From: Patescibacteria group bacterium
GTDB lineage: Bacteria > Patescibacteriota > Microgenomatia > UBA1406
Length of the DNA: 64,000 bases
NCBI GenBank assembly: GCA_041665145.1
Contig: JBAYJK010000002.1
Span: 40,339 to 104,338, forward strand
Reading direction: 5' to 3'
Below are positions 1 to 64,000 of the stretch, one piece after another. Each line of letters begins with the position of its first letter. Positions within the stretch are counted from its first letter, which is position 1. The notes under the pieces were generated by a model. That model did not search any database and had not been told where the DNA came from. It saw nothing but the letters and a program-made list of their open reading frames with translations. The translations under genes were made by a program, and so were the position numbers.

Positions 1-590
1 GTAAAAAAGTGAAAGGCACCCCAGGAAATAAGAAGAGCGGGTATATGAATAATACCGAACGATCGCGTAAGACTGATATAATAGAGTACAAAACCAAAAA
101 TAACTCCCGAAAGCACAATCTGCCATTTGGAGCGCAAATCGTCCCGCACCATCTCTCTGAACATAACCACTGCCCCGAACAATAACAAAGTATAAGCGGT
201 TTCCGAAAGTATGCTTGATGAGTAAACAAACAATGGCGGATAGAAAGATGTCAGAAGCGCAACAGTAAGACTTCCTGTCATAATATATGCACAAACCGGA
301 ACCAGTGACGACAAAACCATTGTAACAATCAGAGCCGCTTTGTATTGCACGTTCGGGTCGTGGAAATAACCGACAAAAGTAGTAAGGATTAACGGCCAAC
401 CTCCCGGATACAGTTGATCACGATTGAAAACCGAAGTGAAATTTCCGCGAATAATCTGCCGGGCTGTATCAAGATACGTGAATTCGTCATACACAATCCA
501 GGGGATTTTGATAAAACCGTACGTGAACAAGCGAATCAATATCCCCAACAACACGATACCGACAAGCCAGACCCACGGTTTCTTAAACAT
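1..590 (-). CDS. GT-C fold membrane glycosyltransferase (PMT/ArnT, GT39/83-like), N-terminal part; the gene runs off the window edge
   Basis: Absent from the ORF track because it has no stop in the window. My reverse-complement translation from the ATG at 590-588 stays open to position 1: MFKKPWVWLVGIVLLGILIRLFTYGFIKIPWIVYDEFTYLDTARQI... It has several hydrophobic helices and a DE motif in the first loop, as in GT-C enzymes. It resembles the start of 44587..46278. Confidence 0.55.
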   Translation of the reverse strand, partial: MFKKPWVWLVGIVLLGILIRLFTYGFIKIPWIVYDEFTYLDTARQIIRGNFTSVFNRDQLYPGGWPLILTTFVGYFHDPNVQYKAALIVTMVLSSLVPVCAYIMTGSLTVALLTSFYPPLFVYSSSILSETAYTLLLFGAVVMFREMVRDDLRSKWQIVLSGVIFGFVLYYISLTRSFGIIHIPALLISWGAFHFF

Positions 591-604
591 ACAAGAATTA
601 TACT

Positions 605-691
605 AAATTCGAATCTCGAATTTCGAAGCTCGAAACAAAAACATACTAAATAAATCCTAAATTCGAATTTCGAGTTTCGGATTTCGAATTT
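605..691. repeat. TTCGAA-type word-repeat palindromic array (intergenic)
   Basis: aaattcgaatctcgaatttcgaagctcgaaac ... aaattcgaatttcgagtttcggatttcgaattt. It shares the 19-nt string tttcgagtttcggatttcg with the array at 20952-20984. Confidence 0.8.
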
Positions 692-705
692 ACTATAATA
701 TAGAT

Positions 706-1635
706 ATGTCTCTTCACGAAGCCGTACTGCAGTTTCTGGAATACTGCGAACTTGATCGGAATCTTTCCCAACGGACAATCCGGATGTATGGATACTACCT
801 GAACTTTTTTTCTGAATGGGCGCAAAAGAATTTTCCGGATGACGTGACGGACGTGACAAAGATCTCTGACCAACATTTGAGACGCTTTCGATTATATCTC
901 TCTCAAGTGTATAAAAATCAGTACAAGGGTCCGCTCAAGCGACAGTCGCAAAACTATTTTCTGATAGCGTTGCGGTCATTGCTGCGGTTTCTTATTCGTG
1001 AAGAGGTTTCGGTTATGTCACCGGACAAGATTGATCTCGGAAAAACACGTGATCGGGACATTAAATTCTTAACTCCGGAAGACCTTAACCGCTTATTCCA
1101 AACACCGAACGTCAAACGTGTTCAAGGACTCCGCGATCGCACTATTCTTGAGGTTCTGTTCTCAACCGGTTTGCGTGTCAGTGAGCTTGCCGGTTTGAAT
1201 CGCGATCAGGTAAATGTGGAACGGGGCGAATTCGGCGTTATCGGAAAAGGCGGAAAAGCCCGGGTTGTTTTTCTTTCCAAAAACGCTATCGAATGGCTGA
1301 ATCGCTATATGCAAACACGAAAAGATCCGTCACCTGCAGTGTTTATCCGTTATAAAGGGAAAACAGCGGAGTCACCCGAAAAACTTCGCCTTTCACCCCG
1401 ACAAATCGAGCGCCTGGTCGACAGATACCGCATCACTGCCGGAATTACTTCGCGGATCACCCCGCATGTATTGCGTCATTCGTTTGCAACCGACCTCCTG
1501 ATGCATGGCGCAGACCTCAGAAGCGTCCAGGAAATGCTGGGACACAAGAATATAGCGACAACCCAAATATATACCCACGTCACCAACCCTCATTTGAAAG
1601 AAGTTCATGAAAAGTTCCATAGCGGTAACAAGTAA
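706..1635 (+). CDS. xerC: tyrosine recombinase, XerC/XerD family
   Basis: 309 aa. The C-terminal catalytic region is HVLRHSFATDLLMHGADLRSVQEMLGHKNIATTQIYTHV, with an N-terminal core-binding domain. TATAAT at 694-699 lies 6 nt before the ATG. Confidence 0.9.
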   Translation: MSLHEAVLQFLEYCELDRNLSQRTIRMYGYYLNFFSEWAQKNFPDDVTDVTKISDQHLRRFRLYLSQVYKNQYKGPLKRQSQNYFLIALRSLLRFLIREEVSVMSPDKIDLGKTRDRDIKFLTPEDLNRLFQTPNVKRVQGLRDRTILEVLFSTGLRVSELAGLNRDQVNVERGEFGVIGKGGKARVVFLSKNAIEWLNRYMQTRKDPSPAVFIRYKGKTAESPEKLRLSPRQIERLVDRYRITAGITSRITPHVLRHSFATDLLMHGADLRSVQEMLGHKNIATTQIYTHVTNPHLKEVHEKFHSGNK

Positions 1636-1640
1636 ATCAT

Positions 1641-2318
1641 ATGCCCAAAGAAAACTTGGACTATCGAGTGCTCACTGACATTGATTTCGCATACGTTTAC
1701 GCCCCGGTTGCATGGGGTACTATTTGGGCGCTCCTTTCAGGGAGTTTGTCGTCCCCTGGACGGTACGACCAGATTGAGCCGAAACAGCTATCTCCCGTAA
1801 AAAAGGCCCTCGCACAGGTGATGGCATTTACTCACACTCAGGTGCTGCGTCCCGAAAAACCTAAAGCCGTTGCAGCACTCCAAGTTTTGAAAGCTCAATT
1901 TGAGCAAGCCCAACTACAAGCTCAATTCGGTGTCTTATCAGGAAGAACTCCAGAAACACACAAAATGACGCGGAAATTACTTGACCCGAGAATAGGAACA
2001 TTATTCAGTCCTGACCTTATCTTCCTCAATCCGGGGTTCAAATCGGCTGAATTTAAAATAAAGACTATTGTTGAGCTTGTCCGCCAGGGTTTGCGGGTAC
2101 TCATGATTGAGGACGACTTTAAAACAGGATGGCAGCTGACTACACACCCGGATATTCCCCGAGACATGCTGGACGTCTACCTTATCAAAAACCTGTCGAC
2201 CAGCCGAGCTTTGCGTTACCACAGCATTTACGATAATACTGCGTTACCGTGGAATTTACACATCATGCCCTCACATGAAGCTATCAAAAACGACATAGCA
2301 CTGCATTACCTTCCATAG
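1641..2318 (+). CDS. hypothetical protein, 5 nt downstream of the Xer gene (same operon likely)
   Basis: 225-aa ORF with no motif I recognise and no TM segment. A hairpin ttcccgc-aaaatga-gcgggaa follows at about 2351-2371. Confidence 0.55.
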   Translation: MPKENLDYRVLTDIDFAYVYAPVAWGTIWALLSGSLSSPGRYDQIEPKQLSPVKKALAQVMAFTHTQVLRPEKPKAVAALQVLKAQFEQAQLQAQFGVLSGRTPETHKMTRKLLDPRIGTLFSPDLIFLNPGFKSAEFKIKTIVELVRQGLRVLMIEDDFKTGWQLTTHPDIPRDMLDVYLIKNLSTSRALRYHSIYDNTALPWNLHIMPSHEAIKNDIALHYLP

Positions 2319-2528
2319 ATACTGTTAATTATACATTTTAGAGCATTCCAGCAACATAATTCCCGCAAAATGAGCGGGAATCGGTCATTGGACAAATCCG
2401 AGCAGCATACCCATATAAATAGAGAATTAATAACCCCGATATAACGGAGCAGAAAAGTTATTTCCGAGAAATAATTAATGAAAAATAAATCCAGTATCAG
2501 GCACTTCTCCGAACCATTGAACTTGTAT

Positions 2529-2556
2529 ATGTCGTAAAAGATATATTATACGACAT
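2529..2556. other. candidate dif-like Xer recombination site (11-6-11 palindrome)
   Basis: atgtcgtaaaa-gatata-ttatacgacat. The two 11-nt arms are inverted copies with one mismatch around a 6-nt AT-rich spacer. The site is about 900 bp from the Xer gene. Confidence 0.3.
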
Positions 2557-3319
2557 TACATAGTACCCTCGTTTGCGGGAAATCTGGCAATAAATATGTC
2601 AGGATGCCGGTTGGCTCATATATCTATTTATCAGTGTAGTAACCAAGCTCTCTTCCTCCCTCTGTCTGGATTTAAATGTATTTTTCACCTTACTTACACC
2701 TTTATACTTTTGACTTTCTACTTCTCTTCATACAAGTACTAGCTCCTCCCCATAGAACCCGTGAAAAAGGCCTTTTAGTTTAGACTTTTATATCAATCCA
2801 AATTTCGAATTTTGAGTTCAAATTTATTCAAACACGCGTGTCATAATGGTGTCAAGTTTGGATTGTTATTTCAATCTATATTTTATAACGGACTGCTATA
2901 TCGCTCCCCACCGAGCAGTGCCATAAGTGCACGTTTTGCACACGGTGCTTAGTTTAGGTTGTTCTGTTAACCCGATTTTTAGATTAGATTGATACATCAA
3001 TCCGAGTTTGCCACCGTTGATTAGTATGCATACCAAGAGAGTGCTTAGTTTGGAACGTTATAGCAATATAACAATTTAGCAATGCTGTTCTACCGCTCAA
3101 AACATAGCACTCTCCCCAGAGTTATCCACAATCTGAGGTCAGACGGCTAAAATATTATAGGATAGTGAAAACTATAGGATATTACTATAGGATACAGAAT
3201 TGCTCACGTTCGTGAATTCTCTATTCCCTCTTCCCTGTCTCCTCGACCTCGAACTCCGCCACACAGACCTGCAATTGAAATTAGAAATTTTGAATTAAAA
3301 ATTATCAGCCACAGGCTGA

Positions 3320-4120
3320 TCAGCTCCATTGAGCGCTTAAAAATACGAGGACAGTCATAACCGCAAGCACAACAATATACCCTCGAATTCGCTCATGGAA
3401 GACAGTGTCCTGCACGGTTTCCTGTACTATTCCAAGAAGCGCATACGCGATGCTGACGGTAAATATCGCGAACACACTGGGAGCAATAGGCATGAAATTA
3501 AGGATAAGTATGGCAAGACTTAACATCACACTGACGATAGTAGCAAATTTATATACCCGTTCCTCAAGCACAGCCTTGGGACTTGCTATCCATATACCCT
3601 GGAATACTAACGGCCATGCAAATACCCCGCCGAAAAACGCGTTGAGCAGAAAGTGGAGCCGGAAGGAGAAGATAACCGTAAACATGAAAAAGAGTACCAA
3701 CAGAGTCATGAAATTGGCCACCGAATAAGCAGCACGATATAAGGGGAGAGACTTCTCTACTCCGACGTTAAAAATATTCTCACATAAAAGTATGGCGTAC
3801 AACACAATAGAAAGTACCAACATATAAGGTATACGGGTAAGCCATCGTGTCGGGAGCAGGTAAAAAAACAGCAGAAAAACCATAACGAAATAGACGGGAA
3901 GTACAAATAGTGTAATGAACTCGATATGTTCCACATCTTCAAGCAGGGCAACATACGTAGCAATATAAACCAGAATACCCATCAGTGGAATAAACCAAAT
4001 CACCTGCCCGAACGGATACAGCGTCATAATCATCTGTGAAACGAGAGTAATACCGACGGCAGCGACCATCCGCTGACGCTTGTCAATTTTGATCAAAAAT
4101 GCAAGAAGTCGTTTAGGCAT
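3320..4120 (-). CDS. polytopic integral membrane protein, function unknown
   Basis: 266 aa, about 8 hydrophobic segments, no catalytic motif recognised. Confidence 0.6.
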   Translation of the reverse strand: MPKRLLAFLIKIDKRQRMVAAVGITLVSQMIMTLYPFGQVIWFIPLMGILVYIATYVALLEDVEHIEFITLFVLPVYFVMVFLLFFYLLPTRWLTRIPYMLVLSIVLYAILLCENIFNVGVEKSLPLYRAAYSVANFMTLLVLFFMFTVIFSFRLHFLLNAFFGGVFAWPLVFQGIWIASPKAVLEERVYKFATIVSVMLSLAILILNFMPIAPSVFAIFTVSIAYALLGIVQETVQDTVFHERIRGYIVVLAVMTVLVFLSAQWS

Positions 4121-4844
4121 TGTGCTCTTCTCTACTAAATTCTACGTTGGTGAATAGTTCTTGAACATCGTCCTGTTCTTCCAATTTTTCAAGCAGCGTA
4201 ATTACTTTTTCCCGGGCACCGGCATCGATTTCAACCGTTGATTTCGGCTTGTAAATCAGTTCCGGGGCTTTGGAAATACCCGCTGATTGAGCTTTTTGCA
4301 AAGCCTCAGATAATAACTCGTATGCTAAAACCACATAGTACACACCGTCGTGTTTCTCGATATCAAGCCCCCCGATGGTTTCCGCAATTTGTAAAGCTTC
4401 TTCTTCTGTTTTACCTTCCAGCTTCATGGTTCCCAACAGATCGAACATATACAAAACCGCGCCTTTTTCTACAAGCTTACCTCCGTTTCGGTTCATGATC
4501 TGGCTCAGTTCCCCATGCGTTCTATTCGGATTATCGGTAACCGTCTTGATGACCACATATACGCCCGCAGGGCCTACTGCCTCATAAACCACTTCGGTCA
4601 TTGACTCGGTTCGTTCTTTGATGCGGTCAATAAGTCGGTTAACATTCTCCTTGGGCATATTAACCTCCCGGGCCTTATCAATAGCCATACGTAGGCGGAG
4701 ATTAGCATTCGGATCCGTGTCTCCTCCACCCATCTGGATAGCAAGAATAATCTCCCGGGAAATCTTTGAAAATTCTTTGCCCCGCGCCGCATCATTTGCC
4801 TCTTTCTTTCCTTTGATGTTGGCCCAGTGCGAATGTCCTGACAT
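4113..4844 (-). CDS. yebC: YebC/PmpR family DNA-binding transcriptional regulator
   Basis: Canonical N-terminus MSGHSHWANIKGKK...RGKEFSK...LRLRMAIDKAREVNMPKENV. I start at the ATG at 4844 rather than the track start at 5024. TGcTATACT lies 6 nt upstream. Confidence 0.9.
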   Translation of the reverse strand: MSGHSHWANIKGKKEANDAARGKEFSKISREIILAIQMGGGDTDPNANLRLRMAIDKAREVNMPKENVNRLIDRIKERTESMTEVVYEAVGPAGVYVVIKTVTDNPNRTHGELSQIMNRNGGKLVEKGAVLYMFDLLGTMKLEGKTEEEALQIAETIGGLDIEKHDGVYYVVLAYELLSEALQKAQSAGISKAPELIYKPKSTVEIDAGAREKVITLLEKLEEQDDVQELFTNVEFSREEHNA

Positions 4845-4863
4845 GGGGTTAGTATAGCACACC

Positions 4864-4891
4864 TTGACATTTTTCGTTTTGCCTTTATACT
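4864..4891 (+). promoter_or_regulatory. sigma70-like promoter TTGACA-N16-TATACT, 8 nt before the ATG at 4900
   Basis: TTGACA at 4864-4869 and TATACT at 4886-4891. It is back to back with the yebC -10 box (reverse complement of 4851-4859). Confidence 0.5.
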
Positions 4892-4899
4892 GTACTCCT

Positions 4900-5715
4900 A
4901 TGGAAAAATTAGAACTTGACCGCCTGAAAAACATGGCAGTTGAAAAGGCTATTGAGGGTAATTTCGAGGAAGCCGTGAAGGTGAATCTTGAGGTACTCAA
5001 AGTCGAGCCGGAAGATACCGACACTCTTATGCAACTTGCACATGCCTATTGGCAGATGGGCAACATTAAATCAGCAAAATTATATTATCGGAAAACTCTC
5101 GACATTGACCCCAATAACATACTGGCACGAAAGCGCACCACACTTCTAAAAACACTTTCAAGCGACAAAGCGCTGAACGTGAACAGAAAAAAAGGAAGAA
5201 TCGTACCAATTACTGATTTGATTGAGGAACCCGGTAAAACTAAAACCGTCCGTTTATCGTATATCGGGAAGCCGGAACACCTCTCATTACTTACTGTCGG
5301 TGAAGAAGTTTCGCTTTCGATCAGAAAACGAAAGATTGAAGTCCGCGATTTATCGGCCAATTTTATCGGATACCTACCCGATGATATTTCAAAACGACTG
5401 ATCGAATTTATGAACAACGACTGCGTGTACCAGGCGTTTATTTTCTCAATAGAAAAAAATGAAGTTCGGGTGTTTATCAAGGAAATCAGCAAAGGTAAGA
5501 AGTTCCGTAACAAACCGAGTTTTACCTATGAGGACATTTTGGAACAGAAACTCGATGATGATGCGGAAGACGCTTCGGAGTCTGGAGAGGAAGACACTTC
5601 TGATATTGATGATGACGAATCACTGTTGGTTACCCCGGAAGAGCATCACGCGAAGCATGAAGTCGAAGAAGAAAGCAGCGATGATGAAGAAGAAGATCAC
5701 GAATATGAAGAATAG
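4900..5715 (+). CDS. TPR-repeat protein with a strongly acidic C-terminal tail
   Basis: N-terminal TPR-like helices (AIEGNFEEAVKVNLEVLKVEPEDTDTLMQLAHAYWQMGNIKSAKLYYRKTLDIDPNN). C-terminal D/E/S-rich tail. Start moved to the MEKLELD ATG at 4900. Confidence 0.65.
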   Translation: MEKLELDRLKNMAVEKAIEGNFEEAVKVNLEVLKVEPEDTDTLMQLAHAYWQMGNIKSAKLYYRKTLDIDPNNILARKRTTLLKTLSSDKALNVNRKKGRIVPITDLIEEPGKTKTVRLSYIGKPEHLSLLTVGEEVSLSIRKRKIEVRDLSANFIGYLPDDISKRLIEFMNNDCVYQAFIFSIEKNEVRVFIKEISKGKKFRNKPSFTYEDILEQKLDDDAEDASESGEEDTSDIDDDESLLVTPEEHHAKHEVEEESSDDEEEDHEYEE

Positions 5716-5885
5716 TGCGTACCTCTTTTCTCGCCGTTCTGAGGCAGTATGATTGTTCCTTTGATACGTGCCTTATGCAGTTCCTCAGTTATTTTCTGAA
5801 CACGTTCACTCCCTTTGTAATCTCTCATGGAAAATGCCGCGAGGATTAACGAGCAGGTGAAAATACCGACAAATACAACAATCAT
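5697..5885 (-). CDS. small membrane protein (one N-terminal TM), hypothetical
   Basis: 62 aa. The start overlaps the stop of the upstream gene (ATGA at 5882-5885), suggesting translational coupling. Hydrophobic N-terminus MIVVFVGIFTCSLILAAF. Confidence 0.3.
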   Translation of the reverse strand: MIVVFVGIFTCSLILAAFSMRDYKGSERVQKITEELHKARIKGTIILPQNGEKRGTHYSSYS

Positions 5886-6844
5886 AAGTACAGTTTAGCA
5901 AGATCTTCGCTTAATTGAAAATCGATGACTATTCCCTGGTCCGGAGAATATATCAATGTGCAGGGAAAGTAATTATGTAATTGCTCTGCTACCTTTTTAT
6001 TCTCCTTGCTGTGTCGAATACTACACTCTTTCTGTCCGTTCAAATCAGCTTCAACCGACAGAACTTTAATTCCCATTCCCTCAATAAGCCGTGAAATCTC
6101 AAGTCCTGCAACATATTGTTTGCGCGGTACGTTAAGGCGGACTTTAACGCTGTTTTCCGAAAAAGTTTTTTGGTAAAAATAACCTTTATTCTGACTATCC
6201 AAACGCTCAGGGGTGTAATAGAGTTTCGAGCCTCTCTGTATATAATCATTCTCCGCATTAACAACAATAAGGCGGTCAGGACTTGCATTTAGGGCTCTGT
6301 TGATGAGAAATCTGTCAATCAGATTCCCGGAAGAAAGTGCATACTTTTTGGAAAATAATGTCTTGAGTCCCCTATTCGACATAAAGTATTCGAGAAAATC
6401 CGTATCTCTGCCGTATATTACCTCGGTTGACGTTTTGTACAGTGCCAGATCGACAGGAGCTCCGATAAGTTGCGAAAATGTTTGGGTAAGCAAAAAATTT
6501 GTTTTATGCTCAATGGTCGCCAAAAGCTGCACACTTCCCAAGCGGTACCAGCTATAGCCTCCCGGGACGGTAACAAGTACGTCCGGATTGAAGTAGATTA
6601 CCGTACCAAGTCGGGCGGCTTTATCATATGAAAACACATACGGAATATCATCATACACACCGACCGTTATCCGCTCTCTCTTTGAAAGAAATTTAGAGGT
6701 CACCACTTCATGCACAACCCACATACCGACACCGATCAAAAATATTCCGACAAGAAGCATAAGCGGCCGGAAATTGCTCTTAGGATGCCATCCCGTGTTC
6801 GATCTTGAGATAGTGAATGTGTTTTTTAATTTCATCTTTATCAC
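5882..6844 (-). CDS. membrane-anchored protein with a LytR_C-like C-terminal domain (LCP-like, divergent)
   Basis: One N-terminal TM (LMLLVGIFLIGVGMWVV). The C-terminal VKVRLNVPRKQYVAGLEISRLIEGMGIKVLSVEAD resembles the LytR C-terminal domain. The true start may be internal (6835 or 6760), because 6844 overlaps the antiporter gene by 65 nt. Confidence 0.45.
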   Translation of the reverse strand: MIKMKLKNTFTISRSNTGWHPKSNFRPLMLLVGIFLIGVGMWVVHEVVTSKFLSKRERITVGVYDDIPYVFSYDKAARLGTVIYFNPDVLVTVPGGYSWYRLGSVQLLATIEHKTNFLLTQTFSQLIGAPVDLALYKTSTEVIYGRDTDFLEYFMSNRGLKTLFSKKYALSSGNLIDRFLINRALNASPDRLIVVNAENDYIQRGSKLYYTPERLDSQNKGYFYQKTFSENSVKVRLNVPRKQYVAGLEISRLIEGMGIKVLSVEADLNGQKECSIRHSKENKKVAEQLHNYFPCTLIYSPDQGIVIDFQLSEDLAKLYL

Positions 6845-8486
6845 GTTTGTATATTTTTAATAGACTTTTCAAAATAGTAACTGCTGCCTCAAACTCCGGT
6901 TGAAACAGATACTCCACCCCAAGCGCCTTCAAATGCCGCATATGACTTGTTAAATGGGAACGCGTAATGATGCGTATTTTAGGGTTTAAGTGTTTTGCGG
7001 TAAGAATAATCTTTTCCTGTTCTATTGGATCAGGCAACGCTATAATCAAAAACTGTGCACGTTCCGCTTGTGCGTAGGACAACAAATCAGGCTCTGTCGC
7101 ATCACCATACAAAACTTTCACACCCTTCTCTTTCAATTTGTGAACCGTTTCTTTGTTAGTGTCGATAACTACAACCGGTATATTACTTAAAAGCAGACCA
7201 TGACCGACATACGCGCCAACTCTCCCGTATCCGCAGATGATTATATGGTCAATTGCTTCGGGAGACACCGATTTGAGATTTTCTTGCTCCGTGACTGCCA
7301 TTCCCGGTGAGGGGAGAAACTTAAGCAACTTCTTATCAATCAGATCATACAGTCGGTGTTTATATTGGTACAACAGAGAGAATATCAACAGTGACCAAAT
7401 AACCACCATCAGAAAAAACTGGTATTCATAGGGCTTTAGCCACGCGCTTGTCCCCAAAAGTGACAGAATGACAAACGAAAACTCGCCCACCTGCATTAAA
7501 TCAAAACTTACCCAGAATGCGGTTTTTTTATGATATCCCATGAAGAAAATAATCCCTGAAAGCACAGTAAACTTGATTAGCATAATCACCACTGCAAACA
7601 AAAAAGAAAAAACGAGTAGCGGCAAGGTAATGATAGTAATGTATGTGCCGAGGAAAAAGAAAAATAGCACCAAGAGAATATCACGAAATACGCGCACCTG
7701 GGAAAATATCTCATGCTGCTCTATCCGGTGTGCAAGTATGGCGCCGACCAAAAAACCTGCTGTTGTTTCCGGGATGGAAAGCCGGGTAAAAAGCCACAAT
7801 GAAAAAAAGAGTAGAGCAAACGTGAAAAGCGCCAACTCTTCCCTATTGAAATGGCTCAACACGAATAGTTTATCCATAGCAACAATACTGACGAAATATA
7901 CGACACCCAATACCAGGATACTTATCCCGCTATTGATAATAGGAGTCGTAATTGAGCCGCCGCCGTTACTGATAAACGCAGTCAATACCGTAATGACCAG
8001 GACGGACACAAGATCTTGAATAATAAGTATTCCCAAAGTCGTGCTTCCGGTCCGTGACGTACCTTCGCCCTGTTCATTGAGCATCTTTCCCACAATAGCC
8101 GTAGATGAAAGTGCAAGCGTAACAGACAATACAAGTGCAAGAAAAAGATTGTGAAATAGAACCACAATGAACACAAATATCCCCAGAGAGGTCCCCGCCA
8201 TCTGCAGTGCGGCAATCTTGTATACGTTTGCCCCTTTGCGGATTATCGCATACAGCGGTGATTCGAGTCCGACTGTAAAGAGGAGAAGCACGACACCGAG
8301 CGTTGCAAGCGGCTGAAGAAATTGTTGGGTCAGAAGCGGTGTCTTGACTACGTTGCTTACAATCACCCCAAGTAATATGAAGGAGAGCAGCGTCGGTTTA
8401 TTGAGTTTTTTGGATAAATATGCACCACATAACGCAAGAAATAAAATAAAGGAAAGCGGTAAGAATGTTTCTGTCCACCCGATCAT
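6780..8486 (-). CDS. CPA2-type cation:proton antiporter with a C-terminal TrkA-N/RCK domain (Kef-like)
   Basis: 568 aa. About 12 TM segments of the Na+/H+ exchanger type, followed by a Rossmann motif HIIICGYGRVGAYVG. Confidence 0.85.
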   Translation of the reverse strand: MIGWTETFLPLSFILFLALCGAYLSKKLNKPTLLSFILLGVIVSNVVKTPLLTQQFLQPLATLGVVLLLFTVGLESPLYAIIRKGANVYKIAALQMAGTSLGIFVFIVVLFHNLFLALVLSVTLALSSTAIVGKMLNEQGEGTSRTGSTTLGILIIQDLVSVLVITVLTAFISNGGGSITTPIINSGISILVLGVVYFVSIVAMDKLFVLSHFNREELALFTFALLFFSLWLFTRLSIPETTAGFLVGAILAHRIEQHEIFSQVRVFRDILLVLFFFFLGTYITIITLPLLVFSFLFAVVIMLIKFTVLSGIIFFMGYHKKTAFWVSFDLMQVGEFSFVILSLLGTSAWLKPYEYQFFLMVVIWSLLIFSLLYQYKHRLYDLIDKKLLKFLPSPGMAVTEQENLKSVSPEAIDHIIICGYGRVGAYVGHGLLLSNIPVVVIDTNKETVHKLKEKGVKVLYGDATEPDLLSYAQAERAQFLIIALPDPIEQEKIILTAKHLNPKIRIITRSHLTSHMRHLKALGVEYLFQPEFEAAVTILKSLLKIYKRDKDEIKKHIHYLKIEHGMAS

Positions 8487-8504
8487 ACAACCATTATAGT
8501 TGTT

Positions 8505-8864
8505 TTACTTTTTTGCGCAATCTATACACAGCACTGCAAGCGGATTTGTGGTTAGTCTGTCTGTGTTGATCATTTTTCCGCACTTCTTACAATATCCGTA
8601 CGAACCGTTGGCGATGCGCTTTAAAACTTCATCGATCTCCGTTATACGTTTTTTTAAGGATTCGCGATTTGCCTCGGTCTGTTCATGTGCCATCTCTTCC
8701 CTAACCTCGTTAATCACGTCCGCATTATCATTCGCGTGATCAGGGTCCTTAAATGGATCGCCTTCATCAAGCTGTTTAATTCGTTTGGCAATATGGGCAC
8801 GTTCTTTTTTAAAAAATTCCTCAACCTCGCTCAGCACTTTTTTAGGATACCCTGCGTCGTTCAT
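8505..8864 (-). CDS. DksA/TraR family C4-type zinc-finger protein
   Basis: 119 aa. The C-terminal CKKCGKMINTDRLTTNPLAVLCIDCAKK follows an acidic helical region. Confidence 0.8.
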   Translation of the reverse strand: MNDAGYPKKVLSEVEEFFKKERAHIAKRIKQLDEGDPFKDPDHANDNADVINEVREEMAHEQTEANRESLKKRITEIDEVLKRIANGSYGYCKKCGKMINTDRLTTNPLAVLCIDCAKK

Positions 8865-9568
8865 TTAGATATCTTGTGTGAACTAATAATAACTACCGCT
8901 GACCAGATCACTACATAAGCCAGAACTGCGAGCATAATCATTTGCTCAATTCCGATGAGTCGAAAGCCAAGTAAGTATACCGTGTCGCGTTTAAAAAAGT
9001 CAATAATGAAAAGTGTCAACGCTTCAAAGCCGACAAAGCAGTTGAACAGCAATGCCGATGGCAATTTGTTCTGCTTGGAAATCCGGAGAATATAGTATGC
9101 ACACCCCGCTCCCACAAACATGATGACAAATCCGTACAGGTAGAAAGGTGCAAATGAAGTAATGAAAGACAATACGAGTAACATCAGTTTGGCAACAAAC
9201 AAAGGCATAATAAGCAGCTTAATAATCAGCAGGTAGTCGAGTTTATTCTTGTGAGAGTAAATCCATAAACTTCCCAAGAAACCGAGAAGAAATGCGCTTT
9301 CAGTAACTCCGGGATACACAAAGAGCAAAACAGTTTTTATCCACGCACTGCTGAAATCTGAGAGATGCAATAAAATAAACGCTACCCTGCCGAGCAATAA
9401 CCCGATCACACTCGAAGCGAAAAGAATGTCGATCATCTTTTCTTCCTGTAAGGCGCTGCGCTTTAATTCTCTCCAGAATAAAAAGAGAACAACGGTCAAC
9501 ATGACAACGACGCCGACACCATATACATATAAGTGCAAACCGAGATACGTCGCCAAGACTTGTTTCAT
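8861..9568 (-). CDS. polytopic membrane protein, Lgt-like N-terminal region (divergent)
   Basis: 235 aa. The N-terminal pattern LHLYVYGVGVVVMLTVVLFLFWRELKR...IGLLLGRVAFIL resembles prolipoprotein diacylglyceryl transferase. I cannot see the later Lgt G-rich motifs. Confidence 0.35.
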   Translation of the reverse strand: MKQVLATYLGLHLYVYGVGVVVMLTVVLFLFWRELKRSALQEEKMIDILFASSVIGLLLGRVAFILLHLSDFSSAWIKTVLLFVYPGVTESAFLLGFLGSLWIYSHKNKLDYLLIIKLLIMPLFVAKLMLLVLSFITSFAPFYLYGFVIMFVGAGCAYYILRISKQNKLPSALLFNCFVGFEALTLFIIDFFKRDTVYLLGFRLIGIEQMIMLAVLAYVVIWSAVVIISSHKISK

Positions 9569-9594
9569 AGGTTATAATTATACAGGAAAAACAA

Positions 9595-9689
9595 GACTTA
9601 AGCCCAAATAATTAAGATTAAATAAAGCTTGAATATTTAAGCTTAAGGCTTTATTAAATATTTTTACTTAAGTATTTAGCCTTAATCTT
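9595..9689. repeat. CTTAAG/GCTTAA-type word-repeat array
   Basis: cttaagcccaaataattaagattaaataaagcttgaatatttaagcttaaggctttattaaat... The same word family occurs at 35095-35165. Confidence 0.7.
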
Positions 9690-9759
9690 GCCGGGGTGGT
9701 GAAACCCATGTACCACGTTGGGTACAGGGCCGTGAACCCCAGTGGTTCACGGTGGTATA
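9690..9759 (+). pseudogene. 5' fragment of tRNA-Leu (positions 1-22) split by a 48-nt structured insert in the D-loop
   Basis: gccggggtggtgaaa (15/15 identical to 10025-10039), then cccatGTACCacgttGGTACagggCCGTGAACCccagtGGTTCACGG, then tggtata (7/7 identical to the tRNA). Confidence 0.6.
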
Positions 9760-9764
9760 GCAAT

Positions 9765-10022
9765 ATGTATTATGTATACGTTTTGAAATCTGTTGTAGAT
9801 GACAGAATCTATATAGGACAGACAGGAGACCTTAGAAGAAGGTTTAAGGAGCACCAAGCGGGCCGTGACTATACGACCAAAAAATATGGTGGTGTCTGTC
9901 TTATATTTTACGAAGCCTTTTACAGTAAAATTGATAGTATACGCAGAGAAAAGTACTTTAAAACAAGTAAAGGAAAAGTAAGCTTGAGATTGATTACACG
10001 AGAGTCAATGATACACAAGTAA
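9765..10022 (+). CDS. small GIY-YIG (URI-domain) nuclease family protein
   Basis: MYYVYVLKSVVDDRIYIGQTGDLRRRFKEHQAG... carries the GIY-YIG signature. I start at the ATG at 9765, because the track start at 9696 would read through the tRNA fragment. Confidence 0.8.
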   Translation: MYYVYVLKSVVDDRIYIGQTGDLRRRFKEHQAGRDYTTKKYGGVCLIFYEAFYSKIDSIRREKYFKTSKGKVSLRLITRESMIHK

Positions 10023-10024
10023 TT

Positions 10025-10108
10025 GCCGGGGTGGTGAAATGGTATACACGCAGGTTTTAGGAACCTGTGACTGCTAAAGTCGTGCGGGTTCAAGTCCCGC
10101 TCCCGGCA
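10025..10108 (+). tRNA. tRNA-Leu (anticodon TAG), type II with a long variable arm; CCA not encoded
   Basis: Acceptor gccgggg/tcccggc, anticodon arm caggt-ttTAGga-acctg, variable arm tgactgctaaagtcgt, T arm gcggg-ttcaagt-cccgc. Confidence 0.9.
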
Positions 10109-10123
10109 CAGAAGTAACTATCT

Positions 10124-10184
10124 GGTTCAAGCCTGCCCGCAACGCCGCAGCGTAGCGAGGCGAGCGGGTCCTCTCCCCGGCACA
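10124..10184 (+). pseudogene. 3' fragment of tRNA-Leu (T-loop plus acceptor end) split by a GC-rich palindromic insert (family B)
   Basis: ggttcaagcc, then tgcccgcaacgccgcagcgtagcgaggcgagcggg, then tcctctccccggcaca. The end matches the tRNA 3' end ctcccggcaca, and ccccggc is a perfect complement of the 5' gccgggg. Confidence 0.55.
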
Positions 10185-10218
10185 AGAAATGCTTAGTGAG
10201 TACTCGAGCTGGGTAGAA

Positions 10219-11562
10219 TTAAAAATTAGCTTCCCGTTCTTCCACTTCAAAGAATCGTAATTGATCACCTTTGAACATAAAGTCTACTTCACCTGTAGGT
10301 CCGTTCCGGTGCTTTGCAATTCCGACTTTGATAGTTTTTCTTCCTTCTGGCATCAGTTCGTCATCATCATCGGTCCGATACAAAAACATGACAATATCGG
10401 CATCCTGCTCTATTGCACCGGAATCACGAAGGTCGGAAAGTTGCGGTTTCTTCTCACCGCGTTGCTCAACAGACCGAGAGAGCTGAGAGAGAGCAATTAC
10501 CGGAACCTTCAATTCACGTGCAATATTTTTCAGCGATTGCGAAACATACGAAACTTCCTGCACACGGGAATCTGTTTTTTTACCCGGATCCGCAAGCTGA
10601 AGATAGTCCATGATAATAAGGTCAAGTTTTTTTTCAAATTGAAGTTTGCGGGCCTTTGTCCGCATTTCATGCACGGTAATGCCGGGAGTATCATCAATAT
10701 ACAGGTTCGCGTCAGCCAACCGTCCCAAAGCTTCCGTCACTCTTCCCATTTCATCAGGGTTGAGTTTCCCAGTCCGTAATCGCCATGCGTCAATTTGAGC
10801 TTCCATTACTAATAAACGATCAACAAGTTCTTCCTTACTCATTTCGAGAGAGAAAAACCCGACAGATTTCTTCTCCTCCAAACACAAATAATTCGCGATG
10901 TTGAGAGCAAATGTTGTTTTACCGATACTCGGGCGGGCGGCAATCACGATAAGGTTTGAGGGGTTTAACCCAGCCAGTTTATTGTCCAGCTTATGGAACC
11001 CCGTGGCAACACCCCGCATACCGGCACCGCTTTTGATTGCTTCTTCTAAACGCTCATAGCTCGATGTCAGAATGTCTTTTATAGGAATAAAATCCCGTTT
11101 AACATTTTCCTGGGTGAGAGAAAATATGGTTCCTTCAGCTTTGGACAACAATTCATTGACATTTCCTTCATCGTTGAACGCTGAACGGACAAGATCCGAT
11201 CCGACCGTAATAATCTGCCGCTTAAGTGCGGATTCACGTACTACCTTTGCATAGTTTTCAATGTTCGCGCTCGTCGGTACACTTTCAATAAGCTGGGAAA
11301 AATATTCTTTTCCACCGGTATCTTTCAGCGTTTTTTCTTTCTTCAATTCATTTGAAAGAGTAAGTATGTCTATGGGCTGATTTTCTCGGTACAAAGCGAG
11401 CATTCCTTCATAAATCAGCTGGTTCTCCCTAAAATAGAAATGAGCTGATTTCAAAATCTCAGATACTAACGAGATTGAGGATGGGTCAATAAGTACGGAG
11501 CCTAAAACCGATTGCTCGGCTTCCTGGTTGTGCGGTGGCAGTTGTGTGTTTTCGTTGGGCAT
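10219..11562 (-). CDS. dnaB: replicative DNA helicase DnaB
   Basis: 447 aa. PPHNQEAEQSVLGSVL N-terminus, Walker A ARPSIGKTTFALNIA, and IIMDYLQL, SQLSR motifs. Confidence 0.95.
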   Translation of the reverse strand: MPNENTQLPPHNQEAEQSVLGSVLIDPSSISLVSEILKSAHFYFRENQLIYEGMLALYRENQPIDILTLSNELKKEKTLKDTGGKEYFSQLIESVPTSANIENYAKVVRESALKRQIITVGSDLVRSAFNDEGNVNELLSKAEGTIFSLTQENVKRDFIPIKDILTSSYERLEEAIKSGAGMRGVATGFHKLDNKLAGLNPSNLIVIAARPSIGKTTFALNIANYLCLEEKKSVGFFSLEMSKEELVDRLLVMEAQIDAWRLRTGKLNPDEMGRVTEALGRLADANLYIDDTPGITVHEMRTKARKLQFEKKLDLIIMDYLQLADPGKKTDSRVQEVSYVSQSLKNIARELKVPVIALSQLSRSVEQRGEKKPQLSDLRDSGAIEQDADIVMFLYRTDDDDELMPEGRKTIKVGIAKHRNGPTGEVDFMFKGDQLRFFEVEEREANF

Positions 11563-11573
11563 GACGGAAGCAA

Positions 11574-11690
11574 TAGTTTCTAATTTCTAGTTTACAGTTT
11601 CTGTTAAGCTGTTTAATTCAAAATATCCGTCGGAGAAAACCCAGCAATTAGAAACTCAATGGAAACTAGTAATTATAAACTAGAAACTTA
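11574..11690. repeat. AGAAACT/AGTTTCT-type word-repeat palindromic array
   Basis: Left arm tagtttctaatttctagtttacagtttct, right arm ttagaaactcaatggaaactagtaattataaactagaaactta. It overlaps the stop codon of the MBL gene. Confidence 0.75.
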
Positions 11691-12327
11691 ATAGAACTAC
11701 TTCCTTCTCCGGCAACGTATCCGACTTTAGTTCAAGTTTGTCGACCGGTTGCAGACTTTCTACGCCCATGAGTGTCAAAAATTCTTTCACCGGTAGCAGA
11801 TCTTTAAACGCTTCCTGATTCAAACGTGGATCGTTGAAATGCATCGGAATGATAATTTCAGGATTTATGAGATTCACTATTTTCATTGCTTCTTTCGGAC
11901 CGATGGTATAAAAGCCACCGACAGGCAACATCAAAACGTCAGTATCTTTTAATGACTCCATAATTTCTTCGTTCGGAATATGCCCGAGATCTCCGCAGTG
12001 AGTAATGGTTATGCCTTCGAGAAGTATTTTGAAAATAATGTTCTCGCCGCGATCTGCACCGTTTTTATCGTCATGCGAAGTTGCATAACCGAAAACACGG
12101 ATTCCTTTGTGTTCATATTCCCCTGGAAAGTCAAAAACAAGCTTACCTTCCCCACCGACAACCGCAACATTATTATGATCTAGATGTTGGTGAGACACGG
12201 TAACCAAGTCTGCTTCCACCTTGGGAAATTTTAAACCGACATCTTTCGGTTCAAACGGGTCGGTTACAACAGTCCCGTTTTTTGACTTAATTAAAAAAGA
12301 CGAATGACCCAAGTACTGGATTTTCAT
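11680..12327 (-). CDS. MBL-fold metallo-hydrolase (UPF0173-like)
   Basis: 215 aa. MKIQYLGHSSFLI..., the HxHxDH motif SHQHLDHNN, and a later CGDLGH. Confidence 0.8.
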   Translation of the reverse strand: MKIQYLGHSSFLIKSKNGTVVTDPFEPKDVGLKFPKVEADLVTVSHQHLDHNNVAVVGGEGKLVFDFPGEYEHKGIRVFGYATSHDDKNGADRGENIIFKILLEGITITHCGDLGHIPNEEIMESLKDTDVLMLPVGGFYTIGPKEAMKIVNLINPEIIIPMHFNDPRLNQEAFKDLLPVKEFLTLMGVESLQPVDKLELKSDTLPEKEVVLLSF

Positions 12328-12405
12328 ATGGGGAGTGTACCAAAATTAAGCTAAAAGTCAAAAGATTAAAGTTGTAAGTTACGGCTTGTGCTAGAATTAC
12401 AAATA

Positions 12406-13815
12406 ATGAAGCGTGAAGCACATACAAAAAGTGTAACGGTATACCTCTATAACGCAATTGAAGATGAATGGCCATTTCTTCAGGCAACTTCAGATAAGAA
12501 AACACAGAAGATTGAAATAAATGATTGTTACGAGGGTGCAGAATGTTTTTTGTATTTCAATACCGAGCAGAATGACTTGATGTACGTTACCGGCAAGCCG
12601 ATCAGTAAAGAATATATTGAATATTACCAAACATTTGTCGGGAAGAAAAACGTCGAAATAATTGTTCCTCTCCCAAAAACAGGACAAATTTCCCTCGATC
12701 TCTTGGAAGACAAAAAAACTTTTAATCAGTTTATAGCACGATTAAAAAGTTACGACCTCATCACGATAAAAGTATACTCAGCGTCCCCACAGTTTTATCA
12801 ACTGCTGGACAGATTGTCGGAACTTAACCTTCCCCTATCCGCTCCCGAAGCACCGTTACCCAAGAACGCGTGGACAGTAAATTTTTTTGGCAGCAAAGTA
12901 GGGTTTCGTCAACTTTCACAAAAATATAGCGGAGCTGGCAACTTATTCCCTATGCCTCGGGGGTATATTTGTCCAAGCAGAGATGACGCTGCAAGGATAG
13001 CTGCAAAAATATTCACGGAAAAACGTGGTGTCGTCATAAAAACAAGCAAAGGAAATGAGGGAAACGGTGTTCTCATTTTTTTTGAGAATGATCTTCCCTA
13101 TTCATATGCTGCCTGTACGAAAAAAATCAGTGAAATACTGCGTATGAACGCATACTGGGAAAAATTCCCCATCGTCGTTGAAGAACTTATTGACGTTGAT
13201 AAAAACATCGGTGGTGGTTTCCCGAGTGCAGAAGGGCGGGTCACGAGCGGAGGAAAACCGGAATTTCTTTATTATTGCGTCATGAGGGTCACTAAAAAAG
13301 GGGCGTTTTACGGTGTAGAAATTCATAATTCGTTGCTTGATACTCATATCGGAAAGCAAGTTACGGACATTACGTTAAAGGTTGCCAAAGAATATGCCCA
13401 GGAGGGATACCGCGGACACTTTGATGTAGACTTTCTCGTTGATAAAAAAGGGAAAATCTTCGCGAATGAATCAAACACCAGAAATAACGGGTCATCTGAT
13501 GTCGCAAAACTTGCCGTAAAATTTTTCGGCCCCAACTTCCCGGACAAAACATATTTAATAAGTTCGTTCAGAAATATCACATTCACCGGCTCGCGCACAT
13601 CCGTACGTTTTGCAGAGATCGTTTCATTTTCAACACCCATTCTTTTCAGTCATACAACAAAGGAGGGTGTCATGTATAACGGCGCTTTTATTCTGAACAA
13701 CAAAGAACTTTTTTACACCGTATTCGCTCCGAACAAACAAGCGGCATATCGCTACGAAAAAAGAATGGCCGAGATTTTTTTGGGGCACGACATGATACTT
13801 ACTGATCCAGAATAG
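12406..13815 (+). CDS. ATP-grasp fold protein (peptide/carboxylate-amine ligase-like), specificity unknown
   Basis: GVVIKTSKGNEGNGVLIF, IVVEELIDV and GHFDVDFLVDKKGKIFANESNTRNNG match the ATP-grasp core pattern. Start moved to the ATG at 12406, 8 nt after TGcTAGAAT (12389-12397). Confidence 0.55.
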   Translation: MKREAHTKSVTVYLYNAIEDEWPFLQATSDKKTQKIEINDCYEGAECFLYFNTEQNDLMYVTGKPISKEYIEYYQTFVGKKNVEIIVPLPKTGQISLDLLEDKKTFNQFIARLKSYDLITIKVYSASPQFYQLLDRLSELNLPLSAPEAPLPKNAWTVNFFGSKVGFRQLSQKYSGAGNLFPMPRGYICPSRDDAARIAAKIFTEKRGVVIKTSKGNEGNGVLIFFENDLPYSYAACTKKISEILRMNAYWEKFPIVVEELIDVDKNIGGGFPSAEGRVTSGGKPEFLYYCVMRVTKKGAFYGVEIHNSLLDTHIGKQVTDITLKVAKEYAQEGYRGHFDVDFLVDKKGKIFANESNTRNNGSSDVAKLAVKFFGPNFPDKTYLISSFRNITFTGSRTSVRFAEIVSFSTPILFSHTTKEGVMYNGAFILNNKELFYTVFAPNKQAAYRYEKRMAEIFLGHDMILTDPE

Positions 13816-13901
13816 GCTTTCACAACACTCTGTTATTATTCCATAAATTGTCATTGACATTTACAGGTGCGATTGTTAATGTATATATCTTGTATAAAAA
13901 C

Positions 13902-14978
13902 ATGACAGACTCATCATACTCTTTGGACGACGAACCTTCAGGTACAAAGAAAATTAAAAGCAAGATAACGGTAGCCTTTTTATATAACACTACCCACATT
14001 ATTCCTACGGTAAATGATCCCCGTTCACAACTTCAAGCCGATTATGACGAACCTCAGGCAATAGATTTAATGGTTGGTCATTTGAAGAACAATGGATACG
14101 ATGTCATTCCTATCGAAGCAAATGAAAAAGCTTACTTGGAATTATATAAGAGAAAAAAAGATATTGATATTGTTTTCAACATCGCCGAAGGCCCCCATGG
14201 CCACGACCGGGAACTGCAGGTTCCTGCGATGCTTGAAATGTTGCAGATACCGTATACCGGATGCACTCCCCTTACCCAGGGAATTTTGTTGAACAAGGCA
14301 CGCACCAAAGAAATACTGGCCGCGTACAAGATTCGTACACTACCGTTCATGTTGATAAAAAACGGAACGATTGATTGGAATATGCCCAAGGAGTATCCGT
14401 TGTTCGTAAAGCCCAATTCCCAGGGCTGTTCGGGTGGGATAACACAAAACAGCATCGTGCATAATGAAACAGAATTAAAAGCGCAAATTAAGTACCTGAG
14501 AACAGAGCTGGGGCAAGATTCCATTGTGGAGCCACTGTTAACAGGTCGTGAGTTTACCGTTCCGATGCTTGGAAATCCTCCCCGCGTACTCCCGATTATT
14601 GAGACTAATTTTTCACGTCTTCCCAAGGGATACGCAGCAATTGATTCGTTGGAAGTTAAATGGGAACTTGATGTTGCACCCGGAAAAGGCCTTATGGATT
14701 GCCCGGCAGATATAAGTAAAAAATTGCACAGTGAGATTGAGGATTTGTGCTTGAGAACGTGGAGCGCACTTCGGGTTCTTGATTGGTGTCGGATTGATGT
14801 GAGGTGCGACAGCAAAGGAACACCGTATGTTTTGGAAGTCAATTCCCCACCGGGAATAACACCGCCGGAAAATGCAGTTTCCAATTTTCCCTTTAGTGCA
14901 AAAACCGCAGGACTCGATTACGAAGCAATGCAAAAAGCAATCATCGAAACTGCCCTCAAACGTTACGGAAAGATATAA
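13902..14978 (+). CDS. D-alanine--D-alanine ligase family ATP-grasp protein (not in a mur context)
   Basis: DIVFNIAEGPHGHDRELQVPAMLEMLQIPYTGC, LNKARTKEIL, YPLFVKPNSQGCSGG, IVEPLLTGREFTV, RIDVRCDSKGTPYVLEVNSPPG. Confidence 0.7.
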   Translation: MTDSSYSLDDEPSGTKKIKSKITVAFLYNTTHIIPTVNDPRSQLQADYDEPQAIDLMVGHLKNNGYDVIPIEANEKAYLELYKRKKDIDIVFNIAEGPHGHDRELQVPAMLEMLQIPYTGCTPLTQGILLNKARTKEILAAYKIRTLPFMLIKNGTIDWNMPKEYPLFVKPNSQGCSGGITQNSIVHNETELKAQIKYLRTELGQDSIVEPLLTGREFTVPMLGNPPRVLPIIETNFSRLPKGYAAIDSLEVKWELDVAPGKGLMDCPADISKKLHSEIEDLCLRTWSALRVLDWCRIDVRCDSKGTPYVLEVNSPPGITPPENAVSNFPFSAKTAGLDYEAMQKAIIETALKRYGKI

Positions 14979-14989
14979 CCACTTAAACC

Positions 14990-15514
14990 ATGACGAACGC
15001 ATACCCAGAACACACATGGTGGATTCCCTGCCTTTATGTTAAAAAATCTGCGCTTCACGGTAACGGGATATTTACCAAACAAAAAATCAAAAAAGGAGAG
15101 AAAATAATGGTTTGGGGTGGGCAGCTTTTCAAAAAGAACGATTACGAACGTGCTCGCCCACCAACTATCGTGCCCTTCGACCACAGGCATTACATCGGAT
15201 TACCCGTGTCTGATGACAGCGAGTCCATTGACGAGTACTTAAACCACTCTTGCGACCCCAATACGTGGATGACGGATCAGATAACCATGGTCGCCAGACG
15301 GGATATTGAACCCGACGAAGAAATTACACTGGATTGGGTTATGTGGAACAGTGATGAATGGGAAATAAGCAAAAGTGGGAAGTGTTTTTGCTCCAGCAAG
15401 AATTGCCGAAAATACATAACTCCAACCGATTGGAAAATTCCTGAATTACAAAAAAGATACGCGGGTCACTTCTCTCCTCTGGTTCAGGAAAAAATTGATG
15501 CCGATTCTAAATAA
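14990..15514 (+). CDS. SET-domain protein (putative protein lysine methyltransferase) with a Cys-rich post-SET region
   Basis: 174 aa. HGNGIFT..., NHSCDPN, EEITLDW, CFCSSKNCRKY. Confidence 0.8.
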   Translation: MTNAYPEHTWWIPCLYVKKSALHGNGIFTKQKIKKGEKIMVWGGQLFKKNDYERARPPTIVPFDHRHYIGLPVSDDSESIDEYLNHSCDPNTWMTDQITMVARRDIEPDEEITLDWVMWNSDEWEISKSGKCFCSSKNCRKYITPTDWKIPELQKRYAGHFSPLVQEKIDADSK

Positions 15515-15559
15515 AGGCAGATTCTTTGGTAATAACGAATGTTACCAACAAAGAACCTG

Positions 15560-15580
15560 CCCCCGCCTCTAACGGCGGGG
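15560..15580. terminator. GC hairpin between convergent genes (possible bidirectional terminator)
   Basis: cccccgcc-tctaac-ggcgggg. It is preceded by a second hairpin tctttggtaa...ttaccaacaaaga at 15523-15554. Confidence 0.45.
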
Positions 15581-15607
15581 ACAAGGCTACTACTGATTAA
15601 GTTTGGT

Positions 15608-17218
15608 TTACCGTCGCACCGCCGACAGATACATCTGATGCACCGGCGTGTTGTACCAGGTGAACGGGATATACCCGTTCGGGCCGATCGACGCTGCGAA
15701 CCAACCGGAGGGCCGGCAGACTGCCTGACCGCCGGCGATAATGGTCGTCCGGAACTGTGTGGTGACCGTGCCTTCAGGCGGCACAACCACATAGAGTTCC
15801 AGGAAGTGCGCCTGCCCGCATCCGTTCGGGCTCGGAGAGGCCGGCGGATCCAACAAAGTCACGCTGGTTGTAATCTCTGTCCGGTTGTACACAGTAGCCG
15901 TCATCGTGACAGTGCCCGAGTACCCCAAGCTTGGGGCCCCGAACACCGGGACATTGACGCCCACCAGTGGCCCGAGGGGCAGCGATTCAAATGTAACCAC
16001 CCACTGCCCTGCTTCCCTGGCCATGTACCCGAACTCGATCGTAGTCGCTGTCGTCGCACACGCGACATGCGCCGGCATTACCTCAGCGACCGTACTGGTG
16101 AATTCCCAGCCTGCCGCCACATGCGTGGCATCATGCAGGCTCCAATCTTCAAGCACTGGCCCTGCGGAACCAACTAGCGGCTCCCCGTTAGTGAAGAGCG
16201 CATACTGCCCACAAGCGCTCACATTGTAAGCCTCCCCACGTACTTGAGGCTTGTTTGTCAGTTCCAATTTCCACGCCTGACTCTTGAACTCTTCGGACAA
16301 CACCTTGTTCGGACCAATTTCACCGAACGTGCCCCACACACCACCTTGGCGGGTGGAAAGCCACAGCTTGCCGGCAAACGTAACAGAGATACAGCGCCCG
16401 AGTAGGCACTGGCCTTCTCCCAGCCCATCCGGCAAAGCCGGGACGGGCTGGACCATGTCCCGCGACTTGCCCGATTCGAGCATGTGGGAGATGTGGACGA
16501 CCTGCCGAGTGCTGATGTTGCTGACGTACGTCAGCCCCACTCCGAGCTCAGTCGTCTCTGCGAGCCGCGGCATGAGTTGCCCGGCGGGACCGGACGGGTC
16601 GGCAGCTTTCTCGGCCGACCAGCTTCCATCAAGCTCGCGGACACGGTATCGCACCGTTCCGTCCAAGGAGTACGCGACGACCACGCGGCCGTCGGTCAAC
16701 TGCAAAGCGCTCGTCCCTTCCGGCAGATTATCATTCATACTACCGGACAGTTTCGTGAGCAACCAACTTCCGTCGCCAATTTCGGCCGTCCAAAGACCGA
16801 TGTCCGGCGAGCTACCCTTCGCCAGCACGAACAAAATCGGCTGACAATTCTGGAAAGCAATTGCTTCGAGCGAAACATTGAACTCATAGTATAGGGGGGT
16901 AATTGGGGCCAACCCAAATTCTCCCTTGTGAAAAACGGCCGGAAATGTCCGGCCCGCCGTAACGTTCGTGACTCCGCCCCAAACGCCTGCGCAGGCGTCG
17001 GCGGCCAGGATCGGTTGCACTTGATCCCCTTCTTGGGCGTCCAGCCCGGGGGCCACAGGCAACTGCAACATGAGCGGCTTATTCGGCGCCGCCACAGCCG
17101 TCGCGACCGAAGCCGCAAGATTGCACAGCTTGAACCCGATAACTAACGCCAGCACCGCTGGCGCCGTGAGGATTAACCGCCCCCACCGCGTTCGAACAAG
17201 AAACCGTCCAAGTCCCAT
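15608..17218 (-). CDS. high-GC foreign-looking gene: N-terminally anchored/secreted protein with Asp-box-like (DGSW) motifs, possible beta-propeller
   Basis: 536 aa with a hydrophobic N-terminus GRLILTAPAVLALVIGF. IGDGSWLL and ELDGSWSAEK resemble BNR/Asp boxes. Hand counts of 60-nt samples inside gave 60%, 63% and 75% GC, against 38-52% in flanking genes. AGGAGG lies 4 nt upstream of the ATG. Confidence 0.75.
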   Translation of the reverse strand: MGLGRFLVRTRWGRLILTAPAVLALVIGFKLCNLAASVATAVAAPNKPLMLQLPVAPGLDAQEGDQVQPILAADACAGVWGGVTNVTAGRTFPAVFHKGEFGLAPITPLYYEFNVSLEAIAFQNCQPILFVLAKGSSPDIGLWTAEIGDGSWLLTKLSGSMNDNLPEGTSALQLTDGRVVVAYSLDGTVRYRVRELDGSWSAEKAADPSGPAGQLMPRLAETTELGVGLTYVSNISTRQVVHISHMLESGKSRDMVQPVPALPDGLGEGQCLLGRCISVTFAGKLWLSTRQGGVWGTFGEIGPNKVLSEEFKSQAWKLELTNKPQVRGEAYNVSACGQYALFTNGEPLVGSAGPVLEDWSLHDATHVAAGWEFTSTVAEVMPAHVACATTATTIEFGYMAREAGQWVVTFESLPLGPLVGVNVPVFGAPSLGYSGTVTMTATVYNRTEITTSVTLLDPPASPSPNGCGQAHFLELYVVVPPEGTVTTQFRTTIIAGGQAVCRPSGWFAASIGPNGYIPFTWYNTPVHQMYLSAVRR

Positions 17219-17294
17219 AGGACCTCCTGTATGTTGGCTCTAAACCTTAAAATCCGGTTTATGCCATTAAACAGAAAGAAATAACTATCCCTGG

Positions 17295-17335
17295 ATTCCC
17301 GCCTTCCTGCCTCGACGGCAGGCGGGCGCGGGAAT
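17295..17335. repeat. GC-rich nested palindrome (family B-like)
   Basis: attcccgc-c-ttc-cctgcc-tcgac-ggcagg-cgggc-gcgggaat. It begins with a T-loop-like gGATTCCCGCC. Confidence 0.6.
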
Positions 17336-17612
17336 GACAGCATTACAATATAGCAATACAGCAATTTCCTTCTCTTTATCGGCATAAACCGGTAATCAGT
17401 GTAGCCTGTTAAAGAACCACACATATCGCACAGCAATATCGCGCGATACATATTTGATATGTATATTATATCTAACTATAGGATGGGAAGCAAATTACGA
17501 CTGGATAAGTTGATTTGAGAAAAAAGGAGAAATATTGGGTCCCCTTTCGCAGGGCAACAAACCTAGCGGGCCGCCTATGGCGAGCCTCGCTCCAAAATTT
17601 GTTTACAAATTT

Positions 17613-17686
17613 TGGAGCGGGATGCGGGAGTCGAACCCGCCATATCACTTTGGAAAAGTGAAGTTATACCGATTAACTAATCCCGC
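17613..17686 (-). tRNA. tRNA-Gly (anticodon TCC), CCA encoded
   Basis: gcgggat-ta-gttaatcggtataac-t-tcact-ttTCCaa-agtga-tatg-gcggg-ttcgact-cccgc-atcccgc-t-cca. The 3' end is part of a perfect 13-bp palindrome (17589-17619). Confidence 0.9.
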
Positions 17687-17717
17687 GCTAATCTTAAGCC
17701 TGCTTTCCTACTGAGGG

Positions 17718-17775
17718 AAGTTATACCGACCTTGCCCGCCGAAGCTGAAAGCGAAGGTGGGTTAACTAATCCCGC
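17718..17775 (-). pseudogene. 5' fragment of tRNA-Gly(TCC) (positions 1-27) split by a 31-nt GC-rich insert in the D-loop
   Basis: Minus strand reads gcgggattagttaa, then ccaccttcgctttcagcttcggcgggcaagg, then tcggtataacttc. Both flanks are identical to the intact tRNA 32 nt downstream, and no T-arm follows. Confidence 0.6.
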
Positions 17776-17844
17776 GTTCAGAGATATATTCTAACAAAAT
17801 ATTCTTTGTAGACAAGCTATTTCTTTAAATTTAAGCCTATAGTA

Positions 17845-17853
17845 TGGTATAAT
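17845..17853 (+). promoter_or_regulatory. extended -10 box TGgTATAAT, 5 nt before the ATG at 17859
   Basis: Consensus match seen directly. No Shine-Dalgarno sequence fits in the 5-nt gap. Confidence 0.45.
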
Positions 17854-17858
17854 TACAC

Positions 17859-18743
17859 ATGAGTACTGAATTCGACTTTCTTACCACACCGCGTCGTAGC
17901 TATCCTCCTATTCCAGGAATGAAGTACCGCAGGGAACTCCAACCGTGTAAGGATGTTCTCTTGCAAGCAAAAGGAGCTGCTATTCACCGGGTATGGCTCG
18001 AGTATCTTCGCGGAGCAAAAGTGCAGGGAAACGAGCACCTTATTCCTCTGCTACAACGATTGCAGGAGTTCTACCAGATTGTTGAACACGCCCATATATT
18101 CTGCACACCGGATCAGTTACGAGATTCCGCGCAACGGATCCATCAATTTCTCAATTTCCAGGATCCTCCTCTCTCAACCCTCATTGATTCATTTCAGGAA
18201 CTCGTCGCATGGTACGCACAACAGATTCGAGAAGAATTATTTCGTGAGCCCAATCCTCCCCTCGACTACTACGGATTTTATCGCACAAAACGCGGATTGG
18301 TTAAAATCTGTCTATCAAATAAATTGTTAAGCGAAATCAGCGACCCGAAAGATTACGCACGATTAGGCAGCTGCATGGACGGATACAATCACTTTTCGGC
18401 AAATATCGACCTTCCCGACAATCCGACACCAAAACAACTGATGCGCTACCGTCGTCGTATAGCCGAATGGTTCCGCGAAGCTCAAGAGATTGTGCGACTG
18501 CATACAAACGACAGTTATTTATGGGTAAACCTCATAAATTATCATCAGCAACTGATGCATGAAATACGCAGGCAACCCAATCCTCTGTCATGGGTACAAA
18601 AACTGGGTATAGAGGAAATTCCGCTTGATGCACCGACACAAAGCGAGCTTCGCGAAGGAAAAGCCGAGGTACCCAGCCTTGACGATGAGCTTACGGAAAT
18701 ACTTCGCGAAACAGCAATTCACCTAGGTCGGAAGAAGAAATAA
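17859..18743 (+). CDS. hypothetical protein (orphan, cytosolic)
   Basis: 294-aa ORF, helical and R/Q/H-rich, no motif recognised. Confidence 0.55.
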   Translation: MSTEFDFLTTPRRSYPPIPGMKYRRELQPCKDVLLQAKGAAIHRVWLEYLRGAKVQGNEHLIPLLQRLQEFYQIVEHAHIFCTPDQLRDSAQRIHQFLNFQDPPLSTLIDSFQELVAWYAQQIREELFREPNPPLDYYGFYRTKRGLVKICLSNKLLSEISDPKDYARLGSCMDGYNHFSANIDLPDNPTPKQLMRYRRRIAEWFREAQEIVRLHTNDSYLWVNLINYHQQLMHEIRRQPNPLSWVQKLGIEEIPLDAPTQSELREGKAEVPSLDDELTEILRETAIHLGRKKK

Positions 18744-18847
18744 CCCTTCGCCCTTTGAGATTATTTGTCCTTTAACCCGCCTCATCTTCCCGTTCGAGTA
18801 TCGGATTATCAGTTTACCTGCTACAACTTAGTATTCGCCTTAGCATA

Positions 18848-18885
18848 TCCCCCTTCGTCTCGCCAGTAGGCGGACTTCGGTGGGA
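18848..18885 (-). repeat. 38-nt GC-rich hairpin element, family A, copy 1 (downstream of 5S rRNA)
   Basis: tcccccttcgtctcgccagtaggcggacttcggtggga. It is 36/38 identical to 55514-55551. Confidence 0.8.
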
Positions 18886-18936
18886 TTTGGCAGAGTAATC
18901 ACTCGTAAAAACTCGCGAACTCTGCCAAAAAAAAAT

Positions 18937-19057
18937 GCCCGGGCTATGACCTATTGTCCCAGTCAGTTGGACTGACGAGTATCGTTGGCGCTAACCTGTT
19001 TCACGGCCCTGTTCGGAATGGGAAGGGGTGGGTCCAAGTCGCACAAATAACCAAGGC
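18937..19057 (-). rRNA. rrf: 5S ribosomal RNA (ends approximate, +/-5 nt)
   Basis: The minus strand contains ...cccaccccttcccattccgaacagggccgtgaaac...gcgccaacgatac..., matching the universal 5S loop B/C region CCCAUxCCGAAC...GUGAAAC. Helix I pairs gccttgg with cccgggc. Confidence 0.8.
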
Positions 19058-19090
19058 AAGAAGTAGTATACAGGAGACTACCTTAATTTT

Positions 19091-19214
19091 CAAGTTCTAA
19101 TTATTAGTTTCTATTGAGTTGCTAGTTGCTATTTTCTATATACGCCAAACGTTTAGAAATTAGTACCTGAAAACTGGAACTTCAATAGAAACTGTAAATT
19201 AGAAAATAGAAATT
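19091..19214. repeat. AGAAACT/AGTTTCT-type word-repeat palindromic array
   Basis: ...taattattagtttctattgag...cttcaatagaaactgtaaattagaaaatagaaatttta. The right arm is about 30 nt similar to 21731-21760. Confidence 0.75.
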
Positions 19215-20843
19215 TTATTTAATGATAGACAGTATCACCGGATTACGTTGTATCTGACTGTAGATAAAGCCGCCAAGCTGGTTCTCAATTGCCTTCTTCA
19301 ACTCTTCCCTATTCTGATACTTTTTTAGAAGATCCAAAACCATGCTCTCGATTTTCTTGAATAACGTTTTTTCGTAGAAGATAAATCCGCGCGACTCCAA
19401 CGATACCGCACTACCATCAATGACAACAAGCAGTACCCCTTCTTTTCCGAGGCTTCTGCGTTCGTTGATAATTGTCGTTCCGACGTCACCGATGGAGCTT
19501 CCGTCGACAAGCATTTCTTTCAACGGAATTTTATTTTCGCGGGATACTTTACCTTTTTCAAGTACAAGCGGTTCTCCATCATGCATCATATGTATATCTT
19601 CATCACGATACCCCAACTGATTCATAATATTGGCATAAGCTCTGCTGTGCTTTATAGTTGTCCCGATTGGCATAACATAGCGCGGTTTCACGAGCCGGGT
19701 AAGCAGCTTGTGATCTTCCTGAGAACCGTGACCGGAGGCATGAAGTTGGTCACGAATTGCCGTATATATCACCTCGGCACCTTGTTCAATTATCGTTTCG
19801 ATAAGTTCCTGCACATGGATTTCATTTCCCGGAATCGGGTCGGAGGAAAAGAAAACTCTGTCCGACTTCTCTATTCTCACAAACGCGTGTCTGCGACTTG
19901 CTACCTTGTCCAACGCCGCTCCGAATTCACCCTGCGAGCCGGTAAGAATAACACAAACCTTGTTTGGCGGGTAGCGCTTCACTTCTTTTTCGTCAATAAT
20001 CAGGTTATTGTACTTCGGAATATATCCTTCCGTAAAAGCTATTTCCATATTCCGTTTCATCGAACGACCTAAAAAGCACACTTTTCTCCCGTGCAATAGT
20101 GCCGCGTCCACACATTGTCGAACCCGAGAAATATTGCTCGCAAACGTCGTCATAAAGAACCTGCCTTTTGTCTGCTGCATTTCGTCCTGAAATGTCTTAC
20201 CGACAATCCGTTCAGACAACGTAAACCCTTCACGTTCGGCTCCCAACGCGTCCGATAACATAAGGTCAACACCGAGCGTACTTGCACGCGAGATTTCCTG
20301 GAAATCAGGCGGCGTAGTATATAAGGGAGTAAGATCAAATTTAAAATCCGATCCATGATATACATTCCCCACCGGGGATTGTATAAAGATGTGTGTCGTA
20401 TCCGGTATCGAGTGCGTCATATGAATCCAGCGCACTTTGAATGCCCCGAACGTATAGTCGGTACGATACTCTATCTGCTTAATATTTACTCCCCTCATTT
20501 CCAGCTCCGAAAGTTTTGATTCGATAAGCAACGCAGCAAGTTTTGGTGCGTAAATCGGCGGAAATTTCAGTTGCGGAATAATATAGGGAACTGCCCCGAT
20601 ATGATCATCGTGCCCGTGGGTAATTAAAAGAGCACGGATGAGATTTGTTTTGTCCTTGAAGTAGGTGACATCAGGGATCACAAAATCAACCCCGAGTGTC
20701 TCAAGTTCCGAAAGGAACCCGACACCACAATCTACGATGAGAATGTCTTTCAAAACACCCTCTTCCCAGTACTCGTAGGCGTACATATTTTTTGTAACAT
20801 TACTAAGGCCTCCCATAGGGATGACCCGAATCTTTTGATTCAT
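19215..20843 (-). CDS. rnj: ribonuclease J
   Basis: 542 aa. MBL motif ITHGHDDHIGAVPY, beta-CASP region, HASGHGSQEDH. Confidence 0.9.
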   Translation of the reverse strand: MNQKIRVIPMGGLSNVTKNMYAYEYWEEGVLKDILIVDCGVGFLSELETLGVDFVIPDVTYFKDKTNLIRALLITHGHDDHIGAVPYIIPQLKFPPIYAPKLAALLIESKLSELEMRGVNIKQIEYRTDYTFGAFKVRWIHMTHSIPDTTHIFIQSPVGNVYHGSDFKFDLTPLYTTPPDFQEISRASTLGVDLMLSDALGAEREGFTLSERIVGKTFQDEMQQTKGRFFMTTFASNISRVRQCVDAALLHGRKVCFLGRSMKRNMEIAFTEGYIPKYNNLIIDEKEVKRYPPNKVCVILTGSQGEFGAALDKVASRRHAFVRIEKSDRVFFSSDPIPGNEIHVQELIETIIEQGAEVIYTAIRDQLHASGHGSQEDHKLLTRLVKPRYVMPIGTTIKHSRAYANIMNQLGYRDEDIHMMHDGEPLVLEKGKVSRENKIPLKEMLVDGSSIGDVGTTIINERRSLGKEGVLLVVIDGSAVSLESRGFIFYEKTLFKKIESMVLDLLKKYQNREELKKAIENQLGGFIYSQIQRNPVILSIIK

Positions 20844-20865
20844 ATAAAAAGTATAAACTATTATT

Positions 20866-20985
20866 TAATAAAAATTCGAAATCCGAATATCGAAAATCGA
20901 AACAAATTCAAAATACAAATTTTCCTAAAAAAAGCTTTGGTAATTCGTGCTTGTTTCGAGTTTCGGATTTCGTACTTCGAATTTA
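20866..20985. repeat. TTCGAA-type word-repeat palindromic array
   Basis: Left arm aattcgaaatccgaatatcgaaaatcgaaac, right arm gtttcgagtttcggatttcgtacttcgaatt. They are imperfect inverted copies around a loop of about 50 nt. Confidence 0.8.
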
Positions 20986-21675
20986 TTTTAGTGTCAGCAA
21001 CGACTGAAGCATTTTGTCAATGTCCCCAACCATGATCCGCTCAATATTATGAAAACTCTTGTTAATCCGGTGATCCGTCACCCGATCCTGGGGAAAATTA
21101 TACGTCCTAATTTTCTCCGACCGTTCCCCGCTTCCCGCATTTGCTGCAAATGCTGATTGAACACCTTTGCGTTTATCCGCTTCCAATTGTTGCAGTCTTC
21201 CGTTCAAAAGCGACAACGCAATCAGTCTGTTCTGTTGCTGATAACGTTCTCTGGAGCATGTGACTACAAGCCCTGTCGGTTTATGGGTAAGACGTACCGC
21301 TGTGGAAACTTTGTTAACGTTCTGACCCCCGTGACCGCCACTGCGATAAAACTGCCATTCCAATTCACTTGGGTTAATATGCACATCATGCTCGACAAGC
21401 TCGGGAGTGACCAGAACTGTGGCGGCTGAAGTATGAATCCGGCCGTAGCGTTCAGTCGTCGGAACGCGTTGGACACGGTGAACGCCCGTTTCATTTTTCA
21501 TAAGATCAAAGGCGCCGTCACCCTTTAAACGCATCAGATTCTCTTCCAACATTTCGGCTTTCCAACCTCTTTTTTGGGCATACTTCATATACATAGACAT
21601 CAGGTCATTTTGCCAAATCTTGGATTCATCGCCACCTACGCCGGGGTTTACTTCAATAAAACAAGCAGATTCCAT
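20983..21675 (-). CDS. prfA: peptide chain release factor 1-like, lacking N-terminal domain 1
   Basis: 230 aa. GVHRVQRVPTTERYGRIHTSAATV (PxT-type), SGGHGGQNVNK (GGQ), RTYNFPQDRVTDHRI. The alignment to RF1 starts at about residue 105. An in-frame TAA lies 8 codons upstream, and only 92 nt separate it from rpmE. Confidence 0.8.
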   Translation of the reverse strand: MESACFIEVNPGVGGDESKIWQNDLMSMYMKYAQKRGWKAEMLEENLMRLKGDGAFDLMKNETGVHRVQRVPTTERYGRIHTSAATVLVTPELVEHDVHINPSELEWQFYRSGGHGGQNVNKVSTAVRLTHKPTGLVVTCSRERYQQQNRLIALSLLNGRLQQLEADKRKGVQSAFAANAGSGERSEKIRTYNFPQDRVTDHRINKSFHNIERIMVGDIDKMLQSLLTLK

Positions 21676-21680
21676 AATAC

Positions 21681-21760
21681 AGTTTTTAATTATTAGTTTT
21701 TAATTTCTATTTGATGAATAACACACATTTAATAGAAACTAGAAATTAGAAAATAAAAAC
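21681..21760. repeat. AGAAACT/AGTTTCT-type word-repeat palindromic array
   Basis: ttttaattattagtttttaatttctatt ... aatagaaactagaaattagaaaataaaaac. Confidence 0.75.
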
Positions 21761-21767
21761 TTGGATT

Positions 21768-22058
21768 CTATGCCATCGAAAGCAAATCTTTCAGGGACTT
21801 TCCTTCTTTCCGACCGGCTTTTTTATCAGCTTTTTTGGGTCGGGCTGCATACTCTTTAGCAACTGCCATTTTTGCTCTGAATTTCTCTACTTGTCCCTTT
21901 ATATCAACCAATTTCTCTTCTCCGGTAAACAACGGATGGCACTTATAGCACACCTCGACATTAATGCTTTTTTTGGTAGAACCGGTCGTGAATGTGTTGC
22001 CACATGCACATGATACTGCCGCATCTGTGTAATATTTCGGGTGTCCGGTAGTTTTCAT
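21768..22058 (-). CDS. rpmE: 50S ribosomal protein L31 (Zn-ribbon type)
   Basis: [10 protein letters not shown]...CACGNTF...[13 protein letters not shown]. Confidence 0.9.
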
Positions 22059-22099
22059 AGAGGGTAATTATAATATAAAATCAATAAGAAAACAAGGAG

Positions 22100-22239
22100 A
22101 TTAAGTTGTAAGCTGAAAGATGTAAGTCGAAATAAAGTTGAAAACATAAAGCTTTAAGTTGTATTGAGATTTCATTAAAACTTACAACTTAACTAATTAC
22201 AACTTGATTACAACTTACAACTTAAACCTTACGACTTAT
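22100..22239. repeat. TTACAAC/AAGTTGTAA-type word-repeat palindromic array
   Basis: taagttgtaagctgaaagatgtaagtcgaaataaagttg ... cttacaacttaaaccttacgactta. Confidence 0.8.
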
Positions 22240-23382
22240 CTATTTGGCTTCCCCCAACACTACGTCCTTCTGCAGTGTCTGCTTGTCTCTCCAAATTTGT
22301 AGCGCAAGGCGGTCTCCTACCTTTTTAGTTCTAACGATATTGGAAATATCATCCTCTTTACCTATTTGTACGCCATCTATTTTTACAATAACATCACCTT
22401 TTTGCAAACCAGCAGAATCTGCAGAACTTCCCTGCACAACCTCGAGTATGTATGCACCTGCCGGGAGATCATTCAGTACTGCGCTTTCTTTATCCAGCAC
22501 CTTATAACGAATACCAAGGAATGGACGGGATATTTTGCCTCCCGAACTCTTATAGTTATTAATAAGCTCTTTAATAACATTTACCGGTATGGCGAACCCG
22601 ATATTCTGACCTTCTTGGGACACGGCAGTATTAATGCCGATTACCTGCCCTGCCGAACTGACAAGAGGCCCGCCGGAGTTTCCCGGGCTAATCGCGGCAT
22701 CTGTTTGAATAACATTATCAAGCCGCTCCACCGAACCCTCAAACGGAGAGCCGGCAGTTATTCCTCTTCCTAAACCGGAGACAATACCTTGGGTAACCGT
22801 GTTTCGAAATTCCCCCAGCGGCGTTCCGAATGCGATTGCCAGTTGACCGAGCTGCAATTTATCGGAGTCACCCAGTGGCAAAGGAAGCAACCCACGTGCA
22901 TCAACTTTAATGATTGCCAAGTCATTCAAAGGATCCCTGAACACCTGCACTGCCGGATACGTTTTGTTTTCTTGCGTAATAACTTTGTACGTCGCTGTCG
23001 TGTCGCTTACTACATGCTTGTTGGTAATAATCAATCCGTCCTCAGAAACAATGAATCCGCTGCCGATATTCTGTTCGATTTTCCTTGATTCACCCGGAAT
23101 TGTATTAAACGGATTTGTCGGATTAAACGGGTCAAATTGGATTGAATCCGGGTTTTGTTGTGTCGTAGAAATCGAGACGGTAACGACGGAAGGCTGTGCG
23201 TTTTTGACTACCTTAATAATTACGGATTCTTCAGAAACGACTACGACTTTTTCCGGCGTCGTGGAAGTTGTAGCGGTCTGAAAAGAAAGTTTTTTCAGTT
23301 CCGCAAACTTAATATATCCGGCTTTTACTCCGAAGACGGTCAACAGAGCTATTAATACAACAAGAATGATAATCTTTTTCAT
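22240..23382 (-). CDS. HtrA/DegP-family trypsin-like serine protease with a PDZ domain
   Basis: N-terminal TM, GSGFIVSEDGLIITNKHVV, DLAIIKV, GNSGGPL, and C-terminal PDZ (AGLQKGDVIVKIDG). Confidence 0.9.
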   Translation of the reverse strand: MKKIIILVVLIALLTVFGVKAGYIKFAELKKLSFQTATTSTTPEKVVVVSEESVIIKVVKNAQPSVVTVSISTTQQNPDSIQFDPFNPTNPFNTIPGESRKIEQNIGSGFIVSEDGLIITNKHVVSDTTATYKVITQENKTYPAVQVFRDPLNDLAIIKVDARGLLPLPLGDSDKLQLGQLAIAFGTPLGEFRNTVTQGIVSGLGRGITAGSPFEGSVERLDNVIQTDAAISPGNSGGPLVSSAGQVIGINTAVSQEGQNIGFAIPVNVIKELINNYKSSGGKISRPFLGIRYKVLDKESAVLNDLPAGAYILEVVQGSSADSAGLQKGDVIVKIDGVQIGKEDDISNIVRTKKVGDRLALQIWRDKQTLQKDVVLGEAK

Positions 23383-23437
23383 ATTCGAAAACTCAACTTA
23401 TAATCATTCAGGTCATAATAATTATGAAACAGAAAGC

Positions 23438-24751
23438 TTAATTTTTGCTGAATTCTTCAAGCGCGCGTTGCAATTGTGCGTCGGTTGCTTCAGTGATTGT
23501 ATTGCCTTCTGATATTTTATTCTCAACCTTGATTTGAGGCTGGATACCTTTTCCGTTAATCCAGTCACCTTTGGGAAGAATCCATTTGGCGACAGTCACA
23601 TGGAGTCCAGCGCCACTTCCCAAATCAAGAGCTTCCTGCACCGAACCCTTGCCGAAAGATTTCATGCCGACAATTTTCGCACGGCTATAATCCCGGAGCG
23701 CTCCGGCAAATATTTCCGCGGCGGATGCAGATCCCTCATTGATAAGCACGACAGTTGGAATTGTTTGCAAATTACCTACGCGTTCGACCACGTAGTCTTT
23801 TCCGGATTTGTCGGCATATTCCTGACGCACCACCCGCTTACCAAGCGGAATAAAGTCTGACGACAAATACACAGCACTCTCCAAATAACCGCCCGGGTTG
23901 CTTCTCATGTCCACTACGAGACCGGAGATACTTTTGCTTTCCCATTTCTTCCCGACTTCTGTAACTGCCCTATCCCACCCCGCCATAGTATCATCCCCGA
24001 ATTGCGAGACTTTTATATATGCAACATCACGACATGACGCGCTGCACGATTCGGCTTTTTTGTAGGAAAGCTCGACTGATTGAACTTTGATTTGCTCTCG
24101 GGTAAGTGTCAGCGTCAACTCTTCCGTCCCACGCAGCAGTCCGAGTGTTACTTTCGTTCCGTGAACTCCGCGGATTTTTGCAACGGCAGTCGTCAATGTC
24201 ATACCTTCTGTTGTTACTTTATCGATCGTAAGAATTTTATCTCCCGATTTGATTCCTGCCTTCTCAGCAGGAGAACCTTTCAGAGGAGCTACAATGGTAA
24301 TGACATTATCCTGCATACCCAACTGTGCACCTATACCCTCATACTTACCTCCCAAGTCATCTTTTGCGGCTTTGTTTTCGGTGGGTGTCAGAAAAAAAGT
24401 ATACGGGTCATCGATTGACGCAACCATGCCCTTGATTGCACCAAAAACCATTTTCTTTGTATCAACTTTGTGCTGATCAACATATTTGGTTTTGAGACTA
24501 TTCCACACTGTCCAAAAAAGTGTTAAATCAGGTGTTGTGTCTGCTTTAGAATTTGTTGTTGCTTGTTGACTATTAACTCTTGACCCCTCGCCTCGCTGCG
24601 AAGCGGGTTGACCATCAACCATCAACAGTTGTTTCTGTCGATACTGCCCCAAACGATATCCGCTGCCGAATATAAACAGTACTATTGCGGCCAGCAGAAT
24701 AATGTTCGTAAAACGTTGTAGTTTTTGTTGTTTTTGTAAATCTACTTCCAT
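23438..24751 (-). CDS. S41 family C-terminal processing peptidase
   Basis: N-terminal TM, PDZ (PAEKAGIKSGDKILTID), LVVDMRSNPGGYL, VLINEGSASAAEIFAGAL. Confidence 0.9.
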   Translation of the reverse strand: MEVDLQKQQKLQRFTNIILLAAIVLFIFGSGYRLGQYRQKQLLMVDGQPASQRGEGSRVNSQQATTNSKADTTPDLTLFWTVWNSLKTKYVDQHKVDTKKMVFGAIKGMVASIDDPYTFFLTPTENKAAKDDLGGKYEGIGAQLGMQDNVITIVAPLKGSPAEKAGIKSGDKILTIDKVTTEGMTLTTAVAKIRGVHGTKVTLGLLRGTEELTLTLTREQIKVQSVELSYKKAESCSASCRDVAYIKVSQFGDDTMAGWDRAVTEVGKKWESKSISGLVVDMRSNPGGYLESAVYLSSDFIPLGKRVVRQEYADKSGKDYVVERVGNLQTIPTVVLINEGSASAAEIFAGALRDYSRAKIVGMKSFGKGSVQEALDLGSGAGLHVTVAKWILPKGDWINGKGIQPQIKVENKISEGNTITEATDAQLQRALEEFSKN

Positions 24752-24772
24752 AAAACCTCAATAATTAGTAAT

Positions 24773-25513
24773 TCATACACGATAAAAGTATACAGATTTG
24801 CTTCCTTCTATGTAGAGCGAATACGGCCACTTGTGTTTGATAAGATCAAACCAATCCGGCTTATGCTTCACGGAAAGAGAAACAGATTCCACACTACCAT
24901 ACAATGCGTTAAAACTAACCACAGCGACAGGACCGAGAGCAGCAATTTTTGAGAGCGCCATAGTATCATGCAGCTCGGTTACAATAACCTTGTGTTCGCA
25001 CATACTTAACGTGATTTCTTCAGCTTTTTCAATATACGCGGTTTTACCGCCGAACGTTTTGGGAATGCTCGAAAGAACCTCGTATTCGACACCTTCCGGA
25101 ACCGAAAAAACCAAGTCCAACTTATCTATTTTCGTGAATGTTCCCTGAAACGCAAAATGCGCCTCGGATGACTCCCGCACTGATAATGAAACTGTCCCCG
25201 CATCATGGTCTATTGCCCGAACTTCTGCACGCGCTGGGGCGACGAGTGTGGTCTTCGAAAGTACCGTCTTTTTTTCGGCAATTACCGCATCCTTTTCCAG
25301 AGTCTCTCCCAACGATACACGCAAGTATTTAAAAATATCTCGGGGTTGTATTTTCAGTTCCTGAGCAACTTCTACCACAACGCTGGATTCGTTTTTTTCG
25401 TAAATTGGTTGTTCTCCCCAGACTACGGCAGTTCCCTCTTTCAGTTTTTTCTCCAACGGAACAATGTGTTGTGGAATTCGGACATTCATTGACATGGGTT
25501 TAATTATATACAA
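24773..25513 (-). CDS. hypothetical protein
   Basis: 246-aa ORF in the radA-to-htrA co-directional string, no motif recognised. Confidence 0.5.
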   Translation of the reverse strand: MYIIKPMSMNVRIPQHIVPLEKKLKEGTAVVWGEQPIYEKNESSVVVEVAQELKIQPRDIFKYLRVSLGETLEKDAVIAEKKTVLSKTTLVAPARAEVRAIDHDAGTVSLSVRESSEAHFAFQGTFTKIDKLDLVFSVPEGVEYEVLSSIPKTFGGKTAYIEKAEEITLSMCEHKVIVTELHDTMALSKIAALGPVAVVSFNALYGSVESVSLSVKHKPDWFDLIKHKWPYSLYIEGSKSVYFYRV

Positions 25514-25529
25514 ATCGGAAAAGTATGTG

Positions 25530-26534
25530 TTACTTTCGATTTACCACGAGATAGTGATCTATTGCATACGTGTCATCGGGATTCGAGTTAAGAACAGCAA
25601 AGATATCGTCGCCTATTTTCAGCTTGGAAAACCCATATTTTTCTGTTTCGCCGGTAGGTAATAAATATGATGATTGTGCAGTAGAAGACTCGACATCCGC
25701 TTTTACTGTTGTCTTGTCGTAATTGACAAGCGTGACTTCAAACCCTGTTTCTGCGACGTTGGATATTTTTCCGGCTACCAATAGCGAATCCGGTTCGTGA
25801 TAAACGGTATAGCTCTTCATTTCACCTGCTATATCACTCAGAAAAACCGTCACCAGACTGCCCTTTTCGATGTTTTCAACATCCTCGTTTTCAAGTTCCA
25901 ACCCTGTTGAATTATAGAACTTCGTTACTTCAGGTTCGAGAATCACTTTCAAGCTGTCGTTGTCGTTTTTCAATACCATTTCCTTCGTGTTCACGGATTG
26001 AACGACACCGTAGAAAGCTTGCTTGATGTTCTCCCGCAATTCAAGCACCTTCTTTTCAAGTTTATCTTTCAGAAGTTCTGCTTCACTCGTTGCCTGCGGT
26101 TCCTTCGGGGCAGATGTCAGCTCTATGTTTTTCTGAAAATAGAAAAGCTTGAGAACCTTTACCTGGTCGTTTGTCTTTTTATGAGTGCTGATAACGATCT
26201 CGTTGTATCCGGGCTTCAGTGAAACTTCACTTGAAAAAGCGCCCTTCTTAACAACAAGCGGAGTGGTTTCCGATAATGTCTGGACAAAAATCGTTGTTCC
26301 GTCCTCGGCAGTTCCCTGAACAGTAATCTTGCCCGTCGTATTAATCTCATTGGGCTTCGGGAGATTCTTAAATACCGTCTGTTTACCCGCAAGCGCTTTC
26401 GGGGTCAAGGTAATTCGCGCTGTGCTCGTTTGCATGGTCGTTCCCTTCGATGAGGGAACGTTGTTGAAATATACCGCTACACCCAATCCGAGAAGCGCTC
26501 CGATACCAATGGCAACAAGTAACTCCTTATTCAT
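25530..26534 (-). CDS. membrane-anchored hypothetical protein (N-terminal TM, extracytoplasmic beta-rich and coiled region)
   Basis: 334 aa. N-terminal LLVAIGIGALLGLGVAVYF. No catalytic motif. Confidence 0.55.
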   Translation of the reverse strand: MNKELLVAIGIGALLGLGVAVYFNNVPSSKGTTMQTSTARITLTPKALAGKQTVFKNLPKPNEINTTGKITVQGTAEDGTTIFVQTLSETTPLVVKKGAFSSEVSLKPGYNEIVISTHKKTNDQVKVLKLFYFQKNIELTSAPKEPQATSEAELLKDKLEKKVLELRENIKQAFYGVVQSVNTKEMVLKNDNDSLKVILEPEVTKFYNSTGLELENEDVENIEKGSLVTVFLSDIAGEMKSYTVYHEPDSLLVAGKISNVAETGFEVTLVNYDKTTVKADVESSTAQSSYLLPTGETEKYGFSKLKIGDDIFAVLNSNPDDTYAIDHYLVVNRK

Positions 26535-26579
26535 AATTACCAGTAGTATAGCATAAAAATAAACATTCCTCCTCGGCTG

Positions 26580-28007
26580 TTACTTCTTTTTTACTCCCGA
26601 AATATGGTTGATAGACGCTCCTGAGTGAATTGTAACAAAACCCAACCGCTGGGCTTCTTTCTGGATTGTTGCAAATATGTTAGTCTTCCTGACAGTTCCC
26701 AAAAGTCCAACTTCACCGACATACAGTTCTCGGCTGTTCAACACCGTACCGGTGAGACTGGAATAAATAGCAGCTGCAACTCCCAAATCAGCAAGCGTAT
26801 CCGAAACGGTAAGACCGCCTGAGACATTTACATAGACATCATACGAATCAACCGACAGTCTCAGATACTTCTTAAGTATCGCGAGAATAAGTTCCAATCG
26901 CTTTGAATCTATTCCTTTTGCAACGCGTTTCGGGTACGGCAAAGAAGTGGTTACAACCAGCGTTTCCACTGTTGCAAAAATGATGCGCACTCCCTGTCGA
27001 ACGGCAATCGAGGCTTTCCCCACCGCTTCATGCTCAAGATCAAGGAAATACTGGCTGGGATTCGGAACTTCATGAATACCTGTTTCTTTTATTTCGAAGA
27101 AGCCAACTTCATCCGTCGGACCGAAGCGGTTTTTAAAAGCCCGCAACATGCGGATATTCGTAACCCTCTCACCTTCCATAAACAATACGCAATCAACCAT
27201 GTGCTCCAAAAATTTTGGTCCGGCGATATCACCCTCTTTCGTAATATGACCGACAACCAATGAGACGATTCCTTTTTCTTTCGTGAAATTGACGATACGC
27301 ATCAAAACCTCTTTCGACTGTGCAAGCGACCCCGGAAGGCTGTCGTGATCTGACGTATACAACCCTTGAAGGGAATCAAATACGACAAGTTTGATTTGAC
27401 TCGTGACTCGTGACTCGTGACCAGAGATACGCGATGCGTGATTCGAGATGAGTTCATCAAGACCTTTTAATACATTATCTATATTTTTTTCTGAAGAAAA
27501 TAGAATCTTGTCTGCCGGTACATGCAGGCGTTCTGCCCGATGTTCCAATTGCCTTCCCTCTTCTTCACTGGAAACATAGACAACCTGTCCGATACTTTCA
27601 GTCAATTTACCGAGAATTCCGAGGAGCAGTGTCGATTTACCGACACCCGGTTCACCTGCAATCAGAACAACTTCGTCGGAAACAAATCCACCACCCAACA
27701 CGCGGTCGACTTCGCCAAAGCCCGTCACGATTCTCGCAGATTGTAGTTTGGAGTTTGGAGATTGTTTCAAACTGGCAAACTGTGCCGGCTCCCCCGCGGC
27801 CGAGAATAACTCGCCCCTACCCCTCCGTCCTGATTCTTTACTTTCGACTTTCGACTTTAGACTTTCTACTTCCCGTAGGGTCTTCCATTCCCCGCATTCC
27901 GGACATTTGCCATACCAACTTGCAAAAACATTTCCACAATTACTGCATACAAAACTGGTTTGGGATTTCACAAGGAAAATTCTCTCACATCTCACTACCA
28001 AATGCAA
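26580..28007 (-). CDS. radA: DNA repair protein RadA/Sms
   Basis: C4 zinc finger CSNCG...CPECG, Walker A GEPGVGKSTLL, KNRFG, Lon-like C-terminus. The real start is probably the GTG at 27971 (VKSQTSFVCSNCG). Confidence 0.9.
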   Translation of the reverse strand: MHLVVRCERIFLVKSQTSFVCSNCGNVFASWYGKCPECGEWKTLREVESLKSKVESKESGRRGRGELFSAAGEPAQFASLKQSPNSKLQSARIVTGFGEVDRVLGGGFVSDEVVLIAGEPGVGKSTLLLGILGKLTESIGQVVYVSSEEEGRQLEHRAERLHVPADKILFSSEKNIDNVLKGLDELISNHASRISGHESRVTSQIKLVVFDSLQGLYTSDHDSLPGSLAQSKEVLMRIVNFTKEKGIVSLVVGHITKEGDIAGPKFLEHMVDCVLFMEGERVTNIRMLRAFKNRFGPTDEVGFFEIKETGIHEVPNPSQYFLDLEHEAVGKASIAVRQGVRIIFATVETLVVTTSLPYPKRVAKGIDSKRLELILAILKKYLRLSVDSYDVYVNVSGGLTVSDTLADLGVAAAIYSSLTGTVLNSRELYVGEVGLLGTVRKTNIFATIQKEAQRLGFVTIHSGASINHISGVKKK

Positions 28008-28019
28008 AGTGCATGAGCA

Positions 28020-28051
28020 GTAAGGGTTAAACCCTGTAAGGGTTTAACCCT
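28020..28051. repeat. tandem palindromic 16-mers gtaagggtt(a/t)aa(a)ccct x2
   Basis: gtaagggttaaaccct and gtaagggtttaaccct. The second unit's core is the reverse complement of the first. It overlaps the CBS-gene stop codon. Confidence 0.7.
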
Positions 28052-28862
28052 GATAGAAGTACCTAAGCAAATCGCTCGTCGTGATGATATTCTCCGGAGA
28101 GAATTTATCCTTCATTACCATAATGCTTCCGATCGAACGATCGAGAATATTGTTTATTACCGTTTGAAATGTCGTCGTCAATGTAACTTGGATCGTTTCT
28201 TTTTTCATGAAATTCGTAACCCGATATTTTTTAAATAAAGAGTTATCTTTCTTTGCATCATAAAAACCGCTCTTCTCTTTCCTGTCCTTGGGTTGCATCA
28301 GAAGCGGTATCAGATCAAAAAACGGCAGTACGCCAACTAGGTGATTTGCTTTATTGACCACAACCAATTTCATGCGTTTCGAACGTTCAAAATAACGTAT
28401 CGCCTCTTCGAGTGACGATGTTTCATTAACTGTTTCAAGATAGGCTTTTTTCGCAACAATTTCACTCACCGAGTGCTTTGATGATGTAAATCCAAGAGCC
28501 GTTCGGAGCAAACGACGTGCAGTAACTATGCCCACCATAGTTCCCGTATCATCGACAACCGGTAAATAGTGAACTTTGCTTTCGAGCATAAGTCGGGCTA
28601 CTTCCTCAAGCGGTGTGTCGAGTGAGATCTTTGACGGGTGAAACAGGCAGTTTTTTAACTTTGTGCTTACCGGATATGTTCGTTTAATAAACAGATGGTG
28701 CGGCGTAACCGACCCTAACAGTTTTTGATTTTCATCTACGATAAAAGCCGCATCGTGACTACTTTTGAATTTGCCGGAGACTTCGCCGATAGTATTCTCG
28801 GCCTGGGCATATATCACCCCATCTTGTTTGAGTATTGTTGCAGCTGTCTGATTATTCTTCAT
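28044..28862 (-). CDS. CBS-domain protein (two CBS pairs)
   Basis: 272 aa with repeated CBS-like blocks (VHYLPVVDDTGTMVGIVT; KLVVVNKANHLVGVL; IGSIMVMKD...ENIITTSDLL). Confidence 0.75.
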   Translation of the reverse strand: MKNNQTAATILKQDGVIYAQAENTIGEVSGKFKSSHDAAFIVDENQKLLGSVTPHHLFIKRTYPVSTKLKNCLFHPSKISLDTPLEEVARLMLESKVHYLPVVDDTGTMVGIVTARRLLRTALGFTSSKHSVSEIVAKKAYLETVNETSSLEEAIRYFERSKRMKLVVVNKANHLVGVLPFFDLIPLLMQPKDRKEKSGFYDAKKDNSLFKKYRVTNFMKKETIQVTLTTTFQTVINNILDRSIGSIMVMKDKFSPENIITTSDLLRYFYQG

Positions 28863-29055
28863 ACACGACGTATGGCAATAACATCAAAGATCGTGCTTTC
28901 TTTATTTCAGTTGAAAGCTTTCGCTGATGCCATTGACAAACTCGGCTTTTTTCCCGGGAAACTATTTTTCCACGAATAGTCAAAAATTTACGCATGGTAT
29001 CCGACTCTTTGTACGTCGGCTCTGTTTTCTTTTCGCAAAAGTAACATCCAGTCAT
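28852..29055 (-). CDS. rpsR: 30S ribosomal protein S18
   Basis: CYFCEKK...RKFLTIRGKI.SREKSRVCQWHQRKLSTEIKKARSLMLLPY. Confidence 0.9.
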   Translation of the reverse strand: MTGCYFCEKKTEPTYKESDTMRKFLTIRGKIVSREKSRVCQWHQRKLSTEIKKARSLMLLPYVVYEE

Positions 29056-29125
29056 TTTGTTTGTTTTACTTAATAATTTGTACTTACAACTTTATTACAA
29101 CTTACACCTTACGACTTACAACTTC

Positions 29126-29677
29126 TTAAAACGGAATATCTTCATCATTTATTCTATCATTTCCACCACCGTCAGGCGTATTTCCTGCAGATTCTTCGTC
29201 GTTGCCTGCCTTTGTCGGTTTCTTCACACTCTTTTTCTCTTCATGCGCTGCCATTTCACTCATATTTACGGATTCATCTTTTTTTTCTTCGGAATCGTCT
29301 TGAGCTCTACCCGGGGCATTTTTTCCGCCTCCTAAGAATATCATGTTATCGACAACTATTTCGGTTACATTCTTTTGAGTACCGTCTTTACCTTCAAAGT
29401 TTCGGTAAACAATCCTGCCTTCGACATACACTTTGCTTCCCTTTGACAATAGTTGACTGCATAACTCTGCAAGTTTGCTCCATGCGACAATTCGATGATA
29501 CTGAACGTCTTCCTTTTTTTCACCTCCTGAAGTTACCCAATCCCTGTTTGTGGCAAGTCCGAATTGTGCTACGGCAGTTCCTTGGGGAGTATACCTCAGT
29601 TCGGGGTCGCGGGTCAGATTACCAATCAACGTCACTTTATTAAGAGATCGTGCAGACATACGTTTATTTTTCGTCAA
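29126..29677 (-). CDS. ssb: single-stranded DNA-binding protein
   Basis: OB fold LNKVTLIGNLTRDPELRYTPQGTAVAQFGLATNR, acidic tail DEDIPF. An alternative start at 29659 is possible. Confidence 0.9.
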   Translation of the reverse strand: MTKNKRMSARSLNKVTLIGNLTRDPELRYTPQGTAVAQFGLATNRDWVTSGGEKKEDVQYHRIVAWSKLAELCSQLLSKGSKVYVEGRIVYRNFEGKDGTQKNVTEIVVDNMIFLGGGKNAPGRAQDDSEEKKDESVNMSEMAAHEEKKSVKKPTKAGNDEESAGNTPDGGGNDRINDEDIPF

Positions 29678-29954
29678 CTTTTAATAAAAGGTAACGCAAA
29701 AGTTCTGTTTCAAAATTGAGAAGTCTTCGAAGTTCACGGATAGCGTTGGTAGCAATTTCAATATCCCAGATAAAATAATGACCGTTTGTTTCGTGTTTAA
29801 CCGGATATGCCAGATGTTTTACACCCCAATCGGTTTCCTTCACAATTGTGGCACCAGCCGTAGCAACGGTCTTTTTGATCTTCTGGGAAAGTTTGTCCGA
29901 GTTGTCTTTCTCGAGGTTTCCCGGTAATACAATTACAAGTTCGTACTTAGTCAT
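29664..29954 (-). CDS. rpsF: 30S ribosomal protein S6
   Basis: MTKYELVIVLPGNLE...WGVKHLAYPV, in the conserved rpsF-ssb-rpsR order. Confidence 0.9.
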   Translation of the reverse strand: MTKYELVIVLPGNLEKDNSDKLSQKIKKTVATAGATIVKETDWGVKHLAYPVKHETNGHYFIWDIEIATNAIRELRRLLNFETELLRYLLLKVDEK

Positions 29955-30001
29955 ATCTAGTACCGAGTATAGCAGTCGTTTTTCTTTTTTGCAATCGGAA
30001 T

Positions 30002-31393
30002 CTATTTACTCATTGATGAACCACCGCCATGTAATGCCGCAATATAGTCAGCAATTAACTTGTCGGGAGAAAAACCGGCGGTTTTCCCAAATACAGACAA
30101 AAGTCTTTTCTTCAACAAAGCAATTCCCCCTTCTCCGCATAATACTGTTCCTAAATATTCCGGTGTTACTTCTGCCTTAGCTGCGTCCTGTTGCAACAAA
30201 GCTTCCCGCACCTGATCGAAATTCCCCCTATATTCGCTTGCCGTCGCAAAACTTTCGCATTGTGCGGTTGTTGTAGAATGACCGTTTAATCGCACGTCGC
30301 CCTGGTGGGCCATTTCGTGCTGAATAACTTTAAGTATTTTGGATGCATCAATAGTTATTCCCCGATCATCCCATGTCCGTGAGTATTGATACGGATAGAT
30401 AACAATCAACCTTTGGCGGTTGCATAAACCATCATGGCGTGCTTTACGGGATAATGCCGAGATGTTCAATTCGTTACCCCCAACAGCCCCTGGAGGAAGT
30501 TCTTGGTCATCGGCGATAATCAGTACAGTCACATCCTTTCGTTGTCGTGACATGCCCAATTCTTTGTGCTGAGCATGTATTGCTGCCACAGCTTGTCGCA
30601 AAGCAAGCCACTCATCTGCTCCTTCTTGAAACTTGCCGATAACCATCCCTTTTATTTCTGTTTCCCATTCAGGTATGGAAAGTGTTAAGTATGCAATTTC
30701 TTGTTTTTGATGCGCTTCCCAATCGGTGAGTAGCTTTTGTGTTTCTTGCAGGCAAGTTGCCCAAACACTATCTAGCTCGGATTCACGCATAGCTCTGTTC
30801 AATCCGCCGGAAATATCAGATATCGCCGGTCGCCGAGCAACAACATCCCTGTGGGCGATTTGCTTAAGAACGGCAATCCCGGAACGAATATCTGCCGGAA
30901 GCATCTTCAAATTTGCAACAAACATTTCTCGTACCGACTGTCCTGGTTTGGTCAGTTCATCATAAAACCGTGACATCGCCTTTCCGCCCAATTTATCCCA
31001 CACGTATGCTAAAAATGATCCGCCGAGTAAATAATTATCGACGTACGTGTTGCTGATAGCTTCCGGACTCATTGTCCTTTCTTGATAAAATTCTTCCGTA
31101 ATGAGCTGCATCGTTGATGATCTCCACTGTTGATAAGATACTCGAGCTTCACGAACTTCTCTGTCAATGGGAGTTGCAGCATTGATTAAAGACTGAGGGC
31201 TAATTTTTATTTTTTTGGCAACTACCTTAATTTTCTCCCCATCAGGCAATAACACTGCTTGGGGAATGCCTTTTTCTGTGCTTGTATATCTAATCCCGTC
31301 GTCGGTTGCAGCCCTGCTGTCAACAAGTATTGACGGATCTTTTACCGGTACCGTAGGTTCGGCTTTTGATACTTGCGCAACAAACTCATACAT
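30002..31393 (-). CDS. hypothetical protein with a single HExxH motif (possible zinc metallopeptidase-like orphan)
   Basis: 463 aa with no TM or signal peptide. KVIQHEMAHQGDVRLNGH is the only motif seen. Confidence 0.5.
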   Translation of the reverse strand: MYEFVAQVSKAEPTVPVKDPSILVDSRAATDDGIRYTSTEKGIPQAVLLPDGEKIKVVAKKIKISPQSLINAATPIDREVREARVSYQQWRSSTMQLITEEFYQERTMSPEAISNTYVDNYLLGGSFLAYVWDKLGGKAMSRFYDELTKPGQSVREMFVANLKMLPADIRSGIAVLKQIAHRDVVARRPAISDISGGLNRAMRESELDSVWATCLQETQKLLTDWEAHQKQEIAYLTLSIPEWETEIKGMVIGKFQEGADEWLALRQAVAAIHAQHKELGMSRQRKDVTVLIIADDQELPPGAVGGNELNISALSRKARHDGLCNRQRLIVIYPYQYSRTWDDRGITIDASKILKVIQHEMAHQGDVRLNGHSTTTAQCESFATASEYRGNFDQVREALLQQDAAKAEVTPEYLGTVLCGEGGIALLKKRLLSVFGKTAGFSPDKLIADYIAALHGGGSSMSK

Positions 31394-31401
31394 ACTGCAT
31401 T

Positions 31402-32229
31402 TTAGAACTTTTTGAGGATCGGTATCTTTTTTTCAAAATCATTCGGGAAAAACCACAGCTGAGTCTTTGTTACCAGTTCTTTAGTCTGATGACGATATAT
31501 AATCGCAAGTTGCAGTTTCATGAGCACGGCTTCTACAACGAGACTCAGCAAATTTAAAATTTGGAATTTTGAATTTGAAATTGATTTTGAATTTGAAATT
31601 TTAAATTTTAAATTGACATTTGGGAACAACCTCTCCACCCACCTATTCGCCTCCAAGAATTTCCGGTACGTCCCCTCTTTATCCACCACCGACATAACCT
31701 GTAATACTTCATGCCCTACATATATATTCTGCTTATTCTTCGAAATCGATAAGCTGTCTTCTGTAAAAAATAAGTTGAAGCATAGTTTATCTTTGAATTG
31801 CTGATCATTTCGTCCCCTTCTCTTTCCCATAAGAATTGATATAACGGTCAAAAAGAATCGCGCGGTCCATAACCTGTTTTTCGAAGTTATAACAAAGAGG
31901 TCGATATCATCCTTCTCTTCCGCGTTCATTGCCGCCACACTACCCGAAATACCGATAAACTTCACCCACGGCAGCGTACCTAAGAACTTGATTATGGTTG
32001 TCATTTTGCTAATTTTTTCTTTTGATATTTTCTCTCGTTTTATCGACTCGGCTATCCACCTTCTATTATTTATGAGAGCAACTCGATCATTTTTCACTAT
32101 TATTTGTTTGCCCATTGTCAACTGCCGCAGTTGCCGTGGGGTTGCCAGGAACTTCCACACCTCATAAATAGTGGGAGCGTAGTGAAAAAACGAATAATAT
32201 TCTAAAACTTGCAGAATTTCCTTATCCAT
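31402..32229 (-). CDS. nucleotidyltransferase (Pol-beta/MNT superfamily) domain protein
   Basis: GISGSVAAMNAEEKDDIDLFVIT fits the GS...D.D pattern. Start set to the ATG at 32229 (8-nt overlap with the cysS end). It contains an in-frame word-repeat block at 31545-31615. Confidence 0.5.
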   Translation of the reverse strand: MDKEILQVLEYYSFFHYAPTIYEVWKFLATPRQLRQLTMGKQIIVKNDRVALINNRRWIAESIKREKISKEKISKMTTIIKFLGTLPWVKFIGISGSVAAMNAEEKDDIDLFVITSKNRLWTARFFLTVISILMGKRRGRNDQQFKDKLCFNLFFTEDSLSISKNKQNIYVGHEVLQVMSVVDKEGTYRKFLEANRWVERLFPNVNLKFKISNSKSISNSKFQILNLLSLVVEAVLMKLQLAIIYRHQTKELVTKTQLWFFPNDFEKKIPILKKF

Positions 32230-33643
32230 TTCCAAGGAATCTTTTGGGCATAACAACTGTTTTCCCATTTGCATCTTCAAGGGTGAAACCCTGGTCTTCA
32301 ATTTGCGTGCGAACTTTATCCGCTTCCTGGAATTTCTTTTCCTGACGTAATTGTTCACGCACTCCAATTAATTGTTTAATTGGAGTAGGAATGGAAATTG
32401 CGGTGAGTTTGTCGAGATTTAACCCGAGAACTTTATCAAAATCAAAAACTATCACCATCTTGGTTTCTGCAGGCTCCTTGCTATTAAGTAATTCCCAGAG
32501 AACGGCAAGAGCAGCAGGAAGATTAAAATCGTCTTCCAAAAATGAAACAAATTTCTTTCTCCAAAGCGAATCGTGTGGAGCGACGAGGAGATCCGACGAG
32601 GAGCGACGAAGCGATTCGCGAAGTATAAAGATTGTTTTGAGCAAATTTTCAAGTCCATTATGAGAAGCTTCCAACCCTTCCCACGTAAAATTCTGTTGCG
32701 ATCGATAGTGAGCTTGTAAAAAGAAATACCGAAGTACAAGCGGATGAAACCCTTTTGCTTTTACTTCTTCCAATGAATACCCCGTTCCCTGGCTTTTAGC
32801 CATCTTTTCGTTATTCACCAAAAGGTGTTCGTTATGTAGCCAATAGTTGACAAATTTAACTCCGTTTGACGCCTCCGATTGCGCAATTTCATTCGTATGG
32901 TGTACGGGGATATGTTCCACTCCGCCCATATGAATATCTATCGTGTCACCTAAAAGCGCTTTGCTCATGGCTGAACACTCTATATGCCAACCTGGAAATC
33001 CTTCTCCCCACGGACTGCTCCAATGTTGCATCGCGTTTTTATGTTCGCCTTTCAGGAAAAACCATAGAGCAAAATCCTGTGAGTTTCTTTTTTCACTGTC
33101 TTCTACATCCGCATGTCCGGCACCTTTTACATTTTTCTCAAGTTTCTGTCCGGAAAGTTTTGTGTAACCATCAAATTTCGAAACATCGTAATAAACCGCA
33201 AGATCCGTTTTGTAGGCAAAGCCCTTTTCCATAAGTACAGAGACCATATCGATCATTTGCTGCACATATGCCGTTGCTCTCGGTTTGTGAGTAGGTTCAA
33301 GGATATTCAATGCGCGGGTATCTTGCTCAAAGATATCAATGTATTTTTTTGCAATTTCGTCCGGCGTCTTCCCTTCCCGCTTGGCTCCTTTTTCCATTTT
33401 ATCTTCGCCCTCATCTTCATCGGAAACCAAGTGCCCGACGTCTGTATAGTTTCGGGCATGCGTTACGGAGTAATCCAGATATTCAAGAGTTCGGCGGATA
33501 ACATCCCCCATGGTCATTGCCCGAAGATTGCCGATGTGCTGTGTCCAATACACCGTCGGACCACATTGATAAAAAGATATTGCACCTTTTTTCAAAGGCA
33601 CGAATTCCTCCTTTTTACGAACCAGCGTGTTGTACAATAGCAT
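32222..33643 (-). CDS. cysS: cysteine--tRNA ligase
   Basis: 473 aa. HIGNLRA (HIGH), KMAKSQG (KMSKS), GWHIECS. Confidence 0.95.
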   Translation of the reverse strand: MLLYNTLVRKKEEFVPLKKGAISFYQCGPTVYWTQHIGNLRAMTMGDVIRRTLEYLDYSVTHARNYTDVGHLVSDEDEGEDKMEKGAKREGKTPDEIAKKYIDIFEQDTRALNILEPTHKPRATAYVQQMIDMVSVLMEKGFAYKTDLAVYYDVSKFDGYTKLSGQKLEKNVKGAGHADVEDSEKRNSQDFALWFFLKGEHKNAMQHWSSPWGEGFPGWHIECSAMSKALLGDTIDIHMGGVEHIPVHHTNEIAQSEASNGVKFVNYWLHNEHLLVNNEKMAKSQGTGYSLEEVKAKGFHPLVLRYFFLQAHYRSQQNFTWEGLEASHNGLENLLKTIFILRESLRRSSSDLLVAPHDSLWRKKFVSFLEDDFNLPAALAVLWELLNSKEPAETKMVIVFDFDKVLGLNLDKLTAISIPTPIKQLIGVREQLRQEKKFQEADKVRTQIEDQGFTLEDANGKTVVMPKRFLGNG

Positions 33644-33651
33644 CCTTCAAT

Positions 33652-34434
33652 CTAAAAAATTTTAACGTCAGGGTCTGGTAATCGCTGTCTCGTCCTATTA
33701 ATAAGTTCTGAAGGGTTCCCCATCTTTCCACCAACCCATTGCGGTTCTTCAACAGGAATCACATTTAGCCGAATCTTAGGAGCTCCCACTCTCAGGTCTG
33801 AAACTGAAACCTCAAGCAACAAGTATGCATCTTTCTCTTTAGCCGGATCATGAATTTTGATTACATGATCTACAACGCGTGATTGATCTTTTGCATCTGA
33901 CCCAAGGGATTTGTCATCAATCTCCGATGTATTCCTACCGGTCTCATTAGGGATAGTCCATGCAAACGTATTTTGCCCGTCTTGTTTTCTATATTCCCTC
34001 ATTACGACCACGTTTGCTGAAGGTTCCCCGGTATTGCTGCTTTTTGAATTACTGATCGACACTTCCAAGAGCTTATGATCAAACCTGATGTGCACACCCA
34101 CACCTCGCAACGCGTCTAAATTTAATCCGGGAATACCACCTGAAACATCGGTTAAATATAGCGTGTCTTCTGTAGTTCCAGCTTGCGAAGTAATACGTTT
34201 TTCGGTCGAGCGAGATGCTCCTGCTGCTATCAACATTCTGTCTTGCAGCAGCAAAGGAATCTCAGTTTTTCCCATCGCTCCCTCTCTTCCTGATGGTGCA
34301 AGGGCATATGCATTAATAGCATCTATCTGATTAGGGCTTAGCGGGGTTGTTCTTTCAGATCTTTCTACAGATGTCGCAAAATTCGCGGCTTTCCTTCTAT
34401 ATCCTTCGGCAACATTACCAATTTCGTCAAGCAT
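33652..34434 (-). CDS. hypothetical protein (orphan)
   Basis: 260 aa with no TM and no motif. CATAAT lies 5 nt before the ATG. Confidence 0.5.
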   Translation of the reverse strand: MLDEIGNVAEGYRRKAANFATSVERSERTTPLSPNQIDAINAYALAPSGREGAMGKTEIPLLLQDRMLIAAGASRSTEKRITSQAGTTEDTLYLTDVSGGIPGLNLDALRGVGVHIRFDHKLLEVSISNSKSSNTGEPSANVVVMREYRKQDGQNTFAWTIPNETGRNTSEIDDKSLGSDAKDQSRVVDHVIKIHDPAKEKDAYLLLEVSVSDLRVGAPKIRLNVIPVEEPQWVGGKMGNPSELINRTRQRLPDPDVKIF

Positions 34435-34475
34435 GTTTGATTATGAACTACTAATAACAGACTATACTATACAAT

Positions 34476-35090
34476 TTATTTCCCCTTCGCGCCTCTGAAT
34501 TCTGCGCGGTTTAATTCCATCGGACTTGGCTGGTGTTTCTGTTTTCCCGGCCTACCCTTGGTCTTACCGCTTGGTGGCCCGACGGGTCCCGGCTGCTGCG
34601 CGGCAGCCTGTTGCTGTTGCTGTCTTTGTTGATCTGCTTCTCGCTGCAATCTCACGTGAATCGGCTCATGCTCCTGTTGATACTTTTGCGCTTGTTCTTT
34701 GCCATACTCCGAAGCAGAGGAAGCATGAGTGTATTGAGAATTCAGCGCGGACGCAATTCTATTGCGGGCCATCTGCAGTTTTTGTTCTTCCGACCCTTTC
34801 ATCATCTGAGCCGGATCAATCTTACTGTGTTGACCCTCTTTCTCACTGACCGGAGGGTTGTTCTTATCTTTGTCTTTCAACCACTCGTCTTCCCAACTCT
34901 TTTTGTCTGCACCCGGCTCACCGCCAAGCGCTCCCGTCAATAAATCCCGCGGAAGCATGGTGACGCCTCTAACAAGCTCTTTGCTTGTTACCTTTAGAGC
35001 TTCGATGCTTTCTTCACGAATGGCAGAACCGATTGACCGAAGACCTCCTCTAATTCCGGAATCATTTTTGGCTTTTTTGATTATTACCAC
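34476..35090 (-). CDS. hypothetical low-complexity Q/K/E-rich protein (GTG start)
   Basis: 204 aa, includes QQRQQQQQAAAQQPGPVGPP, likely disordered. TATACT lies 8 nt before the GTG. Confidence 0.4.
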   Translation of the reverse strand: MVIIKKAKNDSGIRGGLRSIGSAIREESIEALKVTSKELVRGVTMLPRDLLTGALGGEPGADKKSWEDEWLKDKDKNNPPVSEKEGQHSKIDPAQMMKGSEEQKLQMARNRIASALNSQYTHASSASEYGKEQAQKYQQEHEPIHVRLQREADQQRQQQQQAAAQQPGPVGPPSGKTKGRPGKQKHQPSPMELNRAEFRGAKGK

Positions 35091-35094
35091 TTGG

Positions 35095-35165
35095 TTTAAG
35101 TATAAATATTTAAGACTTAATATTTAATGAAGCTTTAAGCTTAAATTTCAAGCTTTATTAAGGCT
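35095..35165. repeat. CTTAAG/GCTTAA-type word-repeat array
   Basis: tttaagtataaatatttaagacttaatatttaatgaagctttaagcttaaatttcaagctttattaaggc. Confidence 0.7.
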
Positions 35166-35189
35166 TTTGGCTTCTCGCTTTGTCCTTGA

Positions 35190-35492
35190 CTATAAAATGC
35201 CCAATTTCAGCTTCGCATCTTCGCTGATCATATCCATGCTCCATGGCGGATCAAAAACAAGTTCCGTTTCGACTGCTTTTATTCCACTTACCTCACCCAC
35301 TTTGTTTTCAACCATTTTTTGAATAGTACCAAATAGCGGACAACCGATCGTCGTCAGCGTCATTTTGATTTTCGCTTTTTCATCTTTGACCTTAACTTCA
35401 TAGACGAGTCCAAGATCGACAATAGAGATATTTAATTCGGGGTCGGGTATTTCTTTCAGTCGTTCCCAAATTTCCGTTTCGAGTTTTGTCAT
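35190..35492 (-). CDS. DUF59/MIP18-family Fe-S cluster assembly protein (SufT-like)
   Basis: IWERLKEIPDPELNISIVDLGLVYEV...LTTIGCPL. Start moved to the ATG at 35492. Confidence 0.8.
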   Translation of the reverse strand: MTKLETEIWERLKEIPDPELNISIVDLGLVYEVKVKDEKAKIKMTLTTIGCPLFGTIQKMVENKVGEVSGIKAVETELVFDPPWSMDMISEDAKLKLGIL

Positions 35493-35537
35493 AACACTAT
35501 TGTACTCGGAAAATCTCGAGGAGTACAGAGCCAAGGA

Positions 35538-36428
35538 TTATTTAATAGTAAGGGATAGTAATGATGGGTCTGGAGGGAGCATACGGGTTGTCATAACTGC
35601 TCTTCTCGGAAAGGCACTCTCAAAAGCGTCAAGACGCATACCTTCAAAATTTTGTGGCCCTACCGGAATTATGTATGGCGACAAGCTCTCCATAGTAAAC
35701 ATAACATGACGCCCTACATCATCGAGTTCAGCAAGTTCCTTAGCAGTCGGCGAATGTTTCGCATCCCCGCGAAGCATGTGGTCACCATACAGTGTGAAAA
35801 CTCGTCCTTGGGTATAAATATACAGCACTGTATTTATCTCACCTGTTTCAATTTCGCGTGTGGTTTTATGTTCAACGATTGCTGCTTCCCCATTTGGTTC
35901 ATTGAAAACCCGTATGACTTTATCATTTTGTCGAGCCGCGCCGACAATGTTATATACAATATCGACAGCTGTGGGTGCAAAATTATCGGTTCTTGCAATC
36001 GGAAAACGGAGGTGGACAGCACGACGAAGACCACGACCAAATCCGCGGGATTCATCCACTTCACCTAACATATCGTTTGTTCTCGCAATTTCTTGCTTAA
36101 GTGTAATGACAGTCCCTATCTCAGGTTCTCCTTGTATTGTATGTGTAGACATTTGCCACTCGTGTCTCTCACGAAGTGCCAGGCCTTCTAGTAAGGTGTC
36201 GAGTTTCGATTTTCCAGGCTCAATAAAGACCGAATCAGGTAATTGTCCAGATTCACCAAGCTGAAGAAGTGCAACCATTTGCTCCAATTCTCTCGGAATT
36301 CTGTCGGATTGAAGAAGAGACGATGCAGTTTCAACTGTATGAGCCGGCGAAACCATGATACCCCGTCTTACATCGATATCTGGTAGTGTATATAACCCTT
36401 GCCTGTTATCTTGTGATTCGGTTCGCAT
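35538..36428 (-). CDS. hypothetical protein (orphan)
   Basis: 296 aa with no TM and no motif recognised. Confidence 0.5.
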   Translation of the reverse strand: MRTESQDNRQGLYTLPDIDVRRGIMVSPAHTVETASSLLQSDRIPRELEQMVALLQLGESGQLPDSVFIEPGKSKLDTLLEGLALRERHEWQMSTHTIQGEPEIGTVITLKQEIARTNDMLGEVDESRGFGRGLRRAVHLRFPIARTDNFAPTAVDIVYNIVGAARQNDKVIRVFNEPNGEAAIVEHKTTREIETGEINTVLYIYTQGRVFTLYGDHMLRGDAKHSPTAKELAELDDVGRHVMFTMESLSPYIIPVGPQNFEGMRLDAFESAFPRRAVMTTRMLPPDPSLLSLTIK

Positions 36429-36511
36429 ATAATTGACTCATAGTATAACTCCGAAAATTCGAGAATGCAATATCCTGCGCTTTGTATCAATAAATACGGT
36501 ATAATAAACCC

Positions 36512-37519
36512 ATGTTAACTGACAAAGCACGAATCACGGTTGTTGCAGGAAAAGGAGGCGACGGAAAAGTCTCTTTTTTGCATGAAAAATACCGGCCACA
36601 CGGCGGACCGGATGGTGGTAATGGCGGAAATGGTGGAGCCGTATATGTCACAGGAATCAATGACATCCGTTATCTGAAAAAATATAAAGAAAATCCCTAT
36701 ATTCATGGAAACGACGGAGTTCCCGGAGGATCGGATAAGTGCACCGGCGCAAATGGTGAAGACATAGTAATTAAAGTTCCGTTTGGAACCCGGGTCACAA
36801 ACCTCACAACTAAAGAGTTCGTGGAGATTTTTTCGGATACCGAAGAAGTACTTCTGGTAAAAGGTGGACGCGGAGGTAAAGGAAACTGGGAGTTCAGAAG
36901 TGCGATAAACCAGGTTCCCATGGAATTCGAACCGGGTAAACCGGGTGAAGAGAAAAAATACGAATTAGAACTTATGCTTATTGCCGACGTCGGGCTTATC
37001 GGAGTTCCAAATGTCGGAAAGTCCAGTTTACTGAATGCGCTTACGAAAGCAAATGCACAAGTTGCCGATTATAACTTCACAACACTCGAGCCCAATCTAG
37101 GCACGCTCAGCGTGCCTGGAAACCCGCTCAGCGGGTTCGGCACTGAAAATAAGATAGTTCTCGCAGACATTCCCGGTCTTATTGAAGGGGCATCACAGGG
37201 CCGCGGACTAGGATTCCACTTTCTGAAGCACATCGAGCGCACTCACCTCTTAGTTCACTGCGTATCATGTACGAGCGACGACCCAGTAAAAGATTACGAA
37301 ACTGTTCGCAACGAATTAGGTGCGTTTGATAAACGGCTTTTGGATATTCCTGAAATACTTTTATTTACCAAAGCAGATGAGTTAGATGATAAACAGAAGA
37401 AAGAATTTGCCAAAAAAGTTAAAAAGATCAGTAAAAAACCTGAGTTTATTTCAATAATCGATGACAAGAGTCTGGAAAAATTGAAAGACCAACTAATAAG
37501 AAACTACTCGACTGACTAA
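36512..37519 (+). CDS. obg: GTPase Obg/CgtA
   Basis: Gly-rich Obg fold (GGDGKVSF, GGPDGGNGGNGG), G1 GVPNVGKSS, DIPGLIEGA, TKAD. TATAAT at 36500-36505 lies 6 nt before the ATG. Confidence 0.95.
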   Translation: MLTDKARITVVAGKGGDGKVSFLHEKYRPHGGPDGGNGGNGGAVYVTGINDIRYLKKYKENPYIHGNDGVPGGSDKCTGANGEDIVIKVPFGTRVTNLTTKEFVEIFSDTEEVLLVKGGRGGKGNWEFRSAINQVPMEFEPGKPGEEKKYELELMLIADVGLIGVPNVGKSSLLNALTKANAQVADYNFTTLEPNLGTLSVPGNPLSGFGTENKIVLADIPGLIEGASQGRGLGFHFLKHIERTHLLVHCVSCTSDDPVKDYETVRNELGAFDKRLLDIPEILLFTKADELDDKQKKEFAKKVKKISKKPEFISIIDDKSLEKLKDQLIRNYSTD

Positions 37520-38505
37520 TTGTTTAAAAAGAATTCAACCGAATGGATTTCTGCTTGGGCATTTTTGTACACTGCCCTGAGTTTTGGCGTACACGGAATC
37601 CGTCCAATTGCAATAAGCCGTGCTTCATATGGTATTAACCCGCTTTTTTTAAGATCAGCTTCGTCAGGATACACATCTCCACTGTTTCGCAAAAGCCTGC
37701 CAAGCCTACTAGCAACCCAGTCAAATTCTGCAACAACACTTTCTACATCAGAGCTACCATGTCCTACATTCGCACCGATCGAAGCTCCAAAACGACCCCG
37801 CAAACTTTCCGGATGTGCCGCTTTGGGGTCCGTTGCCCCCAACTGTCTTCTCCACTCTTCCACTGCGCCTACCCCATCATGCAGAACGAGAAATGTTACA
37901 GGCCCGCTTGTCATATAATCTACAAAATCATCCCAGCGAGTTTGCTTCCCAGGAAATGCAAGAGACGCTTTTTCGATTAATGCTTTGTAAACATTCGGAT
38001 AAAATTCCATCAAGTCTTCGCGCGAAAGATTAAAAGATACGCGGGCAATTACTTGTAGTGGTAGTTTAATTTCTCTGTTAACAAGATAATATTCTGCAGC
38101 AACGTCAGTATTTGTGACCAACTCGCTATCATCCAAATCGCCTACTTTCGTTCTGTTCGCCCACGGCTTAATAGCGGCGATAGTTATTCTCCCACTTGCG
38201 ACTTCTTCTCGAATTGCGGGGTCTTTTAACATTCTAACCATCCGTAATAGTCGAAGTGTCTCAATGTCTCCCAACGCCACATGCTGTAAATCCGAAATGA
38301 GATGGGTTACTTCACGAGTAAGATCATTTGCGAATGGAGAAAGCTGAGGGTTTACTCTCGACGCTTGCCAATCCCAATCCAGAGAGCCGTCTCCGCTGCT
38401 CGGATATCTCTGTTCAAGACGTTTACCTAGTGTTTTTGCTTCTGAAATTACAACCATGTTTTGTTTTTTAACTACATATTTTTTATGTATTGGTTGCTGT
38501 AACAA
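37516..38505 (-). CDS. nucleoside-diphosphate-kinase-like protein with N- and C-terminal extensions
   Basis: ITIAAIKPWA..., FVDYMTSGPVTFLVL, LGATDPKAAHPESLRGRFG and NVGHGSSDVESV parallel the canonical NDK blocks (IKPD, SGPVVAMV, TNP...PGTIRGDF, NxxHGSDS). The track start is a TTG; an ATG alternative exists at 38457. Confidence 0.6.
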   Translation of the reverse strand: MLQQPIHKKYVVKKQNMVVISEAKTLGKRLEQRYPSSGDGSLDWDWQASRVNPQLSPFANDLTREVTHLISDLQHVALGDIETLRLLRMVRMLKDPAIREEVASGRITIAAIKPWANRTKVGDLDDSELVTNTDVAAEYYLVNREIKLPLQVIARVSFNLSREDLMEFYPNVYKALIEKASLAFPGKQTRWDDFVDYMTSGPVTFLVLHDGVGAVEEWRRQLGATDPKAAHPESLRGRFGASIGANVGHGSSDVESVVAEFDWVASRLGRLLRNSGDVYPDEADLKKSGLIPYEARLIAIGRIPCTPKLRAVYKNAQAEIHSVEFFLNN

Positions 38506-38629
38506 CCCGTAGTCACTTTTTTGACCTGGTGAATTATATCACAACACATACGTAAACTGAAGTAAGTGTGATCACTGAATTATAATGAATAGAAAGTCGA
38601 GTTGAAGAATGGCTTATTGAGTTGCTATA

Positions 38630-39388
38630 ATGCGACAAATTAAGCCAGACATAAATATGAGTTCAGTTGCAGAATTCCAAGTCTTTGATCAGGATGAGCA
38701 TTTGCGACTTAATATTCCCGAAGAACCGTTTAATACACAGATCTTGCTTCCCTGGGCTCGTCGTTTACCTACGCCAGGAAGGATATTAGATTTGACAGCA
38801 GGCCAAGGTATTGAAGCACATACACTACGCGGGTTAGGATACCCGACAGTTGCTGCAGATCTTTCTTTTTTCATGCTACAAAATGCATATGCGGACCGCA
38901 GAGTTCTCCATGAAGTAACAAGCCTACCGTTTGCTCCGTATTCATTTGAAGGAGCTCTAACTAAAGATGCGCTCGTATTCATAAGCCCGACCGATCGCGT
39001 TGCCATGTTCCGCGGGCTAAAACGATTAATACGGCCACATGGTTCCCTTCTCGTTAATTCCCAAATCTCGACCCACATGAAAATTTATTACCGTCCTAAA
39101 GACTCTAATCTTGCTACAAGTGAAATCGTTGCAAACACTCAACAGTTATTTCCTGCTTCGAAAACCGGGCATGGTCCGTGGATAGATCAAATAGCTCAAA
39201 TTACAAACGCCGGAGGACATATTTTTATGGTCGAGTACCCTGCAACACCTGAACTTATATTAGGCCAAGCACAGGAGTTCGGCTTTACGCCGGTAGATAT
39301 GCAACTATACAATCCACATACAATCGATACCCAATCTAATCGGTGGTCACCTTTGGGCAGATTCATTCTTGAACTTAAAAAACAATAG
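38630..39388 (+). CDS. class I SAM-dependent methyltransferase
   Basis: ILDLTAGQGIEAHTL (motif I), then AADLS and LIRPHGSLLV. The first ATG overlaps a TATAAT box (38626-38631), so the real start may be the ATG at 38657. Confidence 0.65.
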   Translation: MRQIKPDINMSSVAEFQVFDQDEHLRLNIPEEPFNTQILLPWARRLPTPGRILDLTAGQGIEAHTLRGLGYPTVAADLSFFMLQNAYADRRVLHEVTSLPFAPYSFEGALTKDALVFISPTDRVAMFRGLKRLIRPHGSLLVNSQISTHMKIYYRPKDSNLATSEIVANTQQLFPASKTGHGPWIDQIAQITNAGGHIFMVEYPATPELILGQAQEFGFTPVDMQLYNPHTIDTQSNRWSPLGRFILELKKQ

Positions 39389-39423
39389 TACGCGCAAAAC
39401 ATATTCGTACTATTTACTATAGG

Positions 39424-39452
39424 TTGACAGCAGCCGCAACCCCTGATATAAT
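39424..39452 (+). promoter_or_regulatory. perfect sigma70 consensus promoter TTGACA-N17-(TGa)TATAAT, 5 nt before the ATG at 39458
   Basis: TTGACA at 39424-39429 and TATAAT at 39447-39452, with TG at 39444-39445. Confidence 0.6.
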
Positions 39453-39457
39453 TCGGC

Positions 39458-40075
39458 ATGCCAAAAAAGGAAGGTTATTTAGAACTGATTAAGCCTGAAA
39501 ACGATCCAATTCGACGTCGAGAGGCAAAAGTTCAGTTTCGTCAAGCCGTTGAATTTTATAGAAGCCGTATCAACGACTTTCAAAATGATGCCTCCCTCGC
39601 AATGCGGGCGCTCGAAAGCCTTCGTTCTCTTCCCTTAATGACCGATACGCGGTTTGCAGACGAAGTGACGCGTGAGAATATGGCTCTACTTGACCAAATA
39701 TTTGGTGAGCACAATGCTGTAGGTTTTGTACTAAGCTCAATTAAAGGTAATCTTGCTCACCCTGTTAAAATTGATCGAGTGGTACTTGACGTAGACAAGC
39801 TTCCCACATTCCCGAGTAGAGTTAATGAGGTGCTCGATGCGGCCCAAGTTTTTGACCAAACAACTCAGACGACTATACTTAACTATATTTTCCTCAATTT
39901 AGAAAGATATATTGCACGCTTTAATAGAGTTAATACAGTAAGACCGCAAGACTCATTTTATCCTTTGTTCCGCTGGATATCCCAAAATTATCAATCGATG
40001 TGCCAAAGAATTCCTGTTCAAACAGTTAACTCAGTATTAACAGCACGATACGGAAAACTTGTCTTAAACCCGTAA
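39458..40075 (+). CDS. hypothetical protein (orphan)
   Basis: 205 aa, helical, no motif. Confidence 0.55.
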   Translation: MPKKEGYLELIKPENDPIRRREAKVQFRQAVEFYRSRINDFQNDASLAMRALESLRSLPLMTDTRFADEVTRENMALLDQIFGEHNAVGFVLSSIKGNLAHPVKIDRVVLDVDKLPTFPSRVNEVLDAAQVFDQTTQTTILNYIFLNLERYIARFNRVNTVRPQDSFYPLFRWISQNYQSMCQRIPVQTVNSVLTARYGKLVLNP

Positions 40076-40100
40076 AGAGTCGAGTACGTGAGCGGGATAC

Positions 40101-40153
40101 GGCCTGCCCGCCATCGCTACGCTCAGGCGTTAGCGGGCGGGGAATCGAACCCT
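40101..40153 (-). repeat. GC-rich palindromic element, family B, embedded in a tRNA 3'-fragment-like sequence
   Basis: Minus strand reads gggttcgattcc, then ccgcccgctaacgcctgagcgtagcgatggcgggcagg, then ccgtatcccgctca. The core aacgccNNagcgtagcgaNggcg is shared with 10141-10164. Confidence 0.6.
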
Positions 40154-40156
40154 TTG

Positions 40157-40229
40157 AGCGGCGGACGGGATTTGAACCCGCGACCTCCTGCTTGGGAAGC
40201 AGGCATTCTACCAACTGAACTACCGCCGC
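40157..40229 (-). tRNA. tRNA-Gly (anticodon CCC), CCA not encoded
   Basis: gcggcgg-ta-gttcagttggtagaat-g-cctgc-ttCCCaa-gcagg-aggtc-gcggg-ttcaaat-cccgt-ccgccgc-t. Confidence 0.9.
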
Positions 40230-40232
40230 GGT

Positions 40233-41222
40233 CTACAAAATAAACCCTATTTTTTCTTTCACTTCCCTCACCTTCTTCTCTGCGACTGCAATTGACTTTG
40301 CCGCACCCTCTTTCATCAGACGGTCAAGCGCCGGCTTGTCATTTATCAGTTCGTGGTATGTGCTTTGTATTGGCTTAACCAAGCCCCATACTGCTTCAGA
40401 CACTGCCTCTTTGAACTCGCGATATCCCATACCCTTAAACTCATTTTCTATAACCGACTCGTCTTTTCCTGTTACGCTCTTGTATATGGACAGCAAGTTA
40501 TACAGTCCTTTGCGATTCTTATCAAAAACAATCGTACGTTCTGAATCCGTAACTGCGGAACCGATTTTCTTAGCAATTTGCTCCTTGGTATCAAGCAAGA
40601 ATAACGTTGCATTCTGATTCTCGTCACTCTTACTCATTTTCTTTGTGGGGTCTTGCAAACTCATAATCCGCGCCACGTCTTTAACAATCTTAACCTGTGG
40701 CAAAATAAATGTTTCGCCGTACTTGCCGTTAAAACGAGTCGCAATATCCCGTGTTATCTCCACATGTTGTGTCTGATCCTCTCCAACAGGCACCGTGGAA
40801 ACGTCATACAACAGAATGTCTGCAGCCATAAGAACCGGATAATCGAATAATCCGACGGAAACATATTCTTTTTGCTTCTCCGATTTTTCCTTAAATTGAG
40901 TCATCCGCGACAAACTACCCATGGGTGTAAAACAATTCAAAATCCAACTTAATTCACTATGATATGGATTTTGTGATTGCACAAATATAGTGGACGATTT
41001 GGGATCCATACCTACTGACAGCAACATTGCATAACTCGCATAAATTGCTTCTTTAAACGCCTTCGGGTCCTGAGGAATGGTAATAGCATGTAAGTCTGCA
41101 ATAAAGTAATAGGAATTATATTCCTTGTGCATTTCCCTATTGGGAAGAAGTGCCCCCAAGTAGTTTCCTATATGAGGAGCTTGAGCTGTCGGTTGCATTC
41201 CTGAAAAAATAGTTTGTTTCAT
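40233..41222 (-). CDS. trpS: tryptophan--tRNA ligase
   Basis: 329 aa. PHIGNYLGAL (HIGH), KKMSKSD (KMSKS). Confidence 0.95.
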   Translation of the reverse strand: MKQTIFSGMQPTAQAPHIGNYLGALLPNREMHKEYNSYYFIADLHAITIPQDPKAFKEAIYASYAMLLSVGMDPKSSTIFVQSQNPYHSELSWILNCFTPMGSLSRMTQFKEKSEKQKEYVSVGLFDYPVLMAADILLYDVSTVPVGEDQTQHVEITRDIATRFNGKYGETFILPQVKIVKDVARIMSLQDPTKKMSKSDENQNATLFLLDTKEQIAKKIGSAVTDSERTIVFDKNRKGLYNLLSIYKSVTGKDESVIENEFKGMGYREFKEAVSEAVWGLVKPIQSTYHELINDKPALDRLMKEGAAKSIAVAEKKVREVKEKIGFIL

Positions 41223-41288
41223 GTGTAAATCATACTATAGAACAGCAATAAAATAAACTAGATAGTAATTTAAGAGTCTAGACTGTTG

Positions 41289-41297
41289 TGATATAAT
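41289..41297 (+). promoter_or_regulatory. extended -10 box TGaTATAAT, 5 nt before the ATG at 41303
   Basis: Seen directly. There is no room for a Shine-Dalgarno sequence. Confidence 0.45.
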
Positions 41298-41302
41298 AAA
41301 GT

Positions 41303-41839
41303 ATGCTTTTACTTGATAGGCCCCACACTTATGTTAGTGATTATAGAGAGCTGTTACGAATTTCTGCGAAAGATCATAGCTTGACGAGAACTCTCGGAAT
41401 GGTAGTCAGCGCACTCATAGCTGAAGGATATCAAGGAACTCTGGTTGAAAGACTTAAGCAATTTCACGAAAATGTTCCACGTCATGCGCAATACATCAGA
41501 GTCTATATTGATGATGCGCGAGCACACCCTGATTACGCTCCAGGACGTTCCGTTTTGCCTCGTGGTGTTGAAGTTGTTATGGACGAAGGGTATGTACTAC
41601 TTGCAAGCCAGGAATTAGCTCCATCAATGATAATTGAGGGAGACCCAGCCTTCGGGTTATATACCGGGATGACTCAAAATTCTCAAGACAGGATTCTTGA
41701 TATTCCTCGATCCTTTATGATTAAAACGAATGAGGGTTGGAAAATTAATTCACAAGTTGCCGCACTTTGTTTAGTAAACGGACAATATCAGGTATTACCT
41801 ATTGAGTTGATACCACCAAGCAGCCAGCGTGGTTTTTAA
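41303..41839 (+). CDS. hypothetical protein (orphan)
   Basis: 178 aa, no motif recognised. Confidence 0.5.
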   Translation: MLLLDRPHTYVSDYRELLRISAKDHSLTRTLGMVVSALIAEGYQGTLVERLKQFHENVPRHAQYIRVYIDDARAHPDYAPGRSVLPRGVEVVMDEGYVLLASQELAPSMIIEGDPAFGLYTGMTQNSQDRILDIPRSFMIKTNEGWKINSQVAALCLVNGQYQVLPIELIPPSSQRGF

Positions 41840-42456
41840 AACCCATTCCTGTTTTCCAGTGCTCTACCTAGTGTTCCGTAGTCTGCATACTCGATACTTG
41901 CCCCGATGGGTAAGCCGTATGCTAGTCGGGTGATTTTGAATGAAGTGCCCATATTTTTTTGAAGTTCTTCGAGTTTGTTTTTCATATACATTGCTGTCGT
42001 CTCCCCTTCCATATTGGGATTTGTTGCCAATATTACCTCCTTCAGCTCCTTTCCCTCCTTCTTTATCCTTTCAAGAAGCTGAGGAAACAAAATATCGTCC
42101 GGACCGAGATTATTCAGGGGATCAATCCGGCCAAATAAAACATGATACACGCCGGAAAACTTCTTAGTCTGTTCTATCCCGATGAGATCAAGCACTTCTT
42201 CCACCACACAGATTGTATGCTGATCACGATTCGGATCCGAGCATACGGCACACTGAGTTTCTTCGGTAAGATTAAAACAAACCGAACACCGTTTCGTTTT
42301 CAGTTTCAAGTCGGTAAGTGCCCCTGCAAAACGCGCAAGCCGGTCTTGTGGAACGTTCAGAAGGTAAAACGCCAACCTACTTGCTGTTTTATGACCAATA
42401 CCCGGAAGGGCTTCAAACTGATCGACTATTTCCTGTAACGGTTTCGGTAAATTCAT
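41836..42456 (-). CDS. recR: recombination protein RecR
   Basis: HhH N-terminus (LPGIGHKTASRLAF), C4 finger CSVCFNLTEETQCAVC, Toprim region. Confidence 0.9.
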   Translation of the reverse strand: MNLPKPLQEIVDQFEALPGIGHKTASRLAFYLLNVPQDRLARFAGALTDLKLKTKRCSVCFNLTEETQCAVCSDPNRDQHTICVVEEVLDLIGIEQTKKFSGVYHVLFGRIDPLNNLGPDDILFPQLLERIKKEGKELKEVILATNPNMEGETTAMYMKNKLEELQKNMGTSFKITRLAYGLPIGASIEYADYGTLGRALENRNGF

Positions 42457-42488
42457 AACTAGTATTTTACACGTTTACAAGCTGTGAA

Positions 42489-42572
42489 GTTACTTGTTTC
42501 TGCCGACTTGAAGATTCTACTACAACACGATTAATCGTGAATCTTCACGGAGTGCCAAAGAAACAATGTAAC
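42489..42572. promoter_or_regulatory. 84-nt three-tier nested palindrome between prs and recR
   Basis: Outer gttacttgtttct/agaaacaatgtaac (one bulge), middle tgaagattc/gaatcttca, apical perfect palindrome acgattaatcgt. Confidence 0.5.
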
Positions 42573-42589
42573 GAGCAGCTTAGTAACGA

Positions 42590-43519
42590 CTAAACCTTGA
42601 GTACTTCGGATATATCGATCACCTCAATCTTAGAGTACGGCTTCAGGTCTTCCACAGTTTTTTCGATCGTATTTGTGGTAAAAAAACGCGTAAGAGTCGA
42701 TACTTGAATCTTTTCGGGAATACCGGGACCAAAGTCAGGGTGCACCACCGCCGCATACACTTCTTTTGCCCCTTTAGACAATGCAAGCTCTGATGCATGG
42801 ATAATAGTACCGCCGCTTGTTGCAATATCATCGACGAAAATCACCGTTTTTCCCTGCACATCACCATACAGCTCCATAGCTTTCGAGTCATGAATATTGG
42901 CCAGATTCCGTTTCTTTTCAACGGTTACTAAATCATAACCTTTCAGATTTTTGTAGAAAGCTTCTGCAAATTTTCGCGCCCGTTCTATTCCCCCCTGGTC
43001 CGGTGACGCGATAACAACTGAAGACTCTGTGTAGGCAGTAATCCCAAGATTTTCGTAAATCCGCGATGCGAGGTATGGCAATACACTGATACTTCTAAAG
43101 GGTATAGAAAATACTCCCGCTGTTCCTTCGTCATGCAAATCAACAACAATCACCTTATTGACTTTCAGACTTTCCAATAAACGGATAACAACGTGTGCCG
43201 AGACACATTCTCCCGGAAGATGCTGAATATTTTGCCGTGCATACCCAAAATACGGGATGACACACGTGATTTCTCCTGCGCCTTCACGTTTAAGCGCATC
43301 CACAGTAAACGCAAGTTCCATAACATGCATGTCTGTCGGATTGGAAGTAGACAAGACGATAAAACAGTCTACGTCATGAACATTTTGCTCTACAGTTACC
43401 TTGACTTCGGAATTTGCAAACCTCACCACCTTATGCGACCCAATAGCAAAATTGTTGAGACCAGCAAACCGTGCCGCAAGCTCTGGAGAAGATGATCCAG
43501 AAAAAACCAGTGGTTGCAT
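42590..43519 (-). CDS. prs: ribose-phosphate diphosphokinase
   Basis: FSGSSSPELA..., VVDLHD, and the PRPP loop VDDIATSGGT. Start at the ATG at 43519 (MQPLVF). Confidence 0.9.
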   Translation of the reverse strand: MQPLVFSGSSSPELAARFAGLNNFAIGSHKVVRFANSEVKVTVEQNVHDVDCFIVLSTSNPTDMHVMELAFTVDALKREGAGEITCVIPYFGYARQNIQHLPGECVSAHVVIRLLESLKVNKVIVVDLHDEGTAGVFSIPFRSISVLPYLASRIYENLGITAYTESSVVIASPDQGGIERARKFAEAFYKNLKGYDLVTVEKKRNLANIHDSKAMELYGDVQGKTVIFVDDIATSGGTIIHASELALSKGAKEVYAAVVHPDFGPGIPEKIQVSTLTRFFTTNTIEKTVEDLKPYSKIEVIDISEVLKV

Positions 43520-43628
43520 GATTATGATTTTAGTAGAATACACAAAAGATAGCAAGATATATTGTTAAACTTGCCTCGCCATTAGGAGGGTTGCGATATT
43601 GCTAAACTGTTAAATTGTTAAACAATAC

Positions 43629-44195
43629 ATGGTCAAACGAAAAATAAGAGTTGGTTTTGATTTTGACGGAGTCCTCTTTTATAACCCGGCTCGCGTCATA
43701 CGCCCGTTCATCTATTTTTTTAAGCGACATGTATTGGGTATAAAAAAAACTAAATTCTACGTTCCCAAAAACGGTTTTTCGCAAACAATAGCGGCTTTGC
43801 TACACAAATCAAGTTTGATGCCCAATAAGGGATTTGATGATTTTCTCAGACTCGTGAACCACCCCGATTATGAAGTGTATATAATCACAGCCCGCTTAAG
43901 CTTTTTGAAAAATGATCTGGACAAGCTTCTGAAAAAATTTGACGTCACGAACATTAAAAAAATCATACAGAATATCGGTGACGAACAACCTCACACGTTT
44001 AAAGAACGCCTGATCAAAGAGCTTAAATTGGATTATTACGTTGAAGACAATTGGGATATTGTGAAACACCTGACGGAAAAAACAAATGCGACGGTCATTT
44101 GGATTCATAACCTGGTTGATTTGTTATTTATCAAACATCCTCACCACGGAGGAAACCTGAGGGAAGCGATCGATATTATCAAAAAGAAGTTGTAA
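43629..44195 (+). CDS. HAD-superfamily hydrolase-like protein
   Basis: N-terminal motif I VGFDFDGVL; 188 aa. Confidence 0.55.
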   Translation: MVKRKIRVGFDFDGVLFYNPARVIRPFIYFFKRHVLGIKKTKFYVPKNGFSQTIAALLHKSSLMPNKGFDDFLRLVNHPDYEVYIITARLSFLKNDLDKLLKKFDVTNIKKIIQNIGDEQPHTFKERLIKELKLDYYVEDNWDIVKHLTEKTNATVIWIHNLVDLLFIKHPHHGGNLREAIDIIKKKL

Positions 44196-44302
44196 GTCGT
44201 AAGGCGTAAGTTGTAATCAAGTTGCAACTGATGAAGTTGCAAGACTTACGGCTTTCAACTTTAGACTTTACTTCAACTTTCAGCTTACACCTTACGACTA
44301 AG
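44187..44302. repeat. TTACAAC/AAGTTGTAA-type word-repeat palindromic array
   Basis: agtcgtaaggcgtaag (44197-44212) pairs with cttacaccttacgact (44284-44299). The left arm is near-identical to 55639-55680. Confidence 0.8.
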
Positions 44303-44304
44303 TT

Positions 44305-44565
44305 TTATCCCTGGTCCTGCATTTGAAGAAGTTTTCGTGCGGCAATTTCCTGTGTTTTTTTGATAGCCTCGGCGAATGCTTCTGCAATACGGTTCTCTAA
44401 AACTCCGTCTACTTCAATCGATCGGACTTTCTGATCTCCGCTCATGACAATCTTAACGCCGTTACGTTCAATAGTAACTTCTTCCTGTGCGAGTGCATGT
44501 TGCATTGCCTGTGCTTTTTGCTGAAAATCTTTCAAATCACCCATTGCCTTAAAGGGATTAAACAT
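44305..44565 (-). CDS. ybaB: YbaB/EbfC family nucleoid-associated protein
   Basis: MFNPFKAMGDLKDFQQKAQAMQHALAQEEVTIERNGVKIVMSGDQKVRSIEVD. Start at the ATG at 44565. Confidence 0.85.
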   Translation of the reverse strand: MFNPFKAMGDLKDFQQKAQAMQHALAQEEVTIERNGVKIVMSGDQKVRSIEVDGVLENRIAEAFAEAIKKTQEIAARKLLQMQDQG

Positions 44566-44586
44566 GTGATACAATTTAAACTTGTA

Positions 44587-46278
44587 ATGAATAAGACGAT
44601 AAAAAGTATAACACATCACGCAAAAAAATGGTGGGTCGGTTTGCTTGCGGTTATCGCCATTGCACTCGTGTTACGCCTCATCGGACTTGATTGGGATGAG
44701 GGTCACTACCTCCACCCTGACGAACGGTTTTTGGTCATGGTCACCACTGCCTTATCCTGGCCGAAAACTTTGCTTTCATACTTTGATCCGCAAACTTCCC
44801 CACTGAATCCTTATAATCAGAATTACAGTTTTTTTGTATACGGACGATTCCCGTTGATTTTTACAAAGTTTGTCGCCACACTCGTCAACTTGGATAGCTA
44901 CTCCTATCTTCGATTTGTCGGCCGACCGTTAAGTGCACTTTTTGATACTTCAGTTGTACTTGCAATTTATTTTGCAGTAAAAAAGTTTTTGCAGCATTCA
45001 CCAAAGAAACATAAGGTGGCTCTCTACGGAGCACTCATGTATGCCGTGTTCGTCCTTCCCATCCAACAATCTCATTTTTATACGACAGACACCTTTGTCA
45101 CCGCATTTTTTGCATGGTCAATAACAGCGTTAATTTACAACCTTTGGGTTCCCGCCGGTGTGCTGTTCGGATTCGCAATGGCAAGCAAAATTAATGTTGT
45201 ATACGGTCTGCCGCTCATACTTGTCATGATTCTGTTGCAGGTGAAAAAAATCGGTTGGCAAAAAGCAATCTATAACTTGGTTATTTTTCTTGGGACCGCA
45301 TATACCACTTTACGATTTGCTGATCCGTATTTCTTCCAATCTGCCAACCTTTTACTCCCGTTTGTCAATAAACAGGTTCTGGCAAATATAAAAGAACTTC
45401 AGGCTTCGGCATCGCGGGAAGGATTCTATCCACCCGGAATACAATGGCAAACAAAGCAATTTTGGTTCGGCCTGCAAAACATGTTTTTCTTCGGTATCGG
45501 TCCGGTTTTTTTTCTGTTGGCGACTCTCTCACTTTCAAAATTGCGACGTCGCTTCAGATTTACCCACGACAATTTCATTATAACCGCGGTCGTCATCTGG
45601 GTTGCCGGGATGTTTTTGTATCAAAGCTTTCAAATCGTCAATTCGATGCGTTATTTTTTCCTCTTGTATCCCTTTTTTGCTGTCGGTGCAGGATATACTC
45701 TTTCACTGATTACGAGTCGAAGAATACGAGCCGGAATATTTTTTATCGGCTTCATATGGACTGCCGCATTCGTTCATATCTACACCGTTCCCCATTCACG
45801 GGTTACAGCGTCTGTGTGGATGCACCACAACTTCCCTGACCTCAGTACTTTCGCATGGGAAAACTGGGATGACCCGTTGCCGTTACAGCTTCCGAATTCG
45901 ACAAAAACATTCCGTGGTATAGCGCTGGATGTTTTTTGGCCGGAAAGCAAACTCAAGTGGGAAACAATCGCAAAGAAACTTGAGTATTCAGATTACCTCG
46001 TGTTATCCAGTAACCGCGCATGGGGCAGTATTCCCACTTCCCCACACTATCCGGTAGGAAAACGGTATTATGAATTGCTTTTCGCCGGAAAATTGGGATA
46101 TAAAAAAATCGCGGAATTTACCAGTTATCCGACTCTTGACTTCGGAATATTCAGCATTAAATTTCCTGACGACTGGTCGGAAGAAGCGTTTACCGTCTAT
46201 GATCACCCCAAGGTTATCGTTTTCCAAAAAGAACCAAATTTTACCGCTCGACAATTCATACTGAAACTAGAACAATGA
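44587..46278 (+). CDS. GT-C fold membrane glycosyltransferase (GT39/ArnT-like)
   Basis: About 560 aa with more than 10 TM segments and a first-loop motif YLHPDERFLV. Start at the ATG at 44587. Confidence 0.65.
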   Translation: MNKTIKSITHHAKKWWVGLLAVIAIALVLRLIGLDWDEGHYLHPDERFLVMVTTALSWPKTLLSYFDPQTSPLNPYNQNYSFFVYGRFPLIFTKFVATLVNLDSYSYLRFVGRPLSALFDTSVVLAIYFAVKKFLQHSPKKHKVALYGALMYAVFVLPIQQSHFYTTDTFVTAFFAWSITALIYNLWVPAGVLFGFAMASKINVVYGLPLILVMILLQVKKIGWQKAIYNLVIFLGTAYTTLRFADPYFFQSANLLLPFVNKQVLANIKELQASASREGFYPPGIQWQTKQFWFGLQNMFFFGIGPVFFLLATLSLSKLRRRFRFTHDNFIITAVVIWVAGMFLYQSFQIVNSMRYFFLLYPFFAVGAGYTLSLITSRRIRAGIFFIGFIWTAAFVHIYTVPHSRVTASVWMHHNFPDLSTFAWENWDDPLPLQLPNSTKTFRGIALDVFWPESKLKWETIAKKLEYSDYLVLSSNRAWGSIPTSPHYPVGKRYYELLFAGKLGYKKIAEFTSYPTLDFGIFSIKFPDDWSEEAFTVYDHPKVIVFQKEPNFTARQFILKLEQ

Positions 46279-46946
46279 AACTTAAATCCGCTATTCCCTA
46301 CTATATTTCGTCGGTTGTGACGCTTTTAAAAGAAATCAGAAACCGGCACATGATCCCGTTTTTGCTGTTTAAAAAACCGGTCCGTATTATGTTACATAAT
46401 GGCATGAGGTTTGATCTGTTTTCATTTGCCGATTTGTGGACACTTAAAGAGGTTGCTATCGACAAGTGTTACGAACAATACAGGGGCATCGGTAAGAATT
46501 GGATTATTGTTGATATGGGGGCTGGCTTCGGTGATTTCTCCATTATGAACAGCTTTAAATCCAAAAAAATTGTTTCCTGCGAAATTAATCCGCAGACTGT
46601 GCAGCGTTTACGAAACAACATTGCGATTAATCGGGCACCAAACATTGAGATTGCGCCCGTCGGTGCTCATAAGTTACAGGAGCTTTTCCAAACATACAAA
46701 ATCAACTCCTGCGACTTATTGAAAATTGATTGTGAGGGGTGCGAGTATCCGTTACTGTTTACTGCCTCCTCCGACGTACTTAAAAAAGTTAGGACAATTG
46801 TTATGGAATACCATACCTTTGATGAGAGCATGCGAAAACAATTTACGAAGATGATTGCACTACTCAAAAAAGAACATTTCACGGTCACCTATCAAGAGAA
46901 CCCGGTACACACCACATTTGGCATTTTGTTCGCTACCCGAAAATAA
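46275..46946 (+). CDS. FkbM-family methyltransferase
   Basis: IVDMGAGFGDFSI, CEINPQTVQRLRNNI, LLKIDCEGCEYPLL. 4-nt overlap with the upstream GT-C gene. Confidence 0.8.
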   Translation: MKLKSAIPYYISSVVTLLKEIRNRHMIPFLLFKKPVRIMLHNGMRFDLFSFADLWTLKEVAIDKCYEQYRGIGKNWIIVDMGAGFGDFSIMNSFKSKKIVSCEINPQTVQRLRNNIAINRAPNIEIAPVGAHKLQELFQTYKINSCDLLKIDCEGCEYPLLFTASSDVLKKVRTIVMEYHTFDESMRKQFTKMIALLKKEHFTVTYQENPVHTTFGILFATRK

Positions 46947-46961
46947 GCCCAACTCGCTCCA

Positions 46962-48650
46962 TTATTTGATGAACCACACCAAATCATGCAAAGTCCACCT
47001 ACCGTTTTTATCCCAGTCAACCGGCCATAAAGTTTTCATTTTCACTGAATTTATTTTTTGCCCTGCAACCACAAATTCCTGTCTCGGCAGATTAAATTGC
47101 TTTAATAAAACAATGCGATATTTCTCACCCACCGCAAGATTCTTGACTTTTTTGAGAAGAATCTCCCCATTATCGCCGGTTATCCCTGATTTTTTGTAAA
47201 CCAAGTGTTCTTGCGGATCGTATATCTCAACCTGAAAACCTGTTTTGCTTTGCAGCACGCCCAACCCCAATGAATAGTGAATTGCGATATCAATGTTTGG
47301 AATTACTTTCATTTGCCATTCCCATGTGCTTTGTGCTTTGCCGTTGTGCAGTAGGGCTATCTGCATCGGATACGATCCGATTGTTTCAGGGGTCTGAATC
47401 GTAAATGAAACATCCTTTTGGACGCCGGGTTCCGTTTCCAAAATTACCGGGAAAAAGTACTTGAATTCATAATCAGATACAAGCGCAAACTCATCGCCCT
47501 GTTCGATATCCCAAATAGTTTGCCCGGTATTTCTGATTTTAAGCAACATATTGAATCGTGAATCCGCACCGAGTTGAGTTGGAAGAAAACTCGTTATTTC
47601 GAATTTAGATACACGCTCCGGTTCTCCGCTGACTTTCGGAATATCTGCAACGGTTTCAAAAGATTTATAGTACTCGGAGCTTTCAAACTTCCGTAGCGAG
47701 AAACCCAGAAACGGATGACCCTGATAATTAAGAATAAACGGAGTAACCACTACAACGCGCTTATCTGGTAACCAAACCGATTCGTATGCTATTCTATAAT
47801 TTTCTGCGACTCTCTCTTCATCCATACTGCCCTTTCTATCCCACCCGGTTTCAGTTATAAATACGGGAAGTTTTTTGGAGACCCCTAATTCTGAAAGATA
47901 CGAAAGCTCCCATTCATAACCCCGGATTGTCCCTTTTCCCTCGTCGTAGGGACTACCGACAAATCCCGGATTCGGATAACTGTGGGAGGACCACCCGTCA
48001 ACGAGAGCAAACAGGTCCTTTTCGTTGTCTGCAAGATGGCGTGACATGCGGGAAAGAAAACTCCGTTCATCAAAATATTGAGGAGGTGCAAGCGGTGCCG
48101 CCTGATCAAAACCCGCAAGCATAATATAGAAATCCGGGTGCGCTTTTTTTAGTGCAGATGCGAATGAGTAAGCGACATCGGCATATTCTTCAGGATTTGC
48201 TTCTCCGCCCCATTCCGTCGCATGGTTCGGCTCGTTAAATAAAATAACATATCTGTTTTTGACTACCCAGTTGAGCTTATTGAGAAATTCTGCCCACCCA
48301 GCCGCTTGTTCCATAGTCGGTTTCCGCCAATTTCCCCCATCAGGTTCAGTTGCAATACGGATGATGGGGATGAGACGCAGCTTGCGCATCTTGTTAAAAA
48401 CATCCTGCCATTTTCCGATTTCCCTGTCGTTTTGTTGAATGGTGACGGTAACATACCCCCAATTACCGCCTGACGAGTTCACAAGCTTCGCGGCATCAGT
48501 TATATCCTGCTCATCGGCTGTCGCGATATGAATGCCGAATTTATTATTAGAAACTGCTGTTGGGTCGGAAATAGCATATGCTTGTAGACTGTAGACTGTA
48601 GCCAGGAGGCTGTAAAAAATAAGCACAAAAAACAATGGGTAAATTCTCAT
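46962..48650 (-). CDS. secreted glycoside-hydrolase-like protein (TIM-barrel, GH5/GH39-like NEP motif) with C-terminal beta-rich domains
   Basis: Signal peptide MRIYPLFFVLIFYSLLATVYSLQAYA. YVILFNEPNHATEWGG. Confidence 0.55.
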   Translation of the reverse strand: MRIYPLFFVLIFYSLLATVYSLQAYAISDPTAVSNNKFGIHIATADEQDITDAAKLVNSSGGNWGYVTVTIQQNDREIGKWQDVFNKMRKLRLIPIIRIATEPDGGNWRKPTMEQAAGWAEFLNKLNWVVKNRYVILFNEPNHATEWGGEANPEEYADVAYSFASALKKAHPDFYIMLAGFDQAAPLAPPQYFDERSFLSRMSRHLADNEKDLFALVDGWSSHSYPNPGFVGSPYDEGKGTIRGYEWELSYLSELGVSKKLPVFITETGWDRKGSMDEERVAENYRIAYESVWLPDKRVVVVTPFILNYQGHPFLGFSLRKFESSEYYKSFETVADIPKVSGEPERVSKFEITSFLPTQLGADSRFNMLLKIRNTGQTIWDIEQGDEFALVSDYEFKYFFPVILETEPGVQKDVSFTIQTPETIGSYPMQIALLHNGKAQSTWEWQMKVIPNIDIAIHYSLGLGVLQSKTGFQVEIYDPQEHLVYKKSGITGDNGEILLKKVKNLAVGEKYRIVLLKQFNLPRQEFVVAGQKINSVKMKTLWPVDWDKNGRWTLHDLVWFIK

Positions 48651-48851
48651 GGAGGTATTGTACCGAAATCTAGCGAAATTGTTAGATTGTTAAATTGCTA
48701 TATTGCCAAATACCGGGTTGCGAAGGCAATTGTTTTCGGCGACTTGGGAGGGAGCCGTTCTCGGGAGGGGTCCCACGGAGCGTAGAAAACAAGTTGACGA
48801 GCAACACAGTAAAAATACTACATATGATCGAGAAGCGTGTAGAATACGAAT

Positions 48852-49223
48852 ATGAAATATGAAATTGCCCCGGAAATAAAGAAACAAGTTGATATTTTAA
48901 TCGACAAACTCGGATTTGACCATGTTATACCCGAACGCATTTATTGCATCCGCAGTTTCGACGCTCAAACCCGCGCAATTGCCCGCATCTGGGGCATGGC
49001 CAAACTGTTTACCGAGGTCGTAGGCATTCCTCCCCACTACATTATCGAAGTAAATTCCAAGCGGTTCGACAAGCTTCATCCCCGCGACAAAATGAAAACA
49101 CTGGTGCACGAATTAATGCATATCCCCAAGACATTCTCGGGCGCGCTCCTGTCACATCGTGGCCCCCATCACAGGATTAATGACAAAGAGGTGGAAAAAA
49201 TTCTCAGAGAGATCGAGAAATAA
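48852..49223 (+). CDS. small putative zinc metallopeptidase (HExxH)
   Basis: 123 aa. LVHELMHIPKTFSG...HRGPHH. TAGAAT lies 6 nt before the ATG. Confidence 0.55.
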   Translation: MKYEIAPEIKKQVDILIDKLGFDHVIPERIYCIRSFDAQTRAIARIWGMAKLFTEVVGIPPHYIIEVNSKRFDKLHPRDKMKTLVHELMHIPKTFSGALLSHRGPHHRINDKEVEKILREIEK

Positions 49224-49246
49224 GCACATTTTGTTATACTGTTTTT

Positions 49247-51910
49247 ATGGAAGAAACAGTAGATCTGGAAACAGTTTCTCAACACAAGAAAGAACTTCCT
49301 ACTTACCTTCATACTCCGGTAGTAGATAAACCGCAGGTTCGTGATTTCAAAATTTCGCAGGAGCTCGGGCCGGTCGATTGGAATGCGCTTTTTGGAACAA
49401 AAGCTCGTTTCGAAGAAGTCTCGCGGCACGTAGAACGCATCAGACGGGTGCGGGCCTCAGAAGGTGTCGATGTTAATTTTCTTGATCGGGCATTCGAATC
49501 TCCACAGGAACGGAAAGTTCCGGGTACCGAAACAGTTTATTACTACTATAAAATGCCCCTTGAAACGTTAATGCAAATACTCGGTAAAGAGACAGACAAA
49601 CTTGCTGCATTTGCCCAATACCGGCTCAAAGAATACAACGTAGAGCCTCCGGTTATTGCTTTTGCCGTCCGTTCACAAGAAGTAACCGCGGACGAGCATC
49701 GGAAACCATTTCAAGATTTTGGATCGGTAGCGGTCACTGCTGGGTGGACCGGTAATACTTTTGAAATGGTTGATATACATAAAAACGGGAACGGTACAAC
49801 AATGCTGGATGATCTTATTGAATCAAGCGGACGTGGTCATGGATCTGTATTTGTACTTCCTTCACTCCATTTTGAAGGAGCATACAATTCCAAAAAAATC
49901 ACCGATCTACCGAATAAGGAATTGTTTAACAGCGGGCGCGCAGCTATGTTTTACGAAGACATGCTTTCGATACTCGGAATCAATAATTTTATCGGACACT
50001 CGCGAGGGGGAGATGTGGCTGCACTACTTCAAGCAAAATACCCCTCTCTTAACTGCCTAGCCCTCATGCCTGCATCAGATATGGAAGCACGAAGTCATAT
50101 GAGCAACGGGTTCGGCGGACTTAAACTGTTGACCACGCTGGGGCAAATTCCCCTCATTGGTGACAGGACTCCGGATTTCAATGCGCTTCTTGGAAAGACA
50201 CTGACTGAATTACTTGTCAGGGACGGAGTTCTCAGTCAAGATATTGTAGATAAGCTTGCACATGCACATCGGGAAGTTATTGTAAGAGCCGCAAACGACG
50301 CGATAACCGATGTTATTGGTTTATTGGGCGAAGGTTACCGGGACGGGTGGAAAGATATTGAATACAGCTCCGGATTGCCTCCAGTAATTGCGTTAGGAAA
50401 AGCAGACGCTTTGTCTATTTATGCAACAGTAAAACAACATTTTGACAATCGTTTCGCATATCTTAAAAACCGTATTCAGGCATCGTGTATGCCGATGACC
50501 GCAGATGAAGTGATACAGGAATTACAGAGTCAGTTAGTAATTGAATTTGAGAACGCCGGACATTATTCGTTTGAGGACCCTAACGAACGGAAAGAAATAC
50601 TCAACCGCTGGTGGAATACGCTTGAGAAAACCAAGATAACACATGAGGATTTAGCTCTTGTTCATGACATACGACAACGCATTATGGGTAGTTCTCCACA
50701 ATCTAAACTTACATTCCGCATAGTTCCTGAAAGTCATATACCCCGTAATCACTCACTTAATATGCGATTTGATAAGTCAGACGGAAGCAAAACAACCGTT
50801 GTAACGGTTACCGCATATGAGTATGAGAAAATACGCCGCGTCGCAGAACAATTCGGATTTGATACCCTGCTCACACAAACTCAGGTAAACGAGAAACAAT
50901 TTGCAACCGCGAGTGGATTTACTGAAGAACTTACAGACATGAGTTCGGACCTATTCAAGCAAGGAACTACTGAGACAGTACTTGAACACGAATGGCACAC
51001 ATCAACCGCTGGCGCGGAGTTCAGTCAAAGACATACGGATCTTACAACCAAACTCCTTCAGCCCGCAGAAGTGCTCTATATGCAATTAGGAGAAATTATG
51101 CCGGAAACCGTTCGCAGGCGTTTGGCAACAATTGCCTATGTGCACATGCACGAAAAACACATTATTAACATAATTGCAGAAAACTCCAGCAAACAATTTC
51201 CCACCTACACCGAAGCATATACAGATCAAAAACAAGCGATAACTACCCTCCTCCAATCACATTTTCCGGCTATGCAACAAACACTCATTGCTTCATTGCA
51301 AAAAAGAGACATTACGTATTTCGAATCACAGGCTTCACGATGGTTCGAGCGATTTGAAAAGGAACTTGCAGACGGAAAAACAACGTACGAAGACGTTGTT
51401 CACCTTATGACTGGAGAGTTTGTACATTTTGTTCATACTCCGCTTCGGTCCCGCGCTGCAGGCCTACCGCCTTTGGTAGCAGATCAAGCAGCAGCATTTG
51501 TAAGCAACAAAATAACCGGCGGCTTACTGCTGAACGAATTCTTCAAACTATCTGATATTTCCGAAGTTGGCCGCTTTGTTGATAGGAAACGAATATTAGC
51601 ATTCAGTTCACGGTATACGCCATATCAACCTGTTGACGTTCACACAGCATTGCTTACAAAGCTTGCTCCGTTTGCTGAAAATCTGATGAACCGAATGATG
51701 TACGAAAAAATGTCGCTTCCTGTTCCGGAAAACAACGGGCAAATCCTGAATCCCGATTGGAAAAAGATTATCGTTGAGATTTCGCAAAATGATCCGCGAC
51801 TACAGCAAGCGCTGGCTGACACGGACCTTTCACACGTCCTTCTGGGAAAGCTTTCCGATCTCACCAACGAGTTAGTAACTCAATACGCCCGGTCGGTCGA
51901 ACTTATTTAA
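49247..51910 (+). CDS. large orphan protein with an alpha/beta-hydrolase-like nucleophile elbow (GHSRGG) and a long helical C-terminal half
   Basis: 887 aa with no TM. FIGHSRGGDVAALL fits GxSxG. TGtTATACT lies 6 nt before the ATG. Confidence 0.55.
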   Translation: MEETVDLETVSQHKKELPTYLHTPVVDKPQVRDFKISQELGPVDWNALFGTKARFEEVSRHVERIRRVRASEGVDVNFLDRAFESPQERKVPGTETVYYYYKMPLETLMQILGKETDKLAAFAQYRLKEYNVEPPVIAFAVRSQEVTADEHRKPFQDFGSVAVTAGWTGNTFEMVDIHKNGNGTTMLDDLIESSGRGHGSVFVLPSLHFEGAYNSKKITDLPNKELFNSGRAAMFYEDMLSILGINNFIGHSRGGDVAALLQAKYPSLNCLALMPASDMEARSHMSNGFGGLKLLTTLGQIPLIGDRTPDFNALLGKTLTELLVRDGVLSQDIVDKLAHAHREVIVRAANDAITDVIGLLGEGYRDGWKDIEYSSGLPPVIALGKADALSIYATVKQHFDNRFAYLKNRIQASCMPMTADEVIQELQSQLVIEFENAGHYSFEDPNERKEILNRWWNTLEKTKITHEDLALVHDIRQRIMGSSPQSKLTFRIVPESHIPRNHSLNMRFDKSDGSKTTVVTVTAYEYEKIRRVAEQFGFDTLLTQTQVNEKQFATASGFTEELTDMSSDLFKQGTTETVLEHEWHTSTAGAEFSQRHTDLTTKLLQPAEVLYMQLGEIMPETVRRRLATIAYVHMHEKHIINIIAENSSKQFPTYTEAYTDQKQAITTLLQSHFPAMQQTLIASLQKRDITYFESQASRWFERFEKELADGKTTYEDVVHLMTGEFVHFVHTPLRSRAAGLPPLVADQAAAFVSNKITGGLLLNEFFKLSDISEVGRFVDRKRILAFSSRYTPYQPVDVHTALLTKLAPFAENLMNRMMYEKMSLPVPENNGQILNPDWKKIIVEISQNDPRLQQALADTDLSHVLLGKLSDLTNELVTQYARSVELI

Positions 51911-51912
51911 CC

Positions 51913-53328
51913 TTACTGTTCCTTTCGTTCAATTTCAACAGAAAATACCGAGTTCGGTGGCATGATTAAATTCCGGGAAAGCTGATTATTCTGAACGGTT
52001 ACTGCCTCAGTTACCGCATCATTTAGCAAATCCGTAGTGGTGACACTGTACGACCCATTGTCTAAATTGGTCACCTGAAACGGGACGTTTTCTGTATTCG
52101 CTTGCTGGGTATCGTAGTTCACCAGAACGAGTGAAACAACGTTTGGTGCTGTGGAAGCTATTGCTTTCACATAGGTACCCTCGCCGTTTACTGCTAACCG
52201 GTACTTGCTCAGTTTATTGAGCAGTAACAATGCATAATACCGAGGCTTTCTTACTCCATCATGCGTTAACACTCCCCAACTGGGGTTCAAGCCGTCCTTT
52301 ACTTCAAAGGTAAACGCGTGTTCAACTTGCTGTTCAATGAGACTGCGGATCGCCGCAATAGTATGTGCAGCTCCCACGTTCGTGTCTGCAATACTATTGA
52401 CATCCGAGTCGTATCCCCATTCCGAAATAACCTTCGGCAACGTTCGGAAACGTGCGAATTCCGCTCCCCGCATCCATGAGTCAACATTAATGACATCCTG
52501 AGAGAAATCGTCCGGATTTTTGGAATAATGATGCCAGGAAATAAAATCAAGCCGCAAGTTTTGTTGGTTGACGTACCGCAATAACCCCTGAAGCCACGAT
52601 GCGTACGGTCGCGTCGTGGTCGGACCACCGAGAAAAAAATTATTTACTTCGGCGGCTCGAGTCGCTCCTTGAGACGAGTAAAAGTATAATAGTTTATAAT
52701 CTTTGCCGCCGTAAATATTCCACTTTCCGAATCCCTCAAGATCCGGTTCATTCCACACTTCGTAATAAATATCCTTCAGCCAATCTCCATAAATTCCCCC
52801 GCATAAACGGGTATTTTTTCCGGAGTATCGCTCAACAGTTTTTTGCACCAACAACGACCATTCGTTCCAATCTTTGGGAACACCGATGAGCGAACCGTCT
52901 GCAGCCATGGTGGGAGGCATATATCCGAGTGAAAAATAAGGCCTCGCTCCGGTCCGGTAAATATCGCAGACCGTCATATCCAGTTTGCTCCAATCAAATT
53001 GCACGGCTCCGGCGGAGTTGCGCGATACAACTTCATAGAAGTCATACATATGATCAATTCGGATGTAACGGGGAGCAAGCAAGCGGACATCCCCAACAAC
53101 AGCATCAAACATTCGGACACCCGATTCTTCTCCACCCTGTGCGAGATCCTTCCAATTTTTCGGCATGAGACCGATATACTTTTTGGCATCTACAACAAGA
53201 TTTGCTTTAACAGCAGCGGCTTTGGGACTAAATGAAATTAATTTTCCAGAAGAAAGTGTCAGTACTAAAATCAGGATTCCGACCAATACGAGTGGAACGA
53301 GAGTCTTGACTCCAATGTGTTTCCCCAT
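51913..53328 (-). CDS. membrane-anchored glycoside hydrolase-like protein (GH39/GH5-like)
   Basis: N-terminal anchor LVPLVLVGILILVLTL. YYEVWNEPDLEGFGKW, ISEWGYD. Confidence 0.6.
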   Translation of the reverse strand: MGKHIGVKTLVPLVLVGILILVLTLSSGKLISFSPKAAAVKANLVVDAKKYIGLMPKNWKDLAQGGEESGVRMFDAVVGDVRLLAPRYIRIDHMYDFYEVVSRNSAGAVQFDWSKLDMTVCDIYRTGARPYFSLGYMPPTMAADGSLIGVPKDWNEWSLLVQKTVERYSGKNTRLCGGIYGDWLKDIYYEVWNEPDLEGFGKWNIYGGKDYKLLYFYSSQGATRAAEVNNFFLGGPTTTRPYASWLQGLLRYVNQQNLRLDFISWHHYSKNPDDFSQDVINVDSWMRGAEFARFRTLPKVISEWGYDSDVNSIADTNVGAAHTIAAIRSLIEQQVEHAFTFEVKDGLNPSWGVLTHDGVRKPRYYALLLLNKLSKYRLAVNGEGTYVKAIASTAPNVVSLVLVNYDTQQANTENVPFQVTNLDNGSYSVTTTDLLNDAVTEAVTVQNNQLSRNLIMPPNSVFSVEIERKEQ

Positions 53329-53354
53329 ATACGGTCATTCTAGCATACACTTCA

Positions 53355-54509
53355 TCAGTCCATAAGACGACTTAATTTTGGAACTGTCCGATGTGCACGA
53401 TTGACAATCGCTTCTAGTTCTTTAATACTCGTCCCCAGTGACATCAGTCGTAAATCCGTATGTTTCCAATTGCTGTGTCCGAAAGGTAGAAATCTAAATT
53501 CCAGGCCGGCTTCGTCTTTCGGATAGAAGTATATTTGGGCTCTATCCCTCCTTTGCAAATCAGGATCATTACCAAGTGTTGCATCATAAAACTCAACTGG
53601 ATTATTGTAGACAGCCGTGGCTATAATATCTGCCTGTATCCAAGGGGTTGGATTGTACTGTTTCTCTACAGGATCCCAATGGTAGCCGCTTATTACATTA
53701 AACAAGGCATTTCCTAAAAGATACGTTCCTAACGAAGAGTATTCCCACATCCCTACATCATCAAAATCTACGGGTGTCAGATCTTCACGAGAGCGTACCA
53801 TACGTAGATTCTTATTTGCATATGGTCTTACGTATTTTTTGTCGCCGGTTCTCGCCTCCAAAAGCATATTCAGCTGTTGTGTCTGGTCCATGAGAGTTGG
53901 TATTCTGTCAGGTTTTATCCACCCAAGTGCGGAAAATGGCTCAACAAGCGGAGATACCTCGTCTGTTAATGCAGTATTGCGCGCCATTTCATCAAGGGAA
54001 GCAAGAATATCATCTTTCCTGACTTCTACTCCATGTTGATGAAGCCAAACAAAATACGTTTGTTCAAGTAGATGTGCGATTAAGCCAATGGTCAGCAGAT
54101 CCTCAGATAAGTCAGGATTAGAAGTAACATCTATTCGTTCTTCGCTGCGAAATTCGCCAAGACCATCCCGTTGCAGTTGTCCTCGAGTCATCATAGGAGC
54201 TGCGTTATGTATTGCCCTTCCAAGTCGGACTGTCCATACTGGATCCTTCTGCATTTCCTGAATTGATGGTAAACGATTAATTCGAGCTCGTTTTAGAAGA
54301 TTCAGAAGCTGTCTCGCATGTGGAGCAAGAATAAGTCTTACATCATTATTTACAAGAGCCGTGTTTAACATGTCGACTAACTGAGCATATTGCTCAACTC
54401 TTCCATTAACTGTCTCTAAATTCTCACGTGCATGCCAAGTGACACGAAAATTGTTTTTCAAATCCAATGTCTGATTTGCAACATGTAGAATAAGTCTCTC
54501 TTCTATCAT
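53355..54509 (-). CDS. hypothetical protein, translationally coupled to the TrmB regulator
   Basis: 384 aa with no motif. The start overlaps the trmB-like stop by 4 nt. Confidence 0.5.
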   Translation of the reverse strand: MIEERLILHVANQTLDLKNNFRVTWHARENLETVNGRVEQYAQLVDMLNTALVNNDVRLILAPHARQLLNLLKRARINRLPSIQEMQKDPVWTVRLGRAIHNAAPMMTRGQLQRDGLGEFRSEERIDVTSNPDLSEDLLTIGLIAHLLEQTYFVWLHQHGVEVRKDDILASLDEMARNTALTDEVSPLVEPFSALGWIKPDRIPTLMDQTQQLNMLLEARTGDKKYVRPYANKNLRMVRSREDLTPVDFDDVGMWEYSSLGTYLLGNALFNVISGYHWDPVEKQYNPTPWIQADIIATAVYNNPVEFYDATLGNDPDLQRRDRAQIYFYPKDEAGLEFRFLPFGHSNWKHTDLRLMSLGTSIKELEAIVNRAHRTVPKLSRLMD

Positions 54510-55297
54510 GACTGTGTAGTGTAACTTTCAGCACGGTTCCATATAAAATCAAACATCATCTTCATTGACTGTGCGACAAACTTATCATTAATGGTTACGA
54601 CGATATAATCCTTTTCCTTATCAAAGCTGATAATGGTCACAAGGTCTCCTGCAATACGCAGTCCGTCAAAATCTTTTTTCATGTCTTCCGGCATAAGACG
54701 GATTTCTTTCAAAAGACTTTTGTCCGTTTTCATAATAGGTGCAAAGTGATCTTTTCCGGCAAAGTCGACAATCTGTTGAATTGCAACTCCTGCCTTAATT
54801 CTTTGTTGGGCAAACTTATTTACGAAATCCCGGTGATCCTGTCGTTCGAAGTACGGAAAATCAAGACGGTATTTCTCTTTAATAAGCTTGTCCCCTTTTT
54901 TGGCGGATTCTAGTGTCCGAAGCATTGACTGCTGAACAGCGGCGAGACCTGTTTCTACCAATATGTACGTATCTCTTCCCTCAGTTGCCTGCTTCTTTAA
55001 ATTCTTTATATATTCTTTAAGCTGTTCCTGTTGCAATGATAGCTGGCGTTGCTTACCTTCAAGAATAGCGTTTAGTGCTTCGGGGTTGGTGGCTGTGTAG
55101 GTAGTTCCCCGCTTCTTAAAATTAGAGATTAAGAGATCTTTCTTGATGAGTGTTTCAACTGCGCGATAGGTAGAAGACTTGTCCATGCGAAGTTGACGTG
55201 AAATGGTTGCGGCCATTGTCTCCCCTTTTTTCAAAAATGCAAGATACACACGTGCTTCATTTTCCGTAAGTCCGAGTTCTTTTAGTACTTTTTCCAT
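54506..55297 (-). CDS. TrmB-family transcriptional regulator
   Basis: LGLTENEARVYLAFLKKGETMAATISRQLRMDKSSTYRAVETLIKKDLL (winged HTH), plus a C-terminal TrmB-like domain. Confidence 0.8.
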   Translation of the reverse strand: MEKVLKELGLTENEARVYLAFLKKGETMAATISRQLRMDKSSTYRAVETLIKKDLLISNFKKRGTTYTATNPEALNAILEGKQRQLSLQQEQLKEYIKNLKKQATEGRDTYILVETGLAAVQQSMLRTLESAKKGDKLIKEKYRLDFPYFERQDHRDFVNKFAQQRIKAGVAIQQIVDFAGKDHFAPIMKTDKSLLKEIRLMPEDMKKDFDGLRIAGDLVTIISFDKEKDYIVVTINDKFVAQSMKMMFDFIWNRAESYTTQS

Positions 55298-55513
55298 GTT
55301 AGTTGCAGGTATTTAGACTAATAACAATGCCTATAATATATCATTTCGAGCTTATCTTGTCAATACTATAAGATGTTGGTAGTGGCATGTGCAACTAACA
55401 TATCAGTCTATTAATAAAGTGTGGGTAGGAAAACCTGGCAAAAAAAGAAAAAAGGGACTTGCCACCCTTCACTACAAGCAAAGCGAAGTCGGGAAACCGG
55501 AAAGATTGAAATG

Positions 55514-55551
55514 TCCCCCTTCGTCTCGCCATTAGGCGGACTTCGGAGGGA
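55514..55551 (-). repeat. 38-nt GC-rich hairpin element, family A, copy 2 (5 nt downstream of tRNA-Pro)
   Basis: tcccccttcgtctcgccattaggcggacttcggaggga. Confidence 0.8.
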
Positions 55552-55556
55552 CGCGG

Positions 55557-55630
55557 TCGGAGTGGGCGGACTTGAACCGCCGACCTCTACGTCCCGAACG
55601 TAGCGTTCTAGCCATCTGAACTACACTCCG
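55557..55630 (-). tRNA. tRNA-Pro (anticodon CGG), CCA not encoded
   Basis: cggagtg-ta-gttcagatggctagaac-g-ctacg-ttCGGga-cgtag-aggtc-ggcgg-ttcaagt-ccgcc-cactccg-a. Confidence 0.9.
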
Positions 55631-55750
55631 AAAATTAAGTTGTAAGGCGTAAGTTGCAAGTTGTAATCAAGCTGTAACTGATTAAGTTGTATATGATTAC
55701 AACTTTCAGCTTTGTACTTTATTACAACTTATACCTTACAGCTTCAGACT
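55631..55750. repeat. TTACAAC/AAGTTGTAA-type word-repeat palindromic array
   Basis: taagttgtaaggcgtaagttgcaagttgtaatcaagctgtaactg ... attacaacttataccttacagctt. Confidence 0.8.
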
Positions 55751-55769
55751 TTATTATATAATATCCGTT

Positions 55770-56738
55770 ATGAAATTGTTGATAACAGGTGGCGCGGGTT
55801 TTATCGGAGTTAACACTGCGCTTCACTTTCTCAACCGCGCTTCAAGCATTACAATTTTTGATAACTTCTTCAGACCGACTTCATCCGTCAATGCGCAATT
55901 TCTGAAAAAGAAGTCATCCAAAATCAAAATCGTCGAGGGCGATGTCCGGGACGAAAAAAAGATCGCCGATGAAGTCAAGCAGGCAGACGCAATTATTCAC
56001 CTTGCAGGTCAGGTAGCCGTTACAACTTCGCTCACCGATCCCGCAACTGATTTTTCCATTAACGTACTCGGCTCATTCAATGTACTTGAGAGTGCACGAA
56101 AATATAATCCGCATGCTACTCTTCTCTACAGTTCTACAAACAAGGTGTATGGTGACCTTTCCAAAGTTGACATCGACAAGCATACCGGGATTGACGAAAA
56201 CACACCGATAGATTTATATAGCCCCTACGGCTGTTCAAAAGGTTCTGCCGATCTTTATTTTTTGGATTACGCGCGTTCGTTCGGAATGAACACGATAGTT
56301 TTCAGACAATCCTGTATTTACGGGCCACACCAATATGGTGTCGAAGACCAAGGTTGGCTGGCTTTTTTTGCTTTGCAATTTTTACGGCATAAACCGATAA
56401 CCGTTTATGGTACCGGCGAACAAGTGCGGGATCTCCTGTTTGTCGAGGATCTGGCGGAAGGCTACGAAAAAGCCCTACAACAAGGACCAAAAATTGCAGG
56501 TCAGGTTTTTAATTTCGGCGGCGGGCCTCAAAATTCTGTGAGTATTAATGAAGCGATTAATCATCTTGCTCAGATTTTCGGGTACACCGTCCCGCTTACT
56601 TACGACAAAAAACGCCTTGGAGATCAGGACTATTTTGTTGCAGACACCCGGAAAGCTGAACGTACATTAGGATGGAAAGCAAAAACCGGTTATCAGTCCG
56701 GTCTGAAGACCATGATTGATTGGTGCAAACAACATTGA
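55770..56738 (+). CDS. NAD-dependent sugar epimerase/dehydratase (SDR family)
   Basis: LITGGAGFIGVN, YSPYGCSKG (YxxxK). Confidence 0.85.
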   Translation: MKLLITGGAGFIGVNTALHFLNRASSITIFDNFFRPTSSVNAQFLKKKSSKIKIVEGDVRDEKKIADEVKQADAIIHLAGQVAVTTSLTDPATDFSINVLGSFNVLESARKYNPHATLLYSSTNKVYGDLSKVDIDKHTGIDENTPIDLYSPYGCSKGSADLYFLDYARSFGMNTIVFRQSCIYGPHQYGVEDQGWLAFFALQFLRHKPITVYGTGEQVRDLLFVEDLAEGYEKALQQGPKIAGQVFNFGGGPQNSVSINEAINHLAQIFGYTVPLTYDKKRLGDQDYFVADTRKAERTLGWKAKTGYQSGLKTMIDWCKQH

Positions 56739-56762
56739 GTATTGAAAATTGAGAACTGAAAA

Positions 56763-57896
56763 TTGAAAATTCTATTCACCTCCACCTATTTTCACCCATA
56801 TCTTTCTGGTCTTACCGACTATCCGCTGAAAATCGGCACGTATCTTTCAAAAAACCACGAGGTGTCTGTATTGACTTTTAAACACACCACTTCCCTCCCA
56901 ACAAACGAGCAATATAGCAATTTAGCAATTGCGCGTTGTACTCCCCATTTTCGTATCTCAAAGGGTTTAATTAACATTTTCTACCCTCTCATTTCCTTTC
57001 TTCATGTTCTAAAAAATGACGTCGTATTCGTAAACCTCCCGCAATTTGAGGGCTTCTTCCCTGCGTTCTGGGGAAAAATCATGGGTAAGAAAACGTATGC
57101 TATTTATCATTGTGAACTGTTTTTTGAAAAAGGGGTTCTGTCGAAACTGATAGAATACGTGGCAAATTTTTCCGCATATCTCACCTGTATGTTGGCGACA
57201 AAAGTAATTGCGTACACAGAAGATTATGCGACCAACAGCCCCATTTTGAGGCATTTTCTACACAAGGTTATATATACGCTCCCCCCTGTCGAGCGAATTT
57301 CTCCTGATCCCGCTTACTCCAAACTGTTAACTAATAACTATAAACTATCCACTCCAATAATCGGTTTCTCGGGTCGTGTTTCAAAAGAAAAAGGGATTAC
57401 ATACCTTCTTGAAGCACTTGCGTTACTCCAAGAGAAGTATCCTTCGATTACGTTGTTATGTATTGGGCCGTTCGGTAAAGATGTCGTCGGTGAGGAACCG
57501 TATTTTGAAGAGTTACAGCATCAAATTCAAAGAAAGAAGCTTACCGTGCGGTTTCTGGGATCACGCACACACGAAGAACTCGCCTCTTTTTATAAAGCGG
57601 TTGACGTTATTGTACTGCCGTCCACAAACAAAACCGAAGCCTTTGGAATGGTGCAAGTTGAAGCTTTGCTCGCCGGAACACCCGTAGTTGCATCGGATCT
57701 GCCGGGGGTGCGCGTACCGATCAAACTATCCGGAATGGGGCTCATATGTAAACTAAAAGATGTCCGCGATCTTGCAACCACAATGGAGACGGTCATAGAA
57801 AACAGAAAAAAATATATTCAATTACCTAAAAAAATTGCTACAATCTTTGACATCAAAAAAACTTATCAATTTTACGATCAACTATTGTCTTCGTGA
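56763..57896 (+). CDS. glycosyltransferase family 4 (TTG start)
   Basis: MKILFTSTYFHPY..., C-terminal EAFGMVQVEALLAGTPVVASD (E-x7-E region). Confidence 0.8.
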   Translation: MKILFTSTYFHPYLSGLTDYPLKIGTYLSKNHEVSVLTFKHTTSLPTNEQYSNLAIARCTPHFRISKGLINIFYPLISFLHVLKNDVVFVNLPQFEGFFPAFWGKIMGKKTYAIYHCELFFEKGVLSKLIEYVANFSAYLTCMLATKVIAYTEDYATNSPILRHFLHKVIYTLPPVERISPDPAYSKLLTNNYKLSTPIIGFSGRVSKEKGITYLLEALALLQEKYPSITLLCIGPFGKDVVGEEPYFEELQHQIQRKKLTVRFLGSRTHEELASFYKAVDVIVLPSTNKTEAFGMVQVEALLAGTPVVASDLPGVRVPIKLSGMGLICKLKDVRDLATTMETVIENRKKYIQLPKKIATIFDIKKTYQFYDQLLSS

Positions 57897-57935
57897 CAAT
57901 TTAGCCATATAGCAATTTAACAAATAAGCATTATT

Positions 57936-58718
57936 ATGAACCCGTCAGTCTTTAAATACTTTTTGAGATACCGTCCACTTTTTCTCGCACTGATTCGCTC
58001 CCGCGAAATCGAGCTTTACCAACAAAACATGACACTATCAAAAAAAGTGCTTGATTTCGGAAGCGGTGACGGATTCTTTCTGGACACGTTACAGAGATTC
58101 TACCCAAAAGTTTTTAAAAATGCCCACATTGTCGGAATTGATGTTAACAAGACGTCTCTGGAAGAATCGCGCACATATGACTTGTATGACCAATTAGTCT
58201 CATATGATGGGAAAAAATTGCCTTTTGCGTCTCAATCTTTCGATACCGTATTCAGCAACTGTGTATTCGAGCATCTTCCGGATTTGGCATTGAATCTGAA
58301 AGAAATGCACCGGGTCCTCAAACCGGGCGGCAAGCTTTATACAACTGTTATGGCAAAACCGTGGGATTGGTACGTTGTTTTACCTGCGTCATTCTGGCGC
58401 AAGAAACAGGTACACATTAATTTATTATCGCAGACCGGGTGGGAACAGGCATTTGCACATGCCGGTTTCAAGGTAAAAAAATCGGTCGGGTACTTGTCAA
58501 AGCAACAATCCCGCATTATTGAACTAGCACATTTTCTATCGATCCCTTATCTGCTCTCGTATATACTGACTAAAAAGTGGTCCTTAGTCGGTCCGCTTTT
58601 CACAAAAATTGTGCCGGTGGAAAAACTGCAGCAAATGTTCGCGGAAAATGTTAAGGTCAAAAAAGCAGCCGCACTATACTTTACTCTTGAGAAGCCTCGA
58701 TCGTCGCCGCCACGATAA
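57936..58718 (+). CDS. class I SAM-dependent methyltransferase
   Basis: VLDFGSGDGFF (motif I), FDTVFSNCVFEHL, LKPGGKLY. Confidence 0.8.
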   Translation: MNPSVFKYFLRYRPLFLALIRSREIELYQQNMTLSKKVLDFGSGDGFFLDTLQRFYPKVFKNAHIVGIDVNKTSLEESRTYDLYDQLVSYDGKKLPFASQSFDTVFSNCVFEHLPDLALNLKEMHRVLKPGGKLYTTVMAKPWDWYVVLPASFWRKKQVHINLLSQTGWEQAFAHAGFKVKKSVGYLSKQQSRIIELAHFLSIPYLLSYILTKKWSLVGPLFTKIVPVEKLQQMFAENVKVKKAAALYFTLEKPRSSPPR

Positions 58719-59751
58719 GTAACGGAAGACTGTCGATCGGCGCATATTTTAGTTGCTGATACGCTTCAAGAAGCAACTTCATCTGATGAGTAATCTCGCC
58801 TAACTTATATATACTTATCTCTTGGGCACCATTCGATTCTGAATTCTCCAGTGATACACCCTTTTTAACCAATAAGCCATCATGTAGTAATTTGAGGAGT
58901 TCCGACAGTAGCCATTCAGAAGAACCGCCTGACCTATCAAAAGCATATATCCATGAAATCGCAGCCGAGCTGTCGTGTTTCAGCAATAAATGAAGAAGCT
59001 CGATTGGTTTTTTTTCGCTATTATTTGACAAAGCAAGACGAACTTTTTCCAAGGATAAATCCGTCATACGGACAACAAGCTCTAAAAGCTTTGCTCCATC
59101 CCGAAATGACCCGCCAGCCTTATCGGCAATAAGTTCAAGTACCGGACGCTTAAGAACGAGTTTCTCTCCCACCACCACTCGTTCAAGCGAGTGCACAAGC
59201 TCGTCCGGCGTTGCTTTGTTAAAAACAACATTGATGCAGCGTGAAACGACCGTTTCCGGAAGTTTATTTGGTTCTGTTGTTGCCAGAATAAATACAACAA
59301 AAGCCGGCGGTTCTTCAAGCGTTTTCAGCAATGCATTGAAGGCCTCCTTGGTAAGCATGTGAACCTCGTCGATTATGTACACCTTAAACTTCCCTTTGAC
59401 CGGAGAGTACCCCACTCCGTCTCTCAAAGCACGGATATCATCTATTCCCCGATTTGATGCGGCGTCCAATTCGTTAACGTCAAAAAAACGGTTTTTGGCA
59501 AAATCCATACAATTATCACAGACTCCACAGGGCTCCGGACTTGTACCCTTGCCCCCAAACATATTATTCTGACAATTCAGCAGTTTAGCAATGATCCGAG
59601 CAGTTGAAGTCTTTCCCGTTCCTTTCGGGCCAACCAGTAGGAAAGCGTGTGGAATGTCGTTTTTTTTAGAAAAAACGTCAAGAAGCAGCTGGCGACGTTC
59701 TTTATGATCGATATCGGCTATTTTTTGCGGGCGGTATTTTAGATAGTACAT
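58681..59751 (-). CDS. dnaX: DNA polymerase III gamma/tau subunit (short form)
   Basis: YRPQKIADI, GPKGTGKTS, CGVCDNC, IIDEVHMLT, LKTLEEPP, VSRC. Confidence 0.9.
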   Translation of the reverse strand: MYYLKYRPQKIADIDHKERRQLLLDVFSKKNDIPHAFLLVGPKGTGKTSTARIIAKLLNCQNNMFGGKGTSPEPCGVCDNCMDFAKNRFFDVNELDAASNRGIDDIRALRDGVGYSPVKGKFKVYIIDEVHMLTKEAFNALLKTLEEPPAFVVFILATTEPNKLPETVVSRCINVVFNKATPDELVHSLERVVVGEKLVLKRPVLELIADKAGGSFRDGAKLLELVVRMTDLSLEKVRLALSNNSEKKPIELLHLLLKHDSSAAISWIYAFDRSGGSSEWLLSELLKLLHDGLLVKKGVSLENSESNGAQEISIYKLGEITHQMKLLLEAYQQLKYAPIDSLPLLIVAATIEASQE

Positions 59752-59754
59752 GTT

Positions 59755-59880
59755 AGATGGTTAGTTTTCAGTTCTTAATTCTCAGTTTTTAAAGAGTTCT
59801 CAATTCTTAAGTACTAAACAGCAATTGTTTGAGAACCAATACTTAAGAACTCTTTGAGAACTGCGAACTGAGAACTAAGA
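59755..59880. repeat. GAGAACT/AGTTCTTAAG-type word-repeat palindromic array
   Basis: tagttttcagttcttaattctcag...cttaagaactctttgagaactgcgaactgagaactaagaacta. The end is shared with 63970-64000. Confidence 0.8.
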
Positions 59881-60267
59881 ACTATGTTTAACAAACTCCT
59901 GCGCCAAAATATTTATCGCATGATCCAGAAATTGCATGATGACTTTATTGATTTCTTTATCCTGCTCTGCAGCGTACAGTGTGACTTGCGGGTAGCACAC
60001 CACAATCTCTCCGAGCAATACACCTTCATTGTCACTTTGCGGAAACGTTTGTTCGTGGGCAATATACGGAAACGTCAAAACCGGATGTTCCTGGTCTTCT
60101 TTAAGATATTCCTTTGCGAGAGCCCGCGCTTTACGACTCCCCACAAAAACAATACTCAAAACACCGCTCGGCAGTTCGCGGTTTGTCCATAAATCAGACA
60201 CATACCGACGAACCATCTTCCGGTCGACGCGGTATCGAGAATCACTCGAGCAATATATTGTCAGCAT
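59875..60267 (-). CDS. YbeY-like rRNA maturation factor homolog lacking the H-x3-H-x5-H zinc motif
   Basis: 130 aa. LSIVFVGSRKARALAKEYLKEDQEHPVLTFPY and LGEIVVCYPQV follow the YbeY pattern, but the expected HGxLHLxGxDH region reads FLDHAINILAQ. Confidence 0.45.
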   Translation of the reverse strand: MLTIYCSSDSRYRVDRKMVRRYVSDLWTNRELPSGVLSIVFVGSRKARALAKEYLKEDQEHPVLTFPYIAHEQTFPQSDNEGVLLGEIVVCYPQVTLYAAEQDKEINKVIMQFLDHAINILAQEFVKHSS

Positions 60268-60275
60268 ATGATTAA

Positions 60276-60461
60276 TTAGTCATGGTGACTACGTCTTCGT
60301 TTCGCAAGCTCCTTGGATTGCTCTTTTTTTATCAATGAAGGACTTTTATAGAACATACGATCACGCACCTCTTCTACAATACCCTCCTCCAAAACCAATT
60401 TGGTAAATTTACGGAAGCTTGAATCTTTGCTTTGGCCTTTTGCGATTTTTACTGAAACCAT
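60276..60461 (-). CDS. rpsU: 30S ribosomal protein S21
   Basis: MVSVKIAKGQSKDSSFRKFTKLVLEEGIVEEVRDRMFYKSPS...KRRR. GGAG lies about 11 nt upstream. Confidence 0.85.
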   Translation of the reverse strand: MVSVKIAKGQSKDSSFRKFTKLVLEEGIVEEVRDRMFYKSPSLIKKEQSKELAKRRRSHHD

Positions 60462-60499
60462 TAACAGACATCTCCAAACTAAAAAAATAATTGTTAAAT

Positions 60500-60580
60500 T
60501 GTTGAATTGTCATATTGCTAAATCTAGTCACTGATAACCAGCACAATATAGCAATTTAACAATTTAGCAAGAACATCCAT
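60500..60580. repeat. TAGCAAT/TTGCTAA-type word-repeat palindromic array
   Basis: ttgttaaattgttgaattgtcatattgctaaat ... atatagcaatttaacaatttagcaa. Related words occur at 3075-3100, 17340-17375, 43590-43620, 48670-48712 and 57897-57925. Confidence 0.75.
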
Positions 60581-60601
60581 CTCAAGACGCTATCTACCAT
60601 T

Positions 60602-61441
60602 TTACAATTTCTCTTTCACAACCGCAACAACTTCGTCGAGTGTGAGCTTGGTTGGCTCAATGTGTGGAGTATGAGAAGAACCGTTCAGAACCATTTTCCC
60701 CGATTTGTGATAAAACCATTTTTCGACACTATCTTTTGCTATCAGGGCCTCATAAACCGGCCTCAGTTCGATTGTAAGACCCGGACGTGCCTTAATACGG
60801 ACCCTCCCGTCAATTGGGTCACGACGTACAACAATCGCATAACCGATTTTTTGAGCAATATGAACGGAAACTTCATTATGAGTTTCTATCGCTAGACATT
60901 TGAATGTACCGACCTTAAATTCTTCTCCCTTTTTAAGCTCTTTCTCAGCCTGAACCTTCTGAAAAAGTTCTTTGAAATACGATTCAAGCATGGCGCATGC
61001 AAAATCAAAAACTGTTCTGTCTTCTTTTTCCAGATGTTTATAGCCCTCTAACAACTCGTGAATCATACAATCATAGTAATCTGCATTCGGGTTCGTAAAG
61101 TTTACTTCCTCGAAATTATCAAATAACGTAACTACTTCAACCAAACGTTCCAATGCTTCCCGTTCAGCGCCACGCACCAGCTTTTTCTCTTCAAGGTACT
61201 CAAATACACGCCTCGCGGCACTTGAGCGCTCACGTAAGTGATGATGATCAAATTTACCGAACCCCGTATCCGTGTGCAGTATATTTGGGTCTGTATCCGC
61301 AGGACCGCCGTCTATAGTTTTGCCCGAAGGGACAAATATAAGTTCAGCATTTCCCCAGTCTGGCATATATTTACGTATCAGCCACGGGGCTGCACAAGCG
61401 TCAAGATCGGGTCGAATGTGGGTGACAATTGTTTTGGACAT
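60602..61441 (-). CDS. DHH-family-like metal-dependent phosphoesterase (tentative)
   Basis: VTHIRPDLDACAAPWL and GKFDHHH resemble DHH motifs I and III. TGcTATAAT lies 8 nt before the ATG. Confidence 0.45.
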   Translation of the reverse strand: MSKTIVTHIRPDLDACAAPWLIRKYMPDWGNAELIFVPSGKTIDGGPADTDPNILHTDTGFGKFDHHHLRERSSAARRVFEYLEEKKLVRGAEREALERLVEVVTLFDNFEEVNFTNPNADYYDCMIHELLEGYKHLEKEDRTVFDFACAMLESYFKELFQKVQAEKELKKGEEFKVGTFKCLAIETHNEVSVHIAQKIGYAIVVRRDPIDGRVRIKARPGLTIELRPVYEALIAKDSVEKWFYHKSGKMVLNGSSHTPHIEPTKLTLDEVVAVVKEKL

Positions 61442-61470
61442 ATAGTATGATTATAGCAGAAAATACGTAG

Positions 61471-61490
61471 GGGCGATTTTTAAATCGCCC
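61471..61490. promoter_or_regulatory. 20-bp perfect palindrome in a divergent promoter region (candidate operator)
   Basis: gggcgattt-tt-aaatcgccc. It overlaps the predicted -35 positions of both divergent -10 boxes (61450-61455 on the minus strand, 61493-61498 on the plus strand). Confidence 0.4.
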
Positions 61491-61506
61491 GTTATAACAA
61501 TAAAAA

Positions 61507-62049
61507 ATGATTGTTTATCTGGTGGTCGCAGTGGTTGTTTTATTTGTCGTAGTTAACTTCTTGCTTGCTTTGAGCAGTAAGTTTTCTCCTATACCATACT
61601 TCCCGACTCAATCCACCGACATGGGGCTCATTCTTAAGGCGCTTGGGCTTAAAAAAGCCGATACGTTGTATGACCTTGGTGCTGGAGATGGGAAAATAAT
61701 TCTGGCTGCTGTTCAAGATAGCCCTTGCACGGTAAAAGGAGTCGAAATACACCCACTTCTCATAGCCATCATGCATATCCGTAGACTCTTAAGTCCACAA
61801 CGGGAACAGATCCATATTATCTGGAGAAGCCTGTTTCGCCTTAATATTTCTGACGCAACAGTAATTTACCTTTATGTTGGCCCGTTTTTTATGAAGCAAA
61901 TTATGGATAAAATACGCAAGGATCGACCCCCCCATTTACGTCGGATAGTTTCTTATTGGTACGACTTTCAACTGGAGAAACCATTCGAGTGGCTACCCAA
62001 ACGAAGAAAGATACAAGGTAAGAACGCTATTCACATCCTGGAAAAATAG
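61507..62049 (+). CDS. membrane-anchored class I SAM-dependent methyltransferase
   Basis: N-terminal TM, LYDLGAGDGKIILAA (motif I). Confidence 0.7.
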   Translation: MIVYLVVAVVVLFVVVNFLLALSSKFSPIPYFPTQSTDMGLILKALGLKKADTLYDLGAGDGKIILAAVQDSPCTVKGVEIHPLLIAIMHIRRLLSPQREQIHIIWRSLFRLNISDATVIYLYVGPFFMKQIMDKIRKDRPPHLRRIVSYWYDFQLEKPFEWLPKRRKIQGKNAIHILEK

Positions 62050-62109
62050 TCACCCTTGTACACTATAATTATACAGAATGCATTTTACGATTATTCTTTT
62101 TATAGGATA

Positions 62110-63195
62110 TTACTGCATGAACAGTTTCCGAATATCATTCAGTGAAATTGCTGCTATCAGGAATAACAGGAACATGAATCCTACCGCATTTATCTTTGCT
62201 TTTATCTGATCATTGATCTTCCTCCTCGTTACGAGCTCGTACATAACAAACGCGAATTGACCTCCATCAAGGGCGGGAAACGGGATAATATTAATGAGCG
62301 CGAGGTTCAGTGACAACAGACCAAGAAGCTGCAACACTGAGTCAAATCCGTCTTTTACTGCTTGCCCGGTAAGCTGTGCTATTCCCACTGGCCCACTCAC
62401 GTCTACTTGCTGCTTTTGCAGAGTGACAAGCTTGCCTACCATCCCAACCAGCTGCTGATAAAACTGAGCACTGATCGATAAAGATTCTTTCAAGCCCGCA
62501 AAAGGAGCCTCGACCCATGAATAGCTCTTCTTCATTACATCAGTAATGACAAGCCCGAGCATTCCCTGTCCTGCCGGAGGGTCTTTCCGCGGAGTGAGTG
62601 ACACGCTCATATTTTTACCATCGCGCTTGTAGTGCAGCGTAATTAGCATACCGGCGTTTTTCTTAGCTGTAGAGATTAATTCCTGAACCGTAGTTACCGG
62701 AAAGGCTTTCTCGCCGGGTTTTTCGATACTTACGACTATGTCGTTTTTACGCAAATTCGCTTCCGCAGCAGGAGAGTTTTTCTCGACTGAGACCACCGTT
62801 ACTTTGTGCGCAGGGACATATACTCCCTTTGTAAAAAGGTACGAGATCACCACAACCGCCAGCATAAAATTCATAAACGGGCCGGCAACTATCACGAGCG
62901 CCCTCTGCCACCATGGTTTCTGATAGAACGCTCTTCCCTTTAGGCTTTTGTCTTTAGACTTGTTACTTACCTCCGTGGGATCTTCTCCATAAATTTTGAC
63001 AAATCCTCCAAAGGGCAAAAGGTTAATCGAATACAGGGTATCGCCGATTTTTATTCCCCACACGCGCGGCGGTAACCCGAGACCGAATTCCTGGACAAGC
63101 ATGCCGCTTTTCTTGGCTACAAAGAAATGTCCAAATTCATGGATTACGACAAGAATAGAAAGAACAAGGAAAAATACAAGAAGGGTGACAATCAT
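62110..63195 (-). CDS. rseP: RIP site-2 metalloprotease RseP
   Basis: VIHEFGHFFVAK (HExxH), central PDZ, NLALINIIPFPALDGG. Confidence 0.9.
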   Translation of the reverse strand: MIVTLLVFFLVLSILVVIHEFGHFFVAKKSGMLVQEFGLGLPPRVWGIKIGDTLYSINLLPFGGFVKIYGEDPTEVSNKSKDKSLKGRAFYQKPWWQRALVIVAGPFMNFMLAVVVISYLFTKGVYVPAHKVTVVSVEKNSPAAEANLRKNDIVVSIEKPGEKAFPVTTVQELISTAKKNAGMLITLHYKRDGKNMSVSLTPRKDPPAGQGMLGLVITDVMKKSYSWVEAPFAGLKESLSISAQFYQQLVGMVGKLVTLQKQQVDVSGPVGIAQLTGQAVKDGFDSVLQLLGLLSLNLALINIIPFPALDGGQFAFVMYELVTRRKINDQIKAKINAVGFMFLLFLIAAISLNDIRKLFMQ

Positions 63196-63285
63196 TTAAT
63201 TTGCAATTCTTAATTTTTAATTTTTATTCAATTAACAATTTCCTAATTTATATTGAAAACTGAAAATTGAAAACTGAAAATTTAT

Positions 63286-63867
63286 TTATACGGTCATTAC
63301 TTCCTGTTCTTTACGACCCTTCATTTCATCGATCTTATCAGTATACTCTTTCGCGACTTTATCTATATCGGTTTCCGCTCGTCTTTTTTCATCTTCGGAC
63401 AGTTCCTTAGCTTCAAACGTAGTTTTCACTTTTTTCCGGATCTCGTCCCGCTCATGCCGCAGTGTTTCACGACCTTCTTCGGCAAATTGGGTAACCAATT
63501 TGACGTACTTCTCGCGCTGCTCTTGTGAAAGTGGAGGAGTTTTTGCGCGGATTTGAGTTCCTGAAACACTGACACTGAAACCGAGACTTGAATCCCTGAT
63601 CGCTTTCTCAATGTCCTGCAGTGTCGACTGGTCAAACGGACTGACAAGAATTTCCTGAGGTCCGGAAGTTGTTATGGTTGCGAGCTCGATCACTTTTAGC
63701 GTCGCCTGACCCCCATATGTTGTAACCGAGATGTTCTCGACTAACGCGGGAGAAGCACGGCCGGTACGAATGGACGCCAGATTATCCCGTGTATAGGTTA
63801 AGACGTCCTCGAGTGATGACCTGAATTCCTGTAAAGATATCATGGAAATATTATACATAATTGTCAA
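63286..63867 (-). CDS. frr: ribosome recycling factor
   Basis: IRTGRASPALVENI, IRAKTPPLSQEQREK, RHERDEIRKK. The start may be the ATG at 63843. Confidence 0.9.
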   Translation of the reverse strand: MTIMYNISMISLQEFRSSLEDVLTYTRDNLASIRTGRASPALVENISVTTYGGQATLKVIELATITTSGPQEILVSPFDQSTLQDIEKAIRDSSLGFSVSVSGTQIRAKTPPLSQEQREKYVKLVTQFAEEGRETLRHERDEIRKKVKTTFEAKELSEDEKRRAETDIDKVAKEYTDKIDEMKGRKEQEVMTV

Positions 63868-64000
63868 AAACTGTATAGTTCTTATTTCTTAGTTCTAAGT
63901 TCTCAAAGAGTTCTTAAGTCACAGTTCTTAAACAATAGTTGTTTAGTACTTAAGAACTTATCAGTTTCTTTAAGAACTGAGAAATGAGAACTAAGAACTC
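63868..64000. repeat. GAGAACT/AGTTCTTAAG-type word-repeat palindromic array (runs to the window edge)
   Basis: tagttcttatttcttagttctaagttctcaaagagttcttaag...cttaagaacttatcagtttctttaagaactgagaaatgagaactaagaactc. Confidence 0.8.

Follow-up and report, generated by a model that had tools for sequence, protein, structure and literature searches.

A GIY-YIG gene and an intact tRNA-Leu nested within a hairpin-split tRNA-Leu of a Patescibacteria bacterium: a putative selfish cassette

Described systems closest to the locus

SegB is a free-standing GIY-YIG homing endonuclease of T4-like phages that is encoded in the tRNA gene cluster of T4 (PMC2330249; PMC13096335). The locus analyzed here occupies positions 9690-10184 of a 64-kb stretch of DNA from a Patescibacteria group bacterium (the window, which below denotes the whole of this stretch). 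It resembles the surroundings of segB in that a GIY-YIG gene lies among tRNA genes, and in that a break of tRNA-region DNA in alleles without the gene is presumed to lead to its copying in, together with flanking tRNA sequence. However, SegB-type enzymes have a C-terminal DNA-binding domain, whereas the protein encoded in the window is an 85-aa catalytic domain, and neither a conserved double hairpin, nor nesting in a tRNA gene, nor the duplication of tRNA fragments has been described for Seg genes.

The mitochondrial double-hairpin elements (DHEs) of Allomyces, reportedly described by Paquin et al. in 1994 and 2000, are said to be accompanied by a mobile GIY-YIG ORF with a replacement 3' end of atp6. 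To our knowledge, neither a linker that is the reverse complement of a target X nor a fixed linkage of hairpin and ORF is known for DHEs. The window cassette and DHEs are both G+C-rich, consist of two adjacent stem-loops in an A+T-richer genome, and are optional between relatives. In both the locus and the Allomyces case an endonuclease ORF brings a replacement gene segment, and the resident piece is left as a pseudogene fragment. In contrast to the window cassette, which is bacterial and sits in tRNA loops, DHEs are fungal mitochondrial elements targeting protein genes, rRNA genes and spacers. Our unit is short, G+C-rich, multi-copy and built of two stem-loops, as a DHE should be, and this resemblance is structural only. 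The mobility of DHEs is cited in PMC7218506.

With IS200/IS605 elements, which move as single strands by 'peel and paste' transposition, the cassette shares hairpins as cis elements, a short target motif complementary to sequence beside the hairpins, and insertion that favours DNA able to become single-stranded. Those elements depend on an HUH Y1 transposase (TnpA) and a covalent intermediate, whereas the cassette has only a hydrolytic GIY-YIG domain, its ORF lies outside the hairpin unit, and the window copy is without a guide-like linker. We rejected membership in IS200/IS605, as the sole ORF is GIY-YIG and the hairpins are on one side of it. In integrative elements that target tRNA genes, as in the window, the incoming DNA supplies the displaced part, so that the tRNA stays functional, and the displaced tRNA ends persist as direct-repeat fragments. 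Unlike them, the window insert is only ~0.4 kb long and has no integrase, and the window keeps both 5' and 3' fragments, with the loop junctions marked by hairpins.

Minimal GIY-YIG proteins are known from the UPF0213 group of prokaryotic stand-alone Slx1-like proteins (PDB 1zg2, 1ywl; PMC1564403). Slx1 enzymes are structure-specific nucleases, which would match a target marked by its loops and hairpins. No report of mobility, tRNA linkage or a hairpin partner for UPF0213 proteins was found in the searchable literature. Nor did we find there, with most subscription journals outside its scope, an earlier description of such a nuclease-hairpin-tRNA cassette in a tRNA gene.

Anatomy of the locus and its minimal GIY-YIG protein

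Reading 5' to 3', the locus consists of a 5' piece of tRNA-Leu (15 + 7 nt, broken by a 48-nt double hairpin), an ORF of 85 aa, an intact tRNA-Leu(TAG), and a 3' piece of tRNA (8 + 17 nt, broken by a 36-nt hairpin). This order, and the position of every element, agree with the first-pass annotation of the window. The outer 5' fragment (9690-9704, + strand; tRNA positions 1-15) covers the 5' strand of the acceptor stem, the 5' strand of the D-stem and the start of the D-loop. It repeats the 5' end of the intact gene exactly; with 2 nt of leader included, the 17 nt TTGCCGGGGTGGTGAAA occur without mismatch both at 9688 and at 10023 (10023-10039). The match stops at tRNA position 15, where the double hairpin begins (9705-9752, no strand assigned; hp1 9705-9729, hp2 9730-9752), and past the hairpin the fragment continues with tggtata (9753-9759, + strand; tRNA positions 16-22), matching 10040-10046 exactly, so the annotated identity of both parts to the intact gene was borne out. 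The left cassette junction is after 9759. In relatives the tRNA likewise resumes for just 5-12 nt beyond the hairpin, and in L001 and L002 the equivalent 5' fragment co-varies with the local tRNA.

The intact tRNA-Leu(TAG) was called by ARAGORN at 10025-10109 (+ strand) and matched Rfam RF00005 at 10025-10108 with 56.2 bits, meeting the criterion of a full cloverleaf; the outer pieces gave no match to RF00005. It is followed by a 14-nt spacer (10110-10123, + strand), which separates it from the outer 3' fragment and has no counterpart in the relative L169, whose tRNA abuts dnaB; we infer that this spacer is presumably the right-hand end of the imported segment. The first part of the outer 3' fragment, GGTTCAAG (10124-10131, + strand), is an exact 8-nt repeat of 10087-10094, comprises the end of the T-stem 5' strand and the T-loop, and also matches the T-loop of a close relative. 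It is cut off from the second part by a GC-rich imperfect hairpin in the T-loop (10132-10167, no strand assigned), predicted by folding at -23 kcal/mol with flanks. The fragment and its GC-rich insert had been recognized before, with an insert length of 35 nt that has to be corrected to 36 nt (or 35 plus an ambiguous G). This hairpin differs from the double-hairpin type, and no second copy of it was found in the 64-kb window or in any fetched locus; analogous T-loop hairpins precede the trailing fragments of L006, L053, L058 and L078. The second part, gtcctctccccggcaca (10168-10184, + strand), spans the last T-loop bases, the T-stem 3' strand, the acceptor 3' strand, the discriminator and 2 nt beyond.

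As the annotation had pointed out, the outer acceptor halves (gccgggg / ccccggc) are perfectly complementary, whereas the 7-66 pair of the intact tRNA is G-U. The outer fragments lack tRNA positions 23-52, so no tRNA could be formed from them even with the inserts removed. Since two assemblies made independently, L086 (ENA) and L087 (Logan), carry the identical locus sequence, an assembly artefact was ruled out. Introns and ribozymes were also dismissed: there was no meaningful non-tRNA Rfam match in 9500-10300 at E<=10, which, with the middle of the outer tRNA missing, disposes of a group I or other intron, and an archaeal-type bulge-helix-bulge (BHB) intron is not compatible with inserts that are plain hairpins in truncated copies.

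The ORF (9765-10022, + strand) matched the Pfam GIY-YIG family (PF01541) at E=5.9e-14, its 52.6 bits exceeding the cut-off of 22.6, which confirms the annotated 85-aa GIY-YIG gene as a member of the superfamily. Its stop codon lies 2 nt before the tRNA, and 38 related loci are similar, with gaps mostly of 0-15 nt. Residues Y3, Y5, Y16, G18, R26, H30 and E62 are invariant in 30 relatives. The protein is a bare catalytic domain that ends without an accessory or DNA-binding domain, and thus does not have the layout of the homing endonucleases I-TevI, Seg and Mob (GIY-YIG plus C-terminal DNA-binding domain). A profile of its family hit PDB 1zg2 (E=1.7e-10) and 1ywl (E=4.9e-7), both UPF0213, and SLX1 (6seh) at 4e-3. 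Judged by sequence, it has the same minimal domain and is a member of the UPF0213 / prokaryotic stand-alone Slx1-like minimal GIY-YIG group, for which a lone domain of ~80-110 aa resembling BH0048 and EF2693 was required. The group I intron endonuclease model TIGR01453 gave 20.8 bits on the ORF, under its cut-off of 56, and no phage homologues were found at E<=1e-5. A longer frame of 108 aa (GTG at 9696) would read through the hairpin and was rejected, since the hairpin pairing is compensatory and the homologues begin MYYVY.

The double hairpin and its recurrence in tRNA genes

The double hairpin was modelled from 22 relatives as a covariance model (R1), which was used for hairpin calls, a simple hairpin finder being confused by the resemblance between hp1 and hp2. 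In the whole 64-kb window R1 had a sole match, the 48-nt insert (59.8 bits, E=3.6e-15); this insert, annotated as a double hairpin in the D-loop, folds into two hairpins of ~9 bp. Compensatory changes were found at 11 of the 17 base pairs across the 22 relatives, and pairing in the stems amounts to 95-97%; the GC content of the unit is 60%, compared with ~43% for the genome. The stems are near-purely Watson-Crick, with G-U rare, both strands score almost equally, and on the consensus the two hairpin loops are reverse complements of each other.

Related ORF loci number at least 545 in the species-representative genomes of GTDB, and the detailed counts given here cover 83 loci encoding relatives of the 85-aa ORF. 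An R1-type hairpin stands 8-99 nt ahead of the ATG in 45 of the 83, and many of the remaining loci carry different hairpin pairs ahead of the ORF. The 247 kb of ORF loci held 156 R1 matches with both strands counted (~80 distinct units), and there was no match in the control loci, which span 391 kb and include 16 tRNAs. These controls came from a dnaB-based metagenome scan that returned relatives of <=59% identity without synteny, and they serve as a negative control for the hairpin model only. All 36 ORF-less units lay in tRNA-derived sequence or in tandem arrays starting at a tRNA 3' end, and the insertion points were the D-loop, the anticodon loop, the T-loop or the 3' (CCA) end of tRNA. 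The annotation had offered as an alternative that small GC-rich elements repeatedly enter tRNA loops; this is also true, as the double hairpin is a conserved unit confined to tRNA loops and the 3' ends of tRNAs.

Except in the D-loop subtype, a target duplication X of 2-4 nt flanks the units, and the linker between the two hairpins is the reverse complement of X. The arrangement X-hp1-rc(X)-hp2-X was seen with six co-varying targets (ta/ta, ca/tg, ctg/cag, ttg/caa, cg/cg and gcca/tggc). A T-box-like specifier function of the linker, which the Gln linkers CAG and CAA would permit as codons, was rejected, as the linkers ta, tg, cg and tggc track the duplicated target. The D-loop subtype, to which the window, L001, L002, L004, L026 and L056 belong, has neither duplication nor linker.

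The duplications bear on whether such units move by transposition rather than by homing. The double hairpin would then be a miniature DNA element of single-strand or cruciform form, nicked by the GIY-YIG protein, with cut-and-paste or copying into exposed tRNA loops guided by 2-4 nt linker-target pairing as in IS200/IS605. The partial tRNA copies would be repair products or, insertion into a single-copy tRNA being lethal, the only contexts that survive. The six co-varying target types fit this reading, as do the ORF-less units, which in a single locus can follow the CCA ends of several different tRNAs and which also form tandem arrays (L034, L009, L059), and near-pure Watson-Crick stems with reverse-complement loops point to a dyad-symmetric site acting at the DNA level. 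We nevertheless hold transposition to be unlikely for this locus, because the D-loop subtype of the window lacks both duplication and linker, the ORF lies outside the duplicated X boundaries, and GIY-YIG enzymes are hydrolytic and not known for strand transfer. Moreover, movement of hairpin and ORF alone would leave unexplained why the intact tRNA has a foreign 3' third and why the resident 3' end was retained (see below). It is a similarly tentative idea, for which we would not claim much, that the double hairpin and the bare GIY-YIG protein form a new class of DNA mobile element that recognizes structure (extruded tRNA loops, single-stranded or cruciform DNA) and, in most subtypes, 2-4 nt of linker-target pairing. 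If true, it would be a GIY-YIG-based counterpart of guide-directed single-strand transposition, and horizontal tRNA gene replacement in reduced genomes would be another effect of such a structure-recognizing hairpin/GIY-YIG element. The target duplication, the reverse-complement linker and a protein consisting only of a catalytic domain make it testable whether site specificity can come from DNA structure plus a few base pairs, and the specificity of so minimal a nuclease has possible engineering value.

The nesting itself recurs. A same-strand tRNA is adjacent to the ORF in 56 of the 83 loci, <=80 nt downstream (38) or <=200 nt upstream (21). The three closest relatives carry a 5' copy of the local tRNA, the double hairpin, the ORF and an intact tRNA-Leu, and their modules differ in isoacceptor and in flanking genes. 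In the window and in 12 of 36 loci with a downstream tRNA, a trailing 3' fragment of a tRNA is present, and the ORF tree shows grouping by tRNA identity. These patterns have to be set against a reading without mobility, which takes the ORF as a resident housekeeping nuclease of the UPF0213 type co-transcribed with tRNAs, the hairpin as an RNA 5'-UTR or processing element, and the tRNA pieces as debris of duplication and decay at a recombination-prone locus. Genes for UPF0213 proteins are common in bacteria, occur in single copy and are not known to be mobile, the hairpin keeps a fixed short distance ahead of the start codon, and in many loci the upstream fragment equals the intact tRNA. We judge this reading improbable, as the module is found in unrelated gene neighbourhoods and with different isoacceptors, close relatives probably differ in the occupancy of one site, outer fragments differ in tRNA type from the inner gene, ORF-less hairpin units exist and are confined to tRNA sequence, and rare G-U pairs with near-equal scores of both strands are atypical of a structure that works only as RNA.

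Recurrence gives a concrete explanation to a common annotation oddity, the small 'GIY-YIG nuclease family protein' ORFs beside tRNA genes of CPR, Omnitrophota, Planctomycetota and other uncultivated lineages. It also implies that essential single-copy tRNA genes of tiny genomes are open to invasion, splitting, replacement or chimerism, and such invasion has consequences for tRNA gene counts, for tRNA phylogeny and for pseudo-tRNA calls. With the hairpin model and the tRNA-fragment signature, a census of the element can be taken and assembly breaks at tRNA loci can be flagged.

Resident and inner tRNA, and a proposed route of invasion

The outer 3' fragment and the inner tRNA are of different types. 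gtcctctccccggcaca is identical to the 3' end of tRNA-Leu in L001 (17/17) and to the end of the tRNA-Leu(TAG) abutting dnaB in L169 (16/16, up to the L169 discriminator base). These identities mean that the similarity of the fragment to tRNA is not due to chance, a point on which the first-pass annotation had made its reading depend. Sequence identity thus places 10168-10184 as the original 3' end of the resident tRNA. The intact tRNA matches the resident type at positions 1-45 and differs from it in the variable arm, the T stem and position 66; the difference at position 66 accounts for its G-U pair, and the divergent 3' third indicates an imported or chimeric replacement. No donor of this third was found. 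The window and L001 are similar (79% over 434 nt) in a stretch that starts 8 nt ahead of the 5' fragment and stops at the tRNA 3' end. The upstream fragment shows no difference from the intact tRNA in the window, L001, L002, L005 and several Gln loci, and belongs to a different tRNA-Leu than the intact gene in L045, L052, L042, L026 and L003.

One contig of a close relative whose DnaB is 91% identical (L169) has the 3' end of tRNA-Leu(TAG) directly against the dnaB stop codon, and a second contig from the same sample (L084) has a hairpin-free tRNA 5' end at a distance of 26 nt from the start of lgt. Joined through their overlap of only 14 nt, the two contigs give one valid, uninterrupted tRNA between lgt and dnaB. 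Most simply, the relative has a single uninterrupted tRNA at this site, a conclusion that rests on the two contigs and their 14-nt overlap. A search of related loci for empty and occupied sites, as proposed earlier, yielded recurring occupied sites and a probable empty one seen on two overlapping contigs rather than on one. Co-conversion would be compatible with the inner tRNA having a chimeric or foreign 3' third, again with the probable empty site seen across two contigs only. The annotated reading of an ancestral tRNA-Leu invaded by a nuclease cassette with a replacement tRNA gains support from the relative's site, from the resident-type outer 3' fragment and from the recurring nesting; cleavage and homing have not been shown.

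We consider it probable, with reserve, that in this locus we see one member of a widespread selfish cassette family that targets tRNA genes and restores the tRNA, nuclease activity and movement being inferred. The cassette would comprise the dyad-symmetric double hairpin, a spacer of ~10-30 nt and the minimal stand-alone GIY-YIG gene and, where it sits inside a tRNA and not after the CCA end, would be followed 3' of the ORF by a complete copy of the same tRNA, which would maintain host viability. In the window, cassette and tRNA (~9705-10123) would have taken the place of the middle of a resident tRNA-Leu(TAG), leaving its 5' end (9690-9704 and 9753-9759) and 3' end (10124-10131 and 10168-10184), each interrupted in a tRNA loop by a GC-rich hairpin. 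The nuclease, by an inferred activity on an inferred target, would cut tRNA genes at loop positions and may sense DNA structure like Slx1-type enzymes, and repair of the break, by a route also inferred, would copy the cassette-bearing allele. With the conserved tRNA ends as homology arms, as we propose, resident fragments would end up outside and the donor or chimeric tRNA inside. The hairpin unit could be the cis site of the element, able to spread alone into single-stranded parts of tRNA genes.

Several points speak against the selfish-cassette account and against homing, its inferred mode of movement. There is no biochemical evidence for the 85-aa protein, and a GIY-YIG domain without a DNA-binding domain is unlike the characterized GIY-YIG homing endonucleases. 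The occupied allele retains an intact tRNA, a potential target of the kind that classical homing avoids, and the arms of 15-36 nt and ~17 nt are very short for interspecies RecA-type recombination. The upstream fragment that is identical to the intact tRNA at several loci fits local duplication equally, the empty site is put together from two contigs with a 14-nt overlap, and no donor for the 3' third of the inner tRNA was identified.

The lgt-dnaB interval holds unrelated genes in the relative L168, so the interval may be called a hot spot, and duplication of tRNA ends is classical for integrative elements. Both would fit att-site scars, left where an integrase had inserted genomic islands or phages at tRNA-Leu and excised them again, with the GIY-YIG ORF as incidental cargo. 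We give this very little credence: no integrase or recombinase ORF lies between lgt and dnaB, which also led us to reject an integrase-type tRNA-targeting island, and the entire insert is just ~420 nt. Integrase scars duplicate the tRNA 3' end without hairpins put into loops, and it is the hairpin-ORF-tRNA module itself that is conserved as a unit, across phyla.

Under the selfish-cassette account, expression would come from the resident tRNA promoter as a co-transcript of fragment, hairpin, ORF and tRNA, itself inferred, from which RNase P would free the tRNA. Between lgt and the tRNA locus, a promoter scan combined with conservation marked a palindromic TATAATTATA box (9573-9582, no strand assigned). 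It is likely the shared -10 element of divergent promoters, a function that is inferred, and its + strand promoter would drive the entire fragment-hairpin-ORF-tRNA unit. At the box, the consensus promoter scan found TCGCCA-17-TATAAT, a 10/12 match to the consensus promoter. The box is kept in L002, L084 and L085, and in L084 the tRNA begins ~20 nt past it.

A nested tRNA-Leu locus between lgt and dnaB

The locus belongs to a Patescibacteria (CPR) MAG of approximately 43% GC, and is flanked by lgt (8861-9568) and dnaB (10219-11562), both on the minus strand. Read on the plus strand, the interval starts with the palindromic box TATAATTATA (9573-9582), followed by an AT-rich quasi-palindromic stretch of approximately 100 nt (9586-9687), the arms of which (9593-9619 and 9625-9651) are 78% complementary. 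This stretch is missing from L084, a contig of a probable empty-site relative, which has 26 nt there; its counterpart in the occupied relative L002 is longer and repetitive. The outer 5' piece of a tRNA gene, gccggggtggtgaaa (9690-9704, plus strand, as are all the tRNA and ORF parts that follow), is interrupted by a GC-rich insert of 48 nt (9705-9752) and resumes as tggtata (9753-9759). Five bases separate it from an ORF of 85 aa (9765-10022), which encodes a GIY-YIG domain and no other domain. The intact tRNA-Leu(TAG) gene (10025-10109) starts two bases past the ORF stop codon, and is the sole tRNA called at the locus by ARAGORN and Rfam. A 14-nt spacer, ending before 10124, leads to the outer 3' piece, the two parts of which, GGTTCAAG (10124-10131) and gtcctctccccggcaca (10168-10184), are separated by a 36-nt GC-rich hairpin (10132-10167). 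The repeats are an exact 17-mer at the 5' side, and an exact 8-mer and 9-mer at the 3' side. The sequence of the locus is identical in an ENA assembly and in a Logan assembly of another run. Thus, the coordinates, the tRNA calls, the exact repeats and the two assemblies bear out the anatomy described by the first-pass annotation, in which a GIY-YIG ORF and an intact tRNA-Leu are nested between tRNA-Leu fragments with inserts.

The simplest account of this observed anatomy and of the comparative pattern described below, which we hold with moderate confidence, is a selfish cassette of hairpin, nuclease gene and tRNA, bounded by the two ends of a tRNA gene. The fragments could also be imagined as scars of an integrase, but no integrase is present, and this explanation is hardly tenable. 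As identities of the locus, an IS200/IS605 element, an intron and an integrase island were all rejected.

A family of minimal GIY-YIG proteins adjoining tRNA genes

A scan limited to a single genome from each species detected relatives of the ORF at no fewer than 545 loci; among the hosts are CPR groups, Omnitrophota, Planctomycetota, delta-proteobacterial MAGs, Kazan and others. A tRNA gene on the same strand, at most 80 nt past the stop codon or at most 200 nt ahead of the start, adjoined the ORF in 56 of the 83 loci examined; it was downstream in 38 loci, mostly with gaps of 0-15 nt, and upstream in 21. On a neighbour-joining tree, the ORFs clustered according to which tRNA adjoins them: the ORF of the window fell into a Leu clade, and there were also a Gln clade and Ser groups. 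At nine loci (L008, L010, L011, L013, L020, L021, L027, L041 and L057), the GIY-YIG frame has no stop before the tRNA, and enters the intact tRNA gene by 10-53 nt.

The protein is of the UPF0213 stand-alone type (PDB 1zg2, 1ywl), which Dunin-Horkawicz et al. class among the prokaryotic Slx1-like minimal domains (PMC1564403). Membership in the characterised homing-endonuclease families was ruled out: the protein is without a DNA-binding domain and below the NCBIfam cut-off, and no phage homologues of the ORF were found.

The double hairpin and its targets

The three closest relatives of the ORF (87%, 77% and 66% identity) all lie in the same order of elements: a 5' tRNA-Leu copy, a double hairpin, the ORF and an intact tRNA-Leu. 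The 5' copy co-varies with the local tRNA-Leu, and the order persists despite differing isoacceptors (GAG and CAA alongside TAG) and differing neighbour genes. Hairpins fitting R1, a covariance model of the double hairpin, end 8-99 nt ahead of the start codon in 45/83 loci, and other GC-rich hairpin pairs occupy this position in many of the remaining 38. The model matched 156 times, both strands counted, in 247 kb surrounding ORF homologues, and not once in dnaB-centred control loci totalling 391 kb, 16 tRNAs included. Its sole match across the 64-kb window is at tRNA-Leu; the other three tRNAs of the window, Gly-TCC (17613-17686), Gly-CCC (40156-40229) and Pro-CGG (55555-55630), have no R1-type double hairpin.

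Compensatory changes affected 11 of 17 base pairs in an alignment of 22 hairpin instances. Since the stems are almost fully paired (95% and 97.5%) with very few G-U pairs, the consensus loops of the two hairpins, hp1 and hp2, are mutual reverse complements, and the R1 scores of the two strands are nearly equal, the double hairpin looks like a dyad-symmetric element at the DNA level rather than an RNA-only fold.

When the sequences flanking the hairpins were mapped to the adjacent intact tRNA, four kinds of insertion point emerged: the D-loop following position 12, 15 or 21 of the tRNA, positions 34-36 within the anticodon loop, the CG of TTCGA within the T-loop, and the point directly past the 3' CCA. 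Past the hairpin, only about 5-12 nt of tRNA sequence remain before a short spacer that leads to the ATG. Each of the 36 hairpin units found without an ORF in 1.5-kb flanks lay either within sequence derived from a tRNA or in a tandem array starting at a tRNA 3' end; their settings were the CCA ends of intact tRNAs, loops of tRNA fragments, and arrays (L009, L034, L059). Evidently, the hairpin unit multiplies independently at tRNA loops and CCA ends. The arrays in L059 (1256-1485 and 1889-2059) and L009 (671-1426) comprise 3-10 double-hairpin units, begin precisely where the CCA of tRNA-Ser, tRNA-Arg or tRNA-Ala ends, and have each unit trailed by a short tRNA 3'-end repeat. In L003 (880-990), a second, older tRNA-Leu 5' fragment lies upstream of the main one; because it is interrupted by a different double-hairpin insert (gacgtcaaacgtc / gacgcgtttgacgcgtc), its sequence suggests that this locus may have been invaded successively.

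Except in a D-loop subtype, the units follow the strict pattern X-hp1-X'-hp2-X, in which X is a duplicated target of 2-4 nt and the linker X' is its reverse complement. X/X'/X is ta/ta/ta in Leu-TAA, ca/tg/ca in Leu-CAA, ctg/cag/ctg in Gln-CTG, ttg/caa/ttg in Gln-TTG, cg/cg/cg in the T-loop and gcca/tggc/gcca at the CCA end; thus, linker and target change together across six target types. The main rival, in which the same parts would be moved by single-strand insertion guided by structure and linker, accounts for this rule better than repair from a cassette does. However, it accounts worse for the imported tRNA segment described below and for the copy in the window, which belongs to the subtype without duplication and linker (with L001, L002, L004, L026 and L056), and we consider it rather unlikely.

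The probable empty site, the imported tRNA segment and the proposed cassette

Two contigs from one sample cover the two sides of the locus. In L169, which encodes a DnaB 91% identical to that of the window and an MBL-fold protein 76% identical, the 3' part of tRNA-Leu(TAG) at the contig end runs directly into the dnaB stop codon. In L084, the lgt start is followed by 26 nt and by tRNA positions 1-34, without a hairpin. The gene identities fit one genome, as lgt evolves much faster than dnaB (seen in the single-contig relative L170). The contigs overlap by 14 nt, and when merged give a valid 85-nt tRNA-Leu(TAG), whose acceptor stem is perfect; the merged sequence is most simply read as an empty site, although no single contiguous read proves it. 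In another close relative (L168 3007-5006, sample SRR22388054, DnaB 89% identical), the dnaB-lgt interval contains PLD-like, HTH and helicase/caspase-like genes and no tRNA, and a different GC-rich hairpin adjoins lgt in the relative of this sample (L085 1-92). The interval is an insertion hot spot.

The outer 3' piece of the window matches the resident type, represented by the merged tRNA-Leu(TAG), at 16/16 positions up to the discriminator base, and the tRNA end of L001 at 17/17. Up to and including position 45, the inner tRNA is the same as the resident type, bar a 1-nt D-loop indel common to L002; beyond it, the variable arm, T stem and position 66 are different. The last difference explains the G-U pair noticed by the first-pass annotation, which is a G7-U66 wobble. 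By the same comparison, no less than the 3' third of the working tRNA came from another source. In L045, L052, L042, L026 and L003, the upstream fragment and the intact gene are not of the same tRNA-Leu. A trailing tRNA 3' fragment, mostly beginning in the T-loop with a hairpin ahead, is present in 12/36 loci with a downstream tRNA, and in the window. The same parts could form a non-mobile housekeeping operon, but the differing occupancy between close relatives, the restriction of solo hairpins to tRNA sequence and the mismatch of inner and outer tRNA types are hard to reconcile with it, making this reading improbable.

The comparative pattern supports the earlier proposal of a tRNA-Leu gene invaded by a nuclease cassette with a replacement tRNA. 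The anatomy and this pattern alone are demonstrated; that the protein cleaves, what it cuts and how the break is repaired are inferences. In the favoured selfish-cassette account, the cassette-bearing allele would serve as the template for mending a break in the tRNA gene of a recipient, with the tRNA ends, the sole sequences conserved enough in any recipient, as recombination arms and the hairpin unit as the presumed cis partner of the nuclease. Repair would leave the extreme 5' and 3' ends of the recipient outside and a donor or chimeric tRNA inside; because the host would retain a working tRNA, insertion would be tolerated even in a single-copy gene. Expression would probably start from the resident tRNA promoter; a TATAAT (9573-9578) is conserved and lies about 20 nt ahead of the tRNA in the empty relative. 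RNase P would free the tRNA from the co-transcript.

In Allomyces mitochondria, a mobile GIY-YIG ORF reportedly brings along a substitute for the end of a gene, and double-hairpin elements rich in G+C are said to be mobile; both would work similarly to the cassette of the window. The mobility of double-hairpin elements (DHE) is cited in PMC7218506. Free-standing GIY-YIG homing genes, such as that of T4 SegB in a phage tRNA cluster (PMC2330249), also work similarly. In the favoured account, the cassette would belong to an already known type of selfish element, one that encodes an endonuclease and restores the gene it disrupts. Its tRNA-loop targets, bare catalytic-domain nuclease, conserved dyad-symmetric double hairpin and target-complementary linker are unusual, and each could be mechanistically new. 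The full-text literature searched, which left out most subscription journals, held no description of GIY-YIG ORFs and hairpins nested in bacterial tRNA genes, and a prior description is not excluded.

Elsewhere in the window, a 5S rRNA gene is present (18938-19055) with no 23S or 16S rRNA detected across the 64 kb, which leaves the rRNA genes unlinked in this stretch. Approximately 400 nt from tRNA-Gly(TCC), a single ORF of 536 aa (15608-17218, minus strand), without a Pfam match at E<=1e-3, fills a 1.6-kb island (15600-17220) of 58-62% GC, compared with about 43% in the genome, and this island may have been horizontally acquired.

Follow-up and report, generated by a model that had tools for sequence, protein, structure and literature searches.

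Gene content and transcription signals

The stretch of DNA analysed here (64 kb, referred to as the window) comes from a Patescibacteria (Microgenomates-like) genome and carries three co-directional genes on its plus strand, whose coordinates in the ORF list agree with the originally predicted gaps of 86 and 11 nt (Table 1). The genes encode an ATP-grasp protein (AG1), a member of the D-Ala-D-Ala ligase family (Ddl-A) and a SET-domain protein, and Pfam and NCBIfam profiles showed these three domain assignments of the original prediction to be correct. The trio is neighboured by DnaB, an MBL-fold protein and a high-GC ORF. The region 3' of Ddl-A varies, and in the window it adjoins a tRNA gene and a foreign high-GC island. 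A scan of the 36 larger ORFs in the 64-kb window detected no Mur or cell-wall gene, in line with what had been proposed for the surroundings of the Ddl-like gene, and mur genes were likewise missing from the AG1 loci examined.

Table 1. Genes and sequence signals of the ligase and SET locus (positions in the window).
Feature	Position	Strand	Remarks
AG1	12406-13815	+	ATG start 12406, 469 aa (ORF list)
Ddl-A	13902-14978	+	ATG start 13902, 358 aa (ORF list)
SET gene	14990-15514	+	ATG start 14990, 174 aa (ORF list)
TGcTAGAAT	12389-12397	+	extended -10-like string, read from the letters; weak evidence
G+C-rich hairpin	15556-15585		12 pairs; terminator-like on the minus strand

An extended -10 box had been assigned to AG1. 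The string itself is present, ends 8 nt before the AG1 ATG and, if used, would give a leaderless or near-leaderless mRNA. However, it has no -35 partner and is absent from the promoter scan output, and promoter-like sites in the region show no excess over shuffled sequence (8 found, 9.5 expected); it is therefore not evidence for a promoter. No terminator-like site lies in the 11-nt gap between Ddl-A and the SET gene, and the first hairpin is the one between the SET gene and the high-GC ORF, which converge. The short gap and the lack of an earlier terminator make co-transcription of SET with Ddl-A likely in this genome, with the transcription unit of the three genes probably ending at that hairpin.

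AG1 resembles PGM1-type peptide ligases

ATP-grasp models matched AG1 itself only below threshold (ATPgrasp_ST, 17.7 bits; YheCD, 16.7 bits), and the NCBIfam BesA model gave a weak match (3.3e-4). The relationship emerged from its full-length homologues (38-52% identity), whose family profile matched PGM1 of pheganomycin synthesis (3wvq, 4.2e-10), a Streptomyces peptide ligase (8ynd, 1e-8) and BesA (8yi6, 1.7e-5). The same three structures were the top Foldseek PDB matches of the AF2 model (pLDDT 87.7), with TM scores of 0.70-0.73 by query and 0.71-0.82 by target, and the fold match to the PGM1 family spans the full length. The 19 best PDB matches were all 8ynd/8ynq, 3wvq/3wvr or 8yi6, and the next ones (biotin carboxylase, PurD and PurK) had TM scores below 0.6. 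In addition, domains of the PGM1 family are detectable in AG1 homologues: PGM1_C exceeds its Pfam cut-off of 22.5 in P0190 (26.1 bits) and P0223 (25.1 bits), and PreAtp-grasp reaches 26.2 bits against a cut-off of 27.5 in P0240, with no match of either Pfam model in the window AG1. The ATP/Mg residues (K212, K215 and the G-rich loop, D340, D342 and E355-x-N357-x-R359) are invariant in the family. By profile and predicted fold, AG1 is a putative PGM1-type ATP-grasp carboxylate-amine (peptide) ligase.

In PGM1 chemistry, the amine of an amino acid or peptide attacks the acyl-phosphate formed from a carboxylate (PMC8939145), and the same chemistry is predicted for AG1. The resemblance is distant, with only 14-18% identity, and the settings differ. 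PGM1 belongs to an actinomycete, whereas AG1 is found in Patescibacteria with tiny genomes, its family being essentially confined to those of the Microgenomates type. AG1 is partnered by a Ddl-family enzyme and its genes are often tandem paralogues, with no guanidino-acid, polyketide or precursor-peptide genes nearby. Neither the window nor related AG1 loci hold partner genes that would supply a non-proteinogenic acyl donor and a peptide acceptor.

Ddl-A differs from canonical D-Ala-D-Ala ligases

Ddl-A belongs to the same Pfam family (Dala_Dala_lig_C, 3.6e-28) and has the same ATP-grasp fold as Escherichia coli DdlB (2dln/1iov) and the Van ligases. It falls short of the curated Ddl models, with 164.6 bits against a cut-off of 243 for the best of the NCBIfam models (PRK01372) and 140.3 bits against 245.65 for TIGR01205; its orthologues, at 186 bits, also remain under the curated cut-offs. 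Its clade comprises at least 500 clusters (50% identity) with scores higher than any solved Ddl attains.

Alignment with DdlB (a sequence checked to be identical to 1iov/2dln) showed that K97, K144, E180, E187, K215, R255, D257, E270, N272 and S281 (DdlB numbering) are kept, and the ATP/Mg and transition-state residues of a Ddl are in place. Both substrate sites are different. The GGxSxE loop is absent and FLYN, an insertion of about 10 residues and an acidic EADFDDPET motif stand in its place, in an N-terminal part where the alignment is uncertain and the equivalent of Glu15 cannot be placed with certainty. His63 is replaced by Glu, Tyr216 by a nearly invariant Trp and Leu282 by Asn or Tyr, and the position of Ser150 is Cys in the window protein. 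Further, a conserved five-residue 'PPE' insertion precedes Ser281 at the loop for the second substrate (D-Ala2). Ddl-A thus has neither the first-substrate site of a canonical Ddl (GGxSxE loop, Ser150 and Tyr216) nor its uninterrupted Ser281-Leu282 in the second-substrate loop.

The genes around Ddl-A and its relatives differ from those of DdlB and the Van ligases as well, comprising AG1, a second Ddl-like class, KamA-family aminomutases, GNATs and peptidases, with no mur context. In Magasanikbacteria (locus L175), a Ddl-B gene is followed by a 52%-identical Ddl-A orthologue and a KamA-family aminomutase, and elsewhere a KamA/Ddl-A-like fusion precedes a Ddl-GNAT fusion. Other contexts are a GNAT, an M42 peptidase, a Ddl-A-like gene and an AstE/AspA-like gene, and a tandem double Ddl followed by an S58 peptidase. 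AblA is the best model for the aminomutases; their scores lie below the equivalog cut-offs, and the EpmB model on the KamA-like aminomutase (222 bits) is also below its cut-off. AblA and AblB are a lysine 2,3-aminomutase and a GNAT that synthesize N-epsilon-acetyl-beta-lysine, and neither this system nor that of EpmB is known to contain an ATP-grasp ligase. The adjacency and fusion of Ddl-A relatives with such aminomutases and GNATs recall these systems, but neither the window nor any of the AG1 loci from Microgenomates has a KamA or GNAT gene.

The partners of the Ddl-A relatives point to amino-acid chemistry on small peptides or small molecules rather than cell-wall synthesis. Together with the scores below curated cut-offs and the substrate sites unlike those of DdlB, they suggest that Ddl-A is probably not a canonical D-Ala-D-Ala ligase, as the original prediction had proposed.

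AG1 and Ddl-A form a conserved pair

Among 80 metagenomic AG1 loci, 66 held enough sequence to be informative for Ddl-A. It lies immediately downstream of AG1 on the same strand in 30 of the 66 (gaps of about 5-42 nt) and at a more distal position of the array in another 6 (36/66 in total), with 49-54% identity over full-length matches. An AG1 paralogue adjoins AG1 at 18 loci (16 on the same strand and 2 on the opposite strand), a second Ddl-like class lies directly upstream at 10 of 58, and some arrays are without Ddl-A. Much of the adjacency falls within a housekeeping synteny block of related Roizmanbacteria-like genomes, so part of the pair count reflects shared ancestry; the pair is also retained across different synteny types. 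The order AG1 then Ddl-A is a truly conserved one across Microgenomates, and the idea that the two ligases belong together is upheld.

A widespread SET family beside the ligases

The third gene matches the SET domain (PF00856) at 5.8e-14, with 52.8 bits against a cut-off of 22.4. Its product carries NHSCDPN and a CxCx4C post-SET cluster, the Cys, Asn and His residues of which are invariant in 31 homologues. The residues of the SET motifs are conserved (G24 and G26 of GxG, N85, H86 and C88), and C132, C134 and C139 are invariant and aligned with the MLL1 post-SET. The family profile matched the MLL1 SET domain at 3e-19, post-SET included, and the AF2 model (pLDDT 92.4) had the SET domains of MLL1-4 as its top Foldseek matches, with BurB also among the fold matches. 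Fold, GxG and NHSC motifs and the CxCx4C zinc site are common to the window protein, MLL/KMT2-type SETs, prokaryotic SETs such as Go1-SET, NUE and RomA (PMC3980110) and BurB, a SET-type methyltransferase of free methionine (PMC12542666). Unlike in these known SETs, the catalytic Tyr of ELxF/YDY is missing, the window protein having E-I-T-L-D-W. Across the family this position is W, M, S, A, Q, C or Y, and the Trp four residues on is invariant. The C-terminal family motif QxRYxGHFxP has no counterpart in known SETs. Conservation of residues 1-39 in the homologues supports the 174-aa start; the public gene call (P0001, 135 aa) is truncated.

The family comprises 308 homologues and more than 550 species-genome loci in many phyla as a stand-alone gene for which no conserved neighbour was found, and its closest relatives (50-54% identical) lie in unrelated contexts. 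The protein is predicted to be a lysine-type N-methyltransferase of this widespread stand-alone family. SET domains had been described as rare in bacteria, which does not hold for a family widespread in free-living and uncultivated lineages, and a suggested action on host chromatin found no support; the protein shows no secretion signal and no host-associated context.

Co-conservation, the test that the original prediction had itself named, went against the trio as a unit. AG1 is present at none of 80 long-SET loci and the window-type SET at none of 80 AG1 loci; any Ddl-like gene was found at one of the 80 SET loci, and 79 of them lack any ATP-grasp gene within 8 kb. The three genes are not conserved together, and SET is an accessory neighbour rather than a regular partner of the ligases.

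Proposed function and alternatives

We lean, somewhat better than evenly, towards a two-ligase module of AG1 and Ddl-A that makes a small peptide or amide, beside which SET has landed as an accessory. With ATP, each ligase would activate a carboxylate as its acyl-phosphate and couple it to an amine, and the two may work one after the other, starting from free amino acids. The first product, from Ddl-A, would be a dipeptide or an amino-acid conjugate that possibly contains a basic or beta-amino acid; its amino terminus would then be extended by AG1 with a further residue, yielding a small cytoplasmic peptide or amide. Extra AG1 paralogues or the second Ddl-like class could lead to longer or different products. 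SET, having landed directly behind Ddl-A in the window genome, would probably be co-transcribed and not constitutive.

RizA and RizB of rhizocticin are sequential ATP-grasp ligases in a small-molecule pathway. Their pairing of a generic ATP-grasp and a Ddl-like ligase, each adding one amino acid in turn, is that of AG1 and Ddl-A, and is also seen in MysC (ATP-grasp) and MysD (D-Ala-D-Ala-ligase-like) of mycosporine-like amino acid synthesis (PMC10666671). The mys cluster has a methyltransferase neighbour too, but the methyltransferase here is a SET domain that is not conserved with the ligases, and neither an EVS/DDGS sugar-phosphate cyclase nor a class I O-methyltransferase was found near them. 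A mycosporine-like amino acid cluster was rejected, the neighbours being DnaB, an MBL-fold protein, SET and a high-GC ORF. NCBIfam models for MysC-, MysD-, RizA- and RizB-type enzymes gave no match to the window ligases.

It is unlikely, if less so than the other alternatives, that all three genes form one system, in which the ligases extend a protein tail or make a peptide that contains lysine or beta-lysine and SET N-methylates the result, with SET, or a GNAT in other lineages, as an exchangeable tailoring module. The 11-nt gap without a terminator would fit, as would the Ddl-GNAT and KamA-Ddl fusions, which tie the ligases to lysine-type chemistry, and BurB provides a precedent, being a SET enzyme whose substrate is a free amino acid (PMC12542666). 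SET genes also recur near Ddl-like genes. A short SET of an unrelated family occurs at 3 of 82 loci, 10 nt behind Ddl-A at one (L154) and abutting it at another (L164), where it is convergent and so cannot share an operon. In a Chloroflexia locus (L024), a SET-GNAT fusion begins 23 nt behind a Ddl-like gene, and in L173 long and short SET genes lie in tandem with a Ddl-like gene 2.2 kb away. Against simple chance nulls, this adjacency gave P of about 0.003-0.005, a post hoc figure that depends on the number of SET genes assumed per genome, and by our estimate the enrichment vanishes in a window of +/-3 genes. The association is a weak signal, rare but above simple chance, and SET may accordingly be more than a passenger. 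However, SET is missing at about 28 of 30 Ddl-A loci with downstream sequence, ATP-grasp genes are missing at nearly all long-SET loci, and in the window SET occupies the variable region behind Ddl-A that borders the foreign island and tRNA gene.

It is rather doubtful that Ddl-A, though divergent, really serves this lineage as its D-Ala-D-Ala (or D-Ala-D-X) ligase, with AG1 as a peptide ligase of the cell wall that adds, for example, a branch or bridge residue, and with SET unrelated. Essentially complete peptidoglycan pathways have been reported in CPR genomes (PMC7143001). Ddl-A is the nearest to Ddl in any Microgenomates locus examined, is named D-alanine--D-alanine ligase by NCBI, keeps all catalytic and ATP/Mg residues as well as K215, R255 and S281, and belongs to a widespread module amid housekeeping genes. 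Against this stand the scores of 165-186 bits, far from the cut-off, the PPE insertion and the Trp at 216 in the two substrate-site regions, the lack of a mur gene in 64 kb, the arrays without Ddl-A and the non-cell-wall contexts, including the orthologue that adjoins KamA and a second Ddl-like gene.

Similarly improbable is a broader reading in which both Ddl classes (A and B), AG1, KamA, GNATs and SETs are interchangeable parts of one unrecognised system of Patescibacteria and other uncultivated bacteria. Its task would be to assemble a small peptide based on lysine or beta-lysine and to N-methylate or N-acetylate it, or else to couple a unit of this kind to a protein, and the window would hold the SET-tailored version of the system. 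If true, SET domains would tailor small molecules or peptides in minimal-genome bacteria.

RimK/TTL-like ligases that add amino acids to a protein (for example, a ribosomal protein or translation factor), which SET then methylates, are very improbable. In their favour, the GNAT half of the L024 fusion is RimI-like (44.7 bits, not reaching the cut-off of 86.4), KamA-like enzymes also serve EF-P beta-lysylation (with the sub-threshold EpmB match noted above), and rpsB, tsf and frr lie a few genes away in the main synteny block, but these translation genes are neighbours in one clade only and absent from the window, and the characterised relatives Ddl, PGM1 and BesA use amino acids or short peptides. 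Because neither ligase had a RimK-family match at E <= 0.01 in Pfam and NCBIfam, the 'RimK-like' modification first suggested is unsupported.

Significance

The automatic annotation 'D-alanine--D-alanine ligase' calls for caution in the Ddl-A clade as a whole. Of lesser weight is the observation that free-living prokaryotes commonly carry a family of MLL-like SET plus post-SET proteins without the usual catalytic tyrosine; the fact that its genes are occasionally linked to those of Ddl-like ligases and GNATs offers a testable lead to the SET substrate.

The AG1-Ddl-A module bears on the physiology of the host lineage. Patescibacteria have very small genomes and almost no biosynthetic capacity, and neither the AG1 nor the Ddl-A family has a characterised member. 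Since two to four ATP-dependent amide ligases are kept in most sampled Microgenomates despite their tiny genomes, they must make something that the cells need. The product may be an osmolyte, a peptide for storage or signalling, a part of the cell envelope or a modification of proteins, and its identity would supply a missing piece in the physiology of a major uncultivated lineage.

Locus organization

The ATP-grasp protein AG1, the Ddl-like protein Ddl-A and the SET-domain protein are encoded by three co-directional genes, with intergenic gaps of 86 nt (AG1/Ddl-A) and 11 nt (Ddl-A/SET). The ORF list agrees with the layout given in the original prediction, and Pfam and NCBIfam searches back the domain identities of all three products. 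The stretch carrying the genes has been found identical in two independent public assemblies, and identical proteins are listed at NCBI under 'Patescibacteria group bacterium'. The placement of Ddl-A outside any mur context was also borne out: no gene for a Mur or other cell-wall synthesis protein turned up among 36 larger ORFs scanned across the 64 kb of the window; neighbours in the window include DnaB, an MBL-fold protein, RNase J, RF, HtrA, CtpA, RadA, CysS and Obg.

AG1 had further been credited with an extended −10 box of its own. The string itself is present but was given no weight as promoter evidence, because it has no −35 partner and promoter-like sites do not exceed shuffled expectation; neither the promoter nor the terminator scan returned any enrichment over shuffles. 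Co-transcription of the SET gene with the ligases in the window genome is likely as a sequence-based prediction, since the terminator scan yielded no terminator-like site between Ddl-A and SET, and a hairpin follows SET.

Features of the window, with positions and strands
Feature	Position	Strand	Description
Tyrosine recombinase	706-1635	+	Phage_integrase and N-terminal SAM-like domain
Small ORF	9696-10022	+	abuts tRNA-Leu
tRNA-Leu	10025-10109		
Extended -10-like string TGcTAGAAT	12389-12397	+	8 nt before AG1 ATG
AG1	12406-13815	+	469 aa (ORF list); sub-threshold ATP-grasp matches only (Pfam/NCBIfam)
Ddl-A (Ddl-like gene)	13902-14978	+	358 aa; Dala_Dala_lig_C 3.6e-28
SET gene	14990-15514	+	174 aa; Pfam SET 52.8 bits, cut-off 22.4
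G+C-rich hairpin	15556-15585		3' of SET; 12 bp
536-aa ORF	15608-17218	-	GC 0.60, GC3 0.70, window 0.43; hydrophobic N-terminus
tRNA-Gly(TCC)	17613-17686		
Large ORFs	44497-51910 and 17859-18743		593, 562, 887 and 294 aa

The 536-aa ORF, wedged between the SET gene with its hairpin and tRNA-Gly(TCC), has no Pfam, NCBIfam or PADLOC match. Because the same arrangement occurs in the two independent assemblies it is real, and it probably represents foreign DNA inserted beside the tRNA gene. The tyrosine recombinase is probably XerC/D-like or a mobile-element member. By eye, the small ORF next to tRNA-Leu carries a GIY-YIG-like motif (YVYVLKS...IYIGQTGDLRRRFKEHQ). Small ORFs resembling it (cluster 37) lie near AG1 in two other loci (L129 and L161). 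No Pfam family was matched by the large ORFs at E <= 1e-5 (E <= 0.01 for the 294-aa ORF).

Conservation of the ligase pair

AG1-like and Ddl-like genes were located in 80 metagenomic loci around AG1 relatives, 66 of which have enough downstream sequence. Ddl-A lies directly downstream of AG1 on the same strand in 30/66 loci, with gaps of ~5–42 nt and 49–54% identity over full-length matches, and later in the same array in 6 more, which upholds the view that the two ligases belong together. AG1 paralogues occur in tandem, one or two of them (~32% and ~24% identical), in 16 of the 66 loci and on the opposite strand in two, while 12 loci have no ATP-grasp gene directly downstream of AG1. A Ddl-like gene is found directly upstream of AG1 in 10/58 loci. 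Neighbour clustering identified the other flanking genes as housekeeping synteny that differs by clade, one block comprising RseP, RRF, EF-Ts, S2, GalU, Tmk and a ClpB-like gene, and another GT39, a CBS protein and PepA. The ATP-grasp array is kept across clades with different flanks; the AG1/Ddl-A pair survives rearrangement, and part of the count reflects shared ancestry.

Two further arrangements have been observed among these loci. Three tandem AG1-family paralogues (~41%, ~32% and ~24% identical to the window protein) are present in some Microgenomates (L086, L087, L088, L095, L096 and L157), at ~8000–12000 in the longer loci and instead of or besides Ddl-A. In L094, L099, L104, L114 and L120, a 239-aa protein encoded on the same strand just upstream of AG1 is CofE-like by eye, CofE being the F420-0:gamma-glutamyl ligase family. 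On that reading, it would add a further amide-forming enzyme to genomes in which F420 synthesis is not expected.

AG1, a putative PGM1-type ligase

AG1 homologues are full-length at 38–52% identity, and those with a named host are almost all from Roizmanbacteria, Microgenomates or unclassified Patescibacteria; Roizmanbacteria/Microgenomates proteins are likewise the closest relatives of both AG1 and Ddl-A. The ATP-grasp signature is invariant in 26 sequences (K212/K215 with a glycine-rich loop, D340, D342 and E355-x-N357-x-R359). The family profile matches PGM1 (3wvq, 4.2e-10), a Streptomyces ATP-grasp peptide ligase (8ynd, 1e-8) and BesA (8yi6, 1.7e-5). The AlphaFold model is confident (pLDDT 87.7, pTM 0.87), and its 19 best PDB matches are to these three proteins only, with TM scores of 0.68–0.73 (query) and 0.71–0.82 (target); the next fold matches, biotin carboxylase, PurD and PurK, score <0.6. 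In addition, the PGM1 C-terminal domain is above the Pfam cut-off in two AG1 homologues. PGM1 extends a small peptide at its N-terminus with a non-proteinogenic acid (PMC8939145). On the basis of these profile, fold and domain matches and of PGM1 chemistry, AG1 is best described as a putative PGM1-type carboxylate-amine (peptide) ligase. It resembles both PGM1 and BesA by fold and profile, whereas the pathway context of those enzymes is absent around it. A precursor-peptide gene serving a PGM1-like ligase was considered and rejected: the pair is flanked by intergenic stretches that are too short or variable for one, and no conserved small ORF cluster emerged.

Ddl-A and its relatives

Against a cut-off of 243 bits, the best NCBIfam Ddl model gives 164.6 bits for Ddl-A and up to 186 bits for its orthologues. 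Aligned with E. coli DdlB (sequence identical to PDB 1iov/2dln), it keeps K97, K144, E180, E187, K215, R255, D257, E270, N272 and S281. In place of the GGxSxE N-terminal loop that bears Glu15 in DdlB, Ddl-A has FLYN, an insertion of ten residues and the acidic motif EADFDDPET. Further substitutions are Glu for His63, a nearly invariant Trp for Tyr216, and Asn or Tyr for Leu282, and a conserved five-residue 'PPE' insertion stands just before Ser281. Judged from this alignment, Ddl-A is unlike DdlB at both substrate sites. The more distant class Ddl-B (25–31% identical, 90–115 bits) has the Trp and a PPE-type insertion in common with Ddl-A. An exhaustive search of 1.8 billion representatives returned 503 clusters at E <= 1e-30, while solved canonical Ddls reach at most 98 bits with the query, and by these similarity scores Ddl-A is therefore placed in a large clade separate from characterised enzymes. 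Many members of the clade are tandem double Ddl-like proteins of 600–730 aa. Ddl-A is a member of the Ddl superfamily, but it falls short of a canonical D-Ala-D-Ala ligase in the tests of curated score and substrate sites.

The partners of Ddl-A relatives are informative about context. A Magasanikbacteria genome (L175, 5956-9012) has three genes in a row: Ddl-B, a Ddl-A orthologue that is 52% identical and carries every class A hallmark, and a radical-SAM aminomutase of the KamA family. This aminomutase exceeds the cut-off of the KamA subfamily and is best matched by the model for lysine 2,3-aminomutase AblA. Elsewhere (L165, 195-3873), a 702-aa aminomutase/Ddl-A-like fusion (P0371) is followed by a Ddl-like-GNAT fusion. 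Other relatives, 43% identical, belong to a cluster made up of GNAT, M42 peptidase, Ddl-A-like and AstE/AspA-like genes, and yet others are tandem double Ddls with an S58 (DmpA-type) peptidase behind them. It is enzymes making and breaking small amino-acid conjugates, not cell-wall enzymes, that are accompanied by aminomutases, by acetyltransferases and by aminopeptidases or deacylases. By analogy, the partners of Ddl-A relatives fit small amino-acid conjugate chemistry rather than the cell wall. No named system matches these clusters. For the GNAT/M42 peptidase/Ddl-like cluster (L166–L168), the NAGGN osmoprotectant system was rejected, with no NCBIfam NAGGN model matched, and neither KamA nor GNAT was found in the window or in Microgenomates AG1 loci. 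Anti-phage defence was dismissed, with no PADLOC match for any of five proteins.

The SET gene as a neighbour

The family of the window SET protein is well conserved, with a length of ~175 aa; 308 homologues were collected, and relatives occur in at least 552 GTDB species genomes, including Patescibacteria, Rhizomicrobium, Chloroflexota, Rokubacteria, Acidobacteria, Zixibacteria and several archaea. The public gene call (P0001, 135 aa) begins at Met40; residues 1–39 are conserved family-wide (Y5, S20, G24, G26, F28, G36 and E37), and the 174-aa reading is therefore right. Alignment and model indicate that the protein keeps the SAM-binding and post-SET zinc motifs (NHSC, CxCx4C) and an MLL-like fold. 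The catalytic Tyr of the ELxF/YDY motif is missing in most family members, the window protein having T-L-D-W; an invariant Trp four residues beyond this position and a C-terminal QxRYxGHFxP motif, specific to the family, are further features.

The original prediction treated the ligases and the SET gene as one unit, to be abandoned if the three genes were not co-conserved elsewhere, and on that measure the trio is refuted. AG1 is absent from all of the 80 best SET loci (±8 kb flank), in which sensitive HMM searches recovered a Ddl-like gene in one only (L024), and this SET family is absent from all 80 AG1 loci. Clustering of all ORFs in the 80 SET loci gave no conserved neighbour beyond within-genus synteny and none across phyla. 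Three further close relatives (50–54% identical) occur in unrelated contexts.

SET genes do recur beside Ddl-like genes. In the closest relative of the window module (L164, Ddl-A 73% identical), AG1 and Ddl-A are followed on the opposite strand by a short SET (130 aa, without post-SET) that is only 25% identical to the window SET over 105 residues. In L154, the order is AG1, Ddl-B and Ddl-A, and a co-directional short SET follows after a gap of 10 nt; in L150 a short SET lies three genes upstream of AG1. In another Patescibacteria genome (L173 5001-6124; L174 884-2007), a long, window-type SET (50% identical) has a short SET that lacks a post-SET immediately behind it, and 2.2 kb beyond them the opposite strand carries a Ddl-B-like gene. 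In the Chloroflexia locus L024 (7009-8999), a Ddl-B-like ATP-grasp gene is followed, 23 nt on, by a gene for a 351-aa fusion of the long SET with a RimI-like GNAT. Outside the window, the AG1 loci contain three short SET genes, two of which come immediately after Ddl-A, a placement with P ~0.003–0.005 under simple nulls. The test is post hoc, and the signal weakens if genomes carry several SET genes and vanishes with a looser definition of 'near'. No SET stands behind Ddl-A in ~28 of the 30 Ddl-A loci with downstream sequence. We take the association for an affinity that is weak but recurs, not for a system.

The SET protein may methylate an unrelated protein; methylation of the ligase product is a less likely alternative. 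Small molecules can be used by SET enzymes, as by BurB, which methylates free methionine (PMC12542666).

Possible function of the module

The module consists of two intact ATP-grasp ligases that differ in lineage and that many genomes encode side by side on one strand. The nearest known arrangements are pathways such as MysC/MysD, where a generic ATP-grasp ligase adds one amino acid and a Ddl-like ligase another (PMC10666671); the core-forming genes of those pathways are absent here. Literature searches found no paper on the AG1/Ddl-A pair or on SET and ATP-grasp linkage in bacteria, and nothing relevant on aminomutases with ATP-grasp enzymes.

AG1 is of the type that extends peptide N-termini, and Ddl-A of the type that condenses two amino acids, with altered substrate sites. 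Ddl-A would form a dipeptide or amino-acid conjugate; speculatively, its substrate could be a basic or beta-amino acid, which would suit the acidic family-specific motifs. AG1 would add a further residue, and the paralogue-rich arrays would yield longer products. What the lineage holds in common is an uncharacterised ligase module of known enzyme types, with the SET gene as an accessory neighbour.

Follow-up and report, generated by a model that had tools for sequence, protein, structure and literature searches.

A GC-rich, apparently lineage-restricted gene at a common locus of two Roizmanbacteria-like genomes: foreign-looking composition and its possible maintenance

Atypical base composition is routinely taken as a sign of recent horizontal transfer, and in the Lawrence-Ochman amelioration model laterally acquired genes with atypical composition ameliorate. 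Foreign-looking DNA beside a tRNA gene brings to mind the tRNA-associated genomic islands, and a motif of the DGSW type the BNR/Asp-box β-propeller families, which include Pfam BNR and BNR_2. For genes with a long leader, two systems are pertinent: a 5'UTR stem-loop stabilises the S-layer slpA mRNA (PMC10221546), and on the B. subtilis hbs mRNA, the 5'UTR of which is highly structured, ribosomes initiating at the strong Shine-Dalgarno (SD) sequence block RNase J1 (PMC5737220). Here we analyse a gene of a CPR bacterium that partly resembles several of these systems. It lies in a 64-kb stretch of DNA, hereafter the window, and the features that are needed for the comparison are as follows.

15608..17218, minus strand: coding sequence (CDS) of 536 aa (56.9 kDa, pI 5.5) with a GC content of 60.3% and GC3 of 0.70
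17613-17686, minus strand: tRNA-Gly(TCC)
17714-17729 and 17762-17776: partial tRNA copy, corresponding to the tRNA 5' half split by a 32-nt insert

As in tRNA-associated islands, foreign-looking DNA occurs here less than 400 bp from a tRNA gene, with a tRNA fragment close by. By contrast with such islands, no integrase is present, the fragment is a 5' half that lies upstream of the tRNA and does not flank the foreign-looking DNA, and the homolog in a relative (contig L007) has no nearby tRNA. As in acquired single genes undergoing amelioration, the atypical GC, GC3 and codon usage are limited to one ORF, the occurrence of which is patchy among relatives. Unlike in those genes, the composition is undecayed in two near-saturated lineages, the gene is syntenic with conserved regulatory DNA of native type, and no donor family is detectable. 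In its architectural features, and in these only, the locus is like the S-layer genes (Lactobacillus slpA; PMC10221546): it is a stand-alone unit with a strong -10 box and a strong terminator, its long 5'UTR forms stable stem-loops, its SD is strong and exposed, and its product begins with an N-terminal export signal.

Composition and integrity of the coding sequence

The initial annotation had described the CDS as compositionally foreign, and our calculations agree with that description. The GC content is 60.3% in the CDS versus 42.8% in the remaining window, where a sliding window of 1611 nt averages 42.8±1.6% and never exceeds 46.7%. GC1/2/3 of the CDS are 0.61/0.50/0.70, as compared with 0.52/0.36/0.43 (sd 0.05/0.04/0.05) for 53 other ORFs, and the codon-usage distance to the host is 1.43 for the CDS and 1.57 for its homolog, as compared with 0.89±0.19 among host genes. 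The distance between the two homologs is 0.85, i.e., they have a common codon usage. In 100-nt steps the GC content rises at the stop codon (0.45 to 0.58) and falls at the start codon (0.61 to 0.42), so that the shift at the two ends of the CDS that had been claimed before is seen as the sharp borders of a single-gene unit. The strong preference for G/C-ending codons, also claimed before, extends to every amino-acid class.

When the same protein is recoded with the host synonymous preferences, the GC content becomes 51.7% and GC3 becomes 0.45, implying that about half of the GC excess comes from the amino-acid composition and half from the silent codon choice. Thus, a composition driven by the protein itself, which had been named as the alternative to a foreign origin, explains only about half of the excess.

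The CDS frame is the sole frame that is open over the full length in both genomes, with GC3>GC1>GC2, and seven shadow ORFs with a length of 60 aa or more overlap it, where six long ones had been counted earlier. Since the sole open and conserved frame is that of the CDS, a large structured RNA or an antisense gene in its place is rejected; the Rfam scan of the locus returned tRNA only. NCBI and ENA annotate the identical 536-aa product (MFA6005988.1 and MFA6421133.1, 'hypothetical protein'), while the JGI start call is the GTG at residue 22, giving 515 aa.

The gene is real and not an assembly artefact. A 9-kb stretch including both junctions is 100% identical in a 479,716-bp ENA contig (L008, with a MEGAHIT-style k141 name), and a 7,650-bp Logan contig (L009) is 100% identical across a 5.7-kb overlap that spans both junctions. 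The host is a tiny-celled, Roizmanbacteria-like CPR bacterium, which fits the earlier guess of an episymbiont. The neighbouring genes are housekeeping genes in a chromosomal core context, with an RNase J gene 2 kb from the CDS, and neither a reverse transcriptase nor a transposase is found within the 64-kb window.

The ortholog and the candidate transcription unit

Among 1.84 billion representative proteins the sole homolog is P0002 on contig L007, with 30% identity (E = 1.6e-18 against the library and 2e-27 when the two proteins are compared directly), a GC content of 61.9% and GC3 of 0.71. P0002 lies 88 bp from a Ddl-like gene that is orthologous to the neighbour of the CDS in the window (79% amino-acid identity). 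Between the window and L007 the upstream 110 bp are 76% identical and the downstream 85 bp are 79% identical, while the CDS pair, with 43% nucleotide identity, is not detectable by blastn.

When 5.8 billion clusters were searched by a word index, both the protein query and the profile query retrieved the gene itself only. No further homologs were found in GTDB species genomes, JGI metagenome contigs, IMG/VR, phages or plasmids, and no further alleles or donors among 15 billion proteins. In a third relative, L010, the gene is absent beside its Ddl-like gene, implying either that it was lost there or that it was gained within the subclade; it is absent in more distant relatives as well, and the junction downstream of the ATP-grasp gene pair is variable among relatives. 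In a closer relative (JGI 3300075153) a truncated 198-aa ORF is located on the opposite strand, 90 bp after the Ddl-like gene, and may be a third ortholog. The RNase J-anchored synteny comparison covers loci in genomes and metagenomes that end short of the target locus on the relevant side. Both known family members are in Roizmanbacteria-like contexts. The best reading of these searches is that the gene is probably a resident, lineage-restricted and fast-diverging orphan.

The flanking DNA is best explained by the gene being its own transcription unit, consisting of a promoter, a structured leader of ~240 nt, the SD, the CDS and a terminator. Besides the CDS, its parts are the following.

17465..17493, minus strand: candidate sigma-70-type promoter, with -35 TTGCTT at 17493-17488, a 17-nt spacer and -10 TATAAT at 17470-17465
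17446..17464, minus strand: palindrome at the 5' end of the predicted transcript, of 8 bp and interrupted by a spacer of 3 nt (ATACATAT-CAA-ATATGTAT)
17395..17421, minus strand: leader block TGTGGTTCTTTAACAGGCTACACTGAT, 27 nt that are identical in both genomes in the alignment
17254..17392, minus strand: long 5'-leader hairpin, an inverted repeat with the arms 17364-17392 and 17254-17282
17223..17228, minus strand: Shine-Dalgarno sequence AGGAGG, 4 nt before the ATG at 17218
15556..15585, minus strand: intrinsic-terminator-like hairpin, GC-rich, with 12 pairs (9 G-C), followed by TTCTTTGTT
15518..15563, minus strand: conserved post-terminator block, with a 24-mer identical in L007 (15540-15563) and the hairpin TTGGTAA-N9-TTACCAA (15526-15548)

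Transcription is predicted to start near 17458. The putative promoter was missed by the consensus scan because its -35 box fits just 3/6 positions, and its layout is kept in L007 (TTGTTT-17-TATAAT). The palindrome at the 5' end may be a 5'-terminal RNA stem-loop or an operator; its L007 equivalent is ATACACAT-CTG-ATGTGTAT, where a mirror-symmetric change (T>C with A>G) preserves the symmetry. The 27-nt leader block is unique in the window, with 0 chance matches expected, and is fully identical in the two genomes, whereas the adjoining coding gene (Ddl-like) is only 70% identical in DNA. The conserved flank words are TGTGGTTCTTTAACAGGCTACACTGAT and GGGGCAGGTTCTTTGTTGGTAACA.

The fold of the leader RNA has z = -6.8 in the window and z = -7.3 in L007. 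In the basal hairpin of 26 pairs, 98% of cells are paired, compensatory double changes occur in 4 pairs, and G-U pairs are present. The apical ~81 nt of the hairpin are specific to the window genome and hold the GC-rich palindrome 17295-17335 and ACAGCAAT-type words. It is noted that this palindrome, which had been described as lying near the gene, is indeed present but is not a separate element, being the tip of the gene's own leader hairpin. Similarly, TAGCAAT words had been reported at 17340-17375, where there is one copy only; for the related word ACAGCAAT the window shows a modest enrichment (8 copies versus 2.1 expected). The 92-aa ORF at 17173-17451 that is called by JGI and ENA is probably spurious, since it shares sequence with the leader hairpin and its counterpart position in L007 carries no called ORF.

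The strong AGGAGG ribosome-binding site stands as previously described: there are 24 copies of AGGAGG in the window, and only that at 17223-17228 is beside a start codon. The L007 homolog has AAGGAGG 7 nt before its ATG. By contrast, the native genes have a TATAAT-like box 5-10 nt ahead of the ATG without an SD, and an SD-like core at a plausible start occurs in ~2-3 of 50 native ORFs, which is consistent with the earlier view that many of them are leaderless. On the terminator side, the GC-rich stem that L007 has in the corresponding position differs from that of the window, the CAGGTTCTTTGTTGGTAACA after it is identical, and blastn aligns window 15598-15518 with L007 2087-2171 at 79% identity.

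The predicted product

In both homologs alike, the N-terminus consists of a basic stretch and a hydrophobic segment, the latter of ~20 residues in the window protein, where it may be a signal peptide or an anchor. The hydrophobic segment that had been described as an anchor is thus present, and an anchored or secreted extracellular protein is plausible. After the N-terminal 45 residues the pI is 5.05 and 4.67 in the two homologs. The best explanation of the protein sequence is that the product would be an exported, acidic, β-rich protein that stays attached through the N-terminal hydrophobic segment or is cleaved and released, and its most likely role would be that of a cell-surface (adhesin or envelope) protein.

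Scans of both homologs against Pfam, NCBIfam, PHROGs and PADLOC gave nothing useful (for Pfam and NCBIfam none at E ≤ 1-10), and PDB sequence searches, whether started from the single protein or from the 2-sequence profile, yielded nothing beyond noise, even at E ≤ 10. The AF2 models, which consist mostly of β strands, are unusable, with pLDDT of 37.7 (no alignment) and 34.8 (2-sequence alignment). A Foldseek search against the PDB with the pLDDT-35 model returned as top matches almost exclusively β-propellers, among them PLL/PHL lectins, CyRPA, GH33 sialidases and sortilin, all of them non-significant (best E 5.6e-3, TM ≤ 0.17).

The protein had also been called Asp-box-like on account of two DGSW motifs. 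These motifs exist, at residues 149 and 197, the homolog having VGTW and SGTW at the aligned places, and they come after β-strand-like segments, e.g., DGRVVVAY and DGRLLVAY. However, a pattern search found no canonical Asp-box S/T-x-D-x-G-x-x-W/F in either homolog, the relaxed [DVS]G[ST]W being the only form, with two per protein, and there is no match in Pfam, NCBIfam or PDB sequences. Internal blade repeats were looked for by self-BLAST and rejected. The likeness to the BNR/Asp-box β-propellers therefore lies in the placing of the two DGSW motifs after β-strand-like segments and in the propeller-dominated, non-significant Foldseek list, and the difference in the lack of a canonical motif, a family-profile match and detectable repeats.

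The product resembles S-layer proteins in being acidic, β-rich and fast-evolving in sequence, but it is similar to no S-layer family in sequence or domains, and neither an SLH nor a cell-wall-binding domain is detected in it. Note also that it has nine cysteines, which is unusual in a classical S-layer protein.

Age of the gene and explanations of its composition

The silent sites of the two genomes are nearly saturated, to judge from the four-fold sites of the Ddl-like gene, which are 35.9% identical versus 26.4% by chance (n = 92, partial gene). The comparison shows that the gene was at this locus before the split of two lineages the silent sites of which are now nearly saturated. Since the split, the protein has retained ~30% identity versus 79% for the neighbouring gene, with the regulatory flanks conserved. 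GC4 is 0.720 and 0.722 in the two homologs, versus 0.456 in the host and 0.336 in the L007 Ddl-like gene. With the silent sites of the neighbour near saturation, neutral amelioration should have wiped out this GC bias. If there had been a single ancient transfer followed by neutral decay, the ancestral GC4 would have to be 1.20 (95% interval 0.98-3.9). An ancestral GC4 ≤1 is permitted in 4.7% of bootstraps, which makes the amelioration test borderline, and the test assumes that the silent rate of the neighbour holds for the CDS. Since the family has only two members, a single pairwise comparison and the 92 four-fold sites of the partial neighbour carry all of the evolutionary inference.

On balance, we think it probable, by a modest degree, that this is an old, lineage-restricted surface-protein gene with its own transcription unit, the GC-richness of which is actively maintained. 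The gene would have originated from a high-GC, SD-using donor, an origin that, with no donor homolog found, is deduced from the composition and the SD alone. Exposed surface proteins are often under diversifying selection, and the protein would be under such selection. The silent-site GC would be actively maintained rather than left over, with the likeliest cause being selection on the mRNA, i.e., on how an SD-led message is structured, how stable it is or how it is translated in a genome of leaderless genes. As in S-layer genes, high expression may be favoured by a stabilising effect of the 5' stem-loops and the strong SD on the mRNA. We know of no mechanism that selects GC-rich silent sites in a single gene.

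It is also conceivable, although unlikely, that alleles or cassettes have been replaced recurrently, with the flanks serving as homology arms, the divergent alleles coming from an unsampled (possibly high-GC) pool and the two copies having arrived separately. This would account for the conservation of the flanks up to the start and stop codons around a scrambled CDS, for the equal GC4 in spite of the differing host backgrounds, as if equilibrated in another genome, and for the junction downstream of the ATP-grasp gene pair that differs among relatives. However, a distant high-GC donor would lack the low-GC Roizmanbacteria flanks that homologous exchange requires, the 15 billion proteins contain no further alleles or donors, and no recombinase or att-like repeats are present.

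Rather unlikely, in our judgement, is that a force confined to the CDS holds the gene at a GC-rich equilibrium (GC4 ≈ 0.72) in two differing, AT-leaning CPR backgrounds while the protein is scrambled, the force being either a targeted GC-biased mutator or conversion, or strong selection on mRNA composition tied to the SD-led translation. We give a smaller chance to the narrower proposal that the hyper-divergence and the GC-richness have a common origin in a process confined to the CDS, for which the candidates are a GC-biased mutator and, at a recombination hotspot, biased gene conversion. Such a process has the merit of giving one cause for the saturation of the CDS, the conserved flanks and the common GC4 equilibrium of 0.72 in two backgrounds. 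But neither a reverse transcriptase nor a template repeat or another mutator gene is present in the 64-kb window, tracts of gene conversion would not end at the start and stop codons, and the shifted amino-acid composition and the open frame require selection anyway. To our knowledge, no CDS-confined system of GC-biased mutation or conversion has been described. Two known systems were considered separately and rejected: a DGR target (no reverse-transcriptase domain in any window ORF of at least 120 aa and no long direct repeat of the CDS sequence) and an integron cassette (no integron-type integrase in the window, with the conserved flank motifs unique in the window).

The reading put forward in the initial annotation was a recent one-off transfer out of a high-GC organism, perhaps the host cell of an episymbiont, with insertion beside tRNA-Gly. 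The GC, GC3, codon usage and SD, all atypical for the genome, the sharp borders at the CDS ends and the absence from more distant relatives agree with it. It is nevertheless contradicted by the syntenic ortholog of L007, which is 30% identical, belongs to a relative near silent saturation, has the same high GC, GC3 and an AAGGAGG, and has the low-GC promoter, leader hairpin and terminator DNA in common with the window. The same-GC ortholog at the same locus, which had been named beforehand as a sign of long residence, is thus found in one relative, while L010 and the more distant relatives are without the gene. As for the tRNA, the tRNA-Gly(TCC) is located within 400 bp as described, and the partial copy exists, but the latter derives from the 5' half and, seen from the gene, is located beyond the tRNA, which means that an island is not bracketed by it. 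The sole Phage_integrase-family ORF (XerC/D-like), at 706-1635, is 14 kb off, with no integrase between 5.6 and 27 kb of the window; there is no tRNA-derived repeat near 15500-15610, hence the far border lacks a 3'-tRNA direct repeat, and the L007 copy has no tRNA in its vicinity. Moreover, no donor or host-cell homolog appears among the 1.84 billion representatives or in the GTDB, JGI metagenome, phage, plasmid and IMG/VR collections. We thus regard recent acquisition as very improbable. Finally, the mis-joining of a high-GC organism's fragment into a CPR contig, which the abrupt composition change in a metagenome-assembled sequence might suggest, has practically no chance of being correct, because both junctions are identical in the JGI, ENA and Logan assemblies, both flanks are from one genome, the breaks match exactly a complete gene with host-like promoter and terminator, and the architecture is identical in a second genome.

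Since the compositional anomaly is common to a syntenic, highly diverged ortholog and is seemingly stable, a composition-based call of horizontal transfer would misdate the event. If the force confined to the CDS is real, the base composition of an individual gene would be a trait that is maintained, and not the fading scar of a transfer. As the protein is lineage-specific, fast-evolving, probably exposed and from an uncultivated CPR bacterium, it may be considered a candidate for attachment to a host or to particles. Should the GC-richness indeed be maintained, as we favour, the locus would offer a small natural system for studying selection or biased processes at the silent sites of one gene, and would also test how an SD-led mRNA with a long leader is handled in an otherwise leaderless genome.

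The GC-rich gene and its neighbourhood

The CDS at 15608-17218 (minus strand), which encodes a protein of 536 aa, has a GC content of 60.3% as compared with 42.8% in the remaining window, where 1611-nt sliding windows outside the CDS have a mean of 42.8%, a standard deviation of 1.6 and a maximum of 46.7%. Its GC1, GC2 and GC3 are 0.61, 0.50 and 0.70, versus 0.52±0.05, 0.36±0.04 and 0.43±0.05 in the 53 other long ORFs, and in 100-nt steps the GC content jumps at both CDS ends, 0.45 giving way to 0.58 at the stop codon and 0.61 to 0.42 at the start codon. The sharp single-gene island described in the initial annotation is thus borne out, and all of its landmarks were found: the shadow ORFs, an AGGAGG placed 4 nt ahead of the ATG, the palindrome at 17295-17335, the two DGSW motifs and the nearby tRNA-Gly(TCC), at 17613-17686.

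G/C-ending codons are favoured in all amino-acid classes of the gene, and its protein is rich in Ala, Gly, Pro, Val, Thr and Trp and poor in Lys, Ile and Asn. When the protein is recoded with the host synonymous preferences, the expected GC content is 51.7% and the expected GC3 is 0.45, implying that about half of the GC excess comes from the amino-acid composition and about half from silent codon choice. A composition driven by the protein itself can therefore account for the first half, but not for the second. It is noted that the top GC3 among the native ORFs, 0.545, belongs to a small ORF at 48852-49223 (plus strand) that has a PF18894 domain ('putative phage metallopeptidase', E = 3e-19).

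The genes around the CDS are housekeeping ones (DnaB, release factor, L31, RNase J, CysRS, TrpRS/TyrRS, Obg, RecR, PRPP synthetase, RRF and a DNA polymerase III subunit), and that for RNase J, 2 kb from the CDS, has 61-69% identity to genes of Candidatus Roizmanbacteria MAGs. The sole integrase-family ORF of the window (706-1635, XerC/D-like) lies 14 kb from the CDS, and neither a reverse transcriptase nor a transposase was found in the window. The 5S rRNA gene (18938-19055, minus strand) is solitary, located between the gene of a 294-aa hypothetical protein and that of RNase J, with no 16S or 23S rRNA gene in the 64-kb window. The release factor homolog (20983-21675, minus strand, PCRF and RF-1 domains) has merely 230 aa and its ORF begins 92 nt past the L31 stop codon with no coding sequence upstream, so that it seems to be without most of the N-terminal region. 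Upstream of the L31 gene, the stretch 22120-22240 (minus strand) is dense in AAGTTGTAA / ACAACTTAA-type word repeats.

Age of the locus

An assembly artefact is ruled out, because in two further assemblies reached by searching with the neighbouring Ddl-like (ATP-grasp-family) protein, the ENA contig L008 (479,716 bp) and the Logan contig L009 (7,650 bp), the window is matched at 100% identity across 9 kb and 5.7 kb, respectively, with the gene and both junctions included. The identical 536-aa product has the NCBI entries MFA6005988.1 and MFA6421133.1 ('hypothetical protein, Patescibacteria group bacterium').

When 1.84 billion representative proteins were scanned exhaustively with HMMER, P0002 (517 aa, E = 1.6e-18) was the sole other family member, with 29% identity across 412 aligned residues. 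Its gene, on the 3-kb Logan contig L007, lies 88 bp from the Ddl-like ortholog and has a GC content of 61.9% and a GC3 of 0.71, the adjoining Ddl-like gene having a GC content of 40%. Between the window and L007 the Ddl-like gene shows 79% protein and 70% DNA identity, and the non-coding flanks of the GC-rich gene are 76% (window 17484-17377, L007 347-455) and 79% identical (window 15598-15518, L007 2087-2171), containing identical blocks of 27 nt and 24 nt; the CDS between them gives no blastn match. Divergence is far more rapid in the protein than in its neighbour and flanks. From the homologous flanks and the same neighbour it follows that the gene and its regulatory DNA were at this locus, where the gene is long resident, before the divergence of the two lineages. 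This divergence is judged to be old, since the Ddl-like gene retains 35.9% identity at four-fold sites versus 26.4% by chance (n = 92); for the GC-rich gene the values are 34% and 31%.

The recent acquisition proposed in the initial annotation is thus not borne out: a syntenic, equally GC-rich ortholog is largely what that annotation had itself named as speaking against it. Nor does a link of the acquisition to the tRNA hold. The partial tRNA copy at 17714-17776, which repeats the 5' half of tRNA-Gly(TCC) as 15 nt from the acceptor/D-arm and 16 nt from the D-arm/anticodon stem on either side of a GC-rich insert of 32 nt, is directly upstream of the intact tRNA on the side facing away from the GC-rich gene, and there is no tRNA gene on L007, so that the adjacency is incidental. 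In the place of the tRNA-Gly, L007 has a 93-aa ORF upstream of the homolog (45-326, plus strand, 49% GC, no counterpart in the window), showing that the upstream neighbourhoods of the two genomes differ.

Relatives vary in what lies past the ATP-grasp gene pair, and the more distant ones do not have the GC-rich gene. In L010, a third relative (Ddl-like protein 73% identical), its place is taken by a SET gene together with an ORF of low GC, while relatives at 53-56% Ddl-like identity keep the gene pair with downstream content that differs in each and with no GC-rich island. A contig of JGI sample 3300075153 (Ddl-like protein 75% identical) has a truncated opposite-strand ORF 90 bp past the Ddl-like gene, the same layout as in L007. 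Note also that the SET-domain gene of the window (14990-15514, plus strand), between the Ddl-like and GC-rich genes, is missing from L007; that of L010 (2608-3000) is on the strand opposite to the Ddl-like gene.

The transcription unit and its protein

Ahead of the ATG, most native genes have a TATAAT-like box at a distance of 5-10 nt but lack an SD (for example at 17824-17861, 21675-21705 and 22061-22090), with an SD-like core at a plausible start in only about 2-3 of 50 ORFs, so that the genome, as had been supposed, appears to be mainly leaderless; a full-text literature search for leaderless, Shine-Dalgarno and Patescibacteria together found no paper. The GC-rich gene is an autonomous conserved transcription unit for a protein predicted to be exported.

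Features of the transcription unit
17493-17465, minus strand: candidate promoter TTGCTT-17-TATAAT, arrangement conserved in L007
17446-17464: 8-bp palindrome at the predicted transcript 5' end, kept in L007 through a mirror-symmetric change
Leader, ~240 nt: contains an invariant 27-mer
17364-17392 and 17254-17282: arms of the long leader hairpin (inverted repeat and RNA fold)
Ahead of the CDS: SD, AGGAGG in the window and AAGGAGG in L007
15585-15556, minus strand: GC-rich terminator hairpin

The long hairpin has fold z-scores of -6.8 in the window and -7.3 in L007, and in its 26 basal pairs, where G-U pairs occur, 98% of cells are paired, with compensatory double changes in 4 pairs. The palindrome at 17295-17335 is the tip of its ~81-nt apical extension, which is missing in L007. 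In L007 the stem of the terminator has another sequence, but its T-rich tail and the next 24-mer are identical. Comparable GC-rich hairpins, at 10128-10189 and 40087-40125, adjoin the tRNA genes 10025-10109 and 40156-40229, implying that such hairpins are native features. At 17588-17619 there is a perfect 15-bp palindrome (CGCTCCAAAATTTGT / ACAAATTTTGGAGCG), its right arm overlapping the tRNA-Gly 3' end and its left arm overlapped by a second GC-rich hairpin (17561-17597). The octamer ACAGCAAT occurs 8 times in the window (9046, 17358, 17430, 18711, 41242, 41990, 53469 and 59818) versus 2.1 expected, a count reached in 0 of 100 shuffles; two of the copies are in the leader. A gene called here by JGI and ENA (17173-17451, minus strand, 92 aa; 83 aa in JGI) is probably spurious; it runs across the leader hairpin into the start of the GC-rich gene, and no ORF is called at the matching place of L007.

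At the N-terminus of both homologs a basic stretch precedes ~20 hydrophobic residues; past the N-terminal 45 residues they have acidic pI values (5.05 and 4.67), and Gly, Ala, Val, Thr, Pro and Trp are abundant in both. Searches of protein families, defence systems, phages and the PDB gave no match. The likeness to propeller blades lies in DGSW-type motifs that come after a conserved DGR(V/L)(V/L)VAY strand in both, the DGSW motifs of the window protein aligning with VGTW and SGTW of the homolog. The AF2 models are failed predictions (pLDDT 37.7 and 34.8), and Foldseek matches to such a low-pLDDT model are nearly all β-propellers but non-significant. Thus, of the anchored Asp-box-like protein proposed before, the N-terminal hydrophobic segment and the two DGSW motifs stand, while neither homolog has a canonical Asp-box or a profile match, and no internal repeat is detectable; a β-propeller-like fold is a lead only.

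Apparent maintenance of the composition

The GC content, codon usage and SD are stable across the two lineages. The GC4 is 0.720 in the GC-rich gene and 0.722 in the P0002 gene, as compared with 0.456 in the genes of the window and 0.336 in the L007 Ddl-like gene. With a model of a single ancestral copy undergoing neutral amelioration at the neighbour's silent rate, the ancestral GC4 needed would be 1.20 (bootstrap 95% interval 0.98-3.9), a possible value (≤1) arising in only 4.7% of bootstraps. Moreover, the codon-usage distance between the two homologs is 0.85, while their distances to the host are 1.43 and 1.57, versus 0.89±0.19 for host genes. Taken together, the composition looks maintained rather than residual, with borderline statistics from a single sequence pair.

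Selection on the mRNA is the likeliest of the candidate causes of the GC-rich silent sites; recurrent allele replacement, or a biased mutational or conversion process confined to the CDS, could possibly keep them so as well. By analogy, the strong SD and the 5' stem-loops would stabilise the mRNA and give high expression. A 5'UTR stem-loop stabilises the S-layer slpA mRNA and at the same time exposes its RBS (PMC10221546), and in the B. subtilis hbs mRNA RNase J1 is blocked by ribosomes at a strong SD (PMC5737220). RNase J is encoded in the genome studied here. A GC-rich donor that uses SDs may have passed on the gene in an ancient transfer, and diversifying selection may act on what is probably an exposed surface protein.

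Judging from the two sequences available, this appears to be a foreign-looking orphan gene for a surface protein, with a compositional anomaly that has lasted rather than ameliorated, an unusual pattern that warns against composition-based dating of horizontal gene transfer.
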